A DNA stretch of 64,000 nt, from positions 32,081 to 96,080 of the forward strand of contig JADFDP010000001.1 in NCBI GenBank assembly GCA_018262835.1, read 5' to 3'. Numbering within the stretch: position 1 is the stretch's first letter; every line of letters starts with the position of its first letter. This stretch comes from Candidatus Aminicenantes bacterium. Its GTDB lineage: Bacteria; Acidobacteriota; Aminicenantia; UBA2199. The notes below the pieces were generated by a model. It had not been told where the DNA came from. It searched no databases and worked only from the letters and a program-made list of their open reading frames with translations. Positions 1 through 64,000 of the stretch are shown piece after piece. Made by a program: the position numbers and the translations under genes.

Positions 1-525
1 TTCCTGATGGAATCCGACCGCCATGCGGAGCTCCAGAATTTTGGGGACCTTTCCCGGGTGTTCGGCGCGCTCAATCCTTGGGACAGCTACTATATTTCCT
101 CCAACGGAGACGCCAATACCGCTTTTCACTATTGGAACATCGCATTGCTGCGCGGATTTGAAGTGCACTATACCGCCAATCGTTTCGGGAAAATGTTCTT
201 GAAAAACCTGGCTTCGGTCAACACGTTCATCACCAATGCCGCCTGGGACCTGGTGATCTACCCGCCGGCCATCCCCCCCAGCCTGGCTAGTCACACCGAC
301 CTTGTGCTATCCGTCTCGAACTCCAACGGGCTGAAACATAACTCCACCATTACCGTGCAATACCGGCCCGGCGCCTTTGCGGACTTTCCCGGCTTGCAGC
401 GGCGCCCCATATTCTTTCCCTATTACAGCAAAAGCTGCCACGCCGTTTCTTTAACGGAGCCGCAAAAACTCTACAACGATGTCTTTAACTGGCTGAATGA
501 CAATGGTCTTGTCCTTTCCAGGTGA
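1..525 (+). CDS. hypothetical protein, C-terminal part (frame open at window start)
   Basis: Frame 1 is open from nt 1 to the stop at 523-525. No recognisable motif. The next gene starts 8 nt downstream. Confidence 0.4.
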   Translation, partial: FLMESDRHAELQNFGDLSRVFGALNPWDSYYISSNGDANTAFHYWNIALLRGFEVHYTANRFGKMFLKNLASVNTFITNAAWDLVIYPPAIPPSLASHTDLVLSVSNSNGLKHNSTITVQYRPGAFADFPGLQRRPIFFPYYSKSCHAVSLTEPQKLYNDVFNWLNDNGLVLSR

Positions 526-532
526 GGGGCCG

Positions 533-1549
533 ATGAAAAATAGAATTGGCATTATCCTTTTGTCGGGCCTGATCTTTCTTTTCTCCTCCTGTTTTTTAAC
601 GGCTGCCGAGCAAGCGACAGATTCCCGGGGAAAACTGAGGCTGGAAATCTTTTCCGGATTCTCCCTTGTCTCTCCCGCAGACTTCAACCAGAACGTGAAT
701 TACCTGAAGGCGCTCGATCAATTTTTCTATGACGACTATTTTAATTATCTGAAGAATCTCAGCGCACTCTCCATTACCCACATTGAGAGCTGGGATAAAA
801 CGCAGAACGGCAAGTTGGGGTCCGTTAAAGGAGTCTTTCCTTTCGGGGCGCGGCTGAAATATGATGTTTCCCGTCGATTCGGACTCTCTTTGGGATTGAC
901 TTATCTTTCAGGCGGCAGAACCCGCCTTCAGGAAACGGTGTATCTCAGGACTCACTATTCTGACAAAAGGGACCAGGAAACGTTGCTTTACGATCCATTT
1001 TCGGCTTCTGTTTCCGGCATGGTCCCCTCCTTGGGACTACACTATCGGATTCCCATCGGCGGGAAACTGGAGGTTGAGACCTATCTCTCCGGCGGCCCGC
1101 TTTTTGCCCGTTGTGAATACAGCTATGCCAGGAACTATGAATGGAAGGTCTTTTATCATATCAACGGCATTTGGAACGAGTTGCCGGCCATGACGGATCA
1201 ACTGAGCCTGGAGCAGAAGGGAGGCGGCACGGGGGTTTCCCTGGAATGGGCGGGGCGTTTGAATTACCGGCTTTCACGGAAAGCTTCGCTCTTTATTGAT
1301 GCCGGTTACGCCTATCAGAAAGTTTCCAGGATCAGCGGAAAAAGCCGGGACAATCGCAATGGCATTGAGTCGAACTGGGAGGGCGTCTGGCAGGTGAAAG
1401 AGGAGCGGATCCATACGGAATGGGGAACGCTGGTCACGGAGCGGCCCGATAACTATTGGCCGGAGGGGAATGATTTTGTTTCCAAGGGTAACTTTATGCT
1501 TGACCTTTCGGGATTTGTCTTGAAAGCCGGGGTCGGCTTTTTTCTGTAG
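533..1549 (+). CDS. putative outer-membrane beta-barrel protein
   Basis: ATG 533 follows GGTGAGGGG. Signal peptide MKNRIGIILLSGLIFLFSSCFLTAAEQ. Gly/Tyr/Ser-rich alternating pattern with C-terminus ...AGVGFFL. No specific family recognised. Confidence 0.5.
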   Translation: MKNRIGIILLSGLIFLFSSCFLTAAEQATDSRGKLRLEIFSGFSLVSPADFNQNVNYLKALDQFFYDDYFNYLKNLSALSITHIESWDKTQNGKLGSVKGVFPFGARLKYDVSRRFGLSLGLTYLSGGRTRLQETVYLRTHYSDKRDQETLLYDPFSASVSGMVPSLGLHYRIPIGGKLEVETYLSGGPLFARCEYSYARNYEWKVFYHINGIWNELPAMTDQLSLEQKGGGTGVSLEWAGRLNYRLSRKASLFIDAGYAYQKVSRISGKSRDNRNGIESNWEGVWQVKEERIHTEWGTLVTERPDNYWPEGNDFVSKGNFMLDLSGFVLKAGVGFFL

Positions 1550-1601
1550 TGACAGTCAGACAGGGCTTGTTTTTGAAATCCATGCGCTTTCCGGCCTTAG
1601 A

Positions 1602-2795
1602 CTAATTAATGTCCTGGAAATAGTCTGAAATAATGAAGGCAAATTCCTTATTCGTGGTATATAGACCATCGTTTGCAGAAAACCTTATGGCAAAAGAGCC
1701 GAGCTGACCGCTCGCGGGCATCCAGGAGAAATTTCCGTTCTCCGCGTCGTAGGTTGCTCCCGGGGGCAGGTTTTCTGCGCAGTAATGGATCTCGGCCCCG
1801 CGGTTGGAGCGTGCGTTTATTTCTAGGCTGATGCTATGGCCGGCCTGGAGATAGTAGGTCCCCTCCTTGATGCGGAAGATCGGGGCGGGATCAAGCGGGT
1901 CATAAGAAACGTATTCAATGATCTCGTCAATGCCGGCCTGGCCGTAGGCGATCCTGAAAAAACCGTTCTCGCCCCACTTGTCCCCCCACGAGTTTTTGCA
2001 AATCCAGTAACCGCCGTTGACAACAGTGGCATCATCCTTCCAACCGATAAGCATCACGGCGTGACCGCCCCAGATATCTTGTTCCCCGGTCCAGACATAA
2101 ACTCCGCCGCCGATGACCTGGTCGAAATCCTTGTAGACCGTGAATCCCGTGCTGACAGGTCCGTTCTTTAAAAGGATAGTTTTCAGCGCGCGCACTCGAT
2201 CTGCCAGCGGCAGAAAACTGACATTCAGAATGGAGTAATCGTTTATAAAATAGTCCGCCTGGGCCGGATGATGACAAACAGAATCATCCGGATTCCAGGG
2301 ATAATTGGCCTCGCTGGCGATGCCATTGCGCATAATATAGGAGAAGGCATAATGCTCCATAGCGGCAGCTTTACTCAAGGGATGGCAGGAACTGATCTCT
2401 TCTTCGGAAACATCCACCACCTGGCCCCCGTTGCGTTTCATGATCGCTGATTCCACCGTACCGATGGCGCTGAAGATCCAGCAAGCCTCCTGTCCCTGAT
2501 CTTTCACGGGGCTGATACAGCCCAATTGCCGGTAGTCGAGCTCGGCGGGCAGTTCTGCTTCTGCTGCCAGTGCCAGCAGCTCGCTGACCTGCTCCCAGGA
2601 AGCCGGCGGCAGAAACTGGCGCTGGAAGAATATCTCGGCGGGAATCAGCCTTCCCCTGAACTCCGCGGAATCGAAAAGCTCCGTTGCCGAAAGATGAATT
2701 CTTCTGGCTTTCTCCTCTTGAGGAAAAAGAAAGCTGCTCAAAATAAAAGACAGGCACAAACTGATTAGGGCCTTTTTTTGAAGACGCATGCTCAT
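1602..2795 (-). CDS. papain-family (C1) cysteine peptidase, secreted, with C-terminal extension
   Basis: Signal peptide present. Catalytic contexts: SPVKDQGQEACWIFSA (Cys), GGHAVMLIGW (His), KNSWGDKWGENGFFRI (Asn). About 90 aa of extra C-terminal domain. Confidence 0.8.
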   Translation of the reverse strand: MSMRLQKKALISLCLSFILSSFLFPQEEKARRIHLSATELFDSAEFRGRLIPAEIFFQRQFLPPASWEQVSELLALAAEAELPAELDYRQLGCISPVKDQGQEACWIFSAIGTVESAIMKRNGGQVVDVSEEEISSCHPLSKAAAMEHYAFSYIMRNGIASEANYPWNPDDSVCHHPAQADYFINDYSILNVSFLPLADRVRALKTILLKNGPVSTGFTVYKDFDQVIGGGVYVWTGEQDIWGGHAVMLIGWKDDATVVNGGYWICKNSWGDKWGENGFFRIAYGQAGIDEIIEYVSYDPLDPAPIFRIKEGTYYLQAGHSISLEINARSNRGAEIHYCAENLPPGATYDAENGNFSWMPASGQLGSFAIRFSANDGLYTTNKEFAFIISDYFQDIN

Positions 2796-2800
2796 CCTCC

Positions 2801-4126
2801 TTAGAGATGACAGTTGAATCCGATCGCGAAGAGATGCTCGCTGCGGGAGGCAAAGCTCATCGCGGTCAGGCCGTTCAGTTCCAAGTCTTCATTTCCGTTT
2901 ATAACATTTCGAGCGGAAACATTCAGGTAGCGGTAAGCGACGGAAACGCTCATTCTCTTGCTGCGCCAGCCCAATCCCGCCGAAAGCCCCCACTGGTCGG
3001 TAAACGGGAATGTGGCCGAAAACTGCTCGTCTTGCACCGGACTGGGCTCTAAAAACACCCCCATCCGTATGCATATTTTTTCGGACGCTTCATATTCAGC
3101 TCCGATCCGCAATGAAACCGGATTTTTCCAGGAGAAATCGCCCTCCACCTCCCGCCAACGGAAAAAAGATTCGATGAGCATGGGCCTCTCAAACTGAATC
3201 GATACTGTATCGAACATCATCCAGAATGGCAGGTAGGCGTCTGCCTCAAGCATGAGGCGTTGACTCGGCTTCCAGGCCAGACCCAACTTGACGGTTGCGA
3301 TGTCACGGATCCGGGCCTCGGCTTTTTGCTCGGGCGAGTCAATGAAGACCAAGTCAAGCGCATGGTTCCACTCTGCGAAGGGGGTATCGGATTCGCGCAC
3401 GATGACCCTACCCGCCGAGTAAACTCCTCCGAAGCTTCCTTCGACCGAAAATCCAAAATCAAGCTTGGAACTCATCTTCCAGCTTGCACCAAACCCAAAC
3501 GAGAGAAACGTTGATCGACAATCCTTCAGGGACAGGATGAAGTCCTGCGCATCCTGAATCAGGCCGTTGGTGAGCTGGACGAGCAACATGTCATGATTGA
3601 AATGACGGACAAACTCTCCCGATGAGAAATTGATGCCCATGCTCGCGCCGATGGAAATACGATCGCTGATCTTGAGTGCGATAGCGGGGGTGAAGGTCTG
3701 GGTTTTGAAATAAAGCTGCCTGGCGTCATAAACCAGGGGATTGAACCGGTCGGTTGGCCAACTGAGCTCGTGCCGGGAAGAAGTGTGCACTCCCAATCCG
3801 GCCCAGAGGAATTTATTGAATTTGTGCGTGAGGGCGAATTCGGGCAGCAAAAATGACGCCTTTTTGGAATCGAACGCCAAACCGTCAAAATCTGTTGTGG
3901 AAAAAGAGTAGGATCGCGAAGTATAAGAGCTTCCCAGTTGCAGCTGGGTTCCTTCGAGCCGGGTGATCGCGGCGGGATTGTAAAAAATGGAAGTAGGGTC
4001 GTGAAAACCAGCCACAAAAGCGCCGGCCAGGGCCGTGGCGCGGGGGCCGATCTCGTAATTCTTGAATCCCGTTCCAAAAAGGGATAATGAAAGAAGGACT
4101 GTGAATGAAATTAAGATTTTTTTCAT
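2801..4126 (-). CDS. OMPP1/FadL/TodX-family outer-membrane transport protein
   Basis: Signal peptide plus the N-terminal motif GPRATALAGAFVAGFHDPTSIFYNPAAI typical of FadL-like channels. ATG 4126 lies 8 nt after GGAGG. The GTG at 4135 from the ORF track lies inside the RBS. Confidence 0.75.
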   Translation of the reverse strand: MKKILISFTVLLSLSLFGTGFKNYEIGPRATALAGAFVAGFHDPTSIFYNPAAITRLEGTQLQLGSSYTSRSYSFSTTDFDGLAFDSKKASFLLPEFALTHKFNKFLWAGLGVHTSSRHELSWPTDRFNPLVYDARQLYFKTQTFTPAIALKISDRISIGASMGINFSSGEFVRHFNHDMLLVQLTNGLIQDAQDFILSLKDCRSTFLSFGFGASWKMSSKLDFGFSVEGSFGGVYSAGRVIVRESDTPFAEWNHALDLVFIDSPEQKAEARIRDIATVKLGLAWKPSQRLMLEADAYLPFWMMFDTVSIQFERPMLIESFFRWREVEGDFSWKNPVSLRIGAEYEASEKICIRMGVFLEPSPVQDEQFSATFPFTDQWGLSAGLGWRSKRMSVSVAYRYLNVSARNVINGNEDLELNGLTAMSFASRSEHLFAIGFNCHL

Positions 4127-4457
4127 CAAGATCACCTCCTTTTTGCTGTGGCCTGTTCCACGGTGAATTTTCTCGTATCCATTAAATTTGGTGCTTGAAT
4201 ATTAATTCCAACACTTTTCGGAAGCGTTTATTCACTTTTTTTAATATTTATTAGAAAAAAATGAACTGGAATTTATCCGGGAGTTGAAGCTGACAAGGAA
4301 AATAATCTGAGCAAGGTTTTATTTGGAAATGATGCCGTGCTGTTTATTATTCAGATTTTGCTCGGTGCAATGGCTCCGATCTTGACAGGATTTTCAGCCA
4401 ATGGCATGAAAACGGGTGTCCATCAGCGAAGCCCCGGCGGGGAAAAATTCCTTTTGC

Positions 4458-5927
4458 TCACTCGCAGTAATACTGGATGACGCGGATGACCGCCTGTTCG
4501 CAGACCTTGCACAACGGCTTGAGGCCGCGGCTGAACATCAGGCAGTCGAGCATGGGCCGGAACAACCCCTTGGCCGCGTAGCCGGCGCCCTCGAAGGCTC
4601 CGACCTTGCCCTGGAAACGGCTCTTTTTGAAAAAAGCGTTCACTTCCAGGCCGTTCAGGCGCGACATCTCATCGCTCTGTGCTTGCAGGGCGTCGATTTC
4701 CGCCTTGGGGGCGTTGGCGCGCTTCAGGGCAGCGATCCTTTCGTTCGTCTCCTGGCGTTTTTTTTGGTAAACCCTTTCCATTTCTTCATATGCCGCTTTT
4801 TCCCACAGGGTGGGCACGGCGGTCTTCTTTGTCACCAGTTCCTTCCATTTCAGGTTTTTGGGGTCGAGCAGGGCGGTGACGTTGGGCTCGAGCGGCTCGA
4901 CTCCGACCGGGTAGAACTCGTTGTAGGCCACGGCCGAGGTGTAATATTCGTCGGCCAGGCCGCTGAACGAATGGCCGAACTCATGCATGCATAGATACTG
5001 CTGCCACTGGTCGTCGCTGGTGAAGGTGCAGTAGAGGTTGTAGATGCCGCCGCCGCCGTAGCGCGTCTGGTTGACCATGATCAGCAAGGCGTCGTAGGGG
5101 ACGTGGGCGGCGATGTCGCGCAGGGCGCGGTTGTCGTCGGTCAGCAGGTAACGCTCCGAGCCGAAGGAATCGAATTGGGCTCCCAGGACCGTGTTCTTGA
5201 ATTGACCGAAGCTGGGCTCGTCGCAGCCGCTTTCCGCTGAAGGCTTGAACAGGCCGGTGATATTGAAACGGTCCCTGTAGGTCTTGTAGGGTTCCTGGCT
5301 GGTAATGAGCTCACTGAAGCGTGCCAGGTCGCGCTTGAATTTTTCCTGCTCGGCCGCGGTATAACCTTCACCAACGATTGCCAGGTCAACCCTGTCGGCC
5401 GGAGCGCCGTTCTTGACCTGTTCGATCACCTGCACGTCGCCGGAGAGCTTCTCCTTGACGATGAACTGGTCGGCGGGATCGATCTCCCGGCCGAACAGGA
5501 GCTGGGGGAGGTTTTGCCGGTCGCGCAGCAGGATCTCCAGGCGGATCTTGTTTTTGGGATAAGGCAGGAGCAGTGTTTCGGAAAACGTTTTGCCGATCCC
5601 GTTCTGACCCGGATCGGTGGTCTTGTATTCGCCGAAATAACTGTCGAAGCCCTTGCTGTAGATCAGGGTGCCGGAAGCGGCATCGCTTATCCGCAGCTGG
5701 TAGCGGCCCAGGGCGAAGGGATCGATGGTGCGGCGCGGGTTGCCGGCCCAGGGGCCTTGCTGGAAAATCCGGTCAATCATGAACGTTTCTTCCTTGGCGT
5801 CGCCGGCGTGGAACATGTCCACGCGCAGGGTCCGATTCTCGAAAAAGGCAGCGAAATCGACATTGTCCGAGGCCTGTCCGGACAGTGAGCAAGCCAGCAA
5901 AAATAAAACCAGGATCGTTGCTTTCAT
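4458..5927 (-). CDS. M64-family (IgA-peptidase-like) zinc metallopeptidase
   Basis: HEFGHSFSGLADEY zinc motif. Signal peptide MKATILVLFLLACSLSG. ATG 5927 lies 7 nt after GGAGG. Confidence 0.8.
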   Translation of the reverse strand: MKATILVLFLLACSLSGQASDNVDFAAFFENRTLRVDMFHAGDAKEETFMIDRIFQQGPWAGNPRRTIDPFALGRYQLRISDAASGTLIYSKGFDSYFGEYKTTDPGQNGIGKTFSETLLLPYPKNKIRLEILLRDRQNLPQLLFGREIDPADQFIVKEKLSGDVQVIEQVKNGAPADRVDLAIVGEGYTAAEQEKFKRDLARFSELITSQEPYKTYRDRFNITGLFKPSAESGCDEPSFGQFKNTVLGAQFDSFGSERYLLTDDNRALRDIAAHVPYDALLIMVNQTRYGGGGIYNLYCTFTSDDQWQQYLCMHEFGHSFSGLADEYYTSAVAYNEFYPVGVEPLEPNVTALLDPKNLKWKELVTKKTAVPTLWEKAAYEEMERVYQKKRQETNERIAALKRANAPKAEIDALQAQSDEMSRLNGLEVNAFFKKSRFQGKVGAFEGAGYAAKGLFRPMLDCLMFSRGLKPLCKVCEQAVIRVIQYYCE

Positions 5928-6070
5928 GACGACCTCCAAAATTTATCCTTAAGGAATGCTAGCACATGCGGCAGCAGCCTGCAACTGAAGGTGTCCATTG
6001 GCCGCAGCCCGGGGCGATGATTTGCTTTGTGCGGCGGCTTCGGCTAATATAAGCCATCCAGGAGGTGGCC

Positions 6071-6640
6071 ATGATTTGCCCGAACTGTCATCAATTCACG
6101 CCCGATCAGGGATTCAAGTGCATAAATTGCGGTTCCATTCTCAAAAAAAAGGATCCCTACGCCGAACATGATCAGGGAGTCCAGTTGCGGCGCGACAATC
6201 CCTCTTTCTTCAGGCTCTGGATGCTGGTGCCCCTGGTTCTGCTGGCCATACTGGCCTATTTGTATTTTGCCCAAAAGAATAAAAGCCATGCCATCAATGC
6301 CCACAATCCAGGAGCGGAACTGGCCATCGAGGCCTATTTGCAAAAAGGAAAAACCAATGTCGTCGATTTTTACAGCGACTTTTGTCCGCCCTGCCGGAAG
6401 ATCTCGCCGCTGCTGCAAAAGCTGGGCAGCAAAAGGCCGGATCTGGCCATACTCCCGGTCGATATCAACCGCAAGGGGGTCAAGGGCATCGACTTTTTTT
6501 CACCCCTGGCCCGCCAGTACGAGCTGGGCTCGGTTCCCAATTTCCGCATTTACGACGGCGAAGGCAACCTGGTCAAACAGGGTCAGGAAGCCTATATGGA
6601 GGTTATCATGATGATCGCTGCCGCCGGCATCAGCATGTGA
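6071..6640 (+). CDS. thioredoxin-fold protein with N-terminal zinc ribbon and one TM helix
   Basis: CPNC...CINC ribbon, then a hydrophobic helix (LWMLVPLVLLAILAYLYF). CPPC active site in VVDFYSDFCPPCRKISP. ATG 6071 lies 5 nt after GGAGG. Confidence 0.7.
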   Translation: MICPNCHQFTPDQGFKCINCGSILKKKDPYAEHDQGVQLRRDNPSFFRLWMLVPLVLLAILAYLYFAQKNKSHAINAHNPGAELAIEAYLQKGKTNVVDFYSDFCPPCRKISPLLQKLGSKRPDLAILPVDINRKGVKGIDFFSPLARQYELGSVPNFRIYDGEGNLVKQGQEAYMEVIMMIAAAGISM

Positions 6641-6691
6641 ATGTCCGGCTGACCGGACACGGCGAGCTGGATTCAGGCAAGGAGAAAAAAC

Positions 6692-7087
6692 ATGGATATG
6701 AAGATCACATTTCCGGGCGGGAAAAAAGTCAACGCCGAATACAACGGCTTCACCCATCAGACCGACCAGCCTTTGAATGCCGGCGGCGAGAACAGCGCCC
6801 CGTCGCCGTTCGAACTCTTCCTGGCCTCGCTGGGCGCCTGCGCCGGCTTCTATGTCCTGTCCTTCTGCCAGCAGCGCGGCATCGACATGACGGGGATCGA
6901 GCTGCGCCAGACCATGGCGCTCGATCCGCGGACACACCGGATCGGACAGATCGACATCGAGATCATCCTGCCCGCGGCTTTTCCTGAAAAATACCGGGCC
7001 GCCGTGGTGCAGGCGGCCCAGCTGTGCACGGTGAAAAAACACCTGGAAAATCCTCCCAAGTTCAGTTTATTCGCCACCGTCCGCTAA
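6692..7087 (+). CDS. OsmC/Ohr-family protein
   Basis: 131 aa with SPFELFLASLGACAG and AAQLCTVKK segments characteristic of the OsmC fold. RBS AAGGAGA lies upstream. Confidence 0.7.
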   Translation: MDMKITFPGGKKVNAEYNGFTHQTDQPLNAGGENSAPSPFELFLASLGACAGFYVLSFCQQRGIDMTGIELRQTMALDPRTHRIGQIDIEIILPAAFPEKYRAAVVQAAQLCTVKKHLENPPKFSLFATVR

Positions 7088-7088
7088 A

Positions 7089-9329
7089 TCAATCTCCCGC
7101 ACGCTCCCCATCGTAAATTTCGATGACGCGGCCGCTGGCCACGAAGCGGACATTGCGGCCCAGGGCCAGCACCGGCGCCAATTCCGGCTGTTTTTTCAGC
7201 ATGGTGAAATAGTCGTCGGATGCGAAGGCGATGCGCGTGACCGGCAGCTTGGCCGCCTCCTGGATGCGGGCGTCGGTCCAAAGGCCGTCGCTTTGGTAGT
7301 AAACTTTGCCCTGGACGGTTTTGAACTGCCGGCCTAATTCAGGCAAGCTGCTGCCGCCGGATCGGGTCTCCGAAACCGTCTGGGCCTGGTTCAGCTTCTG
7401 CAATTCACTGCTGGCGCGCACGCTGCCCGATCCCGACTTGTCCTTCATGCCGGCGAACTCCTCCCTTTGCTTTTGGACCGAAGCCGGACTGGCGGCCAGG
7501 CCGCGGCCAAGGGTCATGTCGCTTTCGGCCAGGTCGCCCCGGTCGCGGCGGATCTTTTCATCTTCCACGATCAGGTAGCTGGTGTAGGGGGTGACGATGC
7601 CGTATTGCCTGGCCAGGCGGGTCACTTCGTCGACCAGCTCCCTGTCTTCCCCGTGCAGGCGGATCTCGTCGAGAAGGAAACCCACCCGCCGGGCCGCCCA
7701 AAGCGGCAGGAGAAAATCATGGCCGGAATCATCAGCGGGGAAATCGGCCTGAAAAGTGAACTCCTCGTTCCGGTTGTTCACCCGGCCGCTGACGGTGATC
7801 GCCGCCTTTCCGGAACCCTGGTAACGGCCGACCACGGTCAGCGCCGAACCCCGATACAGGTCGGGCAGGTCTCTGGGATAGATTTGCCTGGCGCGGACAT
7901 TGCCGGAAAAGGCCAGGCGGATGTCGCTTAAAACCGGCGACCGGATCTTGTCGTAAAAGCGGGCGATGCCGCTCTCGATGTTTTCGCCGGCCGCGATGTA
8001 GGTCCGGAAAGTGCGCGTTTCCTCCGCCAACCTGTCCAGCAGGTGGGTGTTGATGTCGCTGCCGATGGCCACGGGGAAGATGCGCAACGATCCGTGTTTT
8101 GCCCGGGTGATGATGCGCAGCAGCGCTTCATCATCGGTGGCGCCGATGGTCGGTTTGCCGTCGGTGACCAGAATGACCAAACGGGGACGCTCCCTTGCCC
8201 CGGCTTGGCCCAGCGCCTCTTGCAGCGCCTCTTCGCAGTTGGTGCCGCCAGCTGCCTGCCACTGGCGGACGAATTGTTCGGCCCGGCGCAGGTTCGCGCC
8301 TGAGGGGACCGTCAGCCCTGCGAACAGGGATTCGGCCTCGGTGGCAAAGCGGATGACATTGAAGCGGTCGCCGCGGTTCAGCCGGCCCAGGCAATACGAA
8401 ATGGCGTTCTGGGCCTGCTCCAGGCTGCGGCCGGCCATGCTGCCCGAAGTGTCCACCACAAAAGTGATGTCTTTTTCAGCGACTTCGCTGTCCGCGCCGG
8501 CGTAGTTCGGGCTGGCGCTGAAGAAAAAAACGCCGTCCTGTCCGGGAGAGCGGTATGTCAGCAAGGAGAATCCGAAACGGCCCGAAGCGGGAGTGATGAA
8601 AACCTTGAAGTCCGTGTCCGGCATGCTGTTGCGGCTCATATACTCAACCCTGGCACTCTTGGCGCCAGGACGCTCGATGGTTGCCGGGTGGGTCGGGCAG
8701 TGGATGCCGGCCAGCGGTGTCGCTGAACGGATATTCATGACGATGCTGACTTCGGGTATGGCCCTGGCCGAAAATTTTTCCGTGCCCAGGGGGTAGAGAT
8801 AGGCGATGCTGCCGTTGTTTTTTTCCAGTACTTCATGATAGGAGATTTTTATCCTTTTTTTGCTGCGCGGCTCGATGGGAAACACCCTCATTTTGAAAAC
8901 CCCGCGGCCGTCATATTCAAGCAGGGCCGGGTCGCGCAGACGGCGCACGATGTCTTCGTAAATGTTCCTGGCCTTGGCGGCGTCGAGCAGCTCGGCCCGG
9001 GTTTCCCGGCCGTCGATCCACATGCTGAAATCGCGGATCACGGCACCCGCGGGCAGGGGGAACAGGTAATAGCCCTCCAGCCGGGAGGCGTTGGGGTTGT
9101 AGAATTCCTGGTCCACGGAGGTGGTGGCCAGCTGGTCGGTGATCTCGACACGGACATCGTGGCGCACGACTTCCAGGGGAAAGGGCGAAACCGGACCCGG
9201 CCGGGGCGGACGGGGGATGACGATGAAACCGTCGGCGAGCAGGGCCGTGCCGTTGAGCGACATGACAGCCAGGGCCAGGCAGATCAGGGCGGGCTTCAGC
9301 AGCTTTTTGCCTTTCATTTTCTTCTCCAT
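7089..9329 (-). CDS. secreted VIT-domain plus von Willebrand factor A (vWA) domain protein
   Basis: Signal peptide present. VIT-like N-terminus (VRVEITDQLATTSVDQEFYNP...YYLFPLP). vWA MIDAS motif FVVDTSGSMAG. The start could be Met1 or Met5. Confidence 0.75.
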   Translation of the reverse strand: MEKKMKGKKLLKPALICLALAVMSLNGTALLADGFIVIPRPPRPGPVSPFPLEVVRHDVRVEITDQLATTSVDQEFYNPNASRLEGYYLFPLPAGAVIRDFSMWIDGRETRAELLDAAKARNIYEDIVRRLRDPALLEYDGRGVFKMRVFPIEPRSKKRIKISYHEVLEKNNGSIAYLYPLGTEKFSARAIPEVSIVMNIRSATPLAGIHCPTHPATIERPGAKSARVEYMSRNSMPDTDFKVFITPASGRFGFSLLTYRSPGQDGVFFFSASPNYAGADSEVAEKDITFVVDTSGSMAGRSLEQAQNAISYCLGRLNRGDRFNVIRFATEAESLFAGLTVPSGANLRRAEQFVRQWQAAGGTNCEEALQEALGQAGARERPRLVILVTDGKPTIGATDDEALLRIITRAKHGSLRIFPVAIGSDINTHLLDRLAEETRTFRTYIAAGENIESGIARFYDKIRSPVLSDIRLAFSGNVRARQIYPRDLPDLYRGSALTVVGRYQGSGKAAITVSGRVNNRNEEFTFQADFPADDSGHDFLLPLWAARRVGFLLDEIRLHGEDRELVDEVTRLARQYGIVTPYTSYLIVEDEKIRRDRGDLAESDMTLGRGLAASPASVQKQREEFAGMKDKSGSGSVRASSELQKLNQAQTVSETRSGGSSLPELGRQFKTVQGKVYYQSDGLWTDARIQEAAKLPVTRIAFASDDYFTMLKKQPELAPVLALGRNVRFVASGRVIEIYDGERAGD

Positions 9330-9341
9330 GGCCGCAACCGC

Positions 9342-10469
9342 TTAGCTGTCAAAGCTGAATTTCTTTCCGGCCGCCTGGCCACGCAGGGCCTTGATGATGG
9401 CCTCGTCCAGGGTGCTTGCCGCCGCCTGGTTTTTCAGCTTGTCCTTGACGAAGCGTTCGCGTTCCTTATGCAGGCGGGCGATCGTTGACTGCAGCGCTTC
9501 CCTTTTTTTCTGCATGGCCGCCACGTAGCCGTTGCGCTCAGCCGCGGACATGTTTTTCATTTCCTCCGGCAGTTCGGCCTCGGCCAATTCTTCCAATTTG
9601 ATTGCGCCCGTTTTCTTGGCGTCGACCAGGTCCCAAGCGGAGTTGCTGTACTGCGGGGCAGCCTTGGCCGCCGCCCGCTGGGCCATGACCTCGCCGCTTA
9701 CGCCTGCCGCGTTCAGGTCCTGCTCCTCTTGCCGCGCCTTGCCGCCGGCCCCGTCCCTGCCGTAGGCAATATAGGTCCGGTTCATTTCGCCGCTGAGGCG
9801 GGCGATCTCGCCATCCTGGGGAGCCGCGATCGGCGGCGGGGTCTGGTCGGCGTCGATGGCCAGGTACTGGCCGTCGGCCAGGTCGGCCCCGGCCTTCCAA
9901 TCCGTCCTCAGCCCCTCCTGGTAGTTGCCGCAAAAAATGGTATTGACGATGATGCCGCCCGCGATGGCTTCGCGGCACGAGTCCCGGTAGTCTATCCCGC
10001 CCTGGCTGAACGGTTCGTTGCCGGCGATGACGATCATCTTCAGGTCGCCGCTGTTGCCGCTCCACTCCAGGCCGCGCACCGCGCTCTGGATGACCTGGCC
10101 GCAATACTCCTGGCCGCCGTTGGTCTTCAGCTTGAATAGTTCCTCGGAAATGCGGTCCAGGTCGTCGCTCAAGGGGACGATGCGGCGCATGTAGGCGCTG
10201 GCGGCCGGGATGCCGTCCTGGCCGTACTCATAGAGGGCGACCTGCAGGCGTGGAGCCTGGCCGTTCTTCCTGGCCGTAGCCAGCTCGTTAACGATCTTCC
10301 ACAGCCGTGACTTGGCCTGGTCGATCAAACCGTCCATGCTGCCCGAGGTGTCCAGCAGGATCGCCAGCTGGATGCGCGCCTGCCCGGCGGGAACGGGGAG
10401 AGATTTCCCCTGCAGACAGACAGAAAACAGAACCGCCAGGATCAAAAGAAGAACGCTTTGTTTTTTCAT
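9342..10469 (-). CDS. secreted vWA-domain protein
   Basis: Signal peptide present. MIDAS motif AILLDTSGSMDG. Only 12 nt separate its stop from the start of the VIT-vWA gene, so it is probably the same operon. Confidence 0.7.
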   Translation of the reverse strand: MKKQSVLLLILAVLFSVCLQGKSLPVPAGQARIQLAILLDTSGSMDGLIDQAKSRLWKIVNELATARKNGQAPRLQVALYEYGQDGIPAASAYMRRIVPLSDDLDRISEELFKLKTNGGQEYCGQVIQSAVRGLEWSGNSGDLKMIVIAGNEPFSQGGIDYRDSCREAIAGGIIVNTIFCGNYQEGLRTDWKAGADLADGQYLAIDADQTPPPIAAPQDGEIARLSGEMNRTYIAYGRDGAGGKARQEEQDLNAAGVSGEVMAQRAAAKAAPQYSNSAWDLVDAKKTGAIKLEELAEAELPEEMKNMSAAERNGYVAAMQKKREALQSTIARLHKERERFVKDKLKNQAAASTLDEAIIKALRGQAAGKKFSFDS

Positions 10470-10550
10470 GTTGCCTCCTCAAGGTGTGGTTAGACGGCAG
10501 GAGGGAATAATTTTCTGAAAAGGATATGCAAATTAGATGAGATCGCAGTT

Positions 10551-10592
10551 AGGGGTTCAATACGAGATCGAGAGTGATCATATTGAACCCCT
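10551..10592. repeat. perfect 12-bp inverted repeat (AGGGGTTCAATA-N18-TATTGAACCCCT)
   Basis: Read directly. It lies in the divergent intergenic region between the vWA operon and gatE, 32 nt upstream of the gatE -35 box. Confidence 0.8.
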
Positions 10593-10623
10593 ACAATTGC
10601 CCCCGCTATCACCCTGGCGAACC

Positions 10624-10652
10624 TTGACACGCAGGCGGATCGGACATATAGT
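10624..10652 (+). promoter_or_regulatory. sigma-70-type promoter of gatED (TTGACA-N17-TATAGT)
   Basis: TTGACA at 10624-10629, a 17-nt spacer, then TATAGT at 10647-10652. This is 25 nt upstream of the gatE ATG. Confidence 0.6.
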
Positions 10653-10676
10653 AAACCCTGGCTCGCCGAGGAAAAA

Positions 10677-12656
10677 ATGAAGAAACCTTTTGCGCCGCAA
10701 CAAAACTACGAAAAGAGCCGCAAGCGGGTCGGCTATACTCCGCGCAATGAAACCAAGGCCGCAACCTATGCCAGACTGGGATTCAAATGCGGCCTGGAAG
10801 TGCACCAGCAGCTGCAGACCGAAAAAAAGCTGTTTTGCCACTGCCCGGCCGGCAGGTACCACAACCTTGAGGAATACGACGCCGAGATCGTCCGCCACAT
10901 GCGGCCGACCCTTTCCGAGCTGGGCGAATACGACGGCACGGCCCTGATGGAATTCAAGACCCGCAAGATTGTTATCTACCGGATCAAGAACGAGACTACC
11001 TGCACCTATGAAATAGACGACACGCCTCCTTTCCTGGTCAACCGCCAGGCCCTGGAGATCGCCATGGAGGTGGCGCTGCTGCTCAAGTGCAACATCGTCG
11101 GCGAGTTCCACATCACGCGCAAGCAGTACCTGGACGGCAGCATCCCCACCGGTTTTCAGCGCACCGGCATCCTGGGTATCGAAGGGGAGATCCCGCTGTG
11201 TCATAAAAAAATCCGGATCATCCAATTGAGCGTTGAAGAAGATGCCTGCCGGGAAATTTCCGATGTCGGCCACATGCGCATCTATTCCACCGACCGCCTG
11301 GGCATGCCCCTGATCGAGACCGTGACCTACCCCGAAATGCTGACCCCCGCCGAAGCCGCCGAAGCCGCCCAGTATATCCGCTTCCTGGCGCGCAGCACCG
11401 GCAAGGTGCGCACCGGCATCGGCGCCGCCCGCGAGGACGTCAATGTCAGCATCACGGGCGGCACGCGCGTGGAGATCAAGGGGGTGGCCCATATCGCCTG
11501 GATTCCCGAGCTGGTACACAACGAGGCCTTCCGCCAGAAAGCGCTGCTGGAGATCCGCGAGGAACTGCACCGGCGCGTCGGGGACGGCAAGGATTGGAAA
11601 ATTGATTCCAAAGAAGTGGAAGCCGACGTCCTGGGCTGCGATTTCCCCCCCATCCGGGACGCGCGAAAAAAGAAATTGCACCTGCTGGCCGTCAACCTGC
11701 CGGGATTCGGGGGACTCCTCTCCTTTTTCACCCAGCCCGGAAAAATGTTCGCCGACGAGATCGGCGACCGCCTGAAGGTCATCGCTTGCCTGGAGAGGCC
11801 CAACATGGTCCATTGCGAGCAGCCGGAAAAGACGCTGGGCGAGGACGCCTGCCATTGGCTGCGCAAGACTTTAAAAGCGGGTGAAGACGATGCCCAGCTG
11901 TTGTTCTGGGCTGCAGCCGACGACATCAAGACCGCCCTGGAAACCATCGAGGAGCGCTGCCGCCTGGCTTTCCAGGGCGTGCCCAACGAGACGCGGAAAG
12001 GGCTGGCCGACGGCCGCACCATTTTCGAGCGGGTTCTGCCCGGCCCGGACCGTATGTATCCCGACACCGACTCGGCCCCGATCCCGGTCGAGGATGACCT
12101 GATCGAGCGCGTCCGTTCCGGCCTTCCCCCCGAGATCCACTACCGGCTCGGCCAGTTCAAGGCCTGGGGCGTCCCGGAAGACACTTTCGCTTTCCTGCTA
12201 AAATACAACCTGGCTCCCTGGCTCGAAAAGATCAGTAGCGCTTTCGGCGTCGAAGCGCGTTTTGTCTCCGTGGTCCTGGGGCACGTCCTGAAAAATCTGA
12301 TGGGCAGGCAGCAGGGCGGCGCGGGTTTCAATTTCCAGCGGCTCTACGACCTGTTCGGTTTCGTCCGCGAGCAGAAGCTGGACCATGAGATCATCAAGGT
12401 CATGCTGCCGGTGGTGTTCCAGCATCCAAACATGGATTTCGAGTCGGTGCTGACCACGGTAAACTTCAAGCGGCTAGGGCGCGAGGAGATCCTGGCCCCG
12501 CTGCCCATCCTGAAGGAAAAATTCAAGAAGACCGGCACATCCAAGGACCCTGCCGCTGCCACGCGCTGGATTGTAGGCAATTTGCGGAAACTGGCGCTGG
12601 GCAACATGCCCATGCGTGAAGTCACGGCGCAGCTGGCCAAGGGGAAAAAATCATGA
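10677..12656 (+). CDS. gatE: Glu-tRNA(Gln) amidotransferase subunit E (archaeal-type GatE)
   Basis: GatB/E N-terminal motif GLEVHQQLQTEKKLFCHCP. Its 659-aa length with an inserted domain is typical of GatE rather than the ~480-aa GatB. ATGA overlap with the gatD start. Confidence 0.85.
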   Translation: MKKPFAPQQNYEKSRKRVGYTPRNETKAATYARLGFKCGLEVHQQLQTEKKLFCHCPAGRYHNLEEYDAEIVRHMRPTLSELGEYDGTALMEFKTRKIVIYRIKNETTCTYEIDDTPPFLVNRQALEIAMEVALLLKCNIVGEFHITRKQYLDGSIPTGFQRTGILGIEGEIPLCHKKIRIIQLSVEEDACREISDVGHMRIYSTDRLGMPLIETVTYPEMLTPAEAAEAAQYIRFLARSTGKVRTGIGAAREDVNVSITGGTRVEIKGVAHIAWIPELVHNEAFRQKALLEIREELHRRVGDGKDWKIDSKEVEADVLGCDFPPIRDARKKKLHLLAVNLPGFGGLLSFFTQPGKMFADEIGDRLKVIACLERPNMVHCEQPEKTLGEDACHWLRKTLKAGEDDAQLLFWAAADDIKTALETIEERCRLAFQGVPNETRKGLADGRTIFERVLPGPDRMYPDTDSAPIPVEDDLIERVRSGLPPEIHYRLGQFKAWGVPEDTFAFLLKYNLAPWLEKISSAFGVEARFVSVVLGHVLKNLMGRQQGGAGFNFQRLYDLFGFVREQKLDHEIIKVMLPVVFQHPNMDFESVLTTVNFKRLGREEILAPLPILKEKFKKTGTSKDPAAATRWIVGNLRKLALGNMPMREVTAQLAKGKKS

Positions 12657-14035
12657 GCGACCTGTTCAAGGGCTACAAGGGGCCGGCGCTGGAGCTGCTG
12701 AAAAAATTCAACATCCGCGTCTGGAGCGACACCGCGGTCAAGACCACGCGCGGCGATTTCAAGGGCATCGTGCTGCCGCGCTCGGAAAACGACGACGACA
12801 CGCATATCGTGCTCAAGCTGATCACGGGTTACAACGTGGGCATCGCCGTCGAGAGCGTCCTGGACATCCAGGAGTTCGGCTACAAGGAAGCCCATTACAA
12901 GATCCCGGAAAAGCAGTTCCCGTTCTCCAAGGAAAAGAAGAACGTCAAGCTGCTGGGCACGGGCGGGACCATCGCCTCACGCCTCGACTACCGCACCGGC
13001 GCCGTTATCCCCGCCTTCTCGCCCGGCGAGCTCTACGGCGCCGTCCCCGAGCTGGCCGATATCTGCAACCTCGCAACCGAGAAGCTCTTCGCCGTGTTCA
13101 GCGAGAACATGGGCCCCGAGCAGTACAAGGGGTTGGCCAAGGCCATCGGCGAGGAGATCCGCAAGGGCACCGACGGCATCGTCATCGGCCACGGCACCGA
13201 CACCATGCACCACACCGCGGGCATCCTCTCCTTCATGGTGCAGAATTCGCCGGTGCCCATCGTCATGGTCGGCTCGCAGCGCTCCTCGGACCGGCCGTCT
13301 TCGGACGCGGCCCTGAACCTGATGCACGCCACCAAGACCGCCGCCGATTCCGACATCGCCGAGATCATGGTCTGCATGTTCGGCCCCACCTCGGATGAGT
13401 ACGGCCTGCTGCACCGCGGCACGCGCGTGCGCAAGATGCATTCTTCCTACCGCTCCACCTTCCGCACCATCGGCGACATCCCCCTGGCCATGGTCGACCG
13501 CAAGAAGATCACGCCGCTGCGCCAGGACTACAAGCGCCGGCGCAACGACCGCAACGTGGACATCCTGCCGTTCTTCGAGGAGAAGGTGGGGATGCTCTAT
13601 TACTACCCCAACATGCAGCCCGACATGATCGATGCCATGGTCGACCACGGCTACCGGGGGATCGTCATCGCCGGCACCGGGCTGGGCCACGTCAACAAGC
13701 CGCTCTACCCGGCCATCGTGCGCGCGGCGGAAAAGGGCGTGACCATCTATATGACCGTGCAGACGCTCTGGGGCTACGTGCACATGTTCGTCTACGACAC
13801 CGGCCGCGACCTGATGGCCAAGGGCATCATCCCGGCCGAGAACATGCTCCCGGAAGTGGCCTACGTCAAGCTGGCCTGGGCATTAGGCCAAACAACGGAT
13901 CTCGACAAAGTGAAACAATTGATGCTGACCCCCATCGCTGGCGAGATCACCGAGCGCGAGCCTTATAATGGATACTTAATATTCCAGGGCGGCATCCCCG
14001 AGGTCGAAGAGTTTATCCGGAAATTTCACAAGTAA
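12653..14035 (+). CDS. gatD: Glu-tRNA(Gln) amidotransferase subunit D (archaeal-type GatD, asparaginase-like)
   Basis: GatD-specific N-terminal domain (GIVLPRSENDDDTHIVLKLITGYNVGI). Type-I asparaginase motifs follow (LLGTGGTIASRLDYRTG, GHGTDTM). Translationally coupled to gatE. Confidence 0.85.
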   Translation: MSDLFKGYKGPALELLKKFNIRVWSDTAVKTTRGDFKGIVLPRSENDDDTHIVLKLITGYNVGIAVESVLDIQEFGYKEAHYKIPEKQFPFSKEKKNVKLLGTGGTIASRLDYRTGAVIPAFSPGELYGAVPELADICNLATEKLFAVFSENMGPEQYKGLAKAIGEEIRKGTDGIVIGHGTDTMHHTAGILSFMVQNSPVPIVMVGSQRSSDRPSSDAALNLMHATKTAADSDIAEIMVCMFGPTSDEYGLLHRGTRVRKMHSSYRSTFRTIGDIPLAMVDRKKITPLRQDYKRRRNDRNVDILPFFEEKVGMLYYYPNMQPDMIDAMVDHGYRGIVIAGTGLGHVNKPLYPAIVRAAEKGVTIYMTVQTLWGYVHMFVYDTGRDLMAKGIIPAENMLPEVAYVKLAWALGQTTDLDKVKQLMLTPIAGEITEREPYNGYLIFQGGIPEVEEFIRKFHK

Positions 14036-14041
14036 AATCCG

Positions 14042-14102
14042 TCTTCTCCCCTGAACTGTTATTGAGGTTATTATATGGAAGTCGGGAGAAGAAGCTGCTA
14101 AT
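14042..14102. repeat. 9-bp inverted repeat TCTTCTCCC-N43-GGGAGAAGA immediately after the gatD stop
   Basis: Read directly. It sits exactly where G+C content drops, at the left edge of cassette 1. Confidence 0.6.
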
Positions 14103-14198
14103 AAAAATGTAATCGTTGCGTCTCTGATCGACCCCCATTCTCATGCAATAAAATTTAATCTCAGGCGTATAATAATATGGGAAACAGGATAAAAGAAA

Positions 14199-14768
14199 AT
14201 GACGAATGATGAAATAACCGGGTTGGTGAGCGAATGCCTCGCAGGTAAGAAAGAATCTTACGAGCCGATAGCCCGTTATTTCCAGGGGAAAATATACCGC
14301 ATTTGCTACCAAATCCTCGGGACCCCACAAGATGCTGAGGATGCTGCCATGGACGTTTTTATCAAAGCCTATCGATCTTTGACCGGTTACAATTCACAGT
14401 ATACTTTTTCCTCTTGGATATCCAGGATCGCTGTCAACCACTCCATCAGCGTATTTAGACGGAGGAAATTAGAAAATGATTATTTTACTCAACAGGTTTC
14501 AAACCAAGTGCTATCGACAGACAATCAATGCCCGGAGAAAGTTTTTATAAGCGATTGCCGGGAATCAGACCTTTCGGATGCCCTCGAAACCCTATCGGTC
14601 AAATTCCGCACAGCACTGATGCTGAAATACCAGGAAAACCTTTCCTACGATCAAATCGGAAAAATCCTCGATATACCGGTCAATACGGTTGGAAGTTTGA
14701 TCCTGCGAGGCAAAAAGGATTTAAGAAAAAAATTGAGCAATACCCAAACCCTAAACAAGGGGGCGTAA
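14199..14768 (+). CDS. ECF-type RNA polymerase sigma factor
   Basis: Sigma-70 region 2 (YFQGKIYRICYQILGTPQDAEDAAMDVFIKAY). Region 4 HTH (LSYDQIGKILDIPVNTVGSLILRGKKDLR). 189 aa. Confidence 0.85.
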   Translation: MTNDEITGLVSECLAGKKESYEPIARYFQGKIYRICYQILGTPQDAEDAAMDVFIKAYRSLTGYNSQYTFSSWISRIAVNHSISVFRRRKLENDYFTQQVSNQVLSTDNQCPEKVFISDCRESDLSDALETLSVKFRTALMLKYQENLSYDQIGKILDIPVNTVGSLILRGKKDLRKKLSNTQTLNKGA

Positions 14769-14770
14769 AA

Positions 14771-15277
14771 ATGAGTGGAATGTGTTATGATGAAACGCTG
14801 TATGCCGTATTTGTAGATAATGAAGCAGGGCCGGATCAACGGCGCGAAATCAAAACGCACCTCGATACATGTCCGGCATGCCGTGAAATAGTACGCGCGT
14901 TAGAAGCCGAAAATGAACAATTGAAAAAAGCGTTCAAATGGAACCACCCTACACCGGATTTGGTACCGGCCATTATGGAAAAACGGGATTCTGCCGCTTT
15001 TCCCTCAAAACCACAAAAGATAGTAGTCTTAAAACACGGGCAAAGCAACTGGCCGCATGTATTTGAATGGGGCCTGGCAACCGCTGCATCATTTCTGGTC
15101 ATAGGTCTTCTATATCTTTTTTTACTCTCCCCCAACCATACGCCACCTGCCCCCGAAACGCCTGAAAAAAACGTAATACTTTGCTCCGCCAGAGTGGCAG
15201 GAAAAGAAGCCAAAAGCTATATTTATGAAGAAGAAAATCGGGCTACCCAATTCATTTGGTTGGAGAAAGAAAAATGA
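14771..15277 (+). CDS. anti-sigma factor (zf-HC2 type, single-pass membrane)
   Basis: Starts 3 nt after the sigma-gene stop. H-x3-C-x2-C motif HLDTCPACRE. One TM helix (LATAASFLVIGLLYLFLL). Confidence 0.75.
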   Translation: MSGMCYDETLYAVFVDNEAGPDQRREIKTHLDTCPACREIVRALEAENEQLKKAFKWNHPTPDLVPAIMEKRDSAAFPSKPQKIVVLKHGQSNWPHVFEWGLATAASFLVIGLLYLFLLSPNHTPPAPETPEKNVILCSARVAGKEAKSYIYEEENRATQFIWLEKEK

Positions 15278-15324
15278 AAAAAAACTAGCCGAAAAGAACA
15301 CAAAAACATATATGGAGGTAACAA

Positions 15325-16779
15325 ATGAAAAAATGTTTTAAATCTATGATGTGTACGGTGCTTGTCAAACTTGTTTATTTCTCGATTGCCGTCGCAGTAG
15401 CGTTATGGGCATCAACCGATACACTGTTGGCTTCCGACGACATAGTGGTTCAACTCCGTTTCTACCAGGGACTCAATGAAAACGGAAGCAGCTCCGGGGT
15501 CATCGTAAGTTCCTATTACCAGAAAAAAACCTCGGACGATACGGTCTTTTCTTTCGTGGAAATAGACAAGGAAACCCAAAAACTTAAAGAAATCTACAAA
15601 CTAAAAGGTGTTAAACCCATTGGCAATTATGACCTTGTACTGAAAAACAACAAAGCAATAAAAATTTATACTACTATCGAAATGAGTGGAAAGAAATTGG
15701 GTTTCAGGCTGGCCCCTGTGCTCGACCAAAAGGATCGATTCGGGATCAAAATATTCACCGGCGAGGATGAAAAATTGCTCATGGAATCTGATATCGTCAT
15801 CCCAGAGGAGAAAACAGCCGTATTGGGTTTCAAAGATTCCGAAGAGAAAATCTATTTCGTCGCCTTTAACAGGAAAAAAGAATCGGACTTTTCAATTTTA
15901 AATAACTCCAAAACAGTTGAATCGCCAAAACTTATCAATAGAGTCGAACCGACTTACCCCACCGTATTGGCGAAAGAAAAATTGCAGGGCGAAGTCGTAT
16001 TGATCGGCCAAACCGACCTGGAAGGAAAAGTGATCGATGCGCAAGTGCTAAAAGGGCATCCTTTGCTTAATGCAATGACCCTGGCCGCAGTCCGAAAATG
16101 GGTATATACTCCCTGGAAAATCGATGGCATTACAAAGACAGTGGATTTCTCCATGATTTTCATGTACAGGCAAACCAGAAGCACAGGTGAGGCTTTTAAA
16201 AAAGACTGCGATGCGGTTATGAAGAAATATAACTCGTTGTTGAAAGAATACAAGCCCCAAAACGGGATCCCCCGGATAATGGAATTGGTTACGGTGATTG
16301 GCGAGAAAAACCCTCCGGATGCTCCGGATAGTCCAAAAGAGCCCCAAGAACCCACCTTAGCCCAGCAGCTGCATGCACAGACTGTGGAATCCCCGAAATT
16401 GATCCGACGCCCGGAACCCGTCTACCCAGAAAAAGCCCTGCAATCGAAAATACAAGGAAATGTGGTGCTGCAACTGGTGACGGACAACGCCGGGAAAACA
16501 GTAGCAGTAAAAGCACTGAGCGGTCACCCGCAGCTGGTTGAAGCTGCAACCGCAAATATCTTGAAATGGAAATATACCCCGTGGATAATCGATGGCGCGG
16601 TAAAACCGGTGGAAGCCAATATCATAGTGATTTTTCGACTGAAAATAAAAACGGCCGATGAAATCGATGCACAAGTCGATGCGGCTCTAAAAGCCAATGC
16701 GGATGTCCTGGGAAAACGAAAACCCGCCGGGCAAATTCCACGCCTTATGGAAGTCGTCGTCGTTGAAGGCGAAGAATAG
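15325..16779 (+). CDS. secreted/membrane-anchored protein with two tandem TonB C-terminal-like modules
   Basis: N-terminal hydrophobic anchor. Two 131-aa repeats (nt 15913-16305 and 16381-16773). Each begins TVESPKLI(N/R)R.EP.YP, as TonB_C domains do, and each ends IPR(I/L)ME.V.V.GE. Confidence 0.7.
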   Translation: MKKCFKSMMCTVLVKLVYFSIAVAVALWASTDTLLASDDIVVQLRFYQGLNENGSSSGVIVSSYYQKKTSDDTVFSFVEIDKETQKLKEIYKLKGVKPIGNYDLVLKNNKAIKIYTTIEMSGKKLGFRLAPVLDQKDRFGIKIFTGEDEKLLMESDIVIPEEKTAVLGFKDSEEKIYFVAFNRKKESDFSILNNSKTVESPKLINRVEPTYPTVLAKEKLQGEVVLIGQTDLEGKVIDAQVLKGHPLLNAMTLAAVRKWVYTPWKIDGITKTVDFSMIFMYRQTRSTGEAFKKDCDAVMKKYNSLLKEYKPQNGIPRIMELVTVIGEKNPPDAPDSPKEPQEPTLAQQLHAQTVESPKLIRRPEPVYPEKALQSKIQGNVVLQLVTDNAGKTVAVKALSGHPQLVEAATANILKWKYTPWIIDGAVKPVEANIIVIFRLKIKTADEIDAQVDAALKANADVLGKRKPAGQIPRLMEVVVVEGEE

Positions 16780-16844
16780 AATGAATAAATTAATTAGGTT
16801 TGAATAATCAATGCGAAATTAGCTTACCGAAGAAACATCAACCC

Positions 16845-16880
16845 AAAAGCCTCCGGCAAAACCCCGAGGCTTTTTTTTAT
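16845..16880 (+). terminator. rho-independent terminator of the ECF sigma/anti-sigma/TonB-like operon
   Basis: AAAAGCCTCCGG...CCCCGAGGCTTTT hairpin followed by a T8 tract. Confidence 0.7.
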
Positions 16881-16953
16881 TTTTGAATTTCCTCTTTTCT
16901 CCATTGTGTCTGGGGCGGTTGCCGTGTCGTGATGACCCCCAGCGCCCCTCAGC

Positions 16954-17052
16954 GCCGGCGAGATCACCGAGCGTGAGCCCTATAATGGATATTTAATATT
17001 CCAGGGCGGCATCCCAGAGGTCGAAGAGTTCATCCGCAAGTTCCATAAATAG
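16954..17052 (+). pseudogene. detached copy of the last 99 nt of gatD (remnant B)
   Basis: Encodes AGEITEREPYNGYLIFQGGIPEVEEFIRKFHK*, identical in amino acids to gatD 13937-14035. There are 12 nucleotide differences, all silent (including TAA to TAG). In-frame stops lie directly upstream, so it is not part of a gene. Confidence 0.9.
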
Positions 17053-17084
17053 TCATCATTCACGGGTATGGTGACAAGGTATTT

Positions 17085-17351
17085 TCAAGGCTTGCGCTTT
17101 TTCTTTCTTCCACCCGTTCCCGGCGCCGTCCGGCCCGGGCCGAAGTATTTTTCGCTGCGGTAGCGCAGCCAGACCCGCAGCACCTGGGGGACTTTTTCCT
17201 TTTGCTCACTGGAAAGGCTTTCGTAAAGCTTCATGGCCATGTCGCGGTGGGTGCGGCAGGCATGGTTGCGGTGCGCGTCCCAGTAGGAACGGGCCAGCCG
17301 GATCAGGCGGCAGGCTTCCTTGACGGGGTCGGGCAAAACGCTTCGTGACAT
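17085..17351 (-). CDS. small hypothetical protein with basic C-terminal tail
   Basis: 88 aa from the ATG at 17351 (MSRSVLPDPVKEACRLIRLARSYW...GGRKKKRKP). G+C-rich, unlike its flanks. No family recognised. Confidence 0.4.
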   Translation of the reverse strand: MSRSVLPDPVKEACRLIRLARSYWDAHRNHACRTHRDMAMKLYESLSSEQKEKVPQVLRVWLRYRSEKYFGPGRTAPGTGGRKKKRKP

Positions 17352-17428
17352 GGGAGAATGGTAACACATATGGAAGAATTGGGGCCAGGGCCAATGTGGT
17401 GCAAAGAGGGATTTCTGGCGCATGAAGC

Positions 17429-17552
17429 CCTACGTCAAGCTCCCCGGCGTGGAGCACGTCGACGGCACCGCCATCAACATCGAGATCGAGGACTTCATCA
17501 GCTCGGAGGCGGCCAACCCGGGGTCGAGAAGTTCAGCAGAAAGTTTCATAAG
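17429..17552 (+). pseudogene. degraded, frameshifted copy of the gatD 3' region (remnant C)
   Basis: 13-nt identity CCTACGTCAAGCT with gatD 13860-13872. After deletions and a frame change, GGGQPGVEKFSRKFHK matches GatD QGGIPEVEEFIRKFHK. Confidence 0.6.
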
Positions 17553-17622
17553 TCGGGGGAAACAAGAGGTTTGAACGTAATTTTCACGAAGTCAAGCATC
17601 GTTCTCATTCCTTTTTTCGCTA

Positions 17623-17651
17623 TTGCAAATTTAAGAAAAACTTATTAAAAT
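17623..17651 (+). promoter_or_regulatory. sigma-70-type promoter (TTGCAA-N17-TAAAAT) upstream of the PD40-propeller gene
   Basis: TTGCAA at 17623-17628, a 17-nt spacer, then TAAAAT at 17646-17651. Confidence 0.5.
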
Positions 17652-17776
17652 TTTATCATTGAGAAAATCGATTTGCCTATTGGCTTTTCCTAAATATTTT
17701 TCGGCAATCCTTATGGTGGCTGGATGGATGCAATATGCATGAGACGTTTTAACCTAAGAAATAGGGGGTATTCATA

Positions 17777-18787
17777 ATGAAAGGAGTTTTCTTTGTCGTT
17801 TGTGCGCTTGTTTTTTTTACAGCATACTCATTGTCGCAACAAAGCGTTTCCCGGGATCCGGCAGGTCCTTATTTAGGGCAAAAGCCTCCCGGAACAACTG
17901 CGATGATTTTTGCTCCCGGAATTGTTTCAACCGGGCTTGATGAAACGGTCATCACATTCATGCCTGATGGCAAGGAATGCTTTTGGGCCGTATTGCTCGC
18001 TACGGAAATGGAGGCCATTTTAACAAGTAAATTGGTTGACGGCGAATGGACAAAGCCTGAAGTCGCTTCTTTTTCGGGGAGGTATCTTGACGGCTGGCCG
18101 GCCATACAGCCTGACGGAAAAAAAATGTTTTTCCATTCATATAGGCCCATTGAGAACAAAAAAGAACCATCGACTTACATCAATATTTGGTGTGTTGAAA
18201 GAAAGGGAAAAAAGTGGGGTCAACCCAAGCCCTTGGGAGCTCAGGTCAATGGGAATGGGCATTCATGCAACCCTTCGATCGCAAAGAACGGCACGCTTTA
18301 TTTTTCCAAAACCTTTCCTGACGGTTCCGAAAAAATCTGCCGTTCAAGATTTGTCAATGGAAAATATCTGGAATTTGAAAAATTGCCGGAAAATATTAAT
18401 ATCGGCAAAGTCAATTATCACGCCTATATCGCCCCCGATGAAAGTTATCTGATTTATCCCACGGATGCGAAGCCGGATACCATTTGTGGCGGGTGGAATT
18501 ATTATGTTTCCTTCCGCAGCCAAGACGACAAGTGGAGCGATCTTATCCACATCGGGAAATCGGTCAATTCTGAGAGGAGTTCCGACTCTTCTTCCATTTC
18601 TGCCGATGGCAAATACCTTTTCTTTCGAGCCAGCACGAAAACGAATCGGGTTAAAAGTTTGCCTGCTAGGCATTCGTTGAAAAAACTCATTGAAAGAGAG
18701 TATGAAAGGCCCGGGCGGTTCACCGACGATATTTATTGGATTGAGACAAAAGTCATCGAACAGTCAAGGCCTTCTGAGTTTAAATGA
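17777..18787 (+). CDS. secreted WD40-like (PD40/TolB-type) beta-propeller repeat protein
   Basis: Signal peptide present. Recurrent segments of the form 'P..S.DGK.LFF' (MPDGKECFW, IQPDGKKMFFHS, IAKNGTLYFS, IAPDESYLIY, ISADGKYLFFRA). Low G+C. Confidence 0.6.
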   Translation: MKGVFFVVCALVFFTAYSLSQQSVSRDPAGPYLGQKPPGTTAMIFAPGIVSTGLDETVITFMPDGKECFWAVLLATEMEAILTSKLVDGEWTKPEVASFSGRYLDGWPAIQPDGKKMFFHSYRPIENKKEPSTYINIWCVERKGKKWGQPKPLGAQVNGNGHSCNPSIAKNGTLYFSKTFPDGSEKICRSRFVNGKYLEFEKLPENINIGKVNYHAYIAPDESYLIYPTDAKPDTICGGWNYYVSFRSQDDKWSDLIHIGKSVNSERSSDSSSISADGKYLFFRASTKTNRVKSLPARHSLKKLIEREYERPGRFTDDIYWIETKVIEQSRPSEFK

Positions 18788-18788
18788 A

Positions 18789-18854
18789 AACGGATATTTG
18801 ATCTTCCCGGGCGGCGTTCCCGAGGTTGAGAAGCTCATCCGTAAGTTCCACAAG
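18789..18854 (+). pseudogene. detached copy of the gatD 3' end (remnant D)
   Basis: Encodes NGYLIFPGGVPEVEKLIRKFHK, versus GatD NGYLIFQGGIPEVEEFIRKFHK. It starts 2 nt after the propeller-gene stop. The original stop codon is lost. Confidence 0.75.
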
Positions 18855-18971
18855 CAGCCAGTAAGAACCGTCCCCTTTGGCCTTGTGGTTCAATATTTTT
18901 GATCAGTCCCCCGATCCATAAAAAGCAAAATTCGGCTTCCCGCCCGGCGTAGGGTTCCCGGAATGGTTCAG

Positions 18972-19790
18972 CTATTCGGTTATCGTTTCCTCGGCCTCCG
19001 GCGCGGTTTCGGGCTTTTCTTCCCCGGCCGCCTGCGGCTCGACCTTCTCGGCGAACACACCTTTTTCCTTCTTCCAGCGGTCCTCGCAGGTATTGCAGAG
19101 CTCGGAGATGTTCTTCAGCTCGCGGGCTTGGGCCACGGTGCCCTCGAAGATCTCGTCGGTCTTCCTGGTATTGATATGGTAGCAGTCCGAGAACAGGTGG
19201 TAACGCTGGCCTGATTTCGTCCAGAAGACATGGTTCTGTCCGGTCAGCTGTTCGACCTGGGCCGTCTGCTGCGCGTACTGTTCCTGGGAGGGCGGGTTGA
19301 AATCGATGCCCGTGAAGCCGGCGATCAGCAAAGCGATGACCGCGATGGCGCCGACAAGGCCTTTCTGCTTCCCCTTCATATCCTTGTTGGTGAAGATCAG
19401 GATGACCAGGGGCAGGAAGGCGATGACGGCGATGATCGCTCCCAGCTGGTTCTGGACGAAGAACTTGAACGGCTCCTTCTCCGAAGCGGGGTCGAAGCGG
19501 TTGGCCTTCTTCCATAGCAGGTTGCCGATGACCGCGAAGATCAGGTCGGCGACGATCAAGACGATGAGCCAGGTGGTATTGACCGGCACCTTCTTGAGCA
19601 TGAGGATCGCCCCGACCTCGAGGCCGATGGCCGCGATCCAGGAAATGATCGAAAATATGCGGAATTTTTTTGCCTTGGCCTTGCTCTCGTCACTGGCCAC
19701 GAATGGCTTGGTATCTTTGGCTTGAGCGGCCGATGAAGATTCTCCCCCTTCAACCTGGGTCAATTTTTTTTTCGTACCCATGTCTGGCAT
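18972..19790 (-). CDS. membrane protein (about 4 TM) with C-terminal Cys/His-rich module
   Basis: Lys-rich N-terminus MPDMGTKKK. Four hydrophobic helices. C-terminal YHLFSDCYH...CNTCEDRW putative metal-binding motif and an acidic tail. RBS GGAGG. Confidence 0.55.
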   Translation of the reverse strand: MPDMGTKKKLTQVEGGESSSAAQAKDTKPFVASDESKAKAKKFRIFSIISWIAAIGLEVGAILMLKKVPVNTTWLIVLIVADLIFAVIGNLLWKKANRFDPASEKEPFKFFVQNQLGAIIAVIAFLPLVILIFTNKDMKGKQKGLVGAIAVIALLIAGFTGIDFNPPSQEQYAQQTAQVEQLTGQNHVFWTKSGQRYHLFSDCYHINTRKTDEIFEGTVAQARELKNISELCNTCEDRWKKEKGVFAEKVEPQAAGEEKPETAPEAEETITE

Positions 19791-19864
19791 TTCGTTACCT
19801 CCTGTTCAATCTGTCGCATATTGTATAACAAATATTAAATAATGGAAATTCCTTGCGCCGATCC

Positions 19865-20398
19865 TCACGGACCGCCGCGGCTGAAGGCGAAAAGGCCGAG
19901 GCCGGCCAGGATGGCGACGACGAAGCCGGCGCCCATCACGCTCACGACATTCGAGCTCTGCGCGAAGAAGAGCAGGAAGACAACCAGCGGCAGCAGGCCG
20001 GTGATCTTGCCGATCAAGATCGCGTAGCTGCCGCGCAGGGCGAGCAGGATGACGGCAAAACAGCCCACGGGGATCAGGGCAATGAAAAGCCGCGCCAGCG
20101 CCAGCGTCGCGCCGGCGCCGTAGCGCATGCTCGAGACTCCTGCCCCTTGGAACAATCCCAGGAGCTGGACCGCCGACAGCGAAAAGATCAGTATCGTGAA
20201 CCAGGGCAGGAAGAGGGAGACGAGCAGCACCAGCGCGCAGAGGACGGCGGGCTGTTTCAGCGCCTCAAGCCCGGGCGAGTCGTCGACGCGCGCCGCTCCC
20301 GGACGGTGAATGAAGTAGCGGCCGCAATTGCGGCACTCCCGGGCGTCGATCGGGTTCAATTCCCGACAATGAACGCATACCTTGCCGTCGCTGGCCAT
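19865..20398 (-). CDS. zinc-ribbon plus multi-pass membrane protein
   Basis: ATG 20398 lies 5 nt after GGGAGG. CVHC...CRNC ribbon followed by about 5 hydrophobic helices. Confidence 0.5.
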   Translation of the reverse strand: MASDGKVCVHCRELNPIDARECRNCGRYFIHRPGAARVDDSPGLEALKQPAVLCALVLLVSLFLPWFTILIFSLSAVQLLGLFQGAGVSSMRYGAGATLALARLFIALIPVGCFAVILLALRGSYAILIGKITGLLPLVVFLLFFAQSSNVVSVMGAGFVVAILAGLGLFAFSRGGP

Positions 20399-20617
20399 GG
20401 GATACCTCCCGGAGGAATTTTTCCATTCCCGCACCTGCCAAGAGTAGCAGACCGCAAAAAGGAATACAAGTTGCTCCAGTCCGGGAAGGGGACCGGACGG
20501 CGTCTCTTGCTTTCTTTCAGGAGGTGATGCGCTTTTGCACCCAGATCATGTCGCCGGGTTCTTCTTTCTTATTGCTTATATCGTCCGGCCCGGAATGGGA
20601 GCCGCGGAACGGATCGG

Positions 20618-20774
20618 TTATTCCGTTGGTTGTTCTGTCGCTTGTTCCTCAGCAGCGGGTTCCTCGGCCGGCTGCTCTAATGCCGGTAGGGGTACGGCTT
20701 CAGCGGAGGGCCGGGGTTGCAGCACTGCCGCCTTCAATGCGGATCACTTTCTTTTTCGTTCCTTTGTCTGGCAT
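20618..20774 (-). pseudogene. collapsed, frameshifted paralogue of the 18972-19790 gene (N-terminus and C-terminal tail only)
   Basis: RBS plus MPDKGTKKKVIRIEGGSAATPALR* (24 aa), compared with MPDMGTKKKLTQVEGGESSSAA. The next frame reads ...EAVPLPALEQPAEEPAAEEQATEQPTE*, resembling the acidic tail ...EPQAAGEEKPETAPEAEETITE*. Confidence 0.5.
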
Positions 20775-20901
20775 GGTGGTCCCTCCTGGTTTTGCCTATT
20801 GTATCTCATGCCTGAAAAAAGTAAACACAAAGTCGCTTAAGCGATCGAGAAAACGCGAGGCGGATTTAAAGAGAACTGAAAAACTTTCGGTCCAGTTCCG
20901 T

Positions 20902-21360
20902 CTACAACGCGAATCCGATGGTGAAGCCGAAGGAAATGTCCTTGAACATCTCGTCGAAAAATGTCAGCATGTAGGCGCCGAGGCGATACTTGCTGGCGCG
21001 GATCCCGACCTGGAGCTTCATTTCCAGGGGGATGGTGACGTCCGTGGATTTCAGCCAGATCTCCTTGATGATGCCGGCACCGAGGAAGAGCTGTCCGGTC
21101 GCGAAATTAAGGGTGCCTCCGGGGGCGATGAGCAGCGAATCGGTCGTGAATTTGCTGTCGGTGTACAGCGTGCACTCCGGGCTGACCAGGATGAAATCGC
21201 CGACAAAAAAGGCAAGGGTAACGTTCCCCGAAAAGACCAGGGGGTCGAACTTGAAGTCATTGCGGGTGAGTATGCCGACATTGGCGCTCACGTCGATGCT
21301 TTGGGCCGGGACCAGGCCGGCGCATGCGATGGCGATGAGGAAATAAATTGTTTTTTTCAT
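20902..21360 (-). CDS. small outer-membrane beta-barrel-like protein
   Basis: 152 aa from ATG 21360, with AGGAGG upstream. Signal peptide MKKTIYFLIAIACAGLVPAQS. Alternating strands, ends ...FGFTIGFAL. Confidence 0.5.
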   Translation of the reverse strand: MKKTIYFLIAIACAGLVPAQSIDVSANVGILTRNDFKFDPLVFSGNVTLAFFVGDFILVSPECTLYTDSKFTTDSLLIAPGGTLNFATGQLFLGAGIIKEIWLKSTDVTIPLEMKLQVGIRASKYRLGAYMLTFFDEMFKDISFGFTIGFAL

Positions 21361-21460
21361 GCGCCCTCCTGAGTGCAGTGAATCGTAAACGAAAAAAAAT
21401 AAAATATCAAGTCCCAGAGACCCGGACCGCGGCTCTGCTGGGAGTTGACAGCCCGGACCG

Positions 21461-23239
21461 TTGCGCATAATATCCGACTGGATGATCAGGAGGTACCCCT
21501 TGGGCGAAAACCATTCACGGCTCCATTGGCTGCTGCTCGCTATCCTTGCCGCCGCCGGCTGCGCTTTCGGCAATGGGCTGAACGATCGTGCCGACGCCGA
21601 GCTCGTTTTGAAGAATGGCCTCATTTACACGGTCGATGCCCGCCGGAGCGTCGCGGAAGCGCTGGCCGTCAAGGGCGGCAAGTTCCTCTATGTCGGCAGC
21701 AACGCCGGGGCGGCGATGCATATCGGCAAGACAACGAAGGTGATCGACCTGGGAAAACGGCTGGTCCTGCCCGGTTTCATCGATAGCCACTGCCATCCGG
21801 CCTATGGGGCCGCCCATGAGCTTTTTGACGTGATGTTCACCGGTTTGCATTCGCTTGAAGAGTATAAAAAAGCGATCAGGGATTTTGCCGCCAAGCATCC
21901 GGATGCGAAATTCATCAAGGGCAGAGGCTGGTCAAATGCACTGTTCGGCAAAGCAGGCCCTGATAAAAAACTGATCGATGAAATAGTCAGGGATATTCCT
22001 GTGGCGCTCGATGATGATAGCGGGCATGTCACTTGGGTCAATTCCAAAGCTCTGGAAATGGCTGGAATCACAAAAGAAACGAAGGATCCGCGAAAGGGAA
22101 TGATCGAGCGTGATCCCCAAACCGGCGAGCCGACCGGCACGCTTCGGGGAAGCGCTGACCGGCTGGTTGCGGATATATTCCCCGACTACACGGTCGAGCA
22201 ATTGATGCAGGCGCTGGAAGCCTATCAGAAAATGGCCGCTCAATTCGGAATTACGACTGCGCACGATGCCACCGTGGATGCCGGCGGCAATGATTTCAAC
22301 GCTTATAAAAATCTTGAAAAGGAAAATCGCCTGGCCATGAGGTTCCGCGCTTCACTGTATGTGGATCATGCAAAAGGAATGGAACAGGTGAAGCAGCTGA
22401 TCGCCGAAAGAGAAAAAAATTCCGGCTTGCTTTTTCAAGCCATGGGGGCAAAAATTTACATTGACGGCGTCGTGGAAGGAAGCACGGCTTATCTGAAGGA
22501 GCCGTTCCTGCATCTGCCGGATTTTCGCGGCGAACCGCGCTGGGATGCGGATATGCTAAACAATATGTGCGCCGAGCTGGACAGGAATAAATTTCAAATC
22601 CATGTTCATTCGATCGGCGATGCCGCGACTGCGATGACGCTGGATGCGTTCGCTTACGCGCTGGAGAAAAACGGAAGGCGTGATTCAAGGAACCTGATCA
22701 CTCATATTCAGCTGGTCGATCCCAAAGATATTTTACGATTCAAGGAGCTTGGCGTCGTAGCCGTTCCCCAGCCATACTGGTTCATGAAGGATGATTTGTA
22801 CTACAAGATACAGATTCCCTACCTCGGGCTGAAGCGTGCCGATGAGGAATATCCGATGGCAAGCTTTTTCAAGGCCGGAGTGACCGTGGCTTCGGCAAGC
22901 GATTATGCGGTCACCATTCCCTGCAACCCATTAAGGGCCATACAGATCGGCATGACGCGGAGCTGTTTGGGAATTACCGATCCAAAAGAAATTCTCTGGC
23001 CGGAGGAAAGGGCATCGCTGGATCAGATGATCGCCAGTTTTACGATCAACGGCGCGGTTGCAAATTTTCTTGAAAATACAACGGGTTCCATTGAAGCCGG
23101 CAAGATGGCCGACCTGATTGTTCTGGACAGGAACCTGTTCGCCATCCCGGTTGAAGAAATCAGCAAGGTAGAAGTCATTCTGACCCTCTTCGAGGGAAAA
23201 ATAGTTTTTTCAGAGGACATGACAAAGGCTGCAAATTAA
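21461..23239 (+). CDS. amidohydrolase-family (Amidohydro_3/YtcJ-like) metal-dependent hydrolase, probable lipoprotein
   Basis: LPGFIDSHCHP metal-binding motif. HVHSIGD and ASDY motifs lie further along. Lipobox LAAAGC. The true start may be an internal ATG or TTG near 21482-21500. Confidence 0.75.
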   Translation: MRIISDWMIRRYPLGENHSRLHWLLLAILAAAGCAFGNGLNDRADAELVLKNGLIYTVDARRSVAEALAVKGGKFLYVGSNAGAAMHIGKTTKVIDLGKRLVLPGFIDSHCHPAYGAAHELFDVMFTGLHSLEEYKKAIRDFAAKHPDAKFIKGRGWSNALFGKAGPDKKLIDEIVRDIPVALDDDSGHVTWVNSKALEMAGITKETKDPRKGMIERDPQTGEPTGTLRGSADRLVADIFPDYTVEQLMQALEAYQKMAAQFGITTAHDATVDAGGNDFNAYKNLEKENRLAMRFRASLYVDHAKGMEQVKQLIAEREKNSGLLFQAMGAKIYIDGVVEGSTAYLKEPFLHLPDFRGEPRWDADMLNNMCAELDRNKFQIHVHSIGDAATAMTLDAFAYALEKNGRRDSRNLITHIQLVDPKDILRFKELGVVAVPQPYWFMKDDLYYKIQIPYLGLKRADEEYPMASFFKAGVTVASASDYAVTIPCNPLRAIQIGMTRSCLGITDPKEILWPEERASLDQMIASFTINGAVANFLENTTGSIEAGKMADLIVLDRNLFAIPVEEISKVEVILTLFEGKIVFSEDMTKAAN

Positions 23240-23271
23240 TGGATTTCCCTTAGTTAAACGGGCAGAACAAT

Positions 23272-24180
23272 ATGATGAACTTCATTGGCGAGATCGCGGC
23301 GTTGCTCACTTCGGTTTGCTGGGCGTTCAACTCGGTGGTCTTTACCCGGGCCGGGAAGCGGGTGGGGGCGGTCACCGTCAACTATATGCGCTTGTGGATC
23401 GCGGTCCCGGCCCTGCTCCTGATCCACTGGCTGCTTTTCACCACCCCGTTCCCTTTTGCCATCGAGCCGCGCCGCTTTCTTTACCTGGGGGTTTCGGGCC
23501 TGATCGGGTTCGTCATCGGCGACGGCATGCTTTTTGAATCCTTCCTGCTGATCGGTCCCCGCCTGGCCATGCTATTGGCGCTGCTCGTTCCGGTCTGCAG
23601 CACCCTGCTGGCCTGGGTGTTCCTGGGAGAGAAATTGCTGGTCCTGGAGATCGCCAGCATGCTCGTGACCATCGGCGGCATTGCCTGGGTGGTGGCGGAG
23701 AAGACGGTTCCCGGCGACATGCCGATTTCCGGGAAGCCGCGGAAATATTGCCTGGGGATCCTGTTGGCCGTGGGCGGAGCCGCGGGCCAGGCGACAGGTC
23801 TTCTGTTCTCAAAGCTGGGATTGGCGGGCGGCTATTCCGCTGTTTCCGCCACCCTCGTCCGCGTCAGCGTCTCCGCCCTGGCCCTGGCGGCCCTCGGTCT
23901 CTTCCAGGGAAAAATCCATGCCCATCTGGCCAAAATGAAGGATAAAAAAGCGCTGCTGGAGATCGCCGCCGGAGCGTTGACCGGGCCGGCGTTGGGGGTC
24001 GTTCTGTCATTGGTGGCCATCGCCCACGCCCATATCGGCGTCGCCTCCACCCTGATGTCTCTCACCCCGGTGATTTTGCTGCCAGTGTCCCATATTCTTT
24101 TCAAGGAAAGGATCACTTCCCGGGCGATCGTCGGTACGCTGGTCGCCCTGCTCGGGGTGGTCATGCTCTTCCTGATCTGA
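23272..24180 (+). CDS. EamA/DMT-superfamily transporter
   Basis: 302 aa with ten hydrophobic helices in a two-fold EamA-like arrangement. Confidence 0.75.
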   Translation: MMNFIGEIAALLTSVCWAFNSVVFTRAGKRVGAVTVNYMRLWIAVPALLLIHWLLFTTPFPFAIEPRRFLYLGVSGLIGFVIGDGMLFESFLLIGPRLAMLLALLVPVCSTLLAWVFLGEKLLVLEIASMLVTIGGIAWVVAEKTVPGDMPISGKPRKYCLGILLAVGGAAGQATGLLFSKLGLAGGYSAVSATLVRVSVSALALAALGLFQGKIHAHLAKMKDKKALLEIAAGALTGPALGVVLSLVAIAHAHIGVASTLMSLTPVILLPVSHILFKERITSRAIVGTLVALLGVVMLFLI

Positions 24181-24299
24181 CGCTCCTCTCGTGCCGGAAA
24201 AGGCTGCCGCCGGATGGCGGATCAGGGCAGGAAAGGGAATTATCCATGAGATTTCCCGGGACATTTTCTATTTTAAAGACAGGAAACAAGGAGGAAACT

Positions 24300-24764
24300 G
24301 TGAGCAAAAAAAATCATGGCGCGTTAGGGTTCGTTCTTGCTTTGATCATCGTTGGCGGGTTGTCGGCGATTTCCCTGCCGGCGCAATCCCTGGAGCTCTG
24401 CTGCATCGCCGGCACGTACGAGGGGTTCCAGGTCAACTATGCCAAGCCGAACTGCCCGGCCCCGGTGAAGGAAAAGTTCACCATGGTCATCAGACAAATG
24501 AAACCGTGCTCAGCGTCCATCGGGGGGACGATCGTCGATTCCTCCGGGACGGTGAGCAACTGGACCGGGACCCTGCGCCGGGGGCTGCGTCACTGCTGCC
24601 TGCTCGAGGGCACTACTATCGTCATTCCCGGCGTCAACCCGGTGAAATTCAAGGGCACGATATGCCAGCGGCACGGCAAATGGCAGATCAAGGGCACTTG
24701 GGAAGAGATCGGCGTTACCGATCCCTGCCGCGGCAGCGGCACCTGGCAGGCTGCCCAGATCTAG
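24300..24764 (+). CDS. small secreted cysteine-rich protein
   Basis: GTG 24300 lies 5 nt after AAGGAGG. Signal peptide ...LSAISLPAQS. 9 Cys in the mature part. No family recognised. Confidence 0.45.
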   Translation: MSKKNHGALGFVLALIIVGGLSAISLPAQSLELCCIAGTYEGFQVNYAKPNCPAPVKEKFTMVIRQMKPCSASIGGTIVDSSGTVSNWTGTLRRGLRHCCLLEGTTIVIPGVNPVKFKGTICQRHGKWQIKGTWEEIGVTDPCRGSGTWQAAQI

Positions 24765-25016
24765 TTTTCGGACACGCGTTCGATCTTGCCGCTTTGGCGG
24801 CAGCTGCGAAAAATGATTCCGGGCATCTGATCGGCAAAAAAAAACGTATCCGGAATGGGATGCTCGGCGGATTGCGGCGGGCCGGTGCTGTATTATATTA
24901 GTGCGCTTCACCGACCACTACGCCCAAGGTGGGGAATATTGGGGACGGTGCCTGACTCTGTGACATTGGCGGCATGGGGACGGATCGGGGAACTTCGTCT
25001 TCTCCCAATTTTTTGC

Positions 25017-25045
25017 TTGACTTCGCCGCCATACATTCATAAAAT
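25017..25045 (+). promoter_or_regulatory. sigma-70-type promoter (TTGACT-N17-TAAAAT) of the yjcH-actP operon
   Basis: TTGACT at 25017-25022, a 17-nt spacer, then TAAAAT at 25040-25045. This leaves a ~135-nt leader before ATG 25180. Confidence 0.5.
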
Positions 25046-25179
25046 TGGCGTATGCTGAAAATCGGGTTTCCCGCACGGTTATCCTGGTTGCGCATGGAAG
25101 TCTGATAAGAATAGGCGGCGGATTCTTGGTCGCGGTTTAACGATCGTCGTTCGATAAAAATTTCGCTAGGAGGCGCTCT

Positions 25180-25461
25180 ATGCTGCATGGACCGGCGGTG
25201 GAAATCGGAAAAGACCATTCGATCCCAAAGAAAACGAAGCTGGGGATCATCATGTTTGCCTGTTACATGCTGGTGTATGCGGGATTCGTGTTCATCGGCA
25301 TGTCATTTCCCCAGGCTATGGGCAACCGGATCATTTTCGGGCTGAATCTGGCCTTCCTGTACGGCATGGGGCTGATCATCCTGGCCGCCGTCATGGGGCT
25401 GATCTACAACCACTTCTGCACCCGTTATGAAAACGAACTGAACCGGAGGGAACCCTCATGA
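25180..25461 (+). CDS. yjcH: DUF485 (YjcH-like) inner-membrane protein
   Basis: 93 aa with two TM helices. 4-nt overlap with the actP start, the conserved yjcH-actP pairing. Confidence 0.75.
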   Translation: MLHGPAVEIGKDHSIPKKTKLGIIMFACYMLVYAGFVFIGMSFPQAMGNRIIFGLNLAFLYGMGLIILAAVMGLIYNHFCTRYENELNRREPS

Positions 25462-27365
25462 TCTACCAGGTATCGGCGACGGCGATCGTCATTTTTCTTA
25501 TCTTTGTCTTTTCGGTCCTGGGCCTCTCGTTCTACTTTGCCCGCAAGGCAAAATCGGCGAGCGGCTATTATGCGGCCGGCGGCCAGATCCACTGGGCGGT
25601 GAACGGCATCGCCTTCGCCGGCGACTACCTCTCCGCTGCCTCCTTCCTGGGCATCTGCGGCATGATCGCCTTCTATGGCTTCGACGGGTTTCTTTACTCG
25701 ATCGGTTACCTGGCGGGCTGGGTGGTGGCCCTTTTTGTCGTCGCCGAGCCCTTGAAGCGCATGGGAAAATATACGTTCGCCGATGCCCTCGACTCCAAGT
25801 TCAACTCGCGCGGCATCAAGCTGACCGCGGCCATCAGTACCCTGGTGGTCTCGATCTTCTACCTGATCCCGCAGATGGTCGGCGCCGGCGCGCTGGTCAC
25901 CCCGCTCCTCGGGCTGCCCCATTGGGTCGGTGTTCTGATCGTCGGATCGGTCGTCATCCTGATCGTGGCCACGGCCGGCATGACCTCCACCACCTACGTG
26001 CAGTTCATCAAGGGCGCCTTGCTGATCTGTTTCTCGCTCGCCGTGGTCGTCTTCCTGCTCAACCGTGGCCTGAAGCGCACCCCCAGCGAGGATTATCATC
26101 GCTTCGTCACCATGCCGGTCACCGTCGCAAACGGGGAAGTTACCGCCGTGGCCGATTCCTCTTTCCGGGTGACGGGCCAGCACCGGGAAAAGGACCTGAC
26201 GTTCGTCAAGCTGGAAAAGAACGGGATCGGCTCCTGGTGGAAACTCAATGCCGACGCAGCCGCGCCTTTCCTGGAGGAGGCGCTGTCGGTCGTCGTCCAA
26301 AAAGACGGGATGGCCCTCTACAACGGCGAGCCCAAGGAAGCGCGCCGGTTCTTCCAGGTAGGCCATCTGAACAAAATTATCGTGGACGGGAAAGAGGTCG
26401 AGGCGACCGGCGCCGTCGGCCCATTTGAGTTCATTCGGCGCATCGAGGATTCCGAGATCGTCCGCTTTGCCAAGTCCGTGTTCACCTACCAGGACGCAAG
26501 CGTCACCCTCTATCACCAGGTCGTCACGCCGGGTAAGGAGATCATGAAACCTGGTCTGTATTACAAGCTCGACAAGGGCTCCAGCTTCTGGTCGCGCCTT
26601 GATTTTCTCTCGCTCATGCTGGCCTTGTTCCTGGGGACTTCCGCTCTCCCCCATATTCTCATTCGTTATTACACGGTCCCCAGCCAACGCGCGGCCCGGA
26701 AATCCACGATCGTAGCCATTGTCGCCATCGGCTTTTTCTATATCCTGACCCTCTACATGGGGACGGGGGCCATGATCAGCGGCTGCCTTGACGTTCAGGA
26801 CTCGAACATGTCGGCGCCGCTGCTGGCGAAAACGTTTGGCGTCACCCTGTTTTCGATCATTTCCGCCATCGCCTTCGCCACGATCCTGGGAACGGTCAGC
26901 GGCCTGATCGTCGCCGCCTCGGGCGCCGTCGCCCACGACCTGATGGACAAATACATGAAAATCGAAATGACCGATCACGCCAAGGTGCGGGCCGGCAGGC
27001 TGGCTGCGGTCGCCGTTGGCCTCGTGGCCATTATCCTGGGGATCATCTTCGAAGGGCAGAACGTCAACTTCCTGGTCGGCTTGGCCTTCGCTATCGCCGC
27101 ATCGGCCAACCTGCCGGCCATCCTGATGCTCCTGTTCTGGAAAAGAACGACGGCCAGGGGCATCTCCTGGGCGATCAGCGTCGGCATGGCGGCATCGTTG
27201 CTGATCATCCTCCTCTCTCCCACCATGTTCGAGATTTATGGTCTTTCGCCCGCGGCGGCGCCGATCCCGTTGCGCAACCCCGGCATCATCTCCATCCCAC
27301 TCGGATTCCTCACGCTGATCATAGCTTCCCTGCTGACAAAAAAGAAAAGTCCCGAAAAGGCTTAG
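25458..27365 (+). CDS. actP: cation/acetate symporter ActP (SSF family) with a large inserted soluble domain
   Basis: SSF motifs (GGQIHWAVNGIAFAGDYLSAASFLG, GTSALPHILIRYYTV). Follows yjcH. 635 aa, with about 155 extra residues around aa 203-358. Confidence 0.85.
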   Translation: MIYQVSATAIVIFLIFVFSVLGLSFYFARKAKSASGYYAAGGQIHWAVNGIAFAGDYLSAASFLGICGMIAFYGFDGFLYSIGYLAGWVVALFVVAEPLKRMGKYTFADALDSKFNSRGIKLTAAISTLVVSIFYLIPQMVGAGALVTPLLGLPHWVGVLIVGSVVILIVATAGMTSTTYVQFIKGALLICFSLAVVVFLLNRGLKRTPSEDYHRFVTMPVTVANGEVTAVADSSFRVTGQHREKDLTFVKLEKNGIGSWWKLNADAAAPFLEEALSVVVQKDGMALYNGEPKEARRFFQVGHLNKIIVDGKEVEATGAVGPFEFIRRIEDSEIVRFAKSVFTYQDASVTLYHQVVTPGKEIMKPGLYYKLDKGSSFWSRLDFLSLMLALFLGTSALPHILIRYYTVPSQRAARKSTIVAIVAIGFFYILTLYMGTGAMISGCLDVQDSNMSAPLLAKTFGVTLFSIISAIAFATILGTVSGLIVAASGAVAHDLMDKYMKIEMTDHAKVRAGRLAAVAVGLVAIILGIIFEGQNVNFLVGLAFAIAASANLPAILMLLFWKRTTARGISWAISVGMAASLLIILLSPTMFEIYGLSPAAAPIPLRNPGIISIPLGFLTLIIASLLTKKKSPEKA

Positions 27366-27374
27366 GAGGATGCG

Positions 27375-28676
27375 ATGACCAAGACAAGCATTATTCTTCT
27401 CTTTCTGATCGGATTGCTCTGGCTGCCGCTGTCAGCCGAGGAGGAGACGGCGAAATTCGGGATCTCTTTTTCCGGTTTCGTGAAAAGCGACTTCTTCTAT
27501 GATTCGCGGCAGACGGTTTCCATCCGCGAAGGCCATTTCCTGTTGTATCCGGCCGCAGAGGACCTGGACGCCAACGGCGAGGACATCAACGCCGACTCCA
27601 GCTTCAATTTTATTTCCATCCAGACCCGCCTGACCGGGGCGATCAGCGCTCCCGACGCTTTCGGCGCCAAAGTGAAGGGGGTGGTCGAAGCCGATTTCTT
27701 CGGCAACGAGAACGCCGCCTTCGTCGACGCCAACGGGTTCCGCTTGCGCCATGCCTATGCCCAGTTGTCGTGGAAAAAAACCCAGCTGCTGTTCGGGCAG
27801 TATTGGCACCCCATGTTCGTCCCGGCCTGTTATTCCGAGGTGATCTCGTTCAATACCGGGTCCCCCATGCAGCCTTTTTCTCGCAACCCGCAACTCCGGT
27901 TCACCCGGCAGCTGGGCCGCTTCAGCCTGATCGGGGTAATGGCCGCGCAGCGGGACTTCACCAGCCCGGGCGGTTCGAACGTTCAGCGGAATGCGGCCCT
28001 GCCCGAGTTCCATCTCCAGCTCCAGTACCAGAACCGGCCGCAACCCGGTGGCAATGGATTCATGGCCGGCATCGGCGCCGGCTACAAGTCCATACAGCCC
28101 CTCCTGTTCAGCGAAGCGGCCGCAGGAAAATTTGCCAGTGACGAAATGGTGTCCGATTTTTCTTTGACCGCCTTCGCCAAGTTCAGCGCCTCGGCTTTTA
28201 CGCTGAAGATCCAGGGCGTATACGGCGGCAACCTCTTTGACCTGCTCATGCTCGGCGGCTATGCCGTGCACGAGGTGACCGATGCATCGACCAACCGGGT
28301 CACCTATACGGCCTTGAAGACGATGTCGGCCTGGACTGAATTCATGACCCAGGGGAAGAAGGTGCAATTCGGGTTGTGGGGCGGCTACACGCAAAACCTG
28401 GGCGCCGGCGACCCCATCGCCTTTTATTCCGACCGACCCGGCGGCACGCTGGCCACCGTCCGCGGCGCCAACATTAAAAGCGTCATGCGCGTCTCCCCGC
28501 GGATCGTTTTCCCCGCTGGAAAATTCAGCCTGGCCTTCGAAGCGGAATATACCCGTGCCGCTTACGCCGACCGGGATGAAACGGGAACCCTCTTCCGTGA
28601 CGGGTCCGGCGTCATCACCCGCACCCGGGCCGAGGACAATCTCCGTCTCCTCGCCGCCGCTGTTTTGAGGTTTTGA
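27375..28676 (+). CDS. putative porin (outer-membrane beta-barrel)
   Basis: Signal peptide present. Beta-strand periodicity. C-terminal ...LLAAAVLRF with a terminal Phe. 9 nt after the actP stop. Confidence 0.55.
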   Translation: MTKTSIILLFLIGLLWLPLSAEEETAKFGISFSGFVKSDFFYDSRQTVSIREGHFLLYPAAEDLDANGEDINADSSFNFISIQTRLTGAISAPDAFGAKVKGVVEADFFGNENAAFVDANGFRLRHAYAQLSWKKTQLLFGQYWHPMFVPACYSEVISFNTGSPMQPFSRNPQLRFTRQLGRFSLIGVMAAQRDFTSPGGSNVQRNAALPEFHLQLQYQNRPQPGGNGFMAGIGAGYKSIQPLLFSEAAAGKFASDEMVSDFSLTAFAKFSASAFTLKIQGVYGGNLFDLLMLGGYAVHEVTDASTNRVTYTALKTMSAWTEFMTQGKKVQFGLWGGYTQNLGAGDPIAFYSDRPGGTLATVRGANIKSVMRVSPRIVFPAGKFSLAFEAEYTRAAYADRDETGTLFRDGSGVITRTRAEDNLRLLAAAVLRF

Positions 28677-28701
28677 ATCCGGAAGTATCCGCAGCGCCGC
28701 G

Positions 28702-29481
28702 ATGAAAATCGGTATTCTCAGCGACATTCACGAAGATGCGGAAAGATTGGAAGCGGCCCTGCGCCTGTTGGAAAAGAGGAACTGCGACGAGCTCATCTGC
28801 CTCGGCGATATCATCGGTTTCGATGTGCGCCATTACCGTTACCTGGCGAAGCGTGATGCCTCCCGTTGCGTGGCCATGGTACGCGCCAACTGCCGCCTGG
28901 TGCTGGCCGGCAACCACGATCTCTTTGCCATCCGCAAACCGCCCAGGGCGAATGGCTGTTTCGTTTTTCCAGAAAACTGGTACCAGTTGGACTTCAGCGA
29001 ACGGAAAAAGCTGGGGGAGGACAGGATCTGGCTTTTCGAGCACCAGGAGCTTTCCCCGCTGCTGAGCGCCGCGGATCGCGACTACATCGATTCCCTGCCC
29101 GAATTCCTCATGGCGGATTTCGCCGGGACGCGCATGCTCTTCTCCCATGAAATATTCCCCGACCCGTCCGGTTCTTTGACCTGGAGGCCGAAAAACCATT
29201 GGGATTTCCGCCAGCACTTTCACTTCATGCAGGAGAATCGCTGCCGCCTCGGGGTCTCCGGGCACCTGCATCCGGACGGCATCGGCATCGTTCACGATAC
29301 GAAATTCCACTTTTCCCACTTCCGGGCTCATGCGATTCCCCTGGATCTGGTACAATATGTATGTCCTTGTATGGCCAACTCGGCGAGCCGCAACGGCTTC
29401 TTGATACTGGACACGGTCCGCATGACCATGGAAGCGGTGGCGCTGAAATCGAAACCATACCGGGTTGAAGGCTTCCGATGA
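28702..29481 (+). CDS. calcineurin-like metallophosphoesterase
   Basis: Motifs ILSDIHED, CLGDIIG and LAGNHD. Confidence 0.75.
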   Translation: MKIGILSDIHEDAERLEAALRLLEKRNCDELICLGDIIGFDVRHYRYLAKRDASRCVAMVRANCRLVLAGNHDLFAIRKPPRANGCFVFPENWYQLDFSERKKLGEDRIWLFEHQELSPLLSAADRDYIDSLPEFLMADFAGTRMLFSHEIFPDPSGSLTWRPKNHWDFRQHFHFMQENRCRLGVSGHLHPDGIGIVHDTKFHFSHFRAHAIPLDLVQYVCPCMANSASRNGFLILDTVRMTMEAVALKSKPYRVEGFR

Positions 29482-32021
29482 AAAAGCGACGGACGCGGAT
29501 CGATGCCCGAAAGTTTTTCCTGACCATCATTTTACCCACGGCATTGACCATCGGGGTTTTTATCCTGCTGATCTTCCGCTTTCTCGTCCCCTATTTTGAA
29601 CATAACCTCCTGGTCCAGAAAAAAGGAATGATCCGTGAACTGGTCAATGTCGCGGTCAGCACCGCGGCCAAATTCCGGCTCGAGGCCGAGCGGGGCATCA
29701 TGACCGAGGCCGAAGCGCGGGCGCGCGCCGTCGCCCAGATCCAGGGCATGCGCTATGGCGTGGGCAACAAGGATTATTTCTGGATCACCGATCTGCTGCC
29801 GCGGATGATCATGCATCCATACCGCAGCGATTTGAACGGGCGGGACCTGAGCGGCTTCAGCGACCCTGAAGGGAAAAAACTGTTCGTGGAGATGGTGCGC
29901 GTCGTGCGCGCGAAAAAATCCGGCTATGTCGATTACATATGGCAATGGATGGACGAGAGCGAGCGCATCGTCCCCAAAATATCCTATGTGCGGGAATTCG
30001 CCCCCTGGGGGTGGATCATCGGCACTGGCATCTATATTGAGGACATTCGCCTGGAGATCGCCGCCATCAAGCAGCGCCTGGTCGTCATTTCGCTGCTGAT
30101 TTTCGCCTTGCTGGCCCTGCTGCTGACCTTTATCGTCCGCCAGAACCTGAAGGCGGAAAGGAAGAGATCGGAAGCCGAAGCCGACCTGTTCCACTCGCGG
30201 GAAAAATACAAGGCGCTGGTCGAGGCGGCGACCGAAGGGACCTGGATGATCCTGGAGGGAAGGAGCGTCTTCACAAACCGCAAGCTCCTGGAATTTTTCC
30301 CCGAGCTGGGTGTTGGCCCGATCAGCGACGACTTAAGGGAAATCATCCCGCCGGAGCGGGCGGAGGACCGCCGGAAAGTCGCCGATTTCAAGAATAGTGA
30401 ATCCACCTCCCTGCAGTTGGAAACCCGGTTGAAAAGCGCGTCGGGCCAGTCGGTCGACGTGCTGATCTCGATTTCGAAAATCGCTCTGGCGGAGAAGAAA
30501 GGGTATATCTTGATCCTCAAGGAACTGGGTGATGGCGGCGATCCGCAGGCGCGCGAACGGCGGGAGGATGAATTCCGTTCCGAGATCGGGCTGATCCTGA
30601 TGAACCTTCATCGACTGGCGGGTGACGCCAGCCGGGAGCCGGTCTTCTGCGCGGCCACCCTCCCCATCCAGGACGCCGTCGCCTTGATGAACGGGCATCG
30701 CCGTGACGCGTTGGTCGTCCGGTCGGAGACGGGAGCCGCTATCGGCATCTTCACCGACTCCGATCTCCGCCGCCGGGTCGTCGGTGAAGGAGTCCCTGCC
30801 TCAGCCCAGGTGTCCGTCGTCATGAGCGCGCCGTTGATCGGGATCGCCGCTACCGCCCCTCTGTCCGCCGCCTGGCGGCTGATGGAACGCCACGACATCG
30901 GCCATGTCGTCATCCGGGGCGCGGCGGGCGCCGTCGGCGGGATACTGGCGCGGGGCGATATCGAGCAGATGATCATTGCCGGCCAGCCAGCGGTAGCCGT
31001 CCCGGCCGCCGCCGAAGTTTCCATCGATGCCCTGCGCCAGCGTTTCCAGCGGCTGCCGCATTTAGTCGCGGGATTGGCGGGAAGCGGCGCGCGCACGGAA
31101 TTGATCACCGGGGCGACCACCGCAGTCGCCGATGAAACCGTCACGTCCCTGGCCAGGGTGGTTGAGACGGAACTCGGGCCGGCGCCGCTCCCCTTCGTTT
31201 TTATCGTGCTCGGCAGTGAGGGGCGTGCGGAACAGACCCTGCTCACCGACCAGGACAACGCCCTGATCTTCGCCGATTCCGACGTGGCCGGCGCCGCGGC
31301 CGCCCGCGCCTATTTCCAGGCATTCGGCGAACGGCTGAACCGGCTCCTGGCGCAAGTCGGCTACGCCCTGTGTCCGGGTCAGGTCATGGCCGGGAACAGC
31401 GTGTGGAACCAGCCTCTTTCCACCTGGAAGCGCTACTTCAGCGAATGGATCGAAACCCCCGACCCCAAAAATCTTCTGGAGATCAGCACATTCTTCGACC
31501 TGCGGGCCGTCTTCGGCGCCGCGGGCCTGGCAGAGGAACTTGGCGACCAAATTCGCCTGGACCTGAAGAATCACCCCGCCTTCTTTGGCCATCTCGCCAG
31601 GGTTTGCCGGGACTATAAAATCCCCCTGGGGATCTTCGGGAAAATCCACACGGAAACGAGCGACGAGCATGCCAACCGGGTCAACATCAAGAGCCCCATT
31701 CGCGTGATCGTAAACCTGGTCCGGCTCTATACCATGGCTCACCAGGTCCGGGAAACCAATACCATCGGCCGCATGAGGGGATTATACGAGAAAGGCGTTT
31801 TTTCCCGATCTTTCTTCGCGGACCTCCGCCAGGACTTTGATTTCCTGATGCGCCTTCAATTCCAAAGCCAGATCAAGACGTATCGGCAGGGGAGACCACT
31901 GGACCACTATATCGACTTGGACGACCTCTCTACCATCGAAGTGGAAACGATCAAGACGATCTTTTCCCAGATCGGTTCCTTCCAGTCCCGCCTGAAGCAC
32001 GAGTTCTCCATACCCGAATAA
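29478..32021 (+). CDS. membrane sensor: Cache - TM - PAS - CBS pair - DUF294-type nucleotidyltransferase
   Basis: Cache-like periplasmic part (KDYFWITDLLPRMIMHPY...GWIIGTGIYIEDI) between two TM helices. PAS-like segment. CBS pair (VVRSETGAAIGIFTDSDL, VIRGAAGAVGGILARGDI). NTase motif LGSEGRAEQTLLTDQDNALIF, then a DUF294_C-like helical end. ATGA overlap with the upstream gene. Confidence 0.7.
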   Translation: MKKRRTRIDARKFFLTIILPTALTIGVFILLIFRFLVPYFEHNLLVQKKGMIRELVNVAVSTAAKFRLEAERGIMTEAEARARAVAQIQGMRYGVGNKDYFWITDLLPRMIMHPYRSDLNGRDLSGFSDPEGKKLFVEMVRVVRAKKSGYVDYIWQWMDESERIVPKISYVREFAPWGWIIGTGIYIEDIRLEIAAIKQRLVVISLLIFALLALLLTFIVRQNLKAERKRSEAEADLFHSREKYKALVEAATEGTWMILEGRSVFTNRKLLEFFPELGVGPISDDLREIIPPERAEDRRKVADFKNSESTSLQLETRLKSASGQSVDVLISISKIALAEKKGYILILKELGDGGDPQARERREDEFRSEIGLILMNLHRLAGDASREPVFCAATLPIQDAVALMNGHRRDALVVRSETGAAIGIFTDSDLRRRVVGEGVPASAQVSVVMSAPLIGIAATAPLSAAWRLMERHDIGHVVIRGAAGAVGGILARGDIEQMIIAGQPAVAVPAAAEVSIDALRQRFQRLPHLVAGLAGSGARTELITGATTAVADETVTSLARVVETELGPAPLPFVFIVLGSEGRAEQTLLTDQDNALIFADSDVAGAAAARAYFQAFGERLNRLLAQVGYALCPGQVMAGNSVWNQPLSTWKRYFSEWIETPDPKNLLEISTFFDLRAVFGAAGLAEELGDQIRLDLKNHPAFFGHLARVCRDYKIPLGIFGKIHTETSDEHANRVNIKSPIRVIVNLVRLYTMAHQVRETNTIGRMRGLYEKGVFSRSFFADLRQDFDFLMRLQFQSQIKTYRQGRPLDHYIDLDDLSTIEVETIKTIFSQIGSFQSRLKHEFSIPE

Positions 32022-32220
32022 TCCTTTTCTCGAGCCATGGGTTCTCGGAACCGCCCGGATGGTCTTTTAGGCCAAGAATTCTGGCTTGTTTGTTTTTTCA
32101 GATAAAATTATGGTGGGCGGTACGATCGGCATCATTTACCGAAGAAAAATTATTTGCGTTTGACCATGTTCTGGAAAAAACAGGCCGCGGCCATTTGTTC
32201 GTGCGCTACAGAACCGGCAG

Positions 32221-32301
32221 CTAGCCGAGGATGGCGTCCTTGCAAGCCTTGGCGACGCGGAACTTGACGATGCGCTTGGTCGGGATCCTGATCGCTTCGC
32301 C
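32221..32301 (-). pseudogene. C-terminal fragment of an HU/IHF-family DNA-binding protein gene
   Basis: The minus strand reads ...TGEAIRIPTKRIVKFRVAKACKDAILG*, the C-terminal arm/strand region of HU/IHF. The N-terminal ~60 aa are missing. It abuts the DMT remnant head-to-head. Confidence 0.65.
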
Positions 32302-32302
32302 G

Positions 32303-32470
32303 GTGGCCATCGCCCATGCCCATATCGGCGTCGCTTCGACGCTGATGTCGCTCACCCCCGTGCTGCTGCTGCCGGTGTCTTATTTCCTCTTTAAAGAAAA
32401 AATCACTGCCCGGGCAATGATTGGAACAGTGGCTGCCTTGTTGGGGGTTATCCTGCTCTTCTTGATTTGA
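32303..32470 (+). pseudogene. detached copy of the last 168 nt of the EamA/DMT transporter gene
   Basis: Encodes VAIAHAHIGVASTLMSLTPVLLLPVSYFLFKEKITARAMIGTVAALLGVILLFLI*. The gene at 24013-24180 encodes VAIAHAHIGVASTLMSLTPVILLPVSHILFKERITSRAIVGTLVALLGVVMLFLI*. Same orientation and same length. Confidence 0.85.
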
Positions 32471-32531
32471 TTCGCCGCTCTCGCAAAGGAAGAATGGTAG
32501 CGGGAGCGTGAATACAATTCACGGCCATTGG

Positions 32532-32560
32532 TTGCAATTTCAAAAAAAGTTACCTAAAAT
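32532..32560 (+). promoter_or_regulatory. sigma-70-type promoter (TTGCAA-N17-TAAAAT)
   Basis: TTGCAA at 32532-32537, a 17-nt spacer, then TAAAAT at 32555-32560. The palindrome CGTGAAT-ACA-ATTCACG (32508-32524) lies just upstream. Confidence 0.5.
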
Positions 32561-32634
32561 CGATTCATGGGAAAAATGGGTTTTCCAATAGGTTTCCATA
32601 AATCCACGAATTTTCCGCTGGAGGGGTGAGAGTC

Positions 32635-33726
32635 ATGATGAATGCTTGTGTCGCTGTTTCTCTCCTGCTCCTGGGTCTCTTTCCGCAGAGCCTGTTTTCC
32701 GACCGGACCGCGGCGGAGCCGGGTGCGAAGCGGCTCGCTTTTGTTTCCAATCTGATGAGCCACACGCTTTCAGCCGTCGATCTGGACGGCCAGAGCGGCT
32801 TCCGAAATTTCAATGTCGGGCGCTACCCCATCTTTTCCTCCCTTCACCCTCACGACCCGACCAAGCTGATTGTCGCGCTCCATAACTATGATCGTCTCGA
32901 TGACCAGGACGGCATCGTCTTGTTCGACATCTGGAAGGAAAAGGTTGTCAAAAAAGTCCCCATCCCGGGTGTGGGAATGCCCTCAGGTTTTGTCTATGAC
33001 GGGAAGCGCAACAGGATTTATGTGGCCGATGAAAACCTGAACCGGGTGTTTGTCCTGGACGGCATGACACTGGATATCATCTTCCAGCTTCCCGCGGGTC
33101 TCATCCCCGTGCACGTCGATATTTCTCCCGACGGCAAATGGCTGGCGGTCACGAATCGGAAAAGCGCGGATCTCTATGTGTACGACCTGGACAACATCCT
33201 CAATGACGCCAAGGACGGCATATGCAGCATTCACCTGGGCCCCGCTCCGGGTTGCCTGTGGAACCCGGATGAAGCGGGCGTCACGGCAACCAGCCATCCC
33301 ATCGATGTGAAGTTCGGGAATGAAGCGAATGTCTGTTACGTCACGGACTACAACACCAAGGAACTCCTCTTCGTGGATATCCTGAAGCGGGAGGTGGTCG
33401 CCCGGGTGGCCTTCAGGGATATGCCGTTCGATTTTTCGCTGAATCGCGAAAAGACTCTTGCTTATGTCTGCCAGGTCGGCGGCGAATCCGTCACGGTTGT
33501 CGATCTGGGCAAGAGGAAGATCCTCACCGAGATTCCCGGTTTGCTCTCAAATCCCATCCATTGCGTGCTCGATGAAGAGCGCAATCAACTGATCGTGGGA
33601 TGCTGGGGGGGCGCCCGCACCGGGGGGATTTACGTTATCGATCTTGAGACCTATCGGATTCAGAAACACTTCGTCCTGGAGGGGGCTGCGGCTTCCATCG
33701 GCATCAGCATCGCCCGGGAGCCCTGA
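32635..33726 (+). CDS. secreted YVTN/YncE-like beta-propeller repeat protein
   Basis: Signal peptide present. Repeated motifs of the form '...N.V.V.D..' (LAFVSNLMSHTLSAVDL, IYVADENLNRVFVLD, LAVTNRKSADLYVYD, CYVTDYNTKELLFVD, AYVCQVGGESVTVVD). ATG 32635 lies 8 nt after GGAGGGG. Confidence 0.6.
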   Translation: MMNACVAVSLLLLGLFPQSLFSDRTAAEPGAKRLAFVSNLMSHTLSAVDLDGQSGFRNFNVGRYPIFSSLHPHDPTKLIVALHNYDRLDDQDGIVLFDIWKEKVVKKVPIPGVGMPSGFVYDGKRNRIYVADENLNRVFVLDGMTLDIIFQLPAGLIPVHVDISPDGKWLAVTNRKSADLYVYDLDNILNDAKDGICSIHLGPAPGCLWNPDEAGVTATSHPIDVKFGNEANVCYVTDYNTKELLFVDILKREVVARVAFRDMPFDFSLNREKTLAYVCQVGGESVTVVDLGKRKILTEIPGLLSNPIHCVLDEERNQLIVGCWGGARTGGIYVIDLETYRIQKHFVLEGAAASIGISIAREP

Positions 33727-33818
33727 ATCGGCCGTTTTCTCCAAGCCATAATGCATGGGTCTTGAATTGTCATGGGAAAGATCGGGGGTGCTTTTTTTGT
33801 GGCCACCTGCAACAAATA

Positions 33819-33861
33819 GAAAAAAAGAGGCGCGGTCCGGATCCCAGATCCGCCGCGCCTC
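33819..33861 (-). terminator. rho-independent terminator (minus strand)
   Basis: GAGGCGCGG...CCGCGCCTC stem, followed on the minus strand by T7. 24 nt downstream of the 33885-34124 gene. Confidence 0.65.
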
Positions 33862-33884
33862 CGGAGAGGAAGACAAAAGGGGAA

Positions 33885-34124
33885 TCAATTTAGGTAGTGC
33901 TTTTTCAACTGTTCTGCCTTCTGCTTCCCTGCTTCGGTCAGAATCGCCAGCTTCTTGTCCTTGAACTGAATGATCAGCTTGTCATCGGCAAGTTTGTTCA
34001 TGGCTTTGAAGCTGTAGCCTTTCCAGGAACAGAATGCCTTTTCGCCGGGATTGTTGCGTGAATCTTCTTCCCAGCCGGTCAGAAACATCAACAGCAGGCT
34101 CAAGTCCTTGATTTTTTCTTCCAT
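33885..34124 (-). CDS. small hypothetical cytoplasmic protein
   Basis: 79 aa (MEEKIKDLSLLLMFLTGWEED...SWKGYSFKAMNKLADDKLI...). AT-richer than its neighbours. Family not identified with confidence. Confidence 0.45.
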   Translation of the reverse strand: MEEKIKDLSLLLMFLTGWEEDSRNNPGEKAFCSWKGYSFKAMNKLADDKLIIQFKDKKLAILTEAGKQKAEQLKKHYLN

Positions 34125-34142
34125 TTCTTTCTCCTGTTTGAG

Positions 34143-34171
34143 GGCGGGGAAGCCGTGACGGCTTCCCCGCC
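34143..34171 (-). terminator. perfect 13-bp hairpin just downstream of comEA
   Basis: GGCGGGGAAGCCG-TGA-CGGCTTCCCCGCC, 7 nt after the comEA stop. The T-rich run lies on the plus-strand side, so the direction of action is uncertain. Confidence 0.45.
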
Positions 34172-34177
34172 TTTGTT

Positions 34178-34477
34178 TTAAATGGTGATCAGCGGCTGCA
34201 GCTTGGCGAAGATCTTTTCGCCGATGCCCTTGACTTTCATCAGGTCCTGGGTGCGCTTGAAACTGCCGTTGCTTTTCCTGAAGTCCAGGATGCGCTGCGC
34301 CATTTTCGGACCGACCTGTGGCAGCTTGGCCAGCAGGCCGGCGTCAGCGGTGTTGATGTTGACCAGCTTGTCACTGCCGGCGGCCGCCTGTTTTTCGGCC
34401 GCGCCGAGAGAAACCGTGGAAACTGCGGTCATGGCCAGGATGACCAGCAGAGCGAGAAATTTTTTGGTCTGTTTCAT
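34178..34477 (-). CDS. comEA: ComEA-like helix-hairpin-helix DNA-binding protein
   Basis: Signal/anchor sequence. Then VNINTADAGLLAKLPQVGPKMAQRILDFRKSNGSFKRTQDLMKVKGIGEKIFAKL (HhH motifs). ATG 34477 follows GGAGG. Confidence 0.8.
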   Translation of the reverse strand: MKQTKKFLALLVILAMTAVSTVSLGAAEKQAAAGSDKLVNINTADAGLLAKLPQVGPKMAQRILDFRKSNGSFKRTQDLMKVKGIGEKIFAKLQPLITI

Positions 34478-34754
34478 GTTGACCTCCTGCTCCTGGCCAT
34501 TCATGTTCGCTGCCAAATCCCCGCCGCCCGAATGCAAATGCCGCGGATCGGCGATATCTATTGATATTTAAGCGACCGGCCGTTTATTTCCCTTTGCAGC
34601 AAAGTAAATGAATGTTTACGTAGTACGACCATGATGTAAACAAAAGTAAGCAGAACGCGACGGGTCCGAGGCAGGAAAACCCTTTGGCTGCGCCGTCCTT
34701 GCGCAGCAGCCTGGTTTGGCAAGGAACATGAATTACGGATATCAGGAGGAAAAA

Positions 34755-35117
34755 ATGAACAAAGGCTTCACCTTGATCGAAACGTTGGTTTCCCTATCCC
34801 TGCTGCTGCTGGCGGTCCTGTTCAGCGCCCGGGTCACGGTTTTCGCCCTGGCGCAAGCGCGAAATTCGCTGCTGCGTTTCCGCCTGATGGAAAAACTGGA
34901 TTATTACAAGAACTATCTGTCTTCCCTGTCCATGGCGGCGCCCGAACTCGCGGCGGGCGACCACCGACAGGAGAGCGGGGAATTCAGGATCAGCTGGCGG
35001 GTGGCGACGGCCGGGGCGTTTTTGAAGCGAATCGATCTGCTGGCAGCGGCGCCGGCCTGTTCCCTGCCGCAGGTTTTTTACAAGTCAAAATTTATCCAGG
35101 AGGCCCAAGATGATTAA
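34755..35117 (+). CDS. prepilin-type N-terminal cleavage/methylation protein (GspI-like minor pseudopilin)
   Basis: MNKGFTLIETLVSLSLLLLAV class-III signal. ATG 34755 follows AGGAGG. Confidence 0.7.
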   Translation: MNKGFTLIETLVSLSLLLLAVLFSARVTVFALAQARNSLLRFRLMEKLDYYKNYLSSLSMAAPELAAGDHRQESGEFRISWRVATAGAFLKRIDLLAAAPACSLPQVFYKSKFIQEAQDD

Positions 35118-35799
35118 AGGATTCGGGATTTTGGAGATGCTGATCGCGCTGTCCCTGGGATTGGGAGTATTGACGGTGATTATCGCCCATTCGGCGGAAA
35201 CGGGAAAAGTGGCCAAAAAAATCATCGGCAACCAGGAACGGCTGGAAGCGATCTTTCACACCGTGGACACCATCAAGTCCGACCTGAACAAATGCGGCAT
35301 GCGCCTGCAGGAAGCCCGGCAATTTTTCAATATTCCCTTCTTTGCCAGCGCGGCCGGCTCGTTTTCATGCGAGTACGGCCTGGCCGACGAATTGCTGCTG
35401 GAAAACGCCGTCCGCGGCCAGCAAACCCTGAAGGTCGCCCAAAATGATTTTTTTAAAAAGGACAAGGCCATACTGATCTACAACCTTGCGGAAGGAGCAT
35501 GGGAACTTAATGAGATAAAGGATTGCCTTGCCGGTGTCCTGGTCCTGAAAAGCGCGCTGCAAAACGATTTTGTCCGCAACAGCCCGGTGGTGATCCTTAA
35601 AAAAGTGGAATACAGGTATTATCCGGCCCAGCGCACTTTAAAAAGAAAAGCTGATAGGGGAAATTTCCAGCCCCTGCTGGAAGAGGTCAGCGATTTTTAT
35701 GTGACTTTTTTCCCGGACGCCAATTCGGTCCTCTACCGCATCGAGGTCAACAAGAAGGAGCAGATCCGCGGCTACATCTTCCTGCTCAACCTGGTGTAG
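35110..35799 (+). CDS. prepilin-type protein (GspJ/PilW-like minor pseudopilin)
   Basis: MIKGFGILEMLIALSLGLGVL N-terminus. Overlaps the upstream gene by 8 nt. Confidence 0.6.
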   Translation: MIKGFGILEMLIALSLGLGVLTVIIAHSAETGKVAKKIIGNQERLEAIFHTVDTIKSDLNKCGMRLQEARQFFNIPFFASAAGSFSCEYGLADELLLENAVRGQQTLKVAQNDFFKKDKAILIYNLAEGAWELNEIKDCLAGVLVLKSALQNDFVRNSPVVILKKVEYRYYPAQRTLKRKADRGNFQPLLEEVSDFYVTFFPDANSVLYRIEVNKKEQIRGYIFLLNLV

Positions 35800-35801
35800 C
35801 C

Positions 35802-37145
35802 ATGTCGCGCCGGGGCAACATCGTGATTTCGCTGTTGTTCGTGCTGCTGCTTTCCATTTCCGGTCTGGCCCTGCTGACCCATTCGAATCTCCACGTCAAG
35901 ATCATTGCCGCCCGAAAAGGCAAATGGCAGGCGGCCGCCGCCCTTGGGCAGGCGCTTTTACTGGATCTTCACCGATACCGGGAAAAATTGGCGGCGGCGG
36001 ACATGAACGCGTACGGCGCGCCGGAAAGCGATTATTTCAACAACGCAACTTTTCCAGAGCAAGCCGCCGGCGATTGCCTGAGCCGACACCATTTCAGCTG
36101 TCATATCCTGCGCGCCGGGGAGGATTTCTGCCGGATGCGGGTACTCAACCGCATCGAGGTGCAAAAAAACGGCAGCCGGCTGCTGGTTGCCGGCCAGGCC
36201 GGCGTGGACCTGCTCAAGGGAAACATTCCGGCCGGCGAATTTGGGGTGGTGGTCAACAAGGATATTGACGAAAGTCCGGCCGCCTATCTGGCCGGCCGCG
36301 GTGTGGAATACCCGGGCGCCCAGCTGCCTCTGGTCGGCAAACTGGCTGTCGCTTCCGAGACCGGGCGCTTGCTGGCCGAGACCCTGCGTTTGAACGATCC
36401 GGTTCCGGCCTGGCGGCAGATCAGGGAAAAATTCAACCTCGAGCCATCCGACGCCCCGGTCCCGCCCGGGATCTACCTGGTGCAGGACGAGGGAACGGTC
36501 GCGGCGGTTTTTGTCGAGGGCGATCTGCAGAAACTGGAGTTCAACGCCGGCAGCGGCTGGCAATCCATTGTATTCAGCCGGGACGTCCAGCGCGACGAAC
36601 TCAAGTACCAGCCCGGCCTGGCGGCGATGACCTGGAGCGGCGGCGGTGCCTTGGCGGTCGGCGGTTCGCTCTTCGCGGAAAAGATCATTGTCCACGGCAG
36701 TGTCTGGAGCATCGAGCAAACGGGAACAGCGGCGTTCCTGCCCGTTTCCCGCATCGAGCTGCTGGCCTGCGGGCAAATGGTCGTCCGCTCGGGGCTGGAA
36801 TGCGAAAACCTGTCCCTGGGAAAAGAGAAATTCCCCCGCCTGCTGCTCATGACCAGCAGCCGCGATTTTTTCAGCAGCGAAGCGGTCAATGCCGATATCG
36901 TCCTGGATACGCTCGGCGCCAAGACCGTCCAGGCCCAGGTGATCGCCGCCGGCACCTTGGTCAACGGTAATGACCAGGTAGAGATCACCGGCGGCCTCTA
37001 CGCCCACGATATCCAAAACTCGGGGCGGCTGCAGTTCGATGCCTTTGCCGGCCCGTTCGCCTTCAGCCAGTACCTGCGCTTGCCGGATTGCAAATTCCTG
37101 AAAAATTTTCGCGTTCATTTCATCCAGGAGGGAGCCGATGAATAA
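35802..37145 (+). CDS. GspK/PilX-like pseudopilin-associated protein
   Basis: N-terminal hydrophobic helix RRGNIVISLLFVLLLSISGLALL without the Gly-Phe cleavage site. Position and size fit a K-type minor pseudopilin. Confidence 0.45.
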   Translation: MSRRGNIVISLLFVLLLSISGLALLTHSNLHVKIIAARKGKWQAAAALGQALLLDLHRYREKLAAADMNAYGAPESDYFNNATFPEQAAGDCLSRHHFSCHILRAGEDFCRMRVLNRIEVQKNGSRLLVAGQAGVDLLKGNIPAGEFGVVVNKDIDESPAAYLAGRGVEYPGAQLPLVGKLAVASETGRLLAETLRLNDPVPAWRQIREKFNLEPSDAPVPPGIYLVQDEGTVAAVFVEGDLQKLEFNAGSGWQSIVFSRDVQRDELKYQPGLAAMTWSGGGALAVGGSLFAEKIIVHGSVWSIEQTGTAAFLPVSRIELLACGQMVVRSGLECENLSLGKEKFPRLLLMTSSRDFFSSEAVNADIVLDTLGAKTVQAQVIAAGTLVNGNDQVEITGGLYAHDIQNSGRLQFDAFAGPFAFSQYLRLPDCKFLKNFRVHFIQEGADE

Positions 37146-37563
37146 AAAAGGGCTGACCATTTTTGAATTGCTGGTCACGGTCGGTTTGTTCTCGTTCCTG
37201 GCCGCGGTGATGGTCCCGGGCCTGCAGTCTTTTTTCGCCAGGGTGGAAACAAATGCCACCCTGCGCACCCTGACCTCGGGCTTGTGCACGGCCCGCTACC
37301 TGGCCATCCAGAACAACCAGCCGGTCAGGGCGGAGGTCGTTGCCGGGAGCATGCGGCTCAGCGTGGACAACGGCCAGGGCTGGCAGGTGATCCGCAGTTT
37401 CGCTTTAAGTGAAAAAATGTCGATCCGCGCCAACAGCCTTCCGGTGTTTTCGCCGCTGGGCAACGTCTCGCCCCTGTGCACCATCACCCTGGAGGGCCGG
37501 CAGCGGGTCTATCGCGTCGTGCTGTCCATGTACGGCCGCATCAAGGTCTATGACAACGGTTGA
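37138..37563 (+). CDS. GspH/FimT-like minor pseudopilin
   Basis: KKGLTIFELLVTVGLFSFLAAV class-III signal. Then LRTLTSGLCTARYLAIQNNQPV, typical of the GspH domain. Confidence 0.65.
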   Translation: MNKKGLTIFELLVTVGLFSFLAAVMVPGLQSFFARVETNATLRTLTSGLCTARYLAIQNNQPVRAEVVAGSMRLSVDNGQGWQVIRSFALSEKMSIRANSLPVFSPLGNVSPLCTITLEGRQRVYRVVLSMYGRIKVYDNG

Positions 37564-37580
37564 AGCCACAAGGCAGAGCC

Positions 37581-37886
37581 TTACAGCTTGCTTTTCACCG
37601 CGGCGAGCTTGCCTTCCATGGTGAGCTCCCTGTCGCGGCGGTCGTCGATGCGCAGCGTGGTCGACACGCGCATGGCGCCCATGCGGAACGGCACCTCGTG
37701 CATGGCCTTGACGGCTTCCAGGACGTTGGCCATTTCTCCTTCCAGGATGGTCGACATCGGCGTCAGCTGGGATTGGAGGCCCGGGAATTTTTTCAGGATT
37801 TTTTCAACTTCGGCCACGAACCGACTCAGCGATGTCGAGGCCGTGCCCAACGGCACCACCGTGACTTCGGCAATGATCTTGCCCAT
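37581..37886 (-). CDS. MTH1187/YkoF-family (UPF0045) thiamine-binding-like protein
   Basis: 101 aa. IAEVTVVPLGT...SLSRFVAEVEKIL...PMSTILEGE pattern of the family. Confidence 0.65.
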   Translation of the reverse strand: MGKIIAEVTVVPLGTASTSLSRFVAEVEKILKKFPGLQSQLTPMSTILEGEMANVLEAVKAMHEVPFRMGAMRVSTTLRIDDRRDRELTMEGKLAAVKSKL

Positions 37887-37926
37887 GGCGCACCTCCCGG
37901 ATAAAAAAAATGCTTCTGTTTTCTTT

Positions 37927-39318
<1,392 letters not shown>

Positions 39319-39435
39319 GGCCTCACCTCGGTAAAGGCCAATTGTAGCGCAAAACCGCCCTGCGGGCAAATTCCTTTCCCTTTGAATTCATCGTTTTCTA
39401 TTGACTTCTGAAACGATTCACTTCAAAATGCGGCC

Positions 39436-40275
39436 ATGAAAAAGACAAAAATAAACCATATTAAAACAGTGGCTCTGGTTATAGGCGCAGCGTTTCTCCT
39501 GGCAATGGCTGTCGGCCTCTCGGCGGATCAAAGCGGGTCCGATGTCCTGGCCAAGCTCAACCTGTCCCCGGCCGCGGCCAGGGAAGGCGTCCTCGACTCG
39601 CTGACCAGCGGCTTCATCTACAATGAAGCGGCGATGAAGGCCTTCAAGGCGCTGCCGGCTGCATCCCGGGCGGCGCTCGTCGGCGCCGGGCTGGGCTGGA
39701 TCAAGAATTTTGCCGCTTCGGCCGAATTCGCCGACGCCTACAGAAAGTTCCGCGAGAAGGAGAAGCCGCTGCCCCCCGCGCCGCACCCTTCCGCCGACGA
39801 CGAGATCAAGAAAATGAAGGCCGACATGGAGAAAAGCATTGCCGAGATGCGTAAGAACATGGCCGCCATGGACACCGAGACGAAAAAAACAATGGAGGGG
39901 GTCATCACGGAGATGCGCGCCCAGATGGAGCGCATGACGGAACCCGGACAGCGCGATCTCATGCGCCAGATGACGGAAATGTCGGCCGCCGAGGACAAGA
40001 AGCGGCATGAAAACAAACTCAAGGAGTGGGAGCAGCAATATCCCGCCGATTCCCGGGCGCTGATCAAGAAGCGCATCAACGTCTTCCTGGCGGCAAGCGC
40101 TGACGTCGATTATTCGGCAAAATTGGTTTCACGCGGCGACAAGATGATCTTTGCCAATGGGGCGTACGAGCAGAAACCGTCCGAATGGAAGCTGTGTTAC
40201 CGCGCCGGCAGGGAAGCGACCGATGCCGCCCGCGCCTTTGCCAAGACCTGGCTGGCGGAGCTGGACAAGATCTGA
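39436..40275 (+). CDS. secreted hypothetical protein with Met-rich helical segment
   Basis: Signal peptide present. Central segment KKMKADMEKSIAEMRKNMAAMDTETKKTMEGVITEMRAQMERMTEPGQRDLMRQMTEM. Confidence 0.45.
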   Translation: MKKTKINHIKTVALVIGAAFLLAMAVGLSADQSGSDVLAKLNLSPAAAREGVLDSLTSGFIYNEAAMKAFKALPAASRAALVGAGLGWIKNFAASAEFADAYRKFREKEKPLPPAPHPSADDEIKKMKADMEKSIAEMRKNMAAMDTETKKTMEGVITEMRAQMERMTEPGQRDLMRQMTEMSAAEDKKRHENKLKEWEQQYPADSRALIKKRINVFLAASADVDYSAKLVSRGDKMIFANGAYEQKPSEWKLCYRAGREATDAARAFAKTWLAELDKI

Positions 40276-40369
40276 TTTTCACGGCAACTGGTTCCCCCGG
40301 ATCCGCTGCGCTGCCGTTTGTTGAATTTGCCGGGGCTTTCTCCTAAAATAATCTCCATCAGGGGTAAAA

Positions 40370-41143
40370 ATGAAAACTGTTATTTTCTATTACACGGGAA
40401 CGGGCAACTCGCTCTGGTCGGCTAAATTGCTGGCTGAAGGGTTGGACGGCGCGAAACTGCGGCCCATGAAGAATGCGGACGCTTTGGCGGCCGGCGACGC
40501 CGAGGCGGTAGGCTTCGTTTTTCCGGTCCACGTATGGGGCATCCCGGTCCCGGTCATGCAGTTCATAGAAAAATTGTCTTTGCGGCCGCGGGTTTACTTG
40601 TTTGCCCTGGCTGTCAATGCCGGCCAGGTTTCGCGCACCCTGGTCCAGCTGCGGGGAGTGCTGGCCGGGCGGGGCCTGAAGTTGTCTGCCGGTTTCAGCA
40701 TCATCCTGCCCAGCAACTATATCCCCTGGGGTGGTCCGGGCCCTGCCGCACGTCAGAACGCCCGCTTCGCCAGCAGCCGCGCCAAAATAGCCGAGGCCGC
40801 GGCCTGTATCGCCAGCGGCCAGGACGGTCCCATTGAAATGGGCCCATGGTGGCAAAGGATCGTTTTTACCGCGATCTATAAAATGACATTTAAGCAGGTC
40901 CATAAAATGGACAAGGATTTCTGGAGCGACGATCAATGCAACTCCTGCAACGTCTGCGTTCAGGTTTGCCCAGCCAGGAACATAGAATTGAAGGAAGGCA
41001 AACCGGTCTGGCGGCATCACTGCGAGCAGTGCCTGGCCTGCATCCAGTGGTGCCCCCAGGAGTCGATCCAATTTGGTAAAAAAACGCGGGCCTACGAACG
41101 CTACCATCATCCCGAGATATCATTAAAAGATATGATGGTGTGA
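40370..41143 (+). CDS. flavodoxin-like plus 2x[4Fe-4S] ferredoxin-domain protein (EFR1-like)
   Basis: N-terminal MKTVIFYYTGTGNS flavodoxin-type loop. C-terminal CNSCNVCVQVCP and CEQCLACIQWCP clusters. Confidence 0.7.
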   Translation: MKTVIFYYTGTGNSLWSAKLLAEGLDGAKLRPMKNADALAAGDAEAVGFVFPVHVWGIPVPVMQFIEKLSLRPRVYLFALAVNAGQVSRTLVQLRGVLAGRGLKLSAGFSIILPSNYIPWGGPGPAARQNARFASSRAKIAEAAACIASGQDGPIEMGPWWQRIVFTAIYKMTFKQVHKMDKDFWSDDQCNSCNVCVQVCPARNIELKEGKPVWRHHCEQCLACIQWCPQESIQFGKKTRAYERYHHPEISLKDMMV

Positions 41144-41170
41144 GGTTTCGTCCAAGATTTTTTGCCCGGC

Positions 41171-41866
41171 TTATTTTCCGGCAGCGCTGAGCTCGGAAAC
41201 GATGCGGGCCAAGGCGGCAGCCGGGTCAGGGGCCTGGGTGACCGGGCGGCCGATGACCAGGTAGTCGCTGCCCGCCTCGACGGCCATTTGCGGGGTGAAA
41301 ATCCTTTTCTGGTCGTCTTTTTCCGACCACTGCGGCCGGATGCCCGGCGTGACCAGGATGATCTCGTTGCCGAAGCGCCGGCGCAGGGGGGCGATCTCCT
41401 GGGGGGAACAGACAAAACCCTTAACCCCCGCCGCCACACCCATTTCCACCAGCTGCAGGACCCGGTCGGCTGCCGGCGGCGCCATTCCCACCTGGAGCAG
41501 GTCGGAGTCGGCCAGGGAAGTCAGGATCGTCACCCCAAGGATGGTCAGGCCGGGACGCCGGCTGGCGGCTTCCAGGGCCTTCTGCGCCATGGTCCTACCG
41601 CCCGCCAGGTGGATGGTCAGGAAATCGGGGTCGTATTTCAGCGCGGAATTAACGGCTCCGTAAACCGTATTGGGGATGTCGTGGAATTTCAGATCAAGGA
41701 AAAGCTTTTTTTCTTTTTTCTTCAAGGCGGAGACAATCTCCTCGCCATACTCCAGGAATCCCTGCAGGCCGACTTTGAAAAAAACGGCGGCGGGCAGGCC
41801 CGCCACGGCCTGCCTGGCCTGCGCGCCATGCGCGAAGTCCAGGGCGATGATGACCTTTTTGTTCAT
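41171..41866 (-). CDS. pyrF: orotidine 5'-phosphate decarboxylase
   Basis: VIIALDF...FFKVG...LFLDLKFHDIPNTV motifs. 4-nt overlap with pyrD. Confidence 0.85.
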   Translation of the reverse strand: MNKKVIIALDFAHGAQARQAVAGLPAAVFFKVGLQGFLEYGEEIVSALKKKEKKLFLDLKFHDIPNTVYGAVNSALKYDPDFLTIHLAGGRTMAQKALEAASRRPGLTILGVTILTSLADSDLLQVGMAPPAADRVLQLVEMGVAAGVKGFVCSPQEIAPLRRRFGNEIILVTPGIRPQWSEKDDQKRIFTPQMAVEAGSDYLVIGRPVTQAPDPAAALARIVSELSAAGK

Positions 41867-42774
41867 GCTTGCAGTTGGCCCCTGATCTCGGAAAGATCTT
41901 TTATTTTCAATTTGTCCATCTCTGCCTGGATTTCGCCGATGATGCGAACGGCCGCGGCCGGCTCGTAAAAATTGACCGTGCCGATCTGCACGGCGGCCGC
42001 GCCGACCAGGATATAGTCCAGGACGTCCCGGCCGCTGGTGATCCCGCCCATGCCGATGACCGGGATGCGCACCTGGCGGCAGACTTCCCAGACCAGCTTC
42101 AAGGCCAGGGGCTTGATGGCCGGCCCCGAGAGCCCGGCCAGGGTGTTGGCGAACACGGATTGGCGCTTATCAAGATCCACGGCCAGTCCCAGAAAAGTGT
42201 TGACCAGGGAGACGGCGTCGGCGCCGGCCTCTTCAGCCGCCTGCGCCACGGCAACGATGTCGGCGGCGTTCGGCGACAGCTTGACGATCAAAGGCTTGCG
42301 GATCCTTTCTTTGACCCGCCGGACCAGACGGAAAGTATGCTTCGCGTCCTGGGCCGGGCAGGCGCCCCCTTTTTTGACGTTGGGGCAGGATATGTTCAGC
42401 TCCAGCATGGCCACTTCGTCCATGGCGGAAAAGATCCCGGCCACCTCGGCGAATTCGCCGTCGTCCTCGCCGCAGACGTTGACGATGACGGGGACGGTTG
42501 TCTTGGCGCGGAGGCGGCGGATGATCTCCTGGAGCTTGCCGCTGCCGGGGCCGGCCAGACCGATGGAATTCAGCAGGCCGGCCGGAGTTTCGTGCAGGCG
42601 CGGGGGTGGGTTGCCCGGTCGCGGCTCCTTGAAAATGCCTTTCATCACGATGGCGCCGAGAATGTCGAGGTCATAGAACGGCAGGAATTCCTCGCCGTAG
42701 CCGAAGGTGCCTGAAGCCGTGATCACAGGGTTCTTCAGCGTGCAGAAGCCCAAATTGGCGCTCAGGTCGGCCAT
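41863..42774 (-). CDS. pyrD: dihydroorotate dehydrogenase (class 1B) catalytic subunit
   Basis: 303 aa from ATG 42774 (MADLSANLGFCTLKNPVITASGTFGYG...NSIGLAGPG...LNISCPNV...GMGGI). Confidence 0.85.
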   Translation of the reverse strand: MADLSANLGFCTLKNPVITASGTFGYGEEFLPFYDLDILGAIVMKGIFKEPRPGNPPPRLHETPAGLLNSIGLAGPGSGKLQEIIRRLRAKTTVPVIVNVCGEDDGEFAEVAGIFSAMDEVAMLELNISCPNVKKGGACPAQDAKHTFRLVRRVKERIRKPLIVKLSPNAADIVAVAQAAEEAGADAVSLVNTFLGLAVDLDKRQSVFANTLAGLSGPAIKPLALKLVWEVCRQVRIPVIGMGGITSGRDVLDYILVGAAAVQIGTVNFYEPAAAVRIIGEIQAEMDKLKIKDLSEIRGQLQA

Positions 42775-43532
42775 CGGATCTCCTCCAGGGGGAATACGGG
42801 CCCCTCGTCGCAGACCTTGCGGTAGGAGCCGGCGACGGTTTGGACCGCGCAGCCGTGGCATACTCCGAAACCGCAGCCCATCAGGGCTTCCAGAGAAGCG
42901 TGGTTTTCCGTTTTTTCTGGCTTGAGCATTCGGGCCAGCCGGGCCAGCATGGCCTCGGGGCCGCAGGAAAGGGTAATGTCGGGGCGTTCCGTGCGCACGA
43001 TCTTTTCCAGGCCGTCGGTCAGGAGCCCCTTTTGGCCGATCGAACCGTCTTCGCTGAATATGAAGAGCCCCCGCAGGGGGAGGGCCTTGATGCGGTCCAG
43101 CAGCGGCAGGTCGGCCCGGCCGCGGCCACCGTAGAGCATGAACAACGGCTGTCTCCCGGCGTAGGCCTGGGCGTAATGGAAAAGGGGGACGATGCCGCGG
43201 CCGCCGGCGATGAGCAGCACGCGCTTTCCCGGCATCTCCGCAAACGAGTTGCCCAGGGGGCCGAGGATGTCCAGACTGTCGCCGTGGCCCAGGGCGGAGA
43301 GGAGCCGCGTCCCGCGTCCCAGCACCTGGTAGTAGAGCCAAATATGGGGCGGCCGGCTTTCAAGGATGCCGAATGGACGCCGTAAAAGGGGATCGAGAGA
43401 AGGAGAAACGCGCACCATGACGAAATTTCCCGGCTTGGCCGCGGCGGCGATCCGTGGGGCGGCAATCTTCAGCTGGTAGTAGCCTCCATCCAGGCTGCGG
43501 GCTTCCTCGATGAGGCCGCGTTCGTCTAGCAT
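42762..43532 (-). CDS. pyrK: dihydroorotate dehydrogenase electron-transfer subunit
   Basis: FAD/NAD-binding fold (RRPFGI). C-terminal 2Fe-2S motif CGFGVCHGCAV. 13-nt overlap with pyrD. Confidence 0.8.
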   Translation of the reverse strand: MLDERGLIEEARSLDGGYYQLKIAAPRIAAAAKPGNFVMVRVSPSLDPLLRRPFGILESRPPHIWLYYQVLGRGTRLLSALGHGDSLDILGPLGNSFAEMPGKRVLLIAGGRGIVPLFHYAQAYAGRQPLFMLYGGRGRADLPLLDRIKALPLRGLFIFSEDGSIGQKGLLTDGLEKIVRTERPDITLSCGPEAMLARLARMLKPEKTENHASLEALMGCGFGVCHGCAVQTVAGSYRKVCDEGPVFPLEEIRWPT

Positions 43533-43636
43533 GAAGGCATTATGCCATGCTTTGCCGAGGGTGTAAATAGGGAAGTTCGCGCTGGGACAAGTGCTGGCGC
43601 CGGGAGTTTTTGCGGGGGGGGACTAAAAAACTGCGT

Positions 43637-44308
43637 TTATTGGGCGGCCTGGCTTTCGCCTTCTATCGTGGCCAGAAGATTTTGTGCTTCCATGGCGCTG
43701 GGCGTGTTGGGATATTCGGACACGATCCGTTTCAAACCCGCGGCCGCTTCTTCATTCCGCTGGTTCTTGATCTGAATTTTGGCCAGCTGCATGAGGATAA
43801 GTTCCTTGCCCATGGAGGTCTTTTTATCGTTCAGCATGCGATTGAGCAAGCTTTCAGCCTCTTGGATTTTTCCTCCGGCTGCCAGCACGGTGGCGGAGAG
43901 GGCTTGTTTTTGATCGTTGAGCATGGCGATGCGGCAGGCGGGGAACTCTTGCAAAAGAATGCCGGCCTTTTGCAGGTCGCCTTTTTCATAATACAGGGCG
44001 GCGATGAACAACCGTCCCGCGGCCGAGATCCCATTTTTAAATTTCATTTCCTGGAGTTTGGCAATTTTTTGGTCCAGGGTCATTTTCGCGTCGCTGCGGA
44101 CGCGGAATGCCGCGGCATAAATTTTGTTTTCTCCCGCGGAACTCAGATTCTTGAAAAAAAACACGGCCAGCAGAATGATGACGGCCAGGGCGGCGATGCC
44201 CGCGCCCGCCAGGATCTGCTTGCGGTTATTTCTGAAAAAGGCATACGTCTTCTCAAAAAAATGGACAAACGGGTCGGCCTTCAGATGTTCCTTTTCCTTT
44301 TTTTTCAT
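43637..44308 (-). CDS. membrane-anchored TPR-like protein (YfgM-like)
   Basis: N-terminal TM (ILAGAGIAALAVIILLAVFFF). Then helical repeats with ALYYEKGDLQKA-type TPR signatures. Confidence 0.55.
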   Translation of the reverse strand: MKKKEKEHLKADPFVHFFEKTYAFFRNNRKQILAGAGIAALAVIILLAVFFFKNLSSAGENKIYAAAFRVRSDAKMTLDQKIAKLQEMKFKNGISAAGRLFIAALYYEKGDLQKAGILLQEFPACRIAMLNDQKQALSATVLAAGGKIQEAESLLNRMLNDKKTSMGKELILMQLAKIQIKNQRNEEAAAGLKRIVSEYPNTPSAMEAQNLLATIEGESQAAQ

Positions 44309-44322
44309 TTTAACCTCAATTT

Positions 44323-44395
44323 TGCGCCTGAGATGACTCGAACATCCAACCCTGGGATTAGGAATCCCATGCTCTATCCTTTGAGCTACAGGCGC
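44323..44395 (-). tRNA. tRNA-Arg (anticodon CCT)
   Basis: The minus strand reads GCGCCTGTAGCTCAAAGGATAGAGCATGGGATTCCTAATCCCAGGGTTGGATGTTCGAGTCATCTCAGGCGCA. It has a 7-bp acceptor stem, D arm GCTC/GAGC, anticodon loop TTCCTAA and T loop TTCGAGT. No encoded CCA. Confidence 0.9.
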
Positions 44396-44553
44396 AAGAA
44401 TACACCCATATCATTTTTCACCGCCCGTGTCAATTGACCTTTGAGGGCAATCATGCTAAATTGGAAAGGCAGGTACAGCCGCTGCCTGACCGTAATGGGG
44501 TTGCCAGCCGATTTTTCGGCTGCCAGGGGCCGCGGCGGCAGAGGAATTGGAGA

Positions 44554-46725
44554 ATGAAAAACAAAAATATCAAGGGCGTGCGTTTGATCGTGGCAGCCAT
44601 CGTTCTGTTTTTTATCGTTTTCGTCATCATCCGCCTCTATTTTGAAGAAAGCAAGAACTTTTCCCCGTTGGCCCTGAAAAGCAACACCGTGATTTTCGGT
44701 CTTTGGATCATCATCATTCTCTTCGGCCTGACCTTTCTGTTCATTCTGGCCCGCAACATGCTGAAAATGTACCTTGAAAAAGACCAGGGCGGCGCCGGGC
44801 ACAGCTTCAAGAACAAGCTGGTCTTTTTTTTCATCGCTTTTTCCATTGTCCCGACCCTGTTGCTCTTTTTTTTCGCAACCGACGTCATCTCGCAGAGTAT
44901 CGAGCAGTGGTTCAAGACCCCCATTGAGAATATCATGCAGAACGTCGACGATGTCAAAAGCAATTATTACGGCAAGATCACCGAGGATCTCGAACATTTT
45001 TCGGGCCTGATCGCCGCCATGATCCAGCAAAAGAGGATGTACACTGATGAAAACAAGAGTTTCCTGCAGAACAAACTCAAAGAAAAAATGCTGGAATACA
45101 AACTGGACGTGGTCAATATCTACAAAAACAAGAACGAGGTGTTCGCCATTTTCAACCCGCGCATTCCCATGCAGGAATACAAGAACCTGCCCCTGAATAT
45201 TGTCTACCGCGGCCTGGGCGGCGCCGGGTTCACCACGGTCGACACGTTGAAGACCGGAGAGCTGATCCGCAACGGCGTCGCCTTTGACATCGAACAGGGG
45301 GACAAGATGCTGATCATCACCGGGAAATATTTTCCGGAAAGCTACACCCGCAGCCTGAACGCTTTGGCGGGCATGGTCAGCAAGCACAGCCAGATGCGCG
45401 TTCTGCGCGATCCGGTCAAAAACACGTATATCCTGCTCTTTTTGTTCATCACCATCCTGATCATCTTTTCCGCCTCCTGGCTGGGATTTTATCTCGCCAA
45501 AGGCATCACGGTGCCGATCGAGAAGCTGATAGCGGCCACGGCCGAGATCGCCAAGGGCAACCTGGACGTGCGCGTTGATTACACGGCCAAGGATGAATTC
45601 AACACCCTGATCAATGAATTCAACCGCATGGCCTTTGATCTGAAGGAAAACCGCGACAAGCTGAACCGGCGCACCATTGAGCTGCGCCACCGTCGCAGCA
45701 TTACGGAAACCATCTTGAAGAACATCACTTCCGGCGTCATGGCCCTGAATGTTCACGGCGAGATCATTGCCATCAATCCCGAGGCGGCCCGCATGCTGTC
45801 CCTGGAGGTGGAGGCCGTGGCGCGAAAGAATTTCGCCAATGTGATTTCGGAGACCATTTACCAGGACATCCATGCGCTGATCCGCAAGGCTTTTGAAACC
45901 CGCTTCAAGCTGATCGAAAAGGAAATCGATGTCAAATTGAAGGGCAAGTACATCAACCTGGCTGTCAAGGTCACCCAGCTGCGCAATCCGATCAACAATC
46001 GTTTTGCCGGCCTGCTGGTGGTGTTGACCGACCTGACCGAACTGATCAAGGCCCAGCGCATGCTCGTGTGGCGCGAAGTGGCCAAGCGCATCGCCCATGA
46101 GATCAAGAACCCCCTGACCCCGATCCAGATCTCCTCGCAAAGGATCTTGCGCTCGCTGGACCAGCCTCCGGACAAATTCCGCGCCATCGTTGAAGACAGT
46201 CTGAACATCATTTCCCAGGAGTTGGATTCGATCAAAAACCTGGCCGAGGAGTTCGCCAATTTCGCCCGCCTGCCCGAGATCAAATTCAGCCAGGGCGATA
46301 TCAATGAAATACTGGAAAAACTCCTGGCCGTATACACTTCCATTTACCAGAATGTCCAGTTCAAGGTCAAGCTCGATGTGGAGCTGCCGCCGTTGGTCAA
46401 ACTGGATGTCGAACAGATCAAGCGGGTGTTGGTCAATATCCTGGACAATGCCCTGGAGGTCATCGGCAAGGAAGGCGAGATCGAAATTTCCACCAGCTAC
46501 AACGGGGAAAGCAAGTTCATCACCATCGAGATCGCCGACAACGGGCCGGGCATCAGCGATGAAGACAAGCAGAAAGTGTTCCTGCCCTACTTTTCCAAAA
46601 AAAGTTCCGGCACCGGCCTGGGTCTGGCCATTGCCCACAACATCATCGAGGAACACAACGGCCTGATTTCGATCACCGACAACCAGCCGCGGGGGGCCAG
46701 GTTCATTATTGAACTGCCGGCTTGA
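44554..46725 (+). CDS. NtrY-like sensor histidine kinase (TMs-HAMP-PAS-HisKA-HATPase)
   Basis: Four N-terminal TM helices. HAMP (ITVPIEKLIAATAEIAKGNLD). PAS. H-box AHEIKNPLTPI. N/G boxes (DNGPGI, GTGLGLAI). No response regulator is adjacent. Confidence 0.8.
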   Translation: MKNKNIKGVRLIVAAIVLFFIVFVIIRLYFEESKNFSPLALKSNTVIFGLWIIIILFGLTFLFILARNMLKMYLEKDQGGAGHSFKNKLVFFFIAFSIVPTLLLFFFATDVISQSIEQWFKTPIENIMQNVDDVKSNYYGKITEDLEHFSGLIAAMIQQKRMYTDENKSFLQNKLKEKMLEYKLDVVNIYKNKNEVFAIFNPRIPMQEYKNLPLNIVYRGLGGAGFTTVDTLKTGELIRNGVAFDIEQGDKMLIITGKYFPESYTRSLNALAGMVSKHSQMRVLRDPVKNTYILLFLFITILIIFSASWLGFYLAKGITVPIEKLIAATAEIAKGNLDVRVDYTAKDEFNTLINEFNRMAFDLKENRDKLNRRTIELRHRRSITETILKNITSGVMALNVHGEIIAINPEAARMLSLEVEAVARKNFANVISETIYQDIHALIRKAFETRFKLIEKEIDVKLKGKYINLAVKVTQLRNPINNRFAGLLVVLTDLTELIKAQRMLVWREVAKRIAHEIKNPLTPIQISSQRILRSLDQPPDKFRAIVEDSLNIISQELDSIKNLAEEFANFARLPEIKFSQGDINEILEKLLAVYTSIYQNVQFKVKLDVELPPLVKLDVEQIKRVLVNILDNALEVIGKEGEIEISTSYNGESKFITIEIADNGPGISDEDKQKVFLPYFSKKSSGTGLGLAIAHNIIEEHNGLISITDNQPRGARFIIELPA

Positions 46726-46796
46726 AATGTGCTGGTTCCCATGTTCTCTTCACCGTGACTTGGCATCATGTGACCCCAAAAAAGGAGAGATTGCCC

Positions 46797-48443
46797 ATGG
46801 CCGATAATATGCTGCCGATCAAAGAGGTGGCCGCCCGGTTCGGCATCGCCGAGGAGGAACTTTATTATTACGGCCCGTATAAGGCCAAGCTTGAGCCGTC
46901 GCTGGCCCTGCGCCTGGCCAAGTGCGACCGCTGCGGTCGGCAGGTGCTGGTGACCGCCACCACGCCCACTCCCGCCGGCGAAGGCAAGACGACCACCGCC
47001 ATCGGCTTGTCCATGGCTCTGAACCGCATCGGCGTCAAATCCATCGTTACCTTGCGCGAGCCCTCCCTCGGACCGGTCTTCGGCATGAAAGGCGGAGCCA
47101 CGGGCGGGGGCGCCTCACAGGTTTTGCCCCAGGACGAGATCGACTTGCATTTTACCGGAGACATTCACGCCGTCACCACCGCCAACAACCTGCTGGCGGC
47201 CATGATCGACAACCACATTCAGCAGGGCAACCGCCTGGCCATTGACACGCGGCGCATCGCCTGGCGCCGGGTCATCGACATGAACGATCGCGCCCTGCGC
47301 GAGATCGTCATCGGTTTGGGGGGGCGACAGAACGGTTTTGCCCGCGAAGACGCCTTCAATATCTCCGTGGCCTCAGAGGTCATGGCCGTGCTATGCTTGG
47401 CGGAGGACTTCCAGGACCTGAAGGACCGCTTGGCGAGGATGGTCATCGGATACACCTCCAAAAGCCATCCCATCACGGCCGCCGACCTGAAGGCCGTGGG
47501 CTCCATGGCCCTGCTGCTGAAGGATGCCATTAAGCCCAACCTGGTGCAGACCTCCGAAGGCACTCCGGCCATCATCCACGGCGGTCCTTTTGCCAACATT
47601 GCCCACGGCACCAATTCCATCCAGGCCATGCGCCTGGCCCAGGCCCTTTCCCATGTCACCGTTACCGAAGCCGGTTTCGCCTCGGAACTGGGCGGCGAAA
47701 AATTCCTGGATTTCGTCAGCCGTACGGGAAAATTCAATGTGGACGCGGTGGTGCTGGTCACCACCTTGCGGGCGCTGAAGTACCATGGCGGAGCCGGCAA
47801 AGACAGTCTCGCCGAAAAGAACCTGGAGGCCCTGGTCAAGGGATTCGACAACCTGGACAAGCATATCGAGAACATGCAGGCCTTCGGCGTGCCCCTGGTG
47901 GTGGCCGTTAATTATTTCCCCGACAACGACGCCGAGGAATTGGCCCTCACCGTGAAGCATGTTTCTTCCCGCAAAGTCAAAGCGTTCATCAGCGATCCTT
48001 TCAACAGGGGGAGCGAAGGCTGCCTGGACCTGGCCAGGGAAGTCGAAACGGCGACCCGTTCCGGAGCCAAGGTCCAGCCCATTTATGAGCCGGGGTGGAC
48101 CATCCCCCGCAAGATCGAAACTATTTCCACCCTCATGTACGGCGCCGCCCGCATCAACTACACCCGCCAGGCCCGCAAGGACATCGAATTGCTGAACGAA
48201 CTGGGCTATGACCAGTTGCACGTGATCATCGCCAAAACCCCCAATTCGCTTTCGGATGATCCCAAGGCCCTGGGCCGGCCGCAAAATTTCGACGTGGATG
48301 TGGACCGGGTTTTCCTTTCGGCCGGAGCCGGTTTTGTGGTGGCGGTCTGCGGCGAGATCATGCTCATGCCGGGCCTGCCCAAGAACCCCGCAGCCGAAAC
48401 GATTGATATTGACGCCAACGGCATCATCAGCGGCTTGTTCTGA
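46797..48443 (+). CDS. fhs: formate--tetrahydrofolate ligase
   Basis: TPTPAGEGKTTTAIGL P-loop and full-length similarity to FTHFS. ATG 46797 follows AAGGAGA. Confidence 0.9.
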   Translation: MADNMLPIKEVAARFGIAEEELYYYGPYKAKLEPSLALRLAKCDRCGRQVLVTATTPTPAGEGKTTTAIGLSMALNRIGVKSIVTLREPSLGPVFGMKGGATGGGASQVLPQDEIDLHFTGDIHAVTTANNLLAAMIDNHIQQGNRLAIDTRRIAWRRVIDMNDRALREIVIGLGGRQNGFAREDAFNISVASEVMAVLCLAEDFQDLKDRLARMVIGYTSKSHPITAADLKAVGSMALLLKDAIKPNLVQTSEGTPAIIHGGPFANIAHGTNSIQAMRLAQALSHVTVTEAGFASELGGEKFLDFVSRTGKFNVDAVVLVTTLRALKYHGGAGKDSLAEKNLEALVKGFDNLDKHIENMQAFGVPLVVAVNYFPDNDAEELALTVKHVSSRKVKAFISDPFNRGSEGCLDLAREVETATRSGAKVQPIYEPGWTIPRKIETISTLMYGAARINYTRQARKDIELLNELGYDQLHVIIAKTPNSLSDDPKALGRPQNFDVDVDRVFLSAGAGFVVAVCGEIMLMPGLPKNPAAETIDIDANGIISGLF

Positions 48444-48497
48444 TCTTTTTGCTCTTTACCAAAAATCAGAATCGGCAACGAAATTTCGGAAAGGTTT

Positions 48498-49733
48498 TTA
48501 TTCCGCGGCCCAGATCTTCATCAGGTTGACCAGGACTTCCGATGCCTTGCGCATGTCCTCCAGGGCGATCCACTCCTGTTTGGAATGAAAATTATGGCCG
48601 CCGGTGAACAGGTTGGGCGTGGGCAGGCCCATGAAGCAGAGCCTGGCCCCGTCGGTGCCGCCGCGGATGCTGGCGCGTTCGGCTTTCAGCCCGGCCATGG
48701 CCACGGCCTGCTCGGCTTTAGCCAGCACGTCGGGGTATTTGTCCAGGATCACCTTCATGTTGCGGTAGGATTCGCTGACCTTGATCTCGCTTTTGGCCCC
48801 GGGAAACTGGGCGATCGCCTTGGCGGTGATTTTTTGGATCAGCTTCTCGGATTTTTTCAGTCCCTTCACGGTGAAATCACGGATAAGGAACTTGATCGTC
48901 GCCGTTTCCACGTTGCCGCTGATCTGGTGCGGATGCACATAGCCTTCCCGCTTCTCGGTCGTCTCGGGTGCAAGAGTATTTTTAGGGAGTTTTTCAATGA
49001 TGCGGGCGGCGATCTTGAGGGCGTTCACCATTTTGCCCTTGGCCATGCCCGGGTGCACGTTGATTCCGGAAATAATGATCTCCAGCGAGTCGGCGCAGAA
49101 GGTTTCGTCCTCGATCTCGCCCAGATGCTCGCCGTCGACCGTGTACCCGAATTGGGCCCCGATCTCGAAGGCGGTGATATGCTCCACGCCCCGGCCCGTT
49201 TCCTCGTCGGGAGTGAAGACGACCTTGATGTTCGGCCGGGGGGTTTCCGGGTGCTCGGCCAAATACGTCAGGGCGTCCATGATCTCGGCAATGCCGGCCT
49301 TGTCGTCCGCGCCCAGCAGCGTGTTCCCCGAAGCGGTAATAATGGTTTTGCCGGTCATTTGCCTTAAAAGCGGATTTTCCTCCGTTTTCAGGACCAGGTT
49401 GTCGCTCGCGGACAGCACCAGGTCCTGTCCCTGGTAGTTTGCATGCAGTTTCGGCTCCACTCCGGTCCCGGAAACGTCAGGCGACGTGTCCAAGTGGGCG
49501 ATCAGGGCGATGGCCGGAACTTTGTGCTTTTGATTGGTCGGCCAGGTGGCCAGAACATAGCCCCAGGGAGTGATCTGGACATCCTGCAGGCCGAGCGCTT
49601 CCAGCTCCGGTTTGAGCCTGGCGGCCAGGTCCTTCTGCTTGGCTGTCGAGGGAAAGGTTTCGCTTGCGTCACTGGATTGGGTATCGATTTTGACATAACT
49701 TAGAAAGCGCTCCAATATGTCAGGATATTTCAT
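48498..49733 (-). CDS. pepT: peptidase T (M20B tripeptidase)
   Basis: ILERFLSYVKIDTQS...PSTAKQ...AHLDTSPD...GADDKAGIA motifs. ATG 49733 follows GGAGG. Confidence 0.85.
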   Translation of the reverse strand: MKYPDILERFLSYVKIDTQSSDASETFPSTAKQKDLAARLKPELEALGLQDVQITPWGYVLATWPTNQKHKVPAIALIAHLDTSPDVSGTGVEPKLHANYQGQDLVLSASDNLVLKTEENPLLRQMTGKTIITASGNTLLGADDKAGIAEIMDALTYLAEHPETPRPNIKVVFTPDEETGRGVEHITAFEIGAQFGYTVDGEHLGEIEDETFCADSLEIIISGINVHPGMAKGKMVNALKIAARIIEKLPKNTLAPETTEKREGYVHPHQISGNVETATIKFLIRDFTVKGLKKSEKLIQKITAKAIAQFPGAKSEIKVSESYRNMKVILDKYPDVLAKAEQAVAMAGLKAERASIRGGTDGARLCFMGLPTPNLFTGGHNFHSKQEWIALEDMRKASEVLVNLMKIWAAE

Positions 49734-49827
49734 GGTGACCTCCACTGGCATTATAATCCATCGCAAGGGAAAATAAAACGCCAAGCGTTTATTTCGGTCA
49801 AAATTGACTTCCCCGGGGCGTCCATCC

Positions 49828-49856
49828 TTGACAACAGGCGTTTTATTTACTATAGT
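49828..49856 (+). promoter_or_regulatory. sigma-70-type promoter of rpmH operon (TTGACA-N17-TATAGT)
   Basis: TTGACA at 49828-49833, a 17-nt spacer, then TATAGT at 49851-49856. 35 nt upstream of the rpmH GTG. Confidence 0.6.
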
Positions 49857-49890
49857 ATAGCTTAACTTCAAATTAGAAAGAGGTGGATTG

Positions 49891-50025
49891 GTGAAAAGAA
49901 CATATCAACCCAACAACTTAAAAAGAAAAAAGACCCATGGCTTCAGGGCTCGCATGGAGAACAAGGGTGGCCGGGAAGTCCTTAACAGCAGAAGAAGAAA
50001 GGGAAGAAAGAAGCTGACCGTTTGA
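49891..50025 (+). CDS. rpmH: 50S ribosomal protein L34
   Basis: GTG start follows AGAGGTGG. Translation [44 protein letters not shown]. Below the ORF-track size cutoff. Confidence 0.9.
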
Positions 50026-50028
50026 TCC

Positions 50029-50371
50029 ATGACCTTCGCGTTCAGAGAATTCCAGCGGATCAAGAAAGAAGGCGAATTCGTCCATTTGCTTAGACATGCC
50101 AAAAAAGTAAAAAATGATTTTTTTTTTGTACTTTTTGAAAAACAGCCGTCCGACCAGCAGGTTTGCCGTTTCGGTTAACCGCAAGATCGGCAATTCGGTC
50201 CAACGCAATTTTATCAAGAGAAAAATGAAAGAATGGTTCAGGATGAACAGCCATTTGCTTGCCGATCCTCACGACCTGTGGGTCTCCATGAAAAGCAGAT
50301 TCGACCGCTGCCAGGCAGCCCAGGTGGAACGCCTGTTCATCGAGGCCCTGGTCAAGATCAACTACCGTTAA
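50029..50371 (+). CDS. rnpA: ribonuclease P protein component, reading frame broken by one extra T in a T10 run
   Basis: N-terminal part [32 protein letters not shown] runs from ATG 50029 in one frame. The conserved core ...[28 protein letters not shown] lies in the +1 frame (track ORF 50114-50371). The frames meet at T10 (50118-50127). A T9 run would give one continuous ORF of about 113 aa. Confidence 0.7.
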
Positions 50372-50372
50372 A

Positions 50373-50621
50373 ATGAAAAAAGCGCTGCTTCTGCTGATCC
50401 AAACGTACAAAATAACGCTTTCGCCAATGCTCGGCCGGCATTGTCGCTTTTTGCCCACCTGTTCCGCCTACACCCATGAGGCGGTGGAAAAACACGGCGC
50501 TCTCAAGGGCGCGGTCCTTGGTCTCAAGAGAATTCTCAAATGTCATCCTTTTCATGCCGGAGGGCATGACCCGGTTCCCGAAATATTCGAGGTGAAATCA
50601 AGATGGATACAAAAAAACTAA
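50373..50621 (+). CDS. yidD: membrane protein insertion efficiency factor YidD
   Basis: [35 protein letters not shown]...[13 protein letters not shown]. Confidence 0.9.
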
Positions 50622-52378
50622 TCCTGGCCATTGTCCTTTCCGTGACGGTTTTGCTGGTCTACCAGTATTTTTTCATGCCCAAACCGGCGGTCCAGGGTCA
50701 GGCGCCCCTGAATGCCGGAGCGGCGCAGCCGGGAAAATCCGAACCGGCAGCTGAGACCAAAACGACGGCGGCTCCCGACATCGGCGCAATCATGGGAGCA
50801 GACGAACCTGCGGCCGATCAGAAAAGCGAAGCGATCCTCCCGGCCGTGCAGCAGGACAGGATGTCCGCCGCTGAACAGACCGTCACCGTGGACAACGCTT
50901 TGTTCACCGCCGTGTTCACCAACCGCGGCGCCGGCCTGACGTCGTTCGTGCTGAAAAAGTACAAGGATGACGCCAAAAAGCCCATGGACCTGGTGTCGCG
51001 CAGCGCCAAGGAATCGAGCTTTTACCCCTTCTACTTTTTTTCTGAAAAGGACGATTTTTCTAAGATCCTCAACCAGGCCCTTTTTCAGTACCAGGGCGAG
51101 ACCACGGTGCGCCTGAACGGCCGCGGGCAAAAAGAAATTGTTTTTGAATTCGCCGACCTGGCCCAGAACCTGCAGGCCACCAAAAAATTCATTTTCAGCG
51201 CCGACAGCTACCTGATCCGCCTCGATTTCCAGGTCAGCCGGAACGGGCAGGTCATCGACGCCCTGCCCGTGGTTTTCGGACCCGACCTGGAGAACAACGA
51301 CAGCGGCGACCGTTCCATGATGATGAACCTGAAGATCGCCGCCTATGCCAATGAAAAACTGGAAACCGTCGAATTCGCCAAGCAAAAGACCGTGCCCCAG
51401 GCCGGAAAATCCTTTGAAAAGGCCGCCGGTGAAAAAGGTTCCGGTTTTTTCTGGGCGGCCTATGAGACGACCTATTTCGCCGCCGTATTCAAAACCGACC
51501 CGCTCCGATCCCGGCTTTCCTACCAGGTGATCAAACAGCCGCTGGCCAAGAACCAGGCCAAGCTTTTTTCCTACATGATCGTCACCAACCCGACCGCGCT
51601 TTTCATCGGCCCCAAGGATGAAAAGGTCCTGGCCTCCGTGGAGAAGGAATTCCCCGATCTGAACCGGATCATCGATTACGGCTGGTTCGGTGCCATCGCC
51701 AAGATCATGCTCAAAGGGATCGTTCTCATCCATGGCTTCCTCCCCAACTACGGCTGGGCCCTGATCCTTTTCACCCTGTTCCTGAAGCTGATCCTTTTTC
51801 CCCTGACCTATTCTTCCAGCGTCTCCATGGCCAAGATGCAGAGCCTGCAGCCCAAGATGAAGGCCATCAAGAAAAAGTACAAGAATACCAAGGACATGGA
51901 GCAGCGCAAGCTGATGAACATGGAGATCATGGCCCTCTACAAGCAGGAAAAGGTCAACCCGGCCGGCGGCTGCCTGCCGATCCTGCTGCAGCTGCCGATC
52001 CTTTTCGGATTTTTCCGCCTGCTCTCGGTTTCCATCAATGTCCGCCATGAGCCCTGGATCCTCTGGATCACCGACCTTTCGAAAAAAGACCCGTATTATG
52101 TCCTGCCCATCCTGATGGGCGTAACCCAGTTCATCCAGCAGCGCATGACCCCCTCGGGCGGCGATGAAACCCAGAAAAAACTGATGTACATCATGCCGGT
52201 GGTCATGACCGTCATGTTCGCCTCCTTCCCCAGTGGCTTGAACCTGTACTGGTGCTTCTCCAACGTGCTGCAGATCGGCCAGCAGCACCTCATCAACGAG
52301 AAGATCCACAAAAAGAAGAAGGAAGAGGAAAAGGAGATCAAGGTCCTGAAAAGAAAAAAAGGAGCCAAAGAGAAATGA
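50603..52378 (+). CDS. yidC: membrane protein insertase YidC
   Basis: N-terminal TM, a large periplasmic domain, and a conserved C-terminal 5-TM core ([19 protein letters not shown]...MQSLQPKM...[17 protein letters not shown]). Basic tail. Confidence 0.9.
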
Positions 52379-52995
52379 CCGACAAAAAGGAATTCGTCGC
52401 AAATTCTCTGAAAGAAGCCATCCAGAAAGCAGCCGAAGATTTCGGCATCGAAGAGGAAAAGTTAAAATACCGCATCATCACCGAAAAAACGAAATATTTC
52501 GGGCACAAGCAGAGGGAGATCTTCATCGAGGCCTGGCGCTCCGACGGCAGCGAGCAGCAGGGGCTGGAGGATTTCATCAAATTGCTGATCGAAGAAATGA
52601 AAATGGACCTGCGTTTCGAGCTGGAAAGCAAAAGCGAATTCCTGCGGGTCACATTTTCCGGCGAAGACTACAAGCTGATGCTGTTTCAGAACGGCAACCT
52701 GCTCAACGCCGTCCAATACCTGCTGAATCGGCTCTTTGCCGACGAGATCGGCAAGAAGATCTATTGCGAATGTGAGAATTACCGCAAGAAAAAGGAAGTG
52801 GAGCTGAGCACCCAGGCCCACCGGTACGCCCGCCAGGTCCGGCGCAGCGGCAAGTCCATCGAACTGCCCGAGCTCAACCCTTTTGAACGGCGCATCATCC
52901 ACATGACCATCAACAAATACATGGACCTGGAGTCGAAAAGCGACGGCGACAATTTTTTAAAGGTCATCACCATCCGCAAAAAGCCGAATGGATGA
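52375..52995 (+). CDS. jag: Jag/KhpB RNA-binding protein (Jag_N-KH-R3H)
   Basis: ATGA overlap with the yidC stop. R3H motif LNPFERRIIHMTI. Conserved position after yidC. Confidence 0.8.
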   Translation: MTDKKEFVANSLKEAIQKAAEDFGIEEEKLKYRIITEKTKYFGHKQREIFIEAWRSDGSEQQGLEDFIKLLIEEMKMDLRFELESKSEFLRVTFSGEDYKLMLFQNGNLLNAVQYLLNRLFADEIGKKIYCECENYRKKKEVELSTQAHRYARQVRRSGKSIELPELNPFERRIIHMTINKYMDLESKSDGDNFLKVITIRKKPNG

Positions 52996-54346
52996 GGATG
53001 CGATCGTAGCCCTGGCCACGCCGCCGGGGCAGGCCGGCATTGCCGTTGTCAGGATCTCCGGGAGCCAGAGCGAAGCCATCGTCAGGAAGATCGTCCGGCC
53101 GCTGCCGGCCAGAGTGCAAGCCCGCCACAGCTACCACGGTTTCATCCGCGACCGGGCCCGGCGCATTGATGAATGCCTGGCCGTCGTTTTCAAGGCTCCG
53201 CGCTCCTACAGCGGCGAGGATATGGCGGAAATTTCGATGCATTCCAACCTGTTTGTCGTTGAGGAGGTCATCCGGCTGATCTGCGCCTGCGGCGCCAGGC
53301 TGGCCCTGCCCGGGGAATTTACCTATCGCGCTTTCAGGAACGGCAAACTGGACCTGCTGCAGGCCGAGGCGGTCAACGACCTGATCCGGGCCAATTCCCG
53401 GGCCGGCGCTCTCATGCAATTCAACAACCTGGAAGGCCGACTCTCCAAAGCCGTGGCCCAACTCCGTGCCGTCCTGCTGCAGGAGGCGGTGCGCATCGAG
53501 ACCCGCATCGAATTCGCCGAGGACCAGCATCTGGAAGAAACCGCGGCCGGAGGCGATCTGGCCGCCGCGGCCGCCGTCCTGGAAAAGATCCTGGCGCAAA
53601 GCCGCTTCACCGAAATCCTGAACCGGGGCCTGCATGTGGTCATCGCCGGCCGGGTCAATGTGGGCAAATCCTCTTTGTTCAACGCCCTGCTGCTGAAAGA
53701 GCGGTCGATCATCTCCGCCCTTCCCGGCACCACCCGCGATTACATCCAGGAAAGCCTGGTTCTGAACGGCTTCCCCTTCCATATCACCGACATGGCCGGC
53801 ATCCGCGCCGCTTCGGGAGACGACATCGAAAATCAGGGCATGCAGCGCAGCCTGGCCAAGATCGCCCAGGCCGACGCCGTGATATTCATGGTGGACGCTT
53901 CGCAGCCGTTGGCAGAAACCGACAGGGAGATCTATGCATTGCTGGCTGCCAAAAAGCGGCTCCTGCTGGCCAACAAGAGCGACCAGGCGCGGGCCGGGAT
54001 CGTGCGGAACATCCGGGCCGCCTTTCCCGGGGAAACCGTGCACCTGGTATCGGCCCGAAACGGGAAAAACCTGGACACGGCGGTGAATTTCATGAAGGGC
54101 GTGTCGCGGCAGATGCCGGACCCCTCGGGGCAGACCATGGTGAATTTCAGGCAGAAGAACCTGCTGGAAAAGCTTTTGAATCAAATGAATCGGATCGGGG
54201 AAATGCAGGCCCTTGGCCTGGAAGCGCCCGAATTGATCGCCGAGGAGATCCGCCGGGGACTCGACCTGATCGGCGAGTTGACCGGAACGATCGGCCCCCG
54301 GGACATTCTCCAGGGCGTGTTCGCCGCCTTCTGCATCGGCAAATGA
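52988..54346 (+). CDS. mnmE: tRNA uridine-5-carboxymethylaminomethyl modification GTPase MnmE
   Basis: DAIVALATPPGQAGIAVVRISG N-terminus. G1 GRVNVGKSSL. C-terminal FCIGK. Confidence 0.9.
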   Translation: MDEDAIVALATPPGQAGIAVVRISGSQSEAIVRKIVRPLPARVQARHSYHGFIRDRARRIDECLAVVFKAPRSYSGEDMAEISMHSNLFVVEEVIRLICACGARLALPGEFTYRAFRNGKLDLLQAEAVNDLIRANSRAGALMQFNNLEGRLSKAVAQLRAVLLQEAVRIETRIEFAEDQHLEETAAGGDLAAAAAVLEKILAQSRFTEILNRGLHVVIAGRVNVGKSSLFNALLLKERSIISALPGTTRDYIQESLVLNGFPFHITDMAGIRAASGDDIENQGMQRSLAKIAQADAVIFMVDASQPLAETDREIYALLAAKKRLLLANKSDQARAGIVRNIRAAFPGETVHLVSARNGKNLDTAVNFMKGVSRQMPDPSGQTMVNFRQKNLLEKLLNQMNRIGEMQALGLEAPELIAEEIRRGLDLIGELTGTIGPRDILQGVFAAFCIGK

Positions 54347-56157
54347 AGATCATCGTCATCGGGGCCGGGCACGCCGGAATGGAAGCGGCATATGCTGCGA
54401 TGAAAATGGGTGCCGAAACCATTTTGCTGACCATGCACCTGGAGACCATCGCCCAGATGTCCTGCAACCCCTCCATCGGTGGCATTGCCAAGGGTCACCT
54501 GGTCAAGGAGATCGATGCCCTGGGCGGGATCATGCCCCGGGCCGCCGATGCCACGGGCATCCATTTCAAGGTGCTGAACCGCAGCAAGGGGCCGGCGGTG
54601 CGGGCCACGCGCACCCAGAACGACAAGGTTGCCTACCGCAATTATCTGAAAAGTTTCCTGGAAAAGGCGGCGAACCTCAGCCTGTACCAGGCCATGGCCG
54701 GCCAGATCGTGGTGCGCCATGGCCGGGCCTGCGGCGTCAGGCTGACCCATGGGGAAGTCCTCGCTGCCGATGCGGTGATCGTCTGTTCCGGGACCTTCCT
54801 GGGCGGGCGCATATTCATCGGCAGCGCTTCCTACGCCGCCGGCCGGGCCAACGAGCCTCCTTCCCTGCTGCTGGCGGAAAATATCCGCGACCTGGGTTTT
54901 GAGATGCTGCGCTTGAAGACCGGGACGCCCATGCGGCTGCACGCCGACAGCATTCTTTGGGCAAAATTCACCCCCCAGCCCGGCGACGAGCCGCCGCTCC
55001 CATTTTCCATGTACACCCGCCGGCAGGTGAAAAACCGGGTGTGCTGTTACCTGGGGCACACTACCCCGGAGGTCGGACGCATCATCCGCGAAAACCTGCA
55101 ATTGTCGCCTTTGTATTCCGGAAAGATCCAGGGCATCGGTCCCCGTTATTGCCCTTCCATCGAGGACAAGATCGTCAAGTTCCCCGGCCGCGAAAGGCAC
55201 CATTTTTACCTGGAGCCGGAAGGACTGGACAACAAGGAAATATACGTTAACGGCCTATCGTCCAGCCTGCCGGTGGAAATTCAAAAGCTGATCCTGCAAG
55301 CCATCCCCGGACTGGACAAGGCGCGGATCATGCGCCCGGCCTACGCCATCGAGTACGATGCCATTCAGCCCACCCAATTGCGCGCCAGCCTGGAAAGCCG
55401 GCAGATCGGGAATCTGTTTTTTGCCGGCCAGGTCAACGGCACATCGGGTTATGAGGAAGCCGCCGGCCAGGGGCTCATGGCCGGGATCAACGCCGTGCTC
55501 AGGGTCCGGGGCGAAGCGCCGTTCATTCTGGACCGTGAGCAGGCCTATATCGGTGTTATGGTGGACGATATCGTCCACGGCGGCGTCGATGAGCCGTACC
55601 GCTTGTTCACGGCGCGGGCCGAATACCGCCTGCAGCTCAGGGAAGACAACGTCTTCGAGCGCCTGGGCGGGCACGCTCTCCGGCTGGGTTTGGTCTCGCG
55701 AATGGACCATGACCGGGAGATGCGCAAATTATCAGGACGCCGGCATCTGATCAAGGAACTGTCCAAGGCCAGGGCGCTTGTTGACGGCAAGTCGCAATCA
55801 CTCTTTAAAATACTGCAGCGGCCGGGCATGAACTTCGCCGGCCTGGAGAAACTGGTCGGGCAGCCATTGCTGAAAAAAAAGGACTTGAGCGATATCTCCT
55901 ACATCGAAGCCAACGTCAAGTATGAAGGATACATCGATATCCAAAAACGGGAAGTCGGCAAGATGAGAAAAATGCAAACAACGGCCATTCCCGCCGACCT
56001 GGATTTCAGCGCCGTCTCTGGCCTTTCCCGCGAAATCAAGCAAAAACTTTCAAGGTTGCATCCGGCCACCCTGGGCGAGGCGGCGCGCGTTCCCGGCGTC
56101 ACCCCGGCCGCCATCAACGCCATCAGCATCCACCTGACTTTAAAATACAGGCCATGA
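54343..56157 (+). CDS. mnmG: tRNA uridine 5-carboxymethylaminomethyl modification enzyme MnmG (GidA)
   Basis: VIGAGHAGMEAA FAD motif, MSCNPSIGGIAKGHLVKEIDALGG, GPRYCPSIEDK. ATGA overlap with mnmE. Confidence 0.9.
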   Translation: MKIIVIGAGHAGMEAAYAAMKMGAETILLTMHLETIAQMSCNPSIGGIAKGHLVKEIDALGGIMPRAADATGIHFKVLNRSKGPAVRATRTQNDKVAYRNYLKSFLEKAANLSLYQAMAGQIVVRHGRACGVRLTHGEVLAADAVIVCSGTFLGGRIFIGSASYAAGRANEPPSLLLAENIRDLGFEMLRLKTGTPMRLHADSILWAKFTPQPGDEPPLPFSMYTRRQVKNRVCCYLGHTTPEVGRIIRENLQLSPLYSGKIQGIGPRYCPSIEDKIVKFPGRERHHFYLEPEGLDNKEIYVNGLSSSLPVEIQKLILQAIPGLDKARIMRPAYAIEYDAIQPTQLRASLESRQIGNLFFAGQVNGTSGYEEAAGQGLMAGINAVLRVRGEAPFILDREQAYIGVMVDDIVHGGVDEPYRLFTARAEYRLQLREDNVFERLGGHALRLGLVSRMDHDREMRKLSGRRHLIKELSKARALVDGKSQSLFKILQRPGMNFAGLEKLVGQPLLKKKDLSDISYIEANVKYEGYIDIQKREVGKMRKMQTTAIPADLDFSAVSGLSREIKQKLSRLHPATLGEAARVPGVTPAAINAISIHLTLKYRP

Positions 56158-56226
56158 CGCTGTTGGCGGCAGAACATTCGTTTTTCGCTCAAGCAGCCCA
56201 TTTTGCGGCCATTTTTCAAACAATGA

Positions 56227-56255
56227 TTGCAAATTTCTAGGTTTTTCCATAAAAT
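56227..56255 (+). promoter_or_regulatory. sigma-70-type promoter (TTGCAA-N17-TAAAAT) of the SDR/PAP2/CPBP operon
   Basis: TTGCAA at 56227-56232, a 17-nt spacer, then TAAAAT at 56250-56255. Leader of about 140 nt to ATG 56398. Confidence 0.5.
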
Positions 56256-56397
56256 CCGCTCATGAGAAAAATTGATTTTCCAAACGGTCTGCGTGTACGC
56301 AACGACAATGGTTGGCATGGACTGGCCTCCTGCGGCCGCACTCCTGCGCCTGACTGATAACTCAATTGACGCAAGAGATTCTGACCCGGGGACCGCG

Positions 56398-57402
56398 ATG
56401 AGCCGGCACGACCTCGCCGGCAATTCCCGCTGCCTGGTTACCGGGGCCAGCGGCTTCATCGGATCCCACCTGGCTGCCGCCCTGGTCGCGGCGGGGCACG
56501 AGGTAACCTGCCTGGTGCGTTCCACCAGCCCGACCGCTTTTCTCTCCACCCTGCCGGTACGCCGGGTCTACGGGGACTGCCGCGACCGCGGATCGCTGCG
56601 CGCCGCAGTAACCGAGGCCGATTATGTCTTTCACCTGGCCGGGGCGATTTCGGCCCCCGATTGGCAGACTTATCTCGACGTGAACGCCGGCGGCACGAAG
56701 AATCTGGTTGAGGCGTGCCTGGAATGGGCACCGGCCCTGCGTCGACTGGTCTTTGTATCGAGCATCGCCGTTGCCGGGCCCAGCCCGAGCGGTCGAGCCC
56801 TGACCGAGACGGACGAGTGTCGCCCCGTTTCCGACTACGGCCGCAGCAAGCTGCAAGCGGAGCTCGCGGTGCGCGCCGCGAAAAACCGCATGCCCTGGGT
56901 GATCATCCGTCCGGCCAATGTGCTCGGTCCGCGCCAGAAGGAGCTCGGGGAAGTCATCGGATTGCTGCGACTGCATATCCGGCCGCTGGTCGGCCGCAAG
57001 GGCTCGCGCACCAGCGTGATCGGCGTCTGGGACCTGGTGCGGGCCCTGCTCCAGGCGGCCGGCGATGACCGCGCCAGCGGCCGTACCTACTTTGTCACCG
57101 ACGGCGTGCCCGCCTCCTGGCGTGACATCACTGCCGCCGTGGCCCGTGCTGCCGGAGTGCGAGGGTTCCTCCTTCCGGTTCCCTATCCGGTCCAGTATGT
57201 TGTCGCCGCCGTGGCCGAATGGATCGCCCGCCGGCGGAAACGGATGCCGATCCTTACCCGCGAGCACTTGGCCGCCGCCCGCAAGTACGATTGGAATTAC
57301 GACGCGGGCGCCATTGCCCGGGATCTTGGTTTCCGGCCCGAGATGGACCTGGCCGAGGTAATGATGAAAACCGTGGCCGCCCGTCGGGCGGGGGAGAGCT
57401 GA
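56398..57402 (+). CDS. NAD-dependent epimerase/dehydratase-family SDR (1 of 3)
   Basis: Rossmann motif CLVTGASGFIGSHL near the N-terminus when started at ATG 56398. Catalytic YGRSK. The track ORF start at 56272 would add 42 non-homologous residues. Confidence 0.75.
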   Translation: MSRHDLAGNSRCLVTGASGFIGSHLAAALVAAGHEVTCLVRSTSPTAFLSTLPVRRVYGDCRDRGSLRAAVTEADYVFHLAGAISAPDWQTYLDVNAGGTKNLVEACLEWAPALRRLVFVSSIAVAGPSPSGRALTETDECRPVSDYGRSKLQAELAVRAAKNRMPWVIIRPANVLGPRQKELGEVIGLLRLHIRPLVGRKGSRTSVIGVWDLVRALLQAAGDDRASGRTYFVTDGVPASWRDITAAVARAAGVRGFLLPVPYPVQYVVAAVAEWIARRRKRMPILTREHLAAARKYDWNYDAGAIARDLGFRPEMDLAEVMMKTVAARRAGES

Positions 57403-57403
57403 C

Positions 57404-58360
57404 ATGGATTTCTCCGGAGTGGAACGGCGGGGAGCCCGCTACGCTGAGCCCTATGGCCATACCCTGGCTCTGCCCGGGGTGGCGCTGCAGGCGATGGACG
57501 CGGTGGTGCTGGCGGCGGTGTTTTTTTTCGCCAGCCTGATCGCCGCTTGTGCCCCGCGCATCCACGACCCGTGGCCACTGCTGCGGCACACCGGCATCTG
57601 GGGGCTGTTCTACGTGGCTTCCCTGGCCCTGCAGCGGCGGATCTCCATGCCCTGCTGGCGGGCGCTGCTGCGCATGGGGTCGGTCCAACTGGTGCTTTTC
57701 CAGGTCTACCTGATTGCCCATCCCCTGCAGCTGATCTTTGTGCAAAACTGGCAGGACCCGGCCATCCTGCGGCTGGAGAAGGCGGTGTTCGGTGTCCAGC
57801 CGATTTTGTGGCTGCAGCGCTTAATCAGCCCCGGGCTGACCGAATGGATGATGTTCTGCTATGTGATCTATCTGGTCATCTACCCGGCGCTGGGCATACT
57901 GATTTTCCTGCGCTGGGGCGAGAGGCACCTCGAGGACTACCTATTTGTCCTCACTCTGGCCAACGTGATCTGCTTTCTCGGCTTCCTCGTCTGCCCGGTG
58001 GCCGGGCCGTCCAACCATATGTCCGGCGAGTTCACCGTGCCGCTCAAGGGCTGGCTCTTCACCGCTGCCGGCGAGTTCATCCGCAGCGATATCCACCAGG
58101 TCGGCGGGAATTTGCCCAGCCCTCATTGCGCCATCGCCACCGTGATGTGGCTGATGGCCTATCGTTACCGGCGGTTGTCCTTCTGGCTGCTGGCCCCGGT
58201 GATCCTCTCCCTCTACGTATCCACTTTTTATGGACGCTATCACTATGTCAGCGACTCGCTGACCGGGATTGCGGCCGGCTTCCTCGTGCTGGTGTTGGCT
58301 CCGCTCCTGGTGCGGGGCTGGAACCGCCTGGCCGGGCCTGGTGTCAAAAAAACCGCATGA
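57404..58360 (+). CDS. PAP2-superfamily integral membrane protein (AUR1/sphingomyelin-synthase-like phosphotransferase type)
   Basis: Multi-pass membrane protein. Motifs LPSPHCA (PSGH-like) and YGRYHYVSDSLTG (H-x3-D). Starts 1 nt after the SDR1 stop. Confidence 0.6.
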   Translation: MDFSGVERRGARYAEPYGHTLALPGVALQAMDAVVLAAVFFFASLIAACAPRIHDPWPLLRHTGIWGLFYVASLALQRRISMPCWRALLRMGSVQLVLFQVYLIAHPLQLIFVQNWQDPAILRLEKAVFGVQPILWLQRLISPGLTEWMMFCYVIYLVIYPALGILIFLRWGERHLEDYLFVLTLANVICFLGFLVCPVAGPSNHMSGEFTVPLKGWLFTAAGEFIRSDIHQVGGNLPSPHCAIATVMWLMAYRYRRLSFWLLAPVILSLYVSTFYGRYHYVSDSLTGIAAGFLVLVLAPLLVRGWNRLAGPGVKKTA

Positions 58361-59355
58361 AACTCTTTGTCACGGGTGCCAACGGCTTCATCGGCTCCAG
58401 CTTGTGCCGCTACTTCCTGGCCAGGGGCTGGGAGGTACACGGACTGGTCAGGCGCACCTCCAACCTGTACAACCTGGAAGGCCTGCCCGTCCACCTCCAT
58501 ACCGGTGACCTGCGCGACCCCGCCTCGTTCGCCATCCCGTCCGGGACCACCCACGTCATCCACTCGGCCTCGATCGTTTCCGACACCGCGGATGATGCCG
58601 TCTGCAGCGAAAACATCCACCTGCTGGCGGTCAACCTGGCCGTCAAACTGCGTGCGTTGCCCCAGCCGCCACAAAGGCTGCTGTACATTTCCACCGCCCT
58701 GGTTCTCGGCTACAACGGCCAGGATATCTCCGAGCAGCGCCCGGGCGAATCGGCAATGTTTCTGCCCTACACCCGCTTTAAGGTAAAAGCCGAGGAATTC
58801 CTGCTGCAGCAGTGGCAAAACCATGGACTCCCGGTGGTCATCCTGCGTCCCGGGGATGTATATGGCCCGTACGACCGGGTCTCATGCATCCATTTGCTGC
58901 GCGGCTGCGAGCGGAAATGGCCTTTGATCGTCGGCCGCGGTGACTGCCGCTTCGGCTTCTGTTATATCGATAACCTGTGCCAGGTTGCGCGGCTGGCCCT
59001 GACCCAGCCCGGCATAGAGGGCCGGGCTTATACCGTGACCAATGGCGCTCTGCCTACCTGGGGCGAGTTTTTCTCGGGGTTGCAGCGGCGACTGCAAATT
59101 CGACAGTGGCTGCGAGTGCCGGTCTGGGGGGCCTATACTCTGGCCGCGGTGCTGCGCGGGTGGCAGCGGATCCGCCCAGGCTTCGTCCCCGTGGTCAACT
59201 ACTACCGGGTCCGCCGTATCACTACCGAGACCACCTACGACATCTCGCAGACGATCGCCGATCTCGGCTACCGGCCCGACGACGGCACCGAGCGGCAGAT
59301 CGATGAAATTGTGGCCTGGTACCTGCAGGAGAAGGAAGATGGGCACATCGCTTGA
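58357..59355 (+). CDS. NAD-dependent epimerase/dehydratase-family SDR (2 of 3)
   Basis: MKLFVTGANGFIGSSL. YTRFK catalytic context. ATGA overlap with the PAP2 gene. The long N-terminal extension in the track ORF (57547-) overlaps the PAP2 gene and is Pro/Arg-rich. Confidence 0.75.
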   Translation: MKLFVTGANGFIGSSLCRYFLARGWEVHGLVRRTSNLYNLEGLPVHLHTGDLRDPASFAIPSGTTHVIHSASIVSDTADDAVCSENIHLLAVNLAVKLRALPQPPQRLLYISTALVLGYNGQDISEQRPGESAMFLPYTRFKVKAEEFLLQQWQNHGLPVVILRPGDVYGPYDRVSCIHLLRGCERKWPLIVGRGDCRFGFCYIDNLCQVARLALTQPGIEGRAYTVTNGALPTWGEFFSGLQRRLQIRQWLRVPVWGAYTLAAVLRGWQRIRPGFVPVVNYYRVRRITTETTYDISQTIADLGYRPDDGTERQIDEIVAWYLQEKEDGHIA

Positions 59356-60049
59356 CGCCGGGCTGACCCGGGCACTTCTCTACCCCTACCTGGCCCTGGC
59401 TTTCACTTTGATGGTAACCGTGTTTCACCACCGCACCCTGCGGCGTGGCCGGGGCGAGCTGCGAGCTTTCCTGCTCTACTTTGCCGCATTCTGCCTGCTG
59501 TTTTTGGCACTGCCTCTGCTGATCGTGTTCCTGACTACCGCCGATCCGCCGGCCTTCCTGCGGTCTGTCGGCCTCACCCTCGGCCGGACCGGCCGCGGGC
59601 TGGCGCTGTCGGCCGCGGCGGTGCCGATCTGCCTGGCCGCCGCCTTTGTCAGCTCACGCGACCCGGCGCTGCGTGAGCAGTACCCTTTCGCCAAGGAGGC
59701 CTGCCGGACCCCCGCTACCTTTGCGGCCTATGAGGCGGCATACCTGGTCCTCTACTACTTGCCCTGGGAATTCCTGTACCGCGGGCTGCTCTTCCTGGGG
59801 CTGGTGCCGGCGCTTGGGCTGGCCCCGGCGCTGGCCCTGCAGACCATCATCTCGACCCTCCACCACTTCGGGCACCCCGATACAGAGATCTGGGCAGCCT
59901 GCGGCGCCGGCTTTGCCTTCGGGCTGGTGGCCTGGGTTACCGGCTCCTTTTTATACACGGTGTTCATCCACGCCCTGGCCGGCATAGCCAACGACACATT
60001 CCTGTACCTGCGCGTCCATCGTCCAACCCGGCGGGAAGCGCGATCATGA
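59339..60049 (+). CDS. CPBP-family (CAAX/Abi-like) intramembrane metalloprotease
   Basis: Motifs PWEFLYRGLLF (EExxxR-like) and HHFGH...HALAGIAN within a 6-TM protein. 17-nt overlap with the upstream SDR. Confidence 0.65.
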   Translation: MGTSLDAGLTRALLYPYLALAFTLMVTVFHHRTLRRGRGELRAFLLYFAAFCLLFLALPLLIVFLTTADPPAFLRSVGLTLGRTGRGLALSAAAVPICLAAAFVSSRDPALREQYPFAKEACRTPATFAAYEAAYLVLYYLPWEFLYRGLLFLGLVPALGLAPALALQTIISTLHHFGHPDTEIWAACGAGFAFGLVAWVTGSFLYTVFIHALAGIANDTFLYLRVHRPTRREARS

Positions 60050-61053
60050 GAATTCTGGTCACGGGCGCCACTGGCTTCGTCGGCGCGGTGCTGATGCCCG
60101 AGCTGGTGCGCGACCTCGGCGCTGACGCTCTGACGGCCCTGGTCTTGCCCGGCGACCGCATACCGCAGAGTTGGGCTGGTCTCGGCGTGCAATTCTTTTC
60201 CGGCGACATCGCTGATGCGGCGGCGGTGAGAGCGGCGGTGGCCGGGCACAGCCATGTCATCCACCTGGCCGGGCTCATTTCCTACTGGAAGCGCGACCGC
60301 CAACTCCTCGAACGGGTCAATTGCGGGGGGGTGCGCTGTGTGGTCGAGGCCTGCCTGGCAGAAAAGGTGGAGCGGCTGGTGCACGTCAGCTCGGTCGGCG
60401 CCATCGGCTTCCACTGCGACGGCACGCCGGCGGGCGAAGAGACCCCTTTCAACTGGCCCGACAGCCTGCCCTACATGACCTCCAAACGCGACGGCCAGCG
60501 GCTGGTTGAGGAGGCGGTTCGAACGCGCGGGCTGCCGGCGGTGATCCTGAACCCGGCCTCGATCATGGGGCCCGGCGACCACACCGCGGGGACCCCGCAC
60601 AACCGGCTCTATCGTTCGATCTGGCGCGGCCCCTTGTTCGGTTCGTTCTGCGGGGGCCTGGCGGTGGTCGATGTGCGCGACCTGACCGCCATCATACGCA
60701 AGGCGCTGACCGGGGGCCGGGTGGGGGAGAAATACCTGGTGATCGGCGCCAACCTGCCCTATGCCGAAGTCATCCGCCAGGTCAGCCGCTGCTGCGGCCG
60801 CAAGTCCTATCCCTTCCCTGTGCCGGCGCCGCTGATCGCCGCCGCCGGGGGAGTGCTGGAGCTGGTCAGCCGCTTTACCCGCAGGCGACCCCTCTTGACC
60901 GCGGCCTACGGGCGGCTCAGCGGCTGGTACGCATACTATAACAACAGCAAGAGCCGGCGCGAGTTCGATCACACGTACATCCCGGTGGAACATACGATCC
61001 GCGACGGCTGGGAATACTACCGGCGGCACTTCGTCGCCCCGGCGGGGGACTGA
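60046..61053 (+). CDS. NAD-dependent epimerase/dehydratase-family SDR (3 of 3)
   Basis: MRILVTGATGFVGAVL. YMTSK catalytic context. ATGA overlap with the CPBP gene. Confidence 0.75.
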   Translation: MRILVTGATGFVGAVLMPELVRDLGADALTALVLPGDRIPQSWAGLGVQFFSGDIADAAAVRAAVAGHSHVIHLAGLISYWKRDRQLLERVNCGGVRCVVEACLAEKVERLVHVSSVGAIGFHCDGTPAGEETPFNWPDSLPYMTSKRDGQRLVEEAVRTRGLPAVILNPASIMGPGDHTAGTPHNRLYRSIWRGPLFGSFCGGLAVVDVRDLTAIIRKALTGGRVGEKYLVIGANLPYAEVIRQVSRCCGRKSYPFPVPAPLIAAAGGVLELVSRFTRRRPLLTAAYGRLSGWYAYYNNSKSRREFDHTYIPVEHTIRDGWEYYRRHFVAPAGD

Positions 61054-61204
61054 CCCCGCACCGCGAGCTTCTGCAGCGGGACCAACTCCGAGATCGTGGC
61101 CTTGCGGCCGCGAAATTTCCCGGCCATATTGCTTTTCCTATCGGTCTCCAATTTAACCTTTCCCCGCGCACAGGCCTTGAGCCTGCCACTTGACAATCCT
61201 CAGC

Positions 61205-61909
61205 TCAGAGGATCATGGAGAAGCCGAACCAGATTTCCGTGTCCTCGTTGACCTCATCCAGCAGCGGGATCATCAGGTTGAGCGAGGGGGCCAGCGTCAG
61301 CTTGCCCATTGTCAGCGGCGCCCTGACGTAGAGATCGATGTCGGAGAACCCCGTTTTGTCGACGTACTGCCGGCTGTTGAAGCCGATAAGCCCGCCCGCC
61401 TCCAGGCTCATTTTTTCGCTCAATTTCAGCTCGTGGCTGCCGCCGAGCGTGACATAAAAGCCGCTGCCCAGATTGAAGTCGTAGTAGACGGAGAGCTGCG
61501 GCGACAGCGGCAGGTCGGTCCTGGCGAGCGCGGCGGAAGCTTCCTGGGTAGTATGATCCTTGAATTTGAAATCGTCCGCGAACCAGTAGCCGTAATTCGT
61601 CAAACCGACGCTCAATTCCCAGCCTTCGGGCATGGGCACGGCGTACGAGAGGGTTACGTCGATCTCGTCGGAGTACTTGAATAAGCCGCGCTGCGCCAGG
61701 GCGAAGCTGCTCCAGAGATTGAGCGAAAATCCGCTCTTGCCCAGATCGAGCGTGAATGAAGGCTGGATGGCCCCATGGTTGTCGGGCAGCAGGTCGAATC
61801 CGCGCCAGACATAGCGGCTGACCAGATCGACCTGGATGGACGCCGCGCCCGGCAGGGGTAGCACCGCGCCGATCAGACAGGCAAGCAGCAGCAAAGTGAA
61901 TCTTTTCAT
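61205..61909 (-). CDS. TorF-family putative outer-membrane beta-barrel protein
   Basis: Signal peptide MKRFTLLLLACLIGAVLPLPGAAS. Then VDLVSRYVWRGFDL, typical of this family. ATG 61909 follows AAGGAGA. Confidence 0.6.
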   Translation of the reverse strand: MKRFTLLLLACLIGAVLPLPGAASIQVDLVSRYVWRGFDLLPDNHGAIQPSFTLDLGKSGFSLNLWSSFALAQRGLFKYSDEIDVTLSYAVPMPEGWELSVGLTNYGYWFADDFKFKDHTTQEASAALARTDLPLSPQLSVYYDFNLGSGFYVTLGGSHELKLSEKMSLEAGGLIGFNSRQYVDKTGFSDIDLYVRAPLTMGKLTLAPSLNLMIPLLDEVNEDTEIWFGFSMIL

Positions 61910-62070
61910 GCACTCTCCTTGAGTCGTCCAGTCGAGCCGGCAATACGCTTCCGGCAAATCATATCATAAAAGGAAAACGGGGCGGGGAAAAATACCTTCG
62001 CCGCTGAATCTCGTTTCACCGGCCTGCTCTTCAGGTGCGATTTTTGTTTTTCTCTGCTACAATATTCGCT

Positions 62071-63450
62071 ATGAAGACTTGCCAACGAAGCCTGGTGATC
62101 GCCTGGTCGGCGCTGGCCATGACATGGGTCTGGCATGGAAGTGCCTGCGGTGCCGTTGACAACCTTCCTGCCTCGCGTAATTTTACCTTGGACAACGGGC
62201 TGCAGGTGTTCCTGCAAGAGAAGCATGACCTGCCGTTGACGGCCATAGCCCTGGCCATCGACCTTGGCACCAAGGACGAAACGGAACAGACCAGCGGCTA
62301 CGCCCATCTGCTCGAACACATGCTCCTTTTCGGCGGCAATGACGGGCGGGACGGCGAGGCACGCCTCGCTGAACTCCGCGGCCACGGCGTCGCCCACAAC
62401 GCCCACACCGATCACGATCTGATGACCTTCGAGGCTTCCTGTCCGGCGGCAGAAAGCGTTTGGGCGCTGGAACGCCTGCGGCAAGCTGTCTTTTTCGGCC
62501 GCCTGGGTCCGCAGCAGCTGGAGAGCGAGAAACGCATTATTCTTGAAGAAATTTTACAGTTGCGCGACAACCCCGTGTCCCTTGGGCGGATGCTGGTTAT
62601 GCAGCAACTTTTTACCGGTCACCCTTATGGGCAGCCTGTCTTTGGCGACGGCCGCACCATCAAAACGGCCACGATCGAACTTTTGCAGGCTTTTTACAAG
62701 CGCTTGCTGAATCCCGGCGGCAGCGCCCTGGCCATGGTCGGCGATTTTGTCTTGTCCGACATGGAAAAGGAGATTCGCCGGAATTGGGGGGCGCTGACCC
62801 CAGGCGTCCAAAACGCCGCGGTGGTTCCCCAGGCCGGCCGTTTGCAAAAAAACAGCGAGCAGCAAATCGAACTGGACATCAATGAAAGCCACCTTTTCTT
62901 TGCCTGGCGGGCACCGGGCTTCAATCACGAGCAGCGCATCCCGCTCACCATGCTGACCCATATTCTTGGCCGAGGTTTGAACCCCCTATTGAACGGGGTC
63001 TTGCGCGGCGGTCGCCAGGCGGTCGACCAGCTCGACATGAGCTACTTGCCGCTGCGCGGCGGAGGAATGGTGCTGCTGCATCTGACCCTGAAGGAAAAGA
63101 ATATCCGCAACGCCAGGATCGAACTGAGCAAATTCCTGAGCCGGCTTGGCTTCTTCAATTTCAGCCGGACGGATTTTCAGCAGCCGGATCAGTCGTATGT
63201 GCCCGATTTTCTGGAAAGCGCCAGGAACCAGATGAGTTACAACGGCGGAAATTTCCGCGAATCGGCCCAGAATTTGAGCGTTGCCGTGGCCCGCTTTATG
63301 CTGTTGCACACGGCCAAGGGCGGCGACAGCCATGCGGAGGATGAGGAAAGGATCACCTCGACCGACCTGCGCCATGTTGCCGGGAACTACCTGAGCGGAA
63401 AAAAATGCGCGGTGTTGGCCATTGTCCCCTTGGCCGGGAAGGCAAAATGA
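62071..63450 (+). CDS. M16-family (pitrilysin/insulinase-like) zinc peptidase, catalytic-type subunit
   Basis: Signal peptide present. Inverted zinc motif in SGYAHLLEHMLLFGG (HxxEH). The start at ATG 62071 is preferred but has no clear RBS. Confidence 0.75.
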   Translation: MKTCQRSLVIAWSALAMTWVWHGSACGAVDNLPASRNFTLDNGLQVFLQEKHDLPLTAIALAIDLGTKDETEQTSGYAHLLEHMLLFGGNDGRDGEARLAELRGHGVAHNAHTDHDLMTFEASCPAAESVWALERLRQAVFFGRLGPQQLESEKRIILEEILQLRDNPVSLGRMLVMQQLFTGHPYGQPVFGDGRTIKTATIELLQAFYKRLLNPGGSALAMVGDFVLSDMEKEIRRNWGALTPGVQNAAVVPQAGRLQKNSEQQIELDINESHLFFAWRAPGFNHEQRIPLTMLTHILGRGLNPLLNGVLRGGRQAVDQLDMSYLPLRGGGMVLLHLTLKEKNIRNARIELSKFLSRLGFFNFSRTDFQQPDQSYVPDFLESARNQMSYNGGNFRESAQNLSVAVARFMLLHTAKGGDSHAEDEERITSTDLRHVAGNYLSGKKCAVLAIVPLAGKAK

Positions 63451-64000
63451 AAACCGGCAAAATATCCGTCTACTGCCTGCTGGTTTCGCTGCTGTGGCCT
63501 GCCGGGATCCGGCCCGACGAAACATCATGGCGGCTGGGCCGGGAGCCGCAAAATTATCGTCTGGACAACGGCCTGAGCGTTGTCTGGCAAAGGGATGACG
63601 CCGCGGCCAACTCCGTTGTGGTGCTGGTCGTGCGCGGCGGCGACCGTGACGACCCCCCCGGCAAGCCGGGGTTGGCGTATCTTACGGGGCGGCTGGCCCT
63701 GGAGATCCCCGACCCGAAAAAGCTCCAGCAATTGATGGGTTTTGGTTCCACTTTTTCGCTTGCCGTCGGCGGGGATTATGCGTTGATCACCATCCGCTCA
63801 CTGAGCCGCTACCTGGCACCCACCCTGACCGTCATGACCGCGATCCTGACCCAGCCGCTTTTTTCCGACCAGCGCATCGATGTAATCAAGGACCTGATGC
63901 GGCATCTGCAAAGGATGGAGACGGACAATCCCACCGAATTCATGCGCAAGACCGCGGGCAAAACTTTTTTCGGCCCCGCCGCCTACGGCGCGGCTCTCTT
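63447..64000 (+). CDS. M16-family peptidase-like protein lacking the HxxEH motif (partial, runs off the window)
   Basis: ATGA overlap with the upstream M16 gene. Signal peptide present. PGLAYLTGRLAL occupies the place of HxxEH. The frame is open to nt 64000. Confidence 0.6.
   Translation, partial: MKTGKISVYCLLVSLLWPAGIRPDETSWRLGREPQNYRLDNGLSVVWQRDDAAANSVVVLVVRGGDRDDPPGKPGLAYLTGRLALEIPDPKKLQQLMGFGSTFSLAVGGDYALITIRSLSRYLAPTLTVMTAILTQPLFSDQRIDVIKDLMRHLQRMETDNPTEFMRKTAGKTFFGPAAYGAAL

Follow-up and report, generated by a model that had tools for sequence, protein, structure and literature searches.

An intact gatE-gatD operon of the type described from archaea was found in the genome of a Candidatus Aminicenantes bacterium, on the same contig as a gene for a canonical GlnRS. 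The window (the whole stretch of 64,000 nucleotides that was analysed) encodes both subunits. The host has this GlnRS and only a discriminating-type GluRS, so that GatDE is neither its main nor its only source of Gln-tRNA(Gln). We hold with moderate confidence that the whole is best explained by an intact, vertically inherited GatDE operon providing an auxiliary route to Gln-tRNA(Gln) beside GlnRS.

The gatE-gatD locus

Both reading frames named in the initial annotation were present, and the features of the window are listed in Table 1. The two genes overlap by ATGA within aaaaaatcATGAgcg, with AAGGGGA just 5' of the junction as a ribosome-binding site; by this overlap gatD is predicted to be translationally coupled to gatE. 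The near-consensus bacterial promoter proposed ahead of the operon was recovered as a candidate by consensus match: TTGACA-17-TATAGT agrees at 11/12 positions and lies 24 nt 5' of the gatE ATG, with GAGGA 5 nt ahead of the ATG (the promoter scan gave 2 sites vs. a mean of 1.4 in shuffled sequence). An inverted repeat lying between gatE and the divergently oriented vWA operon may be an operator. Judged from these signals, the pair has the appearance of an intact, expressed operon.

Table 1. Coordinates of the features discussed, numbered from the first nucleotide of the window.
Feature	Position	Strand	Description
Inverted repeat GTTAGGGGTTCAATA ... TATTGAACCCCTAC	10549..10594	.	Read from the sequence
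Sigma-70-type promoter-like site	10624..10652	+	TTGACA-17-TATAGT; consensus match, candidate
gatE	10677..12656	+	659 aa; kinase/amidotransferase subunit; NCBIfam GatE equivalogs above cut-off
gatD	12653..14035	+	460 aa; asparaginase-like amidase subunit; TIGR02153 and NF003217 above cut-off
Displaced copy of gatD 3' end	16946..17051	+	Last ~106 nt (13929-14034), 88% identical
asnS (asparagine--tRNA ligase)	37927..39369	-	NF003037, 676 bits (cut-off 414)
yidC	50603-52378		Confirmed bacterial gene
mnmE	52988-54346		Confirmed bacterial gene
mnmG	54343-56157		Confirmed bacterial gene

Identity of GatE and GatD

The product of gatE scored above cut-off with the GatE equivalog models NF003107 (473 bits, cut-off 456) and TIGR00134 (424 bits, cut-off 319.55) and carries the GLEVHQQL...LFCHCP motif, in agreement with its initial assignment. 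Its identification as GatB was ruled out: GatB models gave 55-138 bits against cut-offs of 315-680 (the best, 138 against 338), and GatB has about 480 residues and no insertion domain. GatE is laid out as a cradle domain, an inserted AspRS-like domain, a helical domain and a divergent YqeY-like tail. PF02934 spans residues 37-477 over only 277 model positions, which places the inserted domain within the cradle, and the alignment to M. thermautotrophicus GatE (2D6F_C; residues 31-604) is continuous through the insert; the inserted domain noted earlier is thereby borne out. Pfam GAD (PF02938) was not detected in this protein by the Pfam search and was detected in relatives. The AlphaFold model (pLDDT 86) gave 1ZQ1_C and 2D6F_D as its best folds (target-normalised TM 0.85 and 0.82) over 518-541 columns, weak AspRS matches coming next. 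The C-terminus is helical in the model and matched PF02637 weakly (16.7 bits, E 0.007, cut-off 27), and the NCBIfam alignments stop at positions 567-583 of 622-630. Alignment of 40 bacterial and archaeal GatE sequences left 72 invariant columns; these include E41, H43, R148, K149, D153, E187, E188, D206, N256, S258, E266 and K268, and the cradle residues among them we take to be catalytic and Mg/ATP-site residues.

The product of gatD was assigned to GatD by TIGR02153 (509 bits, cut-off 324) and NF003217 (510 bits, cut-off 310), and aligned over its full length with P. abyssi GatD (1ZQ1_A; 395 bits). Pfam detected GatD_N (PF18195) followed by the N and C domains of asparaginase (PF00710 and PF17763), so the specific N-terminal domain and the asparaginase domain reported earlier, with TGGTIASR and HGTDTM, are both present. 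The equivalog scores and the GatD_N domain ruled out an ordinary asparaginase. The motifs GTGGTIASR, HGTDTM, SDRPSSDA and VRKMH align with those of P. abyssi GatD, and in this alignment the Thr/Thr-Asp/Lys catalytic set of the asparaginase domain is intact.

Charging of tRNA(Gln) and tRNA(Asn) in the host

The glnS gene (G000:C72:1909-3492) directly follows gltX in a tandem 40 kb upstream of gatED and scored 755 bits against a cut-off of 425.8. Its product matched solved bacterial GlnRS structures with 766 and 729 bits, and the motifs TRFPPEPNG, YPMYD, HSICTLEF and QQIEF of the active site are retained. The structural matches and the Gln-pocket motifs speak against a disguised Glu-charging enzyme. 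The single GluRS found has Arg at the position of T. thermophilus R358, the discriminating signature, and groups with the Arg-type paralogue and not with the GluRS2-like one.

Profile searches of the window's genome found no GatB or GatC, and for GatA only a sub-threshold amidase match (210 bits, cut-off 481). The expected lack of gatB and gatC was thus seen; glnS, in turn, is present, and no non-discriminating gltX was found. This genome is 81% complete, and one more GluRS or additional tRNAs could have been missed; the inventory is no different in relatives of 92-97% completeness. Three AsnB-family genes scored above cut-off, and with AsnRS class-wide tRNA-dependent Asn synthesis is not favoured. 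A lack of glutamine synthetase as the reason for GatDE was ruled out by a GS-family gene at C76.

The only tRNA(Gln) found in the host has the full E. coli-like GlnRS identity set (U1-A72, G2-C71, G3-C70 and G73), and U1-A72 with G73 recurs in 12 genomes of the class irrespective of pathway. A similarity search of five genomes found exactly one tRNA(Gln)(UUG) in each and no extra tRNA(Gln); the idea that an additional tRNA(Gln), archaeal-like or CUG, serves as the dedicated substrate was rejected on this search, which a very divergent tRNA would escape. An odd U1-A72 pair in tRNA-Glu(CUC) was traced to the 8-bp acceptor stem drawn by ARAGORN; with 7 bp the end is an unremarkable G1-U72 with A73.

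Distribution of GatDE, GatCAB and GlnRS in the class

The class was surveyed in 151 genomes. GatE was found in 93/151, of which 85 also have GlnRS, and the gatE-gatD pair occurs in 5 of the 12 families. GatB was found in 42 genomes, in complementary lineages without GlnRS (4 exceptions), and in none of the 26 genomes of the genus; it co-occurs with GatE in only 3 genomes. GatDE replaces GatCAB lineage by lineage within the class. The gltX-glnS tandem is kept across families f1, f3, f11 and f12. Two GluRS paralogues that differ at the R358 position (Arg in one; N, G or E in the other) occur in every one of the five GatCAB genomes inspected, and only the Arg-type enzyme was found in the window's genome and in 4 of 5 relatives checked with GatDE and GlnRS. 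The fifth of these relatives, G151, keeps both GluRS paralogues together with GlnRS and GatE, and G063 and G122 carry GatB, GatE and GlnRS. Two single-contig genomes of family f10 have GlnRS but lack both GatE and GatB, which shows GatDE to be dispensable; GlnRS-only genomes also make up part of f8 and occur here and there in f1.

The wider GatDE branch

The host pair belongs to a branch of at least 594 species from more than 10 phyla with intact reading frames, the cultured Clostridium tagluense and Perlabentimonas gracilis among them. All named members are bacterial except one archaeon-labelled genome. The GatD and GatE trees are congruent, and both place the branch as sister to GatDE of Heimdall-type Asgard archaea. 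The label "archaeal-type" thus stands for a family described from archaea and found here on a bacterial chromosome, and falls as a claim of recent import from archaea. Of 80 loci taken from other phyla, about 70 have gatE followed by gatD, and GatD there is 69-91% identical. No glnS or gltX lies within 6 kb of gatED in the 80 loci, and no neighbouring gene is conserved across phyla in them. Of 12 genomes with GatDE examined in other phyla, 11 have GlnRS and the remaining one has GatB.

Reviews hold GatDE to be confined to archaea (PMC9499178), and our literature search found no paper describing a bacterial GatDE. Archaeal GatDE and its A1:U72 tRNA(Gln) have been used to explain why archaea never acquired GlnRS (PMC9499178). 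A large branch whose named members are almost all bacterial, and which occurs beside GlnRS in all but a few of the genomes examined, weakens the case for GatDE as an "archaeal signature"; the two enzymes are compatible in one cell, and the substrate of GatDE in this branch would have to be a bacterial tRNA(Gln) with U1-A72. That Heimdall-type Asgard sequences form the sister group of the branch is relevant to how the machinery for decoding Gln has moved between domains. The purpose of a tRNA-dependent amidotransferase where direct charging exists becomes a question that the cultured carriers make testable.

Comparison with known systems

Archaeal GatDE (M. thermautotrophicus, 2D6F; P. abyssi, 1ZQ1) has the same two subunits, domain set, adjacent genes and catalytic motifs, and the predicted GatE fold matches it at a target-normalised TM of 0.82-0.85. 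Only 33-38% (GatE) and about 55% (GatD) of residues are identical, however, and the host pair stands in its separate branch, has the order gatE then gatD with an ATGA overlap, and ends GatE in a divergent YqeY-like tail. The archaeal setting is no GlnRS, a non-discriminating GluRS and an A1:U72 tRNA(Gln), whereas the host has GlnRS, a bacterial Arg358-type GluRS and U1-A72. A review (PMC9499178, citing Oshikane 2006 for the A1:U72 pair) reports that archaeal GatDE recognises this pair and the D-loop of tRNA(Gln).

Bacterial GatCAB with GluRS2 or a non-discriminating GluRS, as in Helicobacter pylori (PMC2777447), performs the reaction expected of the host GatDE, shares the cradle domain (common to GatE and GatB) and is used by sister lineages of the class, with GatB and two GluRS paralogues and without GlnRS. 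The host has an asparaginase-type GatD instead of a GatA/GatC partner, its GatE falls far below the GatB cut-offs, and in the class it is GatDE, not GatCAB, that is accompanied by GlnRS. Deinococcus, Thermus and Bdellovibrio, like the host, retain an amidotransferase despite having GlnRS and AsnRS (PMC4206432), a precedent for a role besides the sole supply of Gln-tRNA. The enzyme there is GatCAB, kept for tRNA-dependent asparagine biosynthesis with a non-discriminating AspRS (PMC4206432), whereas the host has AsnB-family genes and GatDE, whose archaeal members are not known to act on Asp-tRNA(Asn).

Role of GatDE beside GlnRS

Most likely, on the sequence evidence, GatDE acts as a second, auxiliary route to Gln-tRNA(Gln) or as a fidelity step. 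From its conserved catalytic residues and fold, GatD would hydrolyse Gln or Asn and release ammonia; GatE would phosphorylate the gamma-carboxyl of Glu on Glu-tRNA(Gln) and amidate it to Gln-tRNA(Gln), the probable substrate being the bacterial-type tRNA(Gln) with U1-A72 and G73. The enzyme could clear Glu-tRNA(Gln) arising from residual mischarging, or could maintain the supply of Gln-tRNA(Gln) when free glutamine is scarce. The supply of Glu-tRNA(Gln) appears, from the GluRS sequences, to be reduced in genomes with GatDE and GlnRS. If the Arg358-type GluRS is discriminating, hardly any Glu-tRNA(Gln) would be made and the auxiliary role would depend on a low level of mischarging; bacteria of the E. 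coli kind cope with this although they have no amidotransferase.

A broader reading, which we put forward tentatively and think more likely wrong than right, is that bacterial GatDE does not supply Gln-tRNA in the textbook manner and may instead be a conserved accessory of GlnRS-based decoding in anaerobes, as a trans-acting corrector of Glu-tRNA(Gln), a route linked to nitrogen status or an enzyme retargeted to another aminoacyl-tRNA. Any of the three, if true, would assign a new physiological function to a family that has been regarded as exclusively archaeal. In its nitrogen-linked variant Asn or ammonia would be used, and the enzyme is sometimes encoded beside glutamine synthetase.

It is rather unlikely, though worth weighing, that GatDE has taken on a new function: on Asp-tRNA(Asn), on an aminoacyl-tRNA used outside translation, or in relaying nitrogen status through glutamine synthetase. 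With a U1-A72 tRNA(Gln) that lacks the archaeal A1-U72 pair, and a divergent GatE tail (the D-loop reader), substrate recognition must have changed, which leaves room for a different substrate. None of the 12 genomes studied in other phyla has GatDE as its sole apparent Gln route, and the few exceptions in the class (GatE without GlnRS) would fit incomplete assemblies. Across phyla GatD shows unusual conservation, and in two basal members of the branch glnA is the immediate neighbour of gatE/gatD. The catalytic cradle is nevertheless unchanged, as are all family-invariant residues, AsnRS is universal in the class and, with three AsnB-family genes, makes tRNA-dependent Asn synthesis unnecessary, no conserved neighbour over the 80 loci points to another pathway, and the five genomes searched hold no extra tRNA(Gln)-like gene.

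There is only a slim chance that the operon is an evolutionary leftover, GatDE having replaced GatCAB before GlnRS arrived and being now redundant and on its way to loss. The GlnRS-only lineages fit such a history, as do the apparent intermediates G151, G063 and G122. Against it, purifying selection acts on both genes: dN/dS relative to congeners is 0.17-0.29 for gatE and 0.08-0.14 for gatD, lower than the 0.21-0.41 of the neighbouring vWA gene, and GatD is 91-95% identical among congeners, with frames intact throughout the branch.

The initial annotation had proposed an archaeal-style division of labour, in which a non-discriminating GluRS feeds GatDE as the route to Gln-tRNA(Gln) and AsnRS serves Asn, in place of GatCAB and GlnRS. 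The lack of GatB and GatC in the genome and of GatB in the genus, the sub-threshold GatA, the presence of AsnRS and the near mutual exclusion of GatE and GatB are all as such a system would have them. It is contradicted by the 755-bit GlnRS on the same contig, by the tandem kept across four families, by the Arg-type GluRS and by a tRNA(Gln) with the complete GlnRS identity set, and we consider it improbable. The asnS gene has no specific link to GatDE, since AsnRS occurs in 142/151 genomes of the class, whether their lineage has GatCAB or GatDE.

Residency of the operon and the region downstream of gatD

That a piece of archaeal DNA was wrongly assembled or binned into a bacterial MAG has practically no probability: MAGs can be chimeric and the G+C falls sharply just past gatD, but the G+C over gatED (~0.60) equals that of the upstream genes, the order vWA-vWA-gatE-gatD, kept in 4 other species of the genus, in itself refutes such an artefact, the closest relatives are bacterial and not archaeal, and the pair is also found in cultured isolates and closed chromosomes of other bacteria. 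On G+C and upstream synteny the contig is no chimera, and yidC, mnmE, mnmG and asnS were confirmed as the bacterial company of gatED. The view of the operon as domesticated held up, in that synteny with the 4 congeners and the occurrence of the pair in several families mark it as long resident; it has been inherited vertically within the Aminicenantes-type family. The drop in G+C leads into a low-G+C block (14.2-16.8 kb) that is absent from the four congeners, and the displaced copy of the gatD 3' end (Table 1) sits past this block.

The gatE–gatD pair and its residence in the genome

The overlapping pair described in the initial annotation was recovered in place, and both proteins were assigned with NCBIfam equivalog models. 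GatE scored 473 bits against NF003107 (cut-off 456) and 424 bits against TIGR00134 (cut-off 319.55), and all GatB models fell far under their own cut-offs; GatD scored 509 bits against TIGR02153 (cut-off 324). The reading frames overlap in ATGA, with AAGGGGA as ribosome-binding site. The Pfam GatB_N match to GatE was stretched across residues 37–477, which implies an inserted domain. GatD carries GatD_N and the N and C asparaginase domains, with the asparaginase catalytic motifs kept. GatE was aligned over almost its full length to the enzymes of M. thermautotrophicus and P. abyssi, and 72 columns were invariant among 40 bacterial and archaeal sequences. The AlphaFold model of GatE (pLDDT 86, pTM 0.82) had 1ZQ1_C and 2D6F_D as best fold matches (target-normalised TM 0.85 and 0.82).

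Positions of features (window coordinates unless a contig of the source genome is named)
Feature	Position	Strand	Remarks
Inverted repeat	10549-10594		near-perfect; internal GATC...GATC spacer
Promoter-like site	10624-10652		TTGACA-17-TATAGT, sequence match
gatE	10677-12656	+	659 aa; GatE by NCBIfam equivalogs
gatD	12653-14035	+	460 aa; GatD by NCBIfam equivalogs
gatD 3'-end repeat, first copy	13929-14034		~106 nt, final part of gatD
Low-G+C block	14199-16779		directly after gatD
ECF sigma factor	14199-14768		within low-G+C block
gatD 3'-end repeat, second copy	16946-17051		88% identity to first copy
gltX	G000:C72:313-1737		outside window, same contig; 551 bits
glnS	G000:C72:1909-3492		outside window, same contig; 755 bits (cut-off 425.8)

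As to the bacterial promoter and the bacterial company that had been proposed for the pair, a promoter-like site lies before gatE, and yidC, mnmE, mnmG and asnS are in the window, each above its cut-off. The inverted repeat separates the promoter-like site of gatE from the vWA operon, which is divergent to it.

The source metagenome-assembled genome (MAG; 2.73 Mb, 160 contigs, 81% complete), in which the window corresponds to G000:C72:32081-96080, was examined for contig integrity at this site. The G+C content of the two genes (~0.60) is that of the upstream genes and falls to 0.42–0.49 only downstream of gatD. The order of genes (those at 4458-5927 and 6692-7087, VIT-vWA, vWA, gatE and gatD) is conserved in four congeneric species, with identities of 71–82% for GatE and 91–95% for GatD. 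Pairwise dN/dS was 0.17–0.29 for gatE, 0.08–0.14 for gatD and 0.21–0.41 for the neighbouring vWA gene. A chimeric contig, a concern left for checking, and a decaying import were both excluded by the matching G+C, the congener synteny and the low dN/dS.

In the same genome pairs (window versus loci L129-L131) dS was lower for gatD (0.37–0.42) than for gatE and the vWA neighbour (0.61–0.95), which could reflect either a strong constraint at the codon level or recombination that affected gatD alone. At a further locus (L029) GatD was 91% identical to the window's protein but GatE only 70%.

Besides the sigma factor, the low-G+C block encodes a putative anti-sigma protein together with a 484-aa protein carrying two TonB_C-like repeats, and was not found at the equivalent position (14.2–16.8 kb) in any of the four congeners. 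It is bracketed by the two copies of the gatD 3' end, 3 kb apart, which resemble a scar left by recombination or insertion at the 3' end of the operon.

Glutaminyl-tRNA formation in the source genome

Searches of the MAG, whose incompleteness bears on every absence call, returned only GatE itself with GatB models, nothing for GatC, and a sub-threshold amidase as the sole GatA-like match. Contrary to the scheme of the initial annotation, glnS was present, and the only GluRS found was of the Arg type. On the contig, glnS immediately follows gltX in a tandem ~40 kb upstream of gatE. The GlnRS scored 766 bits with the Pseudomonas aeruginosa enzyme (5BNZ) and 729 bits with those of the 1GSG/1QTQ entries, and the Gln-pocket motifs, at what are presumably the pocket residues, are retained. 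The GluRS, aligned to that of Thermus thermophilus, has Arg at the position of R358, a residue that reportedly (Sekine et al. 2001) reads C36 and marks discriminating enzymes. The sole tRNA(Gln) has anticodon UUG and, read with a 7-bp acceptor stem, U1-A72, G2-C71, G3-C70 and G73, which correspond to the E. coli-like GlnRS identity set. With a GlnRS, an Arg358-type GluRS and such a tRNA(Gln) in one genome, the archaeal-style scheme in which GatDE serves Gln fails in the form proposed. The genome further encodes single copies of a bacterial AspRS and of AsnRS, three members of the AsnB family and one of the glutamine-synthetase family.

At G000:C3:4196-4291 ARAGORN calls a 96-nt 'tRNA-His(GTG)' whose extra arm is very long and whose acceptor stem is poor; the call is probably spurious, or the element is a degenerate tRNA-like sequence.

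Distribution within the class

The survey covered 151 genomes of the class; GluRS and tRNA(Gln) were compared on small additional sets.

Occurrence of the enzymes in the class (f, family; g, genus)
Enzyme	Genomes	Distribution
GatE	93/151	f1, f3, f8, f11, f12
GlnRS	100/151	tracks GatE
GatB	42/151	complementary lineages: f2, f4-f7, f9, genus g40 of f3, part of f8, one genome each of f1 and f11
AsnRS	142/151	everywhere in the class

GlnRS was found in 85 of the 93 GatE genomes (the other eight are 76–93% complete), and GatE and GatB occurred together in only three genomes. All five GatB genomes checked (G028, G035, G039, G081 and G054; loci L108-L117) have two GluRS paralogues, with Arg at the R358 position in one and N, G or E in the other, a split resembling GluRS1/GluRS2 of Helicobacter. 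A single GluRS was found in the source genome and in four of five GatE- and GlnRS-containing relatives, the fifth (G151) keeping both paralogues. This single enzyme has Arg at R358, branches as the sister of the Arg-type clade and is encoded in the gltX-glnS tandem, which is also present in f1, f3, f11 and f12 (G041, G067, G085, G116). In f10, the two single-contig genomes carry GlnRS and neither GatE nor GatB. The tRNA(Gln) sequence is essentially identical across the three states (GatCAB, GatDE with GlnRS, GlnRS only). The pattern indicates that GluRS2 and GatCAB were replaced by GlnRS and GatDE, with GatDE sometimes lost later. What is new is such a swap, lineage by lineage, inside one class, with tRNA(Gln) apparently unchanged through the pathway replacement.

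Relatives in other phyla and phylogeny

In a scan of one genome per species, close relatives were encoded at no fewer than 594 loci. The best 80 were all bacterial records, with taxon names as given by submitters: Aminicenantes, Bacteroidales, Ignavibacteria, Zixibacteria, Cloacimonadota, Calditrichota and Clostridia, including closed chromosomes and the cultured Clostridium tagluense A121, Clostridiales oral taxon 876 F0540 and Perlabentimonas gracilis M08_MB. The gatE-gatD order was kept in about 70 of these 80 (GatD 69–91% identical); no other neighbour was conserved across them, and neither glnS nor gltX lay within 6 kb. Among 12 GatDE genomes of other phyla, GlnRS was found in 11 and GatB in two, most of those checked for GluRS having a single Arg-type enzyme; a further new point is that GatDE was in none of the 12 the only apparent route to Gln. 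A full-text literature search returned no paper describing bacterial GatDE, and the name GatE is already given to such proteins in bacterial MAGs by NCBI's annotation pipeline.

In GatE trees, which were quick searches rooted on the long GatB branch, the window's protein falls in a tight clade (support 100) nested in a larger group (support 100) with named members from Aminicenantes, Desulfaltia, Clostridiales and Planctomycetota. The GatE of f3 (L006 and L007, from G036 and G026) lies in a different subclade and is only 47–48% identical, so the class holds at least two GatDE lineages, which would have arisen by replacement or separate acquisitions. The group as a whole has a Heimdall/Asgard clade as its sister (SH-aLRT 97–99), and the solved archaeal enzymes branch further out. 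A careful GatD tree, with an arbitrarily chosen outgroup, was concordant (bacteria monophyletic, 100/100; Heimdall type sister, 94/89). A basal member, P0495, is from a 5.16-Mb complete chromosome (CP070751.1, L171) labelled 'Thermoplasmata archaeon', in which a search for YidC found none, so the group may not be purely bacterial; either the label is right and this is the case, or the genome is unusual.

Predicted function

The two genes form an intact operon that is conserved, widespread and almost always accompanied by GlnRS or GatCAB in the same genome. GatDE would still make Gln-tRNA(Gln) from Glu-tRNA(Gln), here with a tRNA of the U1-A72 type, in an auxiliary role, either correcting mischarged tRNA or providing a backup supply under limiting glutamine. 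That the substrate has changed is an alternative to be taken seriously, since neither GluRS2 nor a non-discriminating GluRS, the canonical suppliers, was found and the part of GatE that reads the tRNA has diverged: the C-terminal tail is helical with a weak YqeY-domain match, and PF02637 scores are normal in other subclades of the larger group. One hint of a different kind comes from two basal members of the larger group, labelled Planctomycetota and (the 5.16-Mb genome) Thermoplasmata, in which a glutamine synthetase gene (glnA, 501–504 aa) directly adjoins gatE/gatD (L152:3334-8434 and L171:2732-7938); this gene order may point to a functional connection with glutamine metabolism and hints at one with nitrogen status.

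Follow-up and report, generated by a model that had tools for sequence, protein, structure and literature searches.

The 3' end of gatD in the 64,000-nucleotide stretch of Aminicenantes DNA analysed here (the window) is, with a probability of roughly 0.6, a recombination hotspot at which blocks of genes accumulate by displacement of the gene's 3' end, and the insertions were most likely made by ordinary recombination rather than by a dedicated mobile-element enzyme. A first-pass annotation of the window had described four direct copies of the gatD end, delimiting three foreign cassettes and explained by site-specific insertion; parts of that description hold, and others are replaced by the following arrangement.

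12653-14035, plus strand: gatD, a functional gene of 460 aa (Pfam GatD_N, Asparaginase, Asparaginase_C), its last part imported
13882-14035, plus strand: donor-derived tract of gatD, possibly starting as far upstream as ~13849; includes copy 1
13929-14035, plus strand: copy 1, the replacement gatD end that arrived with unit 1
14036-16945, plus strand: unit 1, a recent insertion of ~43% G+C (Pfam; absent from L164)
14199-14768: ECF sigma gene in unit 1 (Pfam)
14771-15277: zf-HC2 anti-sigma gene in unit 1 (Pfam)
15325-16779: double TonB_C protein gene in unit 1 (Pfam)
16929-16953, plus strand: right-hand junction scar, its sequence read against L164 and L015
16946-17052, plus strand: copy 2, the displaced original gatD end, with intact frame and TAG stop, collinear with L015, L092 and L164
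17085-17351, minus strand: small basic protein of 88 aa, a conserved native neighbour (the earlier "unit 2")
17418-17506, plus strand: fragment of an unrelated gene end (...KPYVKLPGVEHVDGTAINIEIEDFISS...), not gatD
17507-17553, plus strand: copy 3, an old remnant matching the final 47 nt of gatD (nhmmer E 7e-4, tblastn E 0.002)
17554-18786, plus strand: unit 3, a PD40 beta-propeller gene (17777-18787; Pfam PD40) with its upstream region, ~44% G+C
18787-18855, plus strand: copy 4, an old displaced gatD end, stop mutated from TAG to CAG (nhmmer E 3.4e-13)
18972-19790, minus strand: conserved native gene of 272 aa that closes the variable region

We regard gatD as an essential or housekeeping gene that is strongly conserved, and its protein is 91-98% identical to those of Aminicenantes MAGs. 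The clearest view of the insertion comes from a near-identical strain (L164, 99.6%), in which an intact gatD leads directly into the gene for the 88-aa neighbour. L164 matches window positions 16946-17882 at 99.6% identity and, leftward, continues as an intact gatD end, which makes unit 1 a recent arrival and copy 2 the original end, now displaced; neither L164 nor any of the 160 related loci has unit 1 at this locus. In L015 and L092, too, gatD abuts the small gene. The L015 order of functional gatD end, intergenic hairpin and small gene is matched collinearly by copy 2 and its downstream flank (389 nt, 89%), as is the native arrangement of L092 (425 nt, 87%). Copy 2 is the native resident end, pushed downstream of unit 1, which fixes the polarity of the insertion, and these three loci bear out the earlier expectation that cassettes would be variably present with breakpoints at the repeats. 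Pfam likewise upheld the earlier gene assignments in units 1 and 3. The core of unit 1, from promoter to terminator (14144-16878, with a hairpin and then a T-run near 16846-16880), is 84% identical to a sequence in L165 that lies in a context unrelated to gatD. At the junction scar, 3 nt of native gatD are deleted, a T has become G and 10 nt are duplicated in tandem (CCTCAGCGCC).

Upstream of the repeat, positions 13849-13928 carry 12 mismatches to the native gatD of L164, against 99.6% identity elsewhere. The exchange therefore reached further upstream than the duplicated segment, which is what one-sided homologous recombination predicts, and L164 cannot have arisen from the window arrangement by deletion. 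At least 47 nt in front of the repeat are already foreign sequence. The GC3 of gatD falls from 95-100% to 65-70% over the last 180 nt, and mismatches to L102 rise from ~3 to 10-12 per 60 nt at 13850, which places the break between native and imported gatD near 13850-13880. Such a start fits a homologous crossover inside gatD combined with an illegitimate right-hand join; an integrase that works at a fixed core would not produce it.

Copy 2 (16946-17051) matches gatD 13929-14034 at 87.7% over 106 nt (blastn E 1.5e-33) and has the same 32-aa translation; the 11 differences in 32 codons, plus 1 in the stop codon, are all synonymous, a pattern that the first-pass annotation had noticed and that has P=2.9e-8 under neutrality. 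Formal dN/dS is ~0 for this pair, and 0.08-0.19 for gatD-end copies in four relatives. These values support the earlier proposal of repeated insertion at the gatD end, in which each incomer supplied a replacement end with a past as a genuine coding end in another lineage. The silent differences between copies 1 and 2 exist because one copy was imported.

To the right of copy 2 the picture had to be redrawn. The 88-aa protein has no match in Pfam, NCBIfam or PHROGs, and proteins 77-88% identical to it are encoded downstream of gatD in L001, L003, L005-L009, L012, L015, L017, L081 and L092. Its gene lies beside gatD in all close relatives, and "unit 2" is thus a native neighbour gene and not one of three foreign cassettes. 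The mosaic composition reported earlier persists for units 1 and 3 (38-49% G+C, vs 59-67% in gatD), whereas "unit 2" has the native composition of 57-60%, not ~65%. Three of the four described gatD ends (copies 1, 2 and 4) stand; copy 3 is derived from gatD only at 17507-17553, and has counterparts of 27-30 nt at the same place in L007 and L092, just upstream of the start of the small gene. The 13-nt match that had tied 17429-17441 to gatD is at chance level (E 0.56), and the surrounding segment (17418-17506) is the end of another gene, 83.5% identical to L008 13763-13877, where it is the C-terminal part of an ORF; in both L008 and L009 its homologues are found on the right side of the small gene, which they adjoin directly in L009. 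Copy 4 (18789-18854) was confirmed (77% identity over 66 nt, E 4e-9; 22 aa at 82% identity), with the reported mixture of silent and replacement changes (10-11 synonymous, 4 replacement) and a lost stop. Its TAG-to-CAG change recurs in copy 2 of L081, and both precede the same downstream gene, which suggests that the two are orthologous and that the copy is truncated in the window. Unit 3 is present in L164, which lacks unit 1, and absent from other relatives, and is older than unit 1. The 272-aa protein beyond it has 71-85% identity to proteins in L001, L003, L005, L006, L008, L009, L015, L017 and L081.

Extra gatD ends occur in 12 of ~23 related loci of the clade, and in none of ~135 from other phyla. 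Their right boundary is always the stop codon, and their left boundaries vary from ~30 to ~296 nt (profile positions 37, 46-59, 83, 132, 141, 199, 214-227, 263, 282-285 and 302 of 332); L083 retains gatE and gatD fragments, so its displaced copy once began inside gatE. Cassettes are reused: an AAA_14/DUF4143 cassette with identical junction sequence stands first in the array of L017 and second in that of L007, with different neighbours. Within one genome, copies form a mosaic of identical and divergent blocks. The same footprint is found at other genes, as self-blastn of the window returned only two long direct repeats, gatD and the following.

24012-24191, plus strand: 3' end of an EamA transporter gene (23272-24180; Pfam EamA), first repeat copy
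32302-32483, plus strand: displaced EamA gene end, 56 codons in frame, with the stop at the same position

The displaced EamA end sits 8.1 kb downstream, at 77.5% identity over 182 nt (E 7.6e-34), and in a MAFFT alignment similarity is lost within ~10 nt past the stop codon. It is a second gene-end repeat, independent of gatD. An equivalent footprint is carried by uvrC in L086.

The original explanation, site-specific insertion, survives as the unlikely reading that cassettes without integrases use the gatD 3' end as their attachment site (cf. cis-mobilizable elements, satellites) and that their mover (a tyrosine/serine recombinase or HUH transposase) is encoded elsewhere in the genome, or that the arrays are decayed tandem islands whose integrases were lost. 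A direct-repeat array with modular cargo does resemble tandem accretion and the phenomenon is confined to one clade; five apparently independent events have left boundaries within ~30 nt (profile 199-227, near codons LMLTPIAGE), and cassettes occupy internal array positions, as do unit 3 and the 6.4-kb block that L092 carries beyond the small native gene. HUH-type transposase genes also lie just after gatD in L082, L010 and L046, where Y1_Tnp genes and a truncated IS91 Zn-domain ORF (the latter only in L082) adjoin it, but all three loci are without extra copies. Recombinases were found neither among ~30 cassette proteins nor at the hotspot in any locus with extra copies, and, as had been stated earlier, integrase, transposase and excisionase domains are lacking from the 50 window proteins scanned; IntE, PinE and XisE seeds had no match among 6334 ORFs. 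Viral contigs yielded no gatD ends, no tRNA lies near the insertion site, and neither an integrase-bearing element nor a shared att core was found in 160 loci or IMG/VR. The repeats, correctly described at first as not attC-like (folding z-scores -1.2 to +1.2), have no hairpin or dyad structure. Boundaries spanning 30-296 nt, one of them in gatE, and an exchanged tract that begins upstream of the repeat speak against a fixed site as well, and the EamA and uvrC footprints would require further site specificities.

Quite unlikely, too, is that circles looped out between two gatD-end repeats, each carrying an end and its cargo, enter any resident gatD end through one Campbell-type crossover mediated by RecA. 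Insertion at internal copies, the shuffling of the ATPase cassette between L007 and L017, and the mosaic of blocks within genomes would all be accounted for, yet the first duplication cannot arise in this way, interspecies transfer of circles is required, and native sequence is predicted upstream of the unit 1 repeat, where L164 shows otherwise; circle integration probably contributes as a secondary, not a primary, process. That an assembler concatenated strain variants at a conserved gene end is highly improbable. The source is a metagenome with several co-occurring related strains (L082 and L162 come from one sample), but L162, an independent JGI contig, reproduces the 6.5-kb structure (window 13322-19848) gap-free at 99.8%, and copies that differ by 12-23% would stay separate in an assembly graph. 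Moreover, copy 2 begins abruptly after non-gatD sequence, and displaced copies occur in 12 related assemblies from different groups and assemblers, among them L009, a Microflora Danica MAG from a series that we take to be long-read based.

The gatD array is a natural example of 3'-end displacement, also called insertion with long target duplication. In Rhs, CDI and Vibrio cholerae T6SS effector-immunity arrays (Jackson 2009, cited in Kirchberger 2017, PMC5361080), as at gatD, insertions beside a conserved gene part push old 3' ends downstream in direct orientation, integrases are absent, the newest unit adjoins the conserved part, and homology-facilitated illegitimate recombination is proposed; there, however, the incoming end encodes a different toxin and diversity is under selection, whereas the end arriving at gatD is a synonymous version of its predecessor, and the payload consists of unrelated downstream genes at a housekeeping gene. 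Insertions with long target duplication (Nobusato 2000, cited in Furuta 2010, PMC2853133) place blocks, often restriction-modification systems, between direct target repeats of variable length (30 to >400 bp) without mobility genes, some repeats overlapping gene 3' ends; the layout at gatD is similar, and the BglII endonuclease and MT-A70 methylase between two gatD ends of L086 have exactly this form. Each of those cases is one event, the sites are scattered and the repeats nearly identical, whereas gatD was hit recurrently at one gene end, in many species, giving arrays. In E. coli, e14 or phage 21 brings a replacement end to icd and the original persists on the far side as the pseudogene icdC (12 nt and 2 aa differences in 165 nt by our measurement), a footprint of the same kind as gatD copies 1 and 2, but e14 has intE and xisE, one fixed 165-nt boundary and a crossover at the repeat edge, none of which is seen at gatD. 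Cis-mobilizable elements or ICE-derived tandem islands (ICESt1/CIME, fda 3' end) and tycheposon arrays consist of integrase-less units between gene 3'-end or tRNA-end repeats, and depend on a related integrase-bearing element with the same conserved att core; the tandem units are alike, but such an element or core is what the 160 loci and IMG/VR lack. In ISCR1 and complex class 1 integrons, captured genes lie between partial, variably truncated duplications of a conserved segment, through circles and homologous recombination, and every such region contains the ISCR transposase. The truncated duplications resemble those at gatD, where the only transposase trace is the truncated ORF of L082.

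Under 3'-end displacement, the incoming DNA would derive from a related Aminicenantes lineage, bringing its own gatD end and whatever lay downstream. The left crossover would be ordinary homologous recombination within gatD and the right join illegitimate, that is, homology-facilitated illegitimate recombination; with the right join inside the resident 3' end, the imported end would complete the gene and the resident end would be left detached downstream. Where a partial gatD copy already follows the incoming block, the right join could instead be homologous with the resident end, and repeated rounds would stack blocks, the newest adjoining gatD. We infer RecA-type recombination and end joining as the enzymology, and likewise the route of DNA entry. 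The clustering of boundaries at profile 199-227 counts against this model, as a purely illegitimate join would not obviously be so clustered, and so do the HUH-type transposase genes beside gatD in L082, L010 and L046. Unit 3 and the L092 block break the simple order of newest next to gatD, and their positions require either that internal copies recombined secondarily or that old events were followed by loss. For T6SS immunity arrays and Rhs ends, the literature already proposes an equivalent model (PMC5361080), and restriction-modification systems are known to insert with long, variable target duplication without mobility genes (PMC2853133). Once detached, the ends may serve as portable homology, through which plain homologous recombination would transfer blocks between species, delete them or bring about gene conversion. 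Laboratory frequencies of homology-facilitated illegitimate recombination lie orders of magnitude below those of homologous recombination (PMC5361080), so that finding scars in half of the lineages implies either a high flux of DNA or selection.

When the 3' end of gatD was compared with the entire window, three further copies of it were recovered downstream of the gene. These copies delimit the gene blocks listed here, together with the adjoining gatE.

Features of the gatD locus in the window
10677-12656: gatE, Pfam-confirmed
12653-14035: gatD, Pfam-confirmed, closing with copy 1 of the repeated end
14036-16945: unit 1, sigma/anti-sigma/TonB_C genes
16946-17051: copy 2, 87.7% identical over 106 nt (E 1.5e-33), 32 residues identical
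17085-17351, minus strand: unit 2, a single small gene
17508-17552: copy 3, matched at the protein level only, over 15 residues (E 0.002)
17554-18786: unit 3, PD40 gene
18789-18854: copy 4, 77% identical over 66 nt (E 4e-9)

The same three sites were recovered by a DNA profile built from the last 332 nt of gatD in relatives (E 1e-30, 3e-13 and 7e-4), and all gatD-end copies retain the last 27-47 nt of the gene. Copies 1 and 2 differ at 11 sites within the 32 codons and at one in the stop codon, all of them synonymous (P=2.9e-8); in copy 4, 10-11 changes are synonymous and 4 are replacements. A tandem duplication whose copies then diverged in place was rejected, since the copies differ almost entirely by silent changes. 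The first-pass annotation had extended copy 3 leftward to a 13-nt match at 17429, which proved to be at chance level (E 0.56); the segment 17418-17506 comes from the end of another gene and has homologues on the right-hand side of the small gene in two related loci (L008 and L009). Within the repeated end, the codons for YNGYLIF (window 13967-13990) are AT-rich (TATAATGGATAYTTAATATTC, which contains a perfect TATAAT) within a gene whose GC3 is ~93%, and this AT-rich run recurs in many lineages and copies, though not in all; it may reflect a constraint at the nucleotide level, e.g. a promoter for downstream genes.

Units 1 and 3 have a G+C content of 38-49%, unit 2 of 57-60% and gatD of 59-67%, and Pfam confirmed an ECF sigma factor, a zf-HC2 anti-sigma factor, a double TonB_C protein and a PD40 protein among the genes (neither the gatD nor the TonB_C protein of the window had an exact match on record). 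The small protein of unit 2, whose true start is at 17351, is basic and 88 aa long, without a match in Pfam, NCBIfam or PHROGs, and its gene adjoins gatD in every close relative with enough flanking sequence, at 77-88% protein identity. In two of these relatives (L015 and L092) gatD is followed directly by the small gene; over 389-425 nt the window is collinear with this order, from copy 2 across the hairpin behind it to the small gene. This makes unit 2 native and copy 2 the original gatD end, displaced by unit 1. The initial description of this region, as a gatD gene followed by detached copies of its own end with no recombinase in sight, was largely right, but its reading as three foreign cassettes placed by site-specific insertion does not stand. 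Since the 88-aa gene is itself flanked on one side by a gatD end and on the other by an old remnant of gatD, which is also present in L092 and in a further relative (L007), it may be an ancient arrival by the same route.

The gain of unit 1 is recent enough to be captured in a pair of strains. Copies 1 and 2 bracket this unit, with one of them completing gatD, and an independent contig (L162, JGI sample 3300027841) matches window 13322-19848 gap-free at 99.8%, so that the structure was assembled twice; an assembly error is essentially excluded. A second contig, from a near-identical strain (L164, sample 3300027719), matches window 16946-17882 at 99.6% identity and continues leftward of that match into gatD, whose end is intact there over at least 198 nt, and is the empty site for unit 1. 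Upstream of the repeated segment, the stretch 13849-13928 of the window's gatD contains 12 mismatches to this native gatD. From these mismatches it follows that the imported tract starts inside gatD, upstream of the duplication, that the empty site cannot derive from the window arrangement by deletion, that a short native stretch was swapped for a foreign gatD end plus unit 1, and that the right-hand join fell inside the native gatD end. In agreement with an imported tract, mismatches to another relative (L102) jump at 13850, and GC3 falls from 95-100% to 65-70% over the last 180 nt of gatD; as a stand-alone proof of import with unit 1 the low GC3 was rejected, because the insert-free L015 has the same drop. 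A donor tract that reaches into the anchor gene upstream of the duplicated segment was seen for unit 1 only. At its right-hand junction (16929-16953), 3 nt are deleted and 10 nt are duplicated in tandem. The sigma/anti-sigma/TonB_C operon (window 14144-16878) is 84% identical to positions 206-2941 of another contig (L165), exactly from promoter to terminator, in a context that is unrelated on both flanks. In the terminator hairpin, the two versions of the operon differ by compensatory changes.

Comparisons with relatives drew on 160 gatD loci from genomes and metagenomes, fetched with up to 10 kb of flank. The window's gatD protein is 91-98% identical to those of Aminicenantes MAGs, and extra gatD ends were found at 12 of ~23 loci of this clade (the window, L002/L102, L003, L085, L007 with three copies, L009, L017, L081, L083/84, L086, and L092 with two copies) and at none of ~135 loci from other phyla. 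The right boundary of the displaced copies is always the stop codon, while their left boundaries fall at profile positions 37, 46-59, 83, 132, 141, 199, 214-227, 263, 282-285 and 302 of 332. At L083 a gatE fragment is fused to a gatD fragment, and that displaced copy must therefore once have begun inside gatE. Functional and displaced ends compared in four relatives gave a dN/dS of 0.08-0.19. The cargo is varied.

Cargo found with displaced gatD ends
BglII endonuclease with an MT-A70 methylase
AbiEi antitoxin; CopG-like antitoxin
AAA_14/DUF4143 ATPase
CAAX proteases; M10 peptidase
operon of ornithine cyclodeaminase, aminotransferase, permease and S9 peptidase

The AAA_14/DUF4143 cassette stands first in the array of L017 and second in that of L007, with the same right-hand junction sequence and different neighbors, which shows that whole cassettes with their trailing gatD fragment move between backgrounds. 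Copies within one genome display both identical and differing blocks, a pattern of gene conversion; between species, the incongruence of 5' and 3' gatD identity is weak, the relatives all being ~10% diverged so that breakpoints are not mappable from them. The array of L007 also contains a perfect 118-nt non-coding direct repeat (13929-14046 and 18962-19079), which may be either a small repeat element or a feature of the assembly.

No integrase, transposase or excisionase domain was detected by Pfam in the 50 window proteins or in ~30 cassette proteins of relatives, and a Pfam scan of all unit 1 and unit 3 genes found no integrase. Searches by phmmer with the E. coli e14 proteins IntE, PinE and XisE matched none of 6334 ORFs (at least 100 aa, from the 160 loci and the window), a search of limited sensitivity for distant recombinases. 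Viral contigs contained no gatD-end fragment (DNA pattern and peptide search), no tRNA lies near the insertion site, and no related integrase-bearing autonomous element at the same site was found in the 160 loci (flanks of up to 10 kb) or in viral contigs. Mobility-related genes occupy the position downstream of gatD at only three loci, from different lineages, none of which has an extra gatD copy: L082, with a truncated ORF of the IS91-family Zn-binding domain 28 nt after gatD plus a Y1_Tnp gene (2943-3242, 4031-4828), and L010 (11439-11882) and L046 (11697-12020), with IS200-like Y1_Tnp homologues just downstream of gatD.

The arrangement resembles several known systems. As with elements of the e14/phage 21 type, the insert lies between direct repeats of the 3' end of the target gene, one of which completes the gene; the e14 insertion in icd leaves the same footprint, and the icd end and icdC, as measured here, differ by 12 nt and 2 aa. 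Elements of this type, however, depend on an integrase and have a fixed boundary, with a fixed core at the repeat edge and native sequence upstream, whereas no integrase was found with the gatD units, their left boundaries are spread between positions 37 and 302, and the sequence upstream of the repeat departs from the native gatD of L164. Arrays of cis-mobilizable elements or satellites are likewise integrase-less and repeat-flanked. Unlike an integron, the gatD array has no intI next to an attI and no cassette ends with attC hairpins; single-strand folds of the repeats were no better than those of shuffled sequence. The closest likeness in organization is to 3'-end displacement or long target duplication, in which, as at gatD, a conserved anchor gene is followed by detached 3' ends in direct orientation, the repeats vary in length, and mobility genes are absent from the insert and its flanks. 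Displacement of 3' ends has already been proposed for Rhs ends and the T6SS immunity arrays of Vibrio cholerae (PMC5361080), and the gatD pattern also fits what has been described in restriction-modification systems as 'insertion with long target duplication' (PMC2853133).

The best fit is displacement of the gatD 3' end, in which homologous recombination within the conserved gene would be paired with an illegitimate join, and the detached ends would then serve as homology arms for ordinary recombination. Several points weigh against this: the left boundaries of five apparently independent events lie within ~30 nt of one another (those of other events lie outside that zone), unit 3 and similar blocks sit on the far side of the small native gene, laboratory experiments yield illegitimate joins only rarely, and no donor arrangement of unit 1 was found, the matching operon on L165 standing in an unrelated context. 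On account of these points we retain some weight for two other routes. A site-specific recombinase acting in trans, with which clustered boundaries could be squared, is unlikely, at roughly one chance in six; integration of circles as the primary route is rated a shade lower. More doubtful than either is a scheme in which the gatD end is the docking site of an integron-like system lacking a linked recombinase, with cassettes of gatD end plus cargo that could be swapped among array positions and among species, served in trans at a preferred junction near codons 420-429 by an unlinked or unknown enzyme, possibly a HUH Y1/Y2 transposase like those beside gatD in L082, L010 and L046.

Genes other than gatD show the phenomenon too. 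When the window was compared with itself, exactly two long direct repeats emerged, the gatD end and the end of an EamA transporter gene (24012-24191 and 32302-32483, 77.5% identical, E 7.6e-34). The latter comprises the last ~170 nt of the gene (23272-24191 region), in frame and closing at the stop codon, with the second copy 8.1 kb downstream and six genes of native composition between the two, among them those for an SSF symporter and a DUF294/Cache/CBS protein. The footprint is seen again at a third gene, the Pfam-confirmed uvrC of L086 (18902-20539), whose 3' end recurs ~880 nt downstream at 21214-21380 (79% over 168 nt); the locus stops inside this copy. A strict automatic scan for other gene-end repeats returned mainly gatD cases and missed both EamA and uvrC, and so gives no reliable genome-wide rate.

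Two further observations concern the anchor genes and the window at large. The gatD/gatE pair is usually regarded as archaeal. It is present here (window 10677-14035; loci L018-L160) in MAGs labelled Aminicenantes, Zixibacteria, Ignavibacteria and Cloacimonadota, among many bacterial taxa, and in the cultured Clostridium rhizosphaerae and Oceanirhabdus; a GatD identity of ~80% across these bacterial taxa suggests recent horizontal spread of the pair. Farther along, at 34716-37563, lies a pseudopilin-like gene cluster whose first gene has an N-terminal methylation motif (Pfam) and whose other members have similar N-termini by eye; it could encode a type IV pilus, a type II secretion system or a competence apparatus, and is the one candidate noted for a DNA uptake route that would supply linear DNA.

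The gatD locus is a real, recurrent and recombinase-free accretion hotspot, of a kind already described elsewhere; what is new is its seat in a housekeeping gene of an uncultured phylum, and the before-and-after strain pair is unusually clear. A practical caution for annotation is that a short orphan ORF duplicating a gene end is an insertion scar rather than a gene, and that an island without an integrase is not necessarily a decayed prophage. The process is directly testable in public metagenomes, through the silent-site divergence of the displaced ends and the strains with and without unit 1. Taken together, the locus is a clean natural record of an uncultured phylum gaining accessory genes without the enzymes of mobile elements, with cargo that spans defence systems, transporters, regulators and metabolic operons. 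The homology anchor is a conserved housekeeping gene, every gain is recorded by a displaced gene end that serves as a datable fossil, and these fossils would in turn become homology arms through which cargo may be transferred between species.

Follow-up and report, generated by a model that had tools for sequence, protein, structure and literature searches.

The 3′ end of an EamA/DMT transporter gene (DMT) occurs twice in the window, by which we mean the whole 64-kb stretch of DNA that was analysed, and our preferred reading, to which we assign a probability of roughly 55%, is that the second, orphan copy is the scar of an additive recombination between diverged haplotypes. A permuted 8,290-bp segment of one haplotype (D), closed at a microhomology, would have been added to a chromosome of the other (R) by a single crossover in the DMT 3′ end. 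On this reading dedicated mobile-element machinery was not involved; the recombination was an ordinary one, in which two versions of a variable part of the chromosome took part in an uncultured, Aminicenantes-like bacterium, and the locus is an instructive case of an already known kind of recombination scar.

Two copies of a transporter gene end

The resident DMT gene (23272-24180, plus strand; 302 aa, Pfam EamA E = 1.3e-33) is intact but mosaic. Its last 168 nt (24013-24180, plus strand) recur in the same orientation at 32303-32470 (plus strand), as an earlier note on this DNA had described. The alignment and dN/dS calculation proposed in that note were carried out: the copies align without gaps and in frame, 131 of 168 nt (78%) and 45 of 55 amino acids are identical, both copies end in TGA, and the homology between them has a sharp upstream limit at 32302/32303. 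Searched against the window with tblastn, the DMT protein matched the orphan at E = 2.6e-22, and in a repeat search the pair (D1, spacing 8290) was one of just two direct-repeat families of at least 40 nt in the 64 kb. Differences between the copies are distributed 12/2/23 over the three codon positions, and the Nei-Gojobori method gave dN 0.114, dS 0.90 and omega 0.13. The signature of a once-functional gene end, which the note had read from the orphan, is borne out by this omega; with an omega of 0.13 and a dS of 0.9, the two gene ends are diverged functional alleles rather than the products of a recent duplication. The orphan is today most likely a relic without function.

Chromosomal neighbours at the edges of the block

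Six-frame translation and a match to PF00216 (E = 3.4e-5, profile positions 65-89 of 90) identified the 3′ fragment of an HU/IHF-family gene at 32221-32304 on the minus strand. It comprises 27 codons and a stop (TGEAIRIPTKRIVKFRVAKACKDAILG), is cut at about codon 66 and is 89% identical in amino acids to the full 93-aa HU gene of the metagenome contig L024. This truncated gene, absent from the description in the earlier note, directly adjoins the orphan. Alignment of the window with contigs L024 and L029, and with the part of DMT that precedes 24013, revealed a 7-nt microhomology, GGTGGCC (32302-32308; 6/7 G+C), at the HU/DMT joint, and the motif occurs both in HU (..CGCCGGTGGCCGGGTTG) and in DMT (..CATTGGTGGCCATCGCC). 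The right boundary accordingly reads as an illegitimate joint, placed inside the truncated HU gene at these seven shared nucleotides. On the 3′ side of HU lies a spacer (32182-32220) with one hairpin arm (GGCCGCGGCC), covered by the alignment of L024 11582-11708 with window 32182-32308 (94.5%); in the D haplotype, the hairpin to which this arm belongs lies between the Cys-rich gene and HU.

Comparison with relatives distinguished two haplotypes of this region. Haplotype D has the order DMT, Cys-rich gene, HU on the opposite strand and A2M, while haplotype R runs from an amidohydrolase gene through DMT and a short conserved flank to other genes. In three metagenome contigs (L024, L029 and L030) DMT, the Cys-rich gene and a full, oppositely oriented HU gene are contiguous, with about 100-130 nt between the latter two, and L024 10001-11486 aligned to window 23272-24762. 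The Cys-rich secreted protein gene of the window (24300-24764, plus strand, coordinates following the calls in other assemblies) is 86-90% identical in amino acids to its counterpart, which in these contigs stands between DMT and HU. Because the three carry this order contiguously, the ends of the block (DMT 3′ end, Cys-rich gene and HU 3′ fragment) are ordinary chromosomal neighbours of DMT. Since its ends are contiguous in sister lineages, the window insert is a circular permutation of a segment reaching from the DMT 3′ end and the Cys-rich gene to the HU 3′ end, with one novel closure joint, HU/DMT at GGTGGCC.

The gene order also bears on the idea that two DMT paralogues were once resident here and that a single deletion removed the 5′ parts of the second DMT and of a divergent HU gene. 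Deletion between divergent genes yields exactly a minus-strand 3′ fragment beside a plus-strand 3′ fragment, and microhomology joints are typical of deletions. Yet HU is convergent with and downstream of a single DMT, never divergent, in every relative with HU at the locus, including L028 and L036, which lack the Cys-rich gene and pass from DMT directly to the reversed HU. None of the loci compared has two DMT copies, and the reciprocal mosaic of the two copies described below would be left unexplained, which makes this account very improbable.

To the right of the orphan, a beta-propeller (YncE/NHL-like) gene assigned by Pfam and NCBIfam (32635-33726, plus strand) represents a separate indel, being absent in the syntenic relative L008. 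In this relative, which resembles an empty site, the amidohydrolase gene and DMT are followed by g34182..aaRS without the block, and homology to the window picks up again at 33853. The earlier note had proposed looking in relatives for DMT followed directly by the propeller gene; a syntenic locus without the block does exist in L008, but DMT followed by the propeller was seen in no relative, L008 having no propeller.

Most of the block consists of a monocarboxylate/acetate uptake and sensing module (24765-32181, plus strand), recognized by Pfam and NCBIfam matches. Its plus-strand genes encode a DUF485 protein (25180-25461), an SSF/ActP-MctC-like symporter (25458-27365), an unknown 433-aa protein (27375-28676), a metallophosphoesterase (28702-29481) and a Cache-CBS-DUF294 nucleotidyltransferase sensor (29478-32021), the closest database homologues of which are just 57% identical. 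The 433-aa protein, previously labelled a porin, matched no Pfam or NCBIfam family. The Cache and CBS domains named earlier for the sensor were found, and its nucleotidyltransferase part as DUF294, but the PAS domain was below the thresholds used, the score against one NCBIfam PAS-containing family being far under its cutoff. The host-like G+C reported for the block was confirmed. All three sister contigs that have both the Cys-rich gene and HU lack the module between them, and for this reason the block appears to be composite. A donor with the module in that position was not found among the Cys-rich homologues with genomic context, all of which either lacked it or came from near-identical strains of the window. 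Comparison of the module boundaries (24765-24870 with 32022-32225, and both with L024 and L029) yielded no repeats or relics, an A-run alone being common to them.

Ancestry of the two gene ends and a proposed origin

The present 3′ end of DMT differs in ancestry from the remainder of the gene, a conclusion supported by several comparisons of aligned alleles. From nt 1 to about 805 the resident gene is of R ancestry, and its final ~90 nt are of D ancestry: over nt 1-741 identity is 86% to haplotype R (L025/L007) and 79% to haplotype D (L024), and over the closing 168 nt identity to L024 reaches 90%. Of the final 87 positions 81 (93%) agree with L024, as do 26 of 30 in the post-stop flank, and the R types show the opposite trend. 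The breakpoint was located by maximum chi-square (p = 1e-5 to 2e-8), informative-site tests of the mosaic gave p = 0.002 to 2e-8, and a site-by-site comparison, R-like before and D-like after, would place the crossover at 24077-24089 (plus strand), that is at repeat positions 64-76. When the resident copy was bootstrapped, the nearest sequence was of D type in 99% of replicates for segment B and in only 3% for segment A. An early mosaic test with L001 and L002 alone had been suggestive and was contradicted by L008 and L012; the matter was settled only once the D-type loci had been found. Contigs of P0011, considered as a sign of strain-level variability 3′ of DMT, were dropped, being identical for at least 120 nt past the stop.

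The orphan appears to change ancestry in the reverse sense, D-like at 32303-32366 and R-like, as the original gene end, at 32380-32470, with the switch at 32367-32379. This is again repeat positions 64-76, which read ATTT..CC in the resident and CTGC..TT in the orphan. In its head (the first ~64 nt) the orphan agrees with D types at 57-59 of 64 positions (L030 40/43) and with most R types at 51-54, although the R-type L025 reaches 57/64, equal to L024; in its tail the R types score 66-72/87 and the D types 58-63/87. Bootstrapped by mean distance, the orphan was nearer D than R in 98% of replicates for segment A and in 0.2% for segment B; by nearest sequence the ~64-nt head was D-like in 67%. 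Bootstrap support for the reciprocal pattern of the two copies was 98%, 99% and 100%; the pattern is strong in the tails (99-100%) and moderate in the heads. The distal part of the orphan and ~18 nt past its stop are the sequence found after the DMT stop in most relatives, and this post-stop flank (32471-32488, plus strand; TTCGCCGC...) was recovered in alignments with L001, L007, L008, L009, L013 and L025 that run 7-22 nt beyond the stop. The view that the orphan contains the original DMT gene end is therefore supported. The orphan is probably a hybrid whose first ~64 nt are donor-like, an assignment based on about 64-75 nt.

In the origin we prefer, two direct copies of GGTGGCC in a D-type chromosome, one at DMT nt 739-745 and the other at about codon 66 of HU, would have recombined illegitimately. 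The product would have been an 8,290-bp circle or, equivalently, a tandem-duplication unit, whose sole novel joint linked the HU 3′ fragment to DMT nt 742; if the monocarboxylate module arrived separately, the circle would have measured ~0.9 kb. In a second step, suggested by the reciprocal mosaic, the 168-nt DMT segment would have crossed over once, at positions 64-76, with the resident R-type DMT, an integration of Campbell or 'ends-in' type. The resident gene would thereby have stayed intact with a D-type C-terminus, followed by the Cys-rich gene, while the HU fragment and a hybrid orphan with donor-like head and original tail and flank came to lie 8,290 nt downstream, so that genes were gained and the transporter kept. 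Campbell-type integration is known mainly from laboratory suicide vectors and from the integration of plasmids and prophages. The likeness lies in the direct duplication of the homology segment that flanks the insert (168-nt copies, 8,290 nt apart), in the target gene rebuilt as a hybrid, to which the second copy would probably be the reciprocal hybrid, and in the insert as a circular permutation of a contiguous donor segment. In contrast to those systems, the insert is an ordinary chromosome piece that carries no replication or transfer functions, the homology amounts to only 168 nt at 78% identity, and the circle is inferred. Against the single-crossover reading, no identical run across the inferred crossover is longer than ~13 nt, and overall identity is 78%, which makes a poor RecA substrate. 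The transfer of a non-replicating circle to another cell is also left without explanation by it.

The mosaic gene and the left junction were found in two further independent assemblies, with 99.6% identity over window 19652-26005 in L005 (JGI 3300027841) and 99.5% over 23713-24863 in L031 (JGI 3300004241). For the right junction (32302/3) an independent contig was not available, and searches for proteins identical to the chimeric ORF 32231-32470 or to the propeller (32635-33726) returned no match; the contig is, moreover, evidently metagenome-derived, all of which would suit an assembly or amplification chimera of two strains. However, k-mer graph chimeras need longer overlaps than the 7 nt at 32302-32308 and the ~13 nt at the crossover, the left part is seen at 99.5-99.6% identity in two other metagenomes, and the orphan tail and flank differ from the resident copy, so that the contig is no simple loop. 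We consider the structure almost certainly not artefactual.

The main rival, an import of the right flank by homology-facilitated illegitimate recombination (HFIR) with the block resident and the orphan foreign, is possible but unlikely. The ancestor would have carried amidohydrolase, DMT, Cys-rich gene, module, reversed HU, A2M, PBP1C and g34182 in this order, and the incoming DNA, from an L008-like lineage, would have consisted of the 3′ part of DMT, its flank, the propeller and g34182 onwards. Homologous pairing on the right in g34182..aaRS, with the left end joined illegitimately to HU at GGTGGCC, would have deleted A2M and PBP1C along with the 5′ part of HU, and the resident DMT would have become mosaic through a separate, ordinary homologous exchange. 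Such an ancestor is realistic because in L029 and L002 a region homologous to window 33796+ directly follows A2M-PBP1C, downstream of DMT; L036, too, reads amidohydrolase, DMT, reversed HU. The D-diagnostic positions 15, 50 and 74 (derived in the sampled D types) show the R state in both copies, and the protein sequence of the orphan agrees with R-type alleles along its entire length. The R-type L025 also looks mosaic, which marks the DMT 3′ end as a recombination hinge in the clade, and therefore the resident mosaic could stem from an unrelated exchange. On the other hand, HFIR requires a second independent exchange with its breakpoint inside the 168-nt overlap and in the same 13-nt interval as the switch in the orphan. 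The orphan head is also nearer to D than any sampled R type, with a mean identity to D types of 90.1% and at most 87.5% for the sampled R types (98% bootstrap).

For HFIR (de Vries & Wackernagel 2002; Prudhomme et al. 2002; Meier & Wackernagel 2003, all through the summary in PMC6382021), GC-rich microhomology joints of 3-10 bp are reported. The right boundary agrees with this in having one junction in homologous sequence and the other at a GC-rich microhomology, of 7 nt here. Classical HFIR nevertheless replaces or deletes recipient DNA without a duplicated gene end of reciprocal ancestry. It would also give DNA of one donor origin from the joint up to the homologous anchor; the orphan leans to D in its head and to R in its tail and flank, which on the basis of about 64 nt argues against one origin. 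Another comparison is offered by flexible genomic islands that are swapped through homologous recombination in the core genes beside them (Lopez-Perez et al. 2014, PMC4033161): they share with our locus a conserved gene end beside a variable region and a sharp, mostly synonymous change of ancestry at the boundary, but they are replacements that leave no duplicated gene end, while the event proposed here would be additive and leave a relic.

Recurrence at gatD and consequences

A second gene with a displaced 3′-end duplicate, gatD, had also been pointed out, and we found the same architecture there repeatedly. Its relics start at amino acids ~334, 365, 417, 428/429, 439 and 447 in the window, L032, L011, L038 and L007; the window has up to three of them in series, and L032 has, between gatD and its relic, an AbiE toxin-antitoxin pair together with a beta-lactamase gene. 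Because the boundaries of these recurring relics vary, in the window as well as in relatives, the process appears not to be site-specific, a conclusion drawn from gatD, as one DMT orphan alone is known.

Integrase-mediated genomic islands enter tRNA, tmRNA or protein-coding genes at the 3′ end, for which they bring a replacement. An element of this kind, with a tyrosine or serine recombinase located elsewhere or lost and an attP carrying a replacement DMT 3′ end, would account for the architecture, in which a substitute 3′ end keeps the target intact and the displaced end forms the distal direct repeat, and for its recurrence at gatD with serial relics. Our Pfam scan for recombinase and transposase domains took in every plus-strand gene of the block, every minus-strand ORF in it of at least ~100 aa and, beyond it, selected larger ORFs between 1602 and 39369; none was found in the block or in its flanks on either strand within ~10 kb. 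An Rfam gathering scan of the window for RNA families returned a tRNA at 44323-44395 alone. The distal boundary is no element-type terminus but lies inside a truncated housekeeping-type HU gene, the neighbour of DMT in sister lineages. The copies lack an extended identical core at the crossover, as their longest exact runs (17 and 14 nt) both lie outside it, the gatD relics start at too many codons for a fixed att site, and the G+C is host-like. An integrative island is thus extremely improbable here, and a reading of the block as a cassette or mobile element with its own machinery is not supported, as the block has no recombinase and its ends are the usual neighbourhood of DMT in sister lineages.

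A bolder idea, which we hold to be doubtful, is that conserved gene 3′ ends such as those of gatD and DMT serve in Aminicenantes-like genomes as recombinase-independent 'homology att sites', at which a cassette flanked by a gene end and its relic would be excised, through RecA-type recombination of the two repeats, as a circle with one copy of the gene end and re-integrated at the same gene of another genome. Were this true, integron-like serial cassette arrays could arise without an integrase, and the DMT case would represent the birth of a cassette, its microhomology closure joint still present in the truncated HU gene.

For genome scans, a displaced 3′-end duplicate alone is not evidence for an integrative element; the DNA adjoining the relic, the variability of relic boundaries and the reciprocal ancestry of the copies tell a recombination scar from an att site. 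Read as we propose, the locus would be a nucleotide-resolution record of a gene gain of ~8 kb in an uncultured bacterium without mobile-element machinery, the route being one microhomology joint and one exchange within a conserved gene end. The gained genes would include a monocarboxylate uptake and sensing module, and the gene at the point of entry would have remained unbroken. If the pattern is general, for which gatD is a hint, relics of gene ends could serve as dated footprints by which additive gene transfer is traced in lineages that only metagenomes have revealed.

A duplicated DMT gene end and its HU joint

The last 168 nt of the EamA/DMT gene (23272-24180, Pfam EamA match) align without gaps to an orphan copy at 32303-32470, with 131/168 nt and 45/55 amino acids identical and a TGA stop closing both. 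This bears out the repeat described in the earlier note, and the alignment of 24013-24180 with 32303-32470 that it proposed gave 12/2/23 differences over the three codon positions, an omega of 0.13 and a dS of 0.90 (Nei-Gojobori). The window has only one other family of long direct repeats, the orphan match reaches E 2.6e-22 (tblastn) and similarity to DMT ends abruptly upstream of 32303. Thus the two copies are diverged, once-functional alleles, neither a recent copy nor a chance match.

Directly left of the orphan lies a fragment that the same description had overlooked. The minus strand at 32221-32304 encodes TGEAIRIPTKRIVKFRVAKACKDAILG*, which is the last third of a protein of the HU/IHF family (Pfam PF00216, positions 65-89 of the 90 in the profile, E 3.4e-5). 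The HU and DMT fragments meet in GGTGGCC (32302-32308), a heptamer that intact HU genes (..CGCCGGTGGCCGGGTTG..) and DMT (..CATTGGTGGCCATCGCC..) both contain. The joint bears the signature of illegitimate, microhomology-mediated joining.

Two haplotypes of the DMT locus in relatives

Hundreds of homologous proteins are 70-87% identical to the DMT protein, the named ones from Candidatus Aminicenantes or Acidobacteriota MAGs. The DMT contexts among relatives split into two groups, D and R. In the D contigs L024, L029 and L030, DMT is followed by the Cys-rich gene, a full HU gene in reverse orientation (93 aa), A2M and PBP1C, and in L028 and L036 by the reversed HU with nothing between. Given this order, and since window 23272-24762 aligns to L024 10001-11486 and window 32182-32308 to L024 11582-11708 (94.5%), the pieces at the two ends of the block between the copies (DMT 3' end, Cys-rich gene and HU 3' fragment) lie next to one another on the chromosome in sister lineages. 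The D contigs lack the 7.4-kb monocarboxylate module (24765-32181) at this position, and a database search returned no homologue of its sensor above 57% identity.

In the R contigs (L001/L007, L002, L008, L009, L013, L025, L032 and L038) DMT is followed by a conserved flank of about 20 nt (T[AG]ATTCGCCGC..) and then by various genes. The orphan stop is followed by an R-type flank and the resident stop by a D-type one that shares 26/30 nt with L024. The comparison of related loci suggested earlier did yield a block-free locus, L008, whose synteny with the window extends to either side (amidohydrolase, DMT, g34182, pilin-like genes and, further on, a reversed aaRS gene), but the beta-propeller gene is also missing there. 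This gene is a separate indel (window 32489-33852 versus L008 5130-5653), 525 nt of unrelated sequence standing at its position in L008. The DMT genes of L001 (DATKZA010000053.1) and L002 (JBDRQC010000004.1) are 82-85% identical to that of the window; the two records are titled as 'Patescibacteria group' and 'Chrysiogenia' MAGs, yet they have local gene content in common with contigs whose proteins are labelled Aminicenantes or Acidobacteriota, and are likely mis-binned or mislabelled.

Several non-coding features were also recorded. An intergenic element of about 70 nt, TTGCAATTTCAA..TAAAAT..GGGAAAA..GGTTTTCC, is conserved at window 32532-32601, L008 1467-1521, L010 7230-7299 and L011 5675-5744, with unrelated genes in the various genomes lying some 40 nt downstream of it; within it a sigma-70-like promoter match (TTGCAA-17-TAAAAT) precedes a short palindrome, and it may be a promoter and operator common to one regulon. 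A second short stretch (window 56224-56284) is 81-86% identical to regions just downstream of DMT in L001 (1067-1127) and L007 (11077-11137) and to one in L010 (6886-6921). Furthermore, the window carries a 44-nt inverted repeat, 73% complementary (48988-49031 and 51317-51360, arms 2,285 nt apart), and a single minus-strand tRNA gene (44323-44395), the one Rfam match at gathering level, located where G+C falls locally to 48% (44-45 kb).

A probable reciprocal mosaic and a proposed route

Over nt 1-741 the resident gene is 83-86% identical to R types versus 77-79% to D types, whereas its last 87 nt match D types at 76-81/87 and R types at 59-72/87. Informative-site tests gave p = 0.002 to 2e-8 for this mosaic, and its best breakpoint, gene nt ~816-859, was narrowed to repeat positions 64-76 by site-by-site inspection. 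In the orphan the pattern runs the other way: over the tail (78-165) it agrees with R types at 66-72/87, against 58-63/87 for D types, and over the head (0-63) with D types at 57-59/64 (L030, 40/43), against 51-54/64 for most R types, with L025 the exception at 57/64. The mean identity of the orphan head to D types is 90.1%, while the maximum D-R identity is 87.5%. In bootstraps over sites the orphan head was on average closer to D than to R in 98%; the nearest sequence was D in 67% for the orphan head, 3% for the resident head, 99% for the resident tail and 0% for the orphan tail. Both copies appear to switch affinity within one 13-nt interval, TGCTGCC[A/G]GTGTC, with the caveat that both carry the R state at D-diagnostic positions 15, 50 and 74. 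This mosaic disfavours two DMT paralogues followed by one deletion, as do the HU orientation in all relatives and the lack of a second DMT copy in the fetched loci. A chimeric assembly is also unlikely, because overlaps of 7 and 13 nt are too short to seed graph chimeras and the same left structure occurs in two other metagenomes at 99.5-99.6% identity.

From the observed permutation and joint and the probably reciprocal mosaic we infer, as the simplest path and with a probability of about 0.55, a two-step Campbell-type route (single-crossover insertion-duplication). Two direct GGTGGCC heptamers of a D-type chromosome, located at DMT nt 739-745 and within HU, would have recombined illegitimately into a circle or tandem-duplication unit with a single novel joint, HU 3' fragment to DMT nt 742. 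One crossover between the unit's 168-nt DMT segment and an R-type resident DMT would then have integrated the whole unit. This route would account for all the features observed, namely the repeat spacing of 8,290 nt, an in-frame gene restored with a D-type C-terminus and followed by the Cys-rich gene, and, at the far end, the HU fragment and a hybrid orphan before the original flank. The monocarboxylate module, whose boundaries carry no repeat, may have travelled within the unit or entered separately.

Homology-facilitated illegitimate recombination (HFIR) is a realistic alternative, in which a fragment resembling L008, with its anchor in the g34182 region, would have joined illegitimately to HU of a D-type ancestor, deleting the HU 5' part, A2M and PBP1C. 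The g34182 region directly follows PBP1C in L029 and L002, L036 has the order amidohydrolase, DMT, reversed HU, and joints of 3-10-bp microhomology are typical of HFIR (PMC6382021). However, HFIR requires an R-type orphan head and a further, independent exchange at just the point where the orphan switches; we regard it as rather unlikely and weight the Campbell-type route above it.

Recurrence at gene ends and its meaning

The intact gatD-like gene (12653-14035) is followed by a serial array of 3'-end relics at 16946-17051 (32 aa, 100% identical in amino acids and 88% in nucleotides), 18789-18854 and possibly 17508-17552, bracketing low-G+C cassettes (41-50% at 14-19 kb; zf-HC2 anti-sigma-like, TonB_C and PD40 genes). 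Relics also occur in L032 (7558-7938, 127 aa, beyond an AbiEi/AbiEii toxin-antitoxin pair and a beta-lactamase), L010/L011 (L011 8370-8656, about 96 aa, frameshifted), again in L011 (10733-10831, 33 aa), in L038 (3028-3156, 129 nt, 43 aa; right flank homologous to window 17052-17366, M16 peptidases on the left) and in L007 (2584-2628, 45 nt, 15 aa). Their 5' boundaries vary case by case, which fits homology-anchored and illegitimate recombination at hypervariable-region borders, not a fixed att site. Hence, of the recurrent mechanism claimed in the earlier note, the recurrence is real, in the window and in relatives, but it does not reflect a dedicated mechanism. The variable boundaries also disfavour a site-specific island at the DMT locus, as do domain scans of the block and flanks that found no recombinase, a boundary falling in a host gene and a crossover without a core repeat.

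The gatD-like gene belongs to an archaeal-type pair (10677-14035), GatE-like (GatB_N) and GatD (GatD_N, Asparaginase), in an otherwise bacterial, Aminicenantes-like context; the pair is kept at 92-97% amino acid identity in L025, L028 and L032. In addition, the DMT 3' end of R-type L025 (10742-10909) is patchy: it is R-like except at repeat positions ~90-117, where it is D/I-like. This suggests that the DMT 3' end is a recurrent recombination hinge in the clade.

The DMT structure behaves as insertion-duplication (Campbell) integration does in the laboratory, has an illegitimate joint in common with HFIR, and has the same setting as the flexible genomic islands that are exchanged via flanking core genes (PMC4033161). 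Its likeness to the integrase islands found at gene 3' ends is one of outline only, as it lacks their defining features. A reading in which self-propagating cassettes use gene ends as attachment sites, with no recombinase involved, is quite improbable. The locus is a clear natural example of an already known type of event, and it shows that displaced gene-end duplicates are not necessarily marks of mobile elements.
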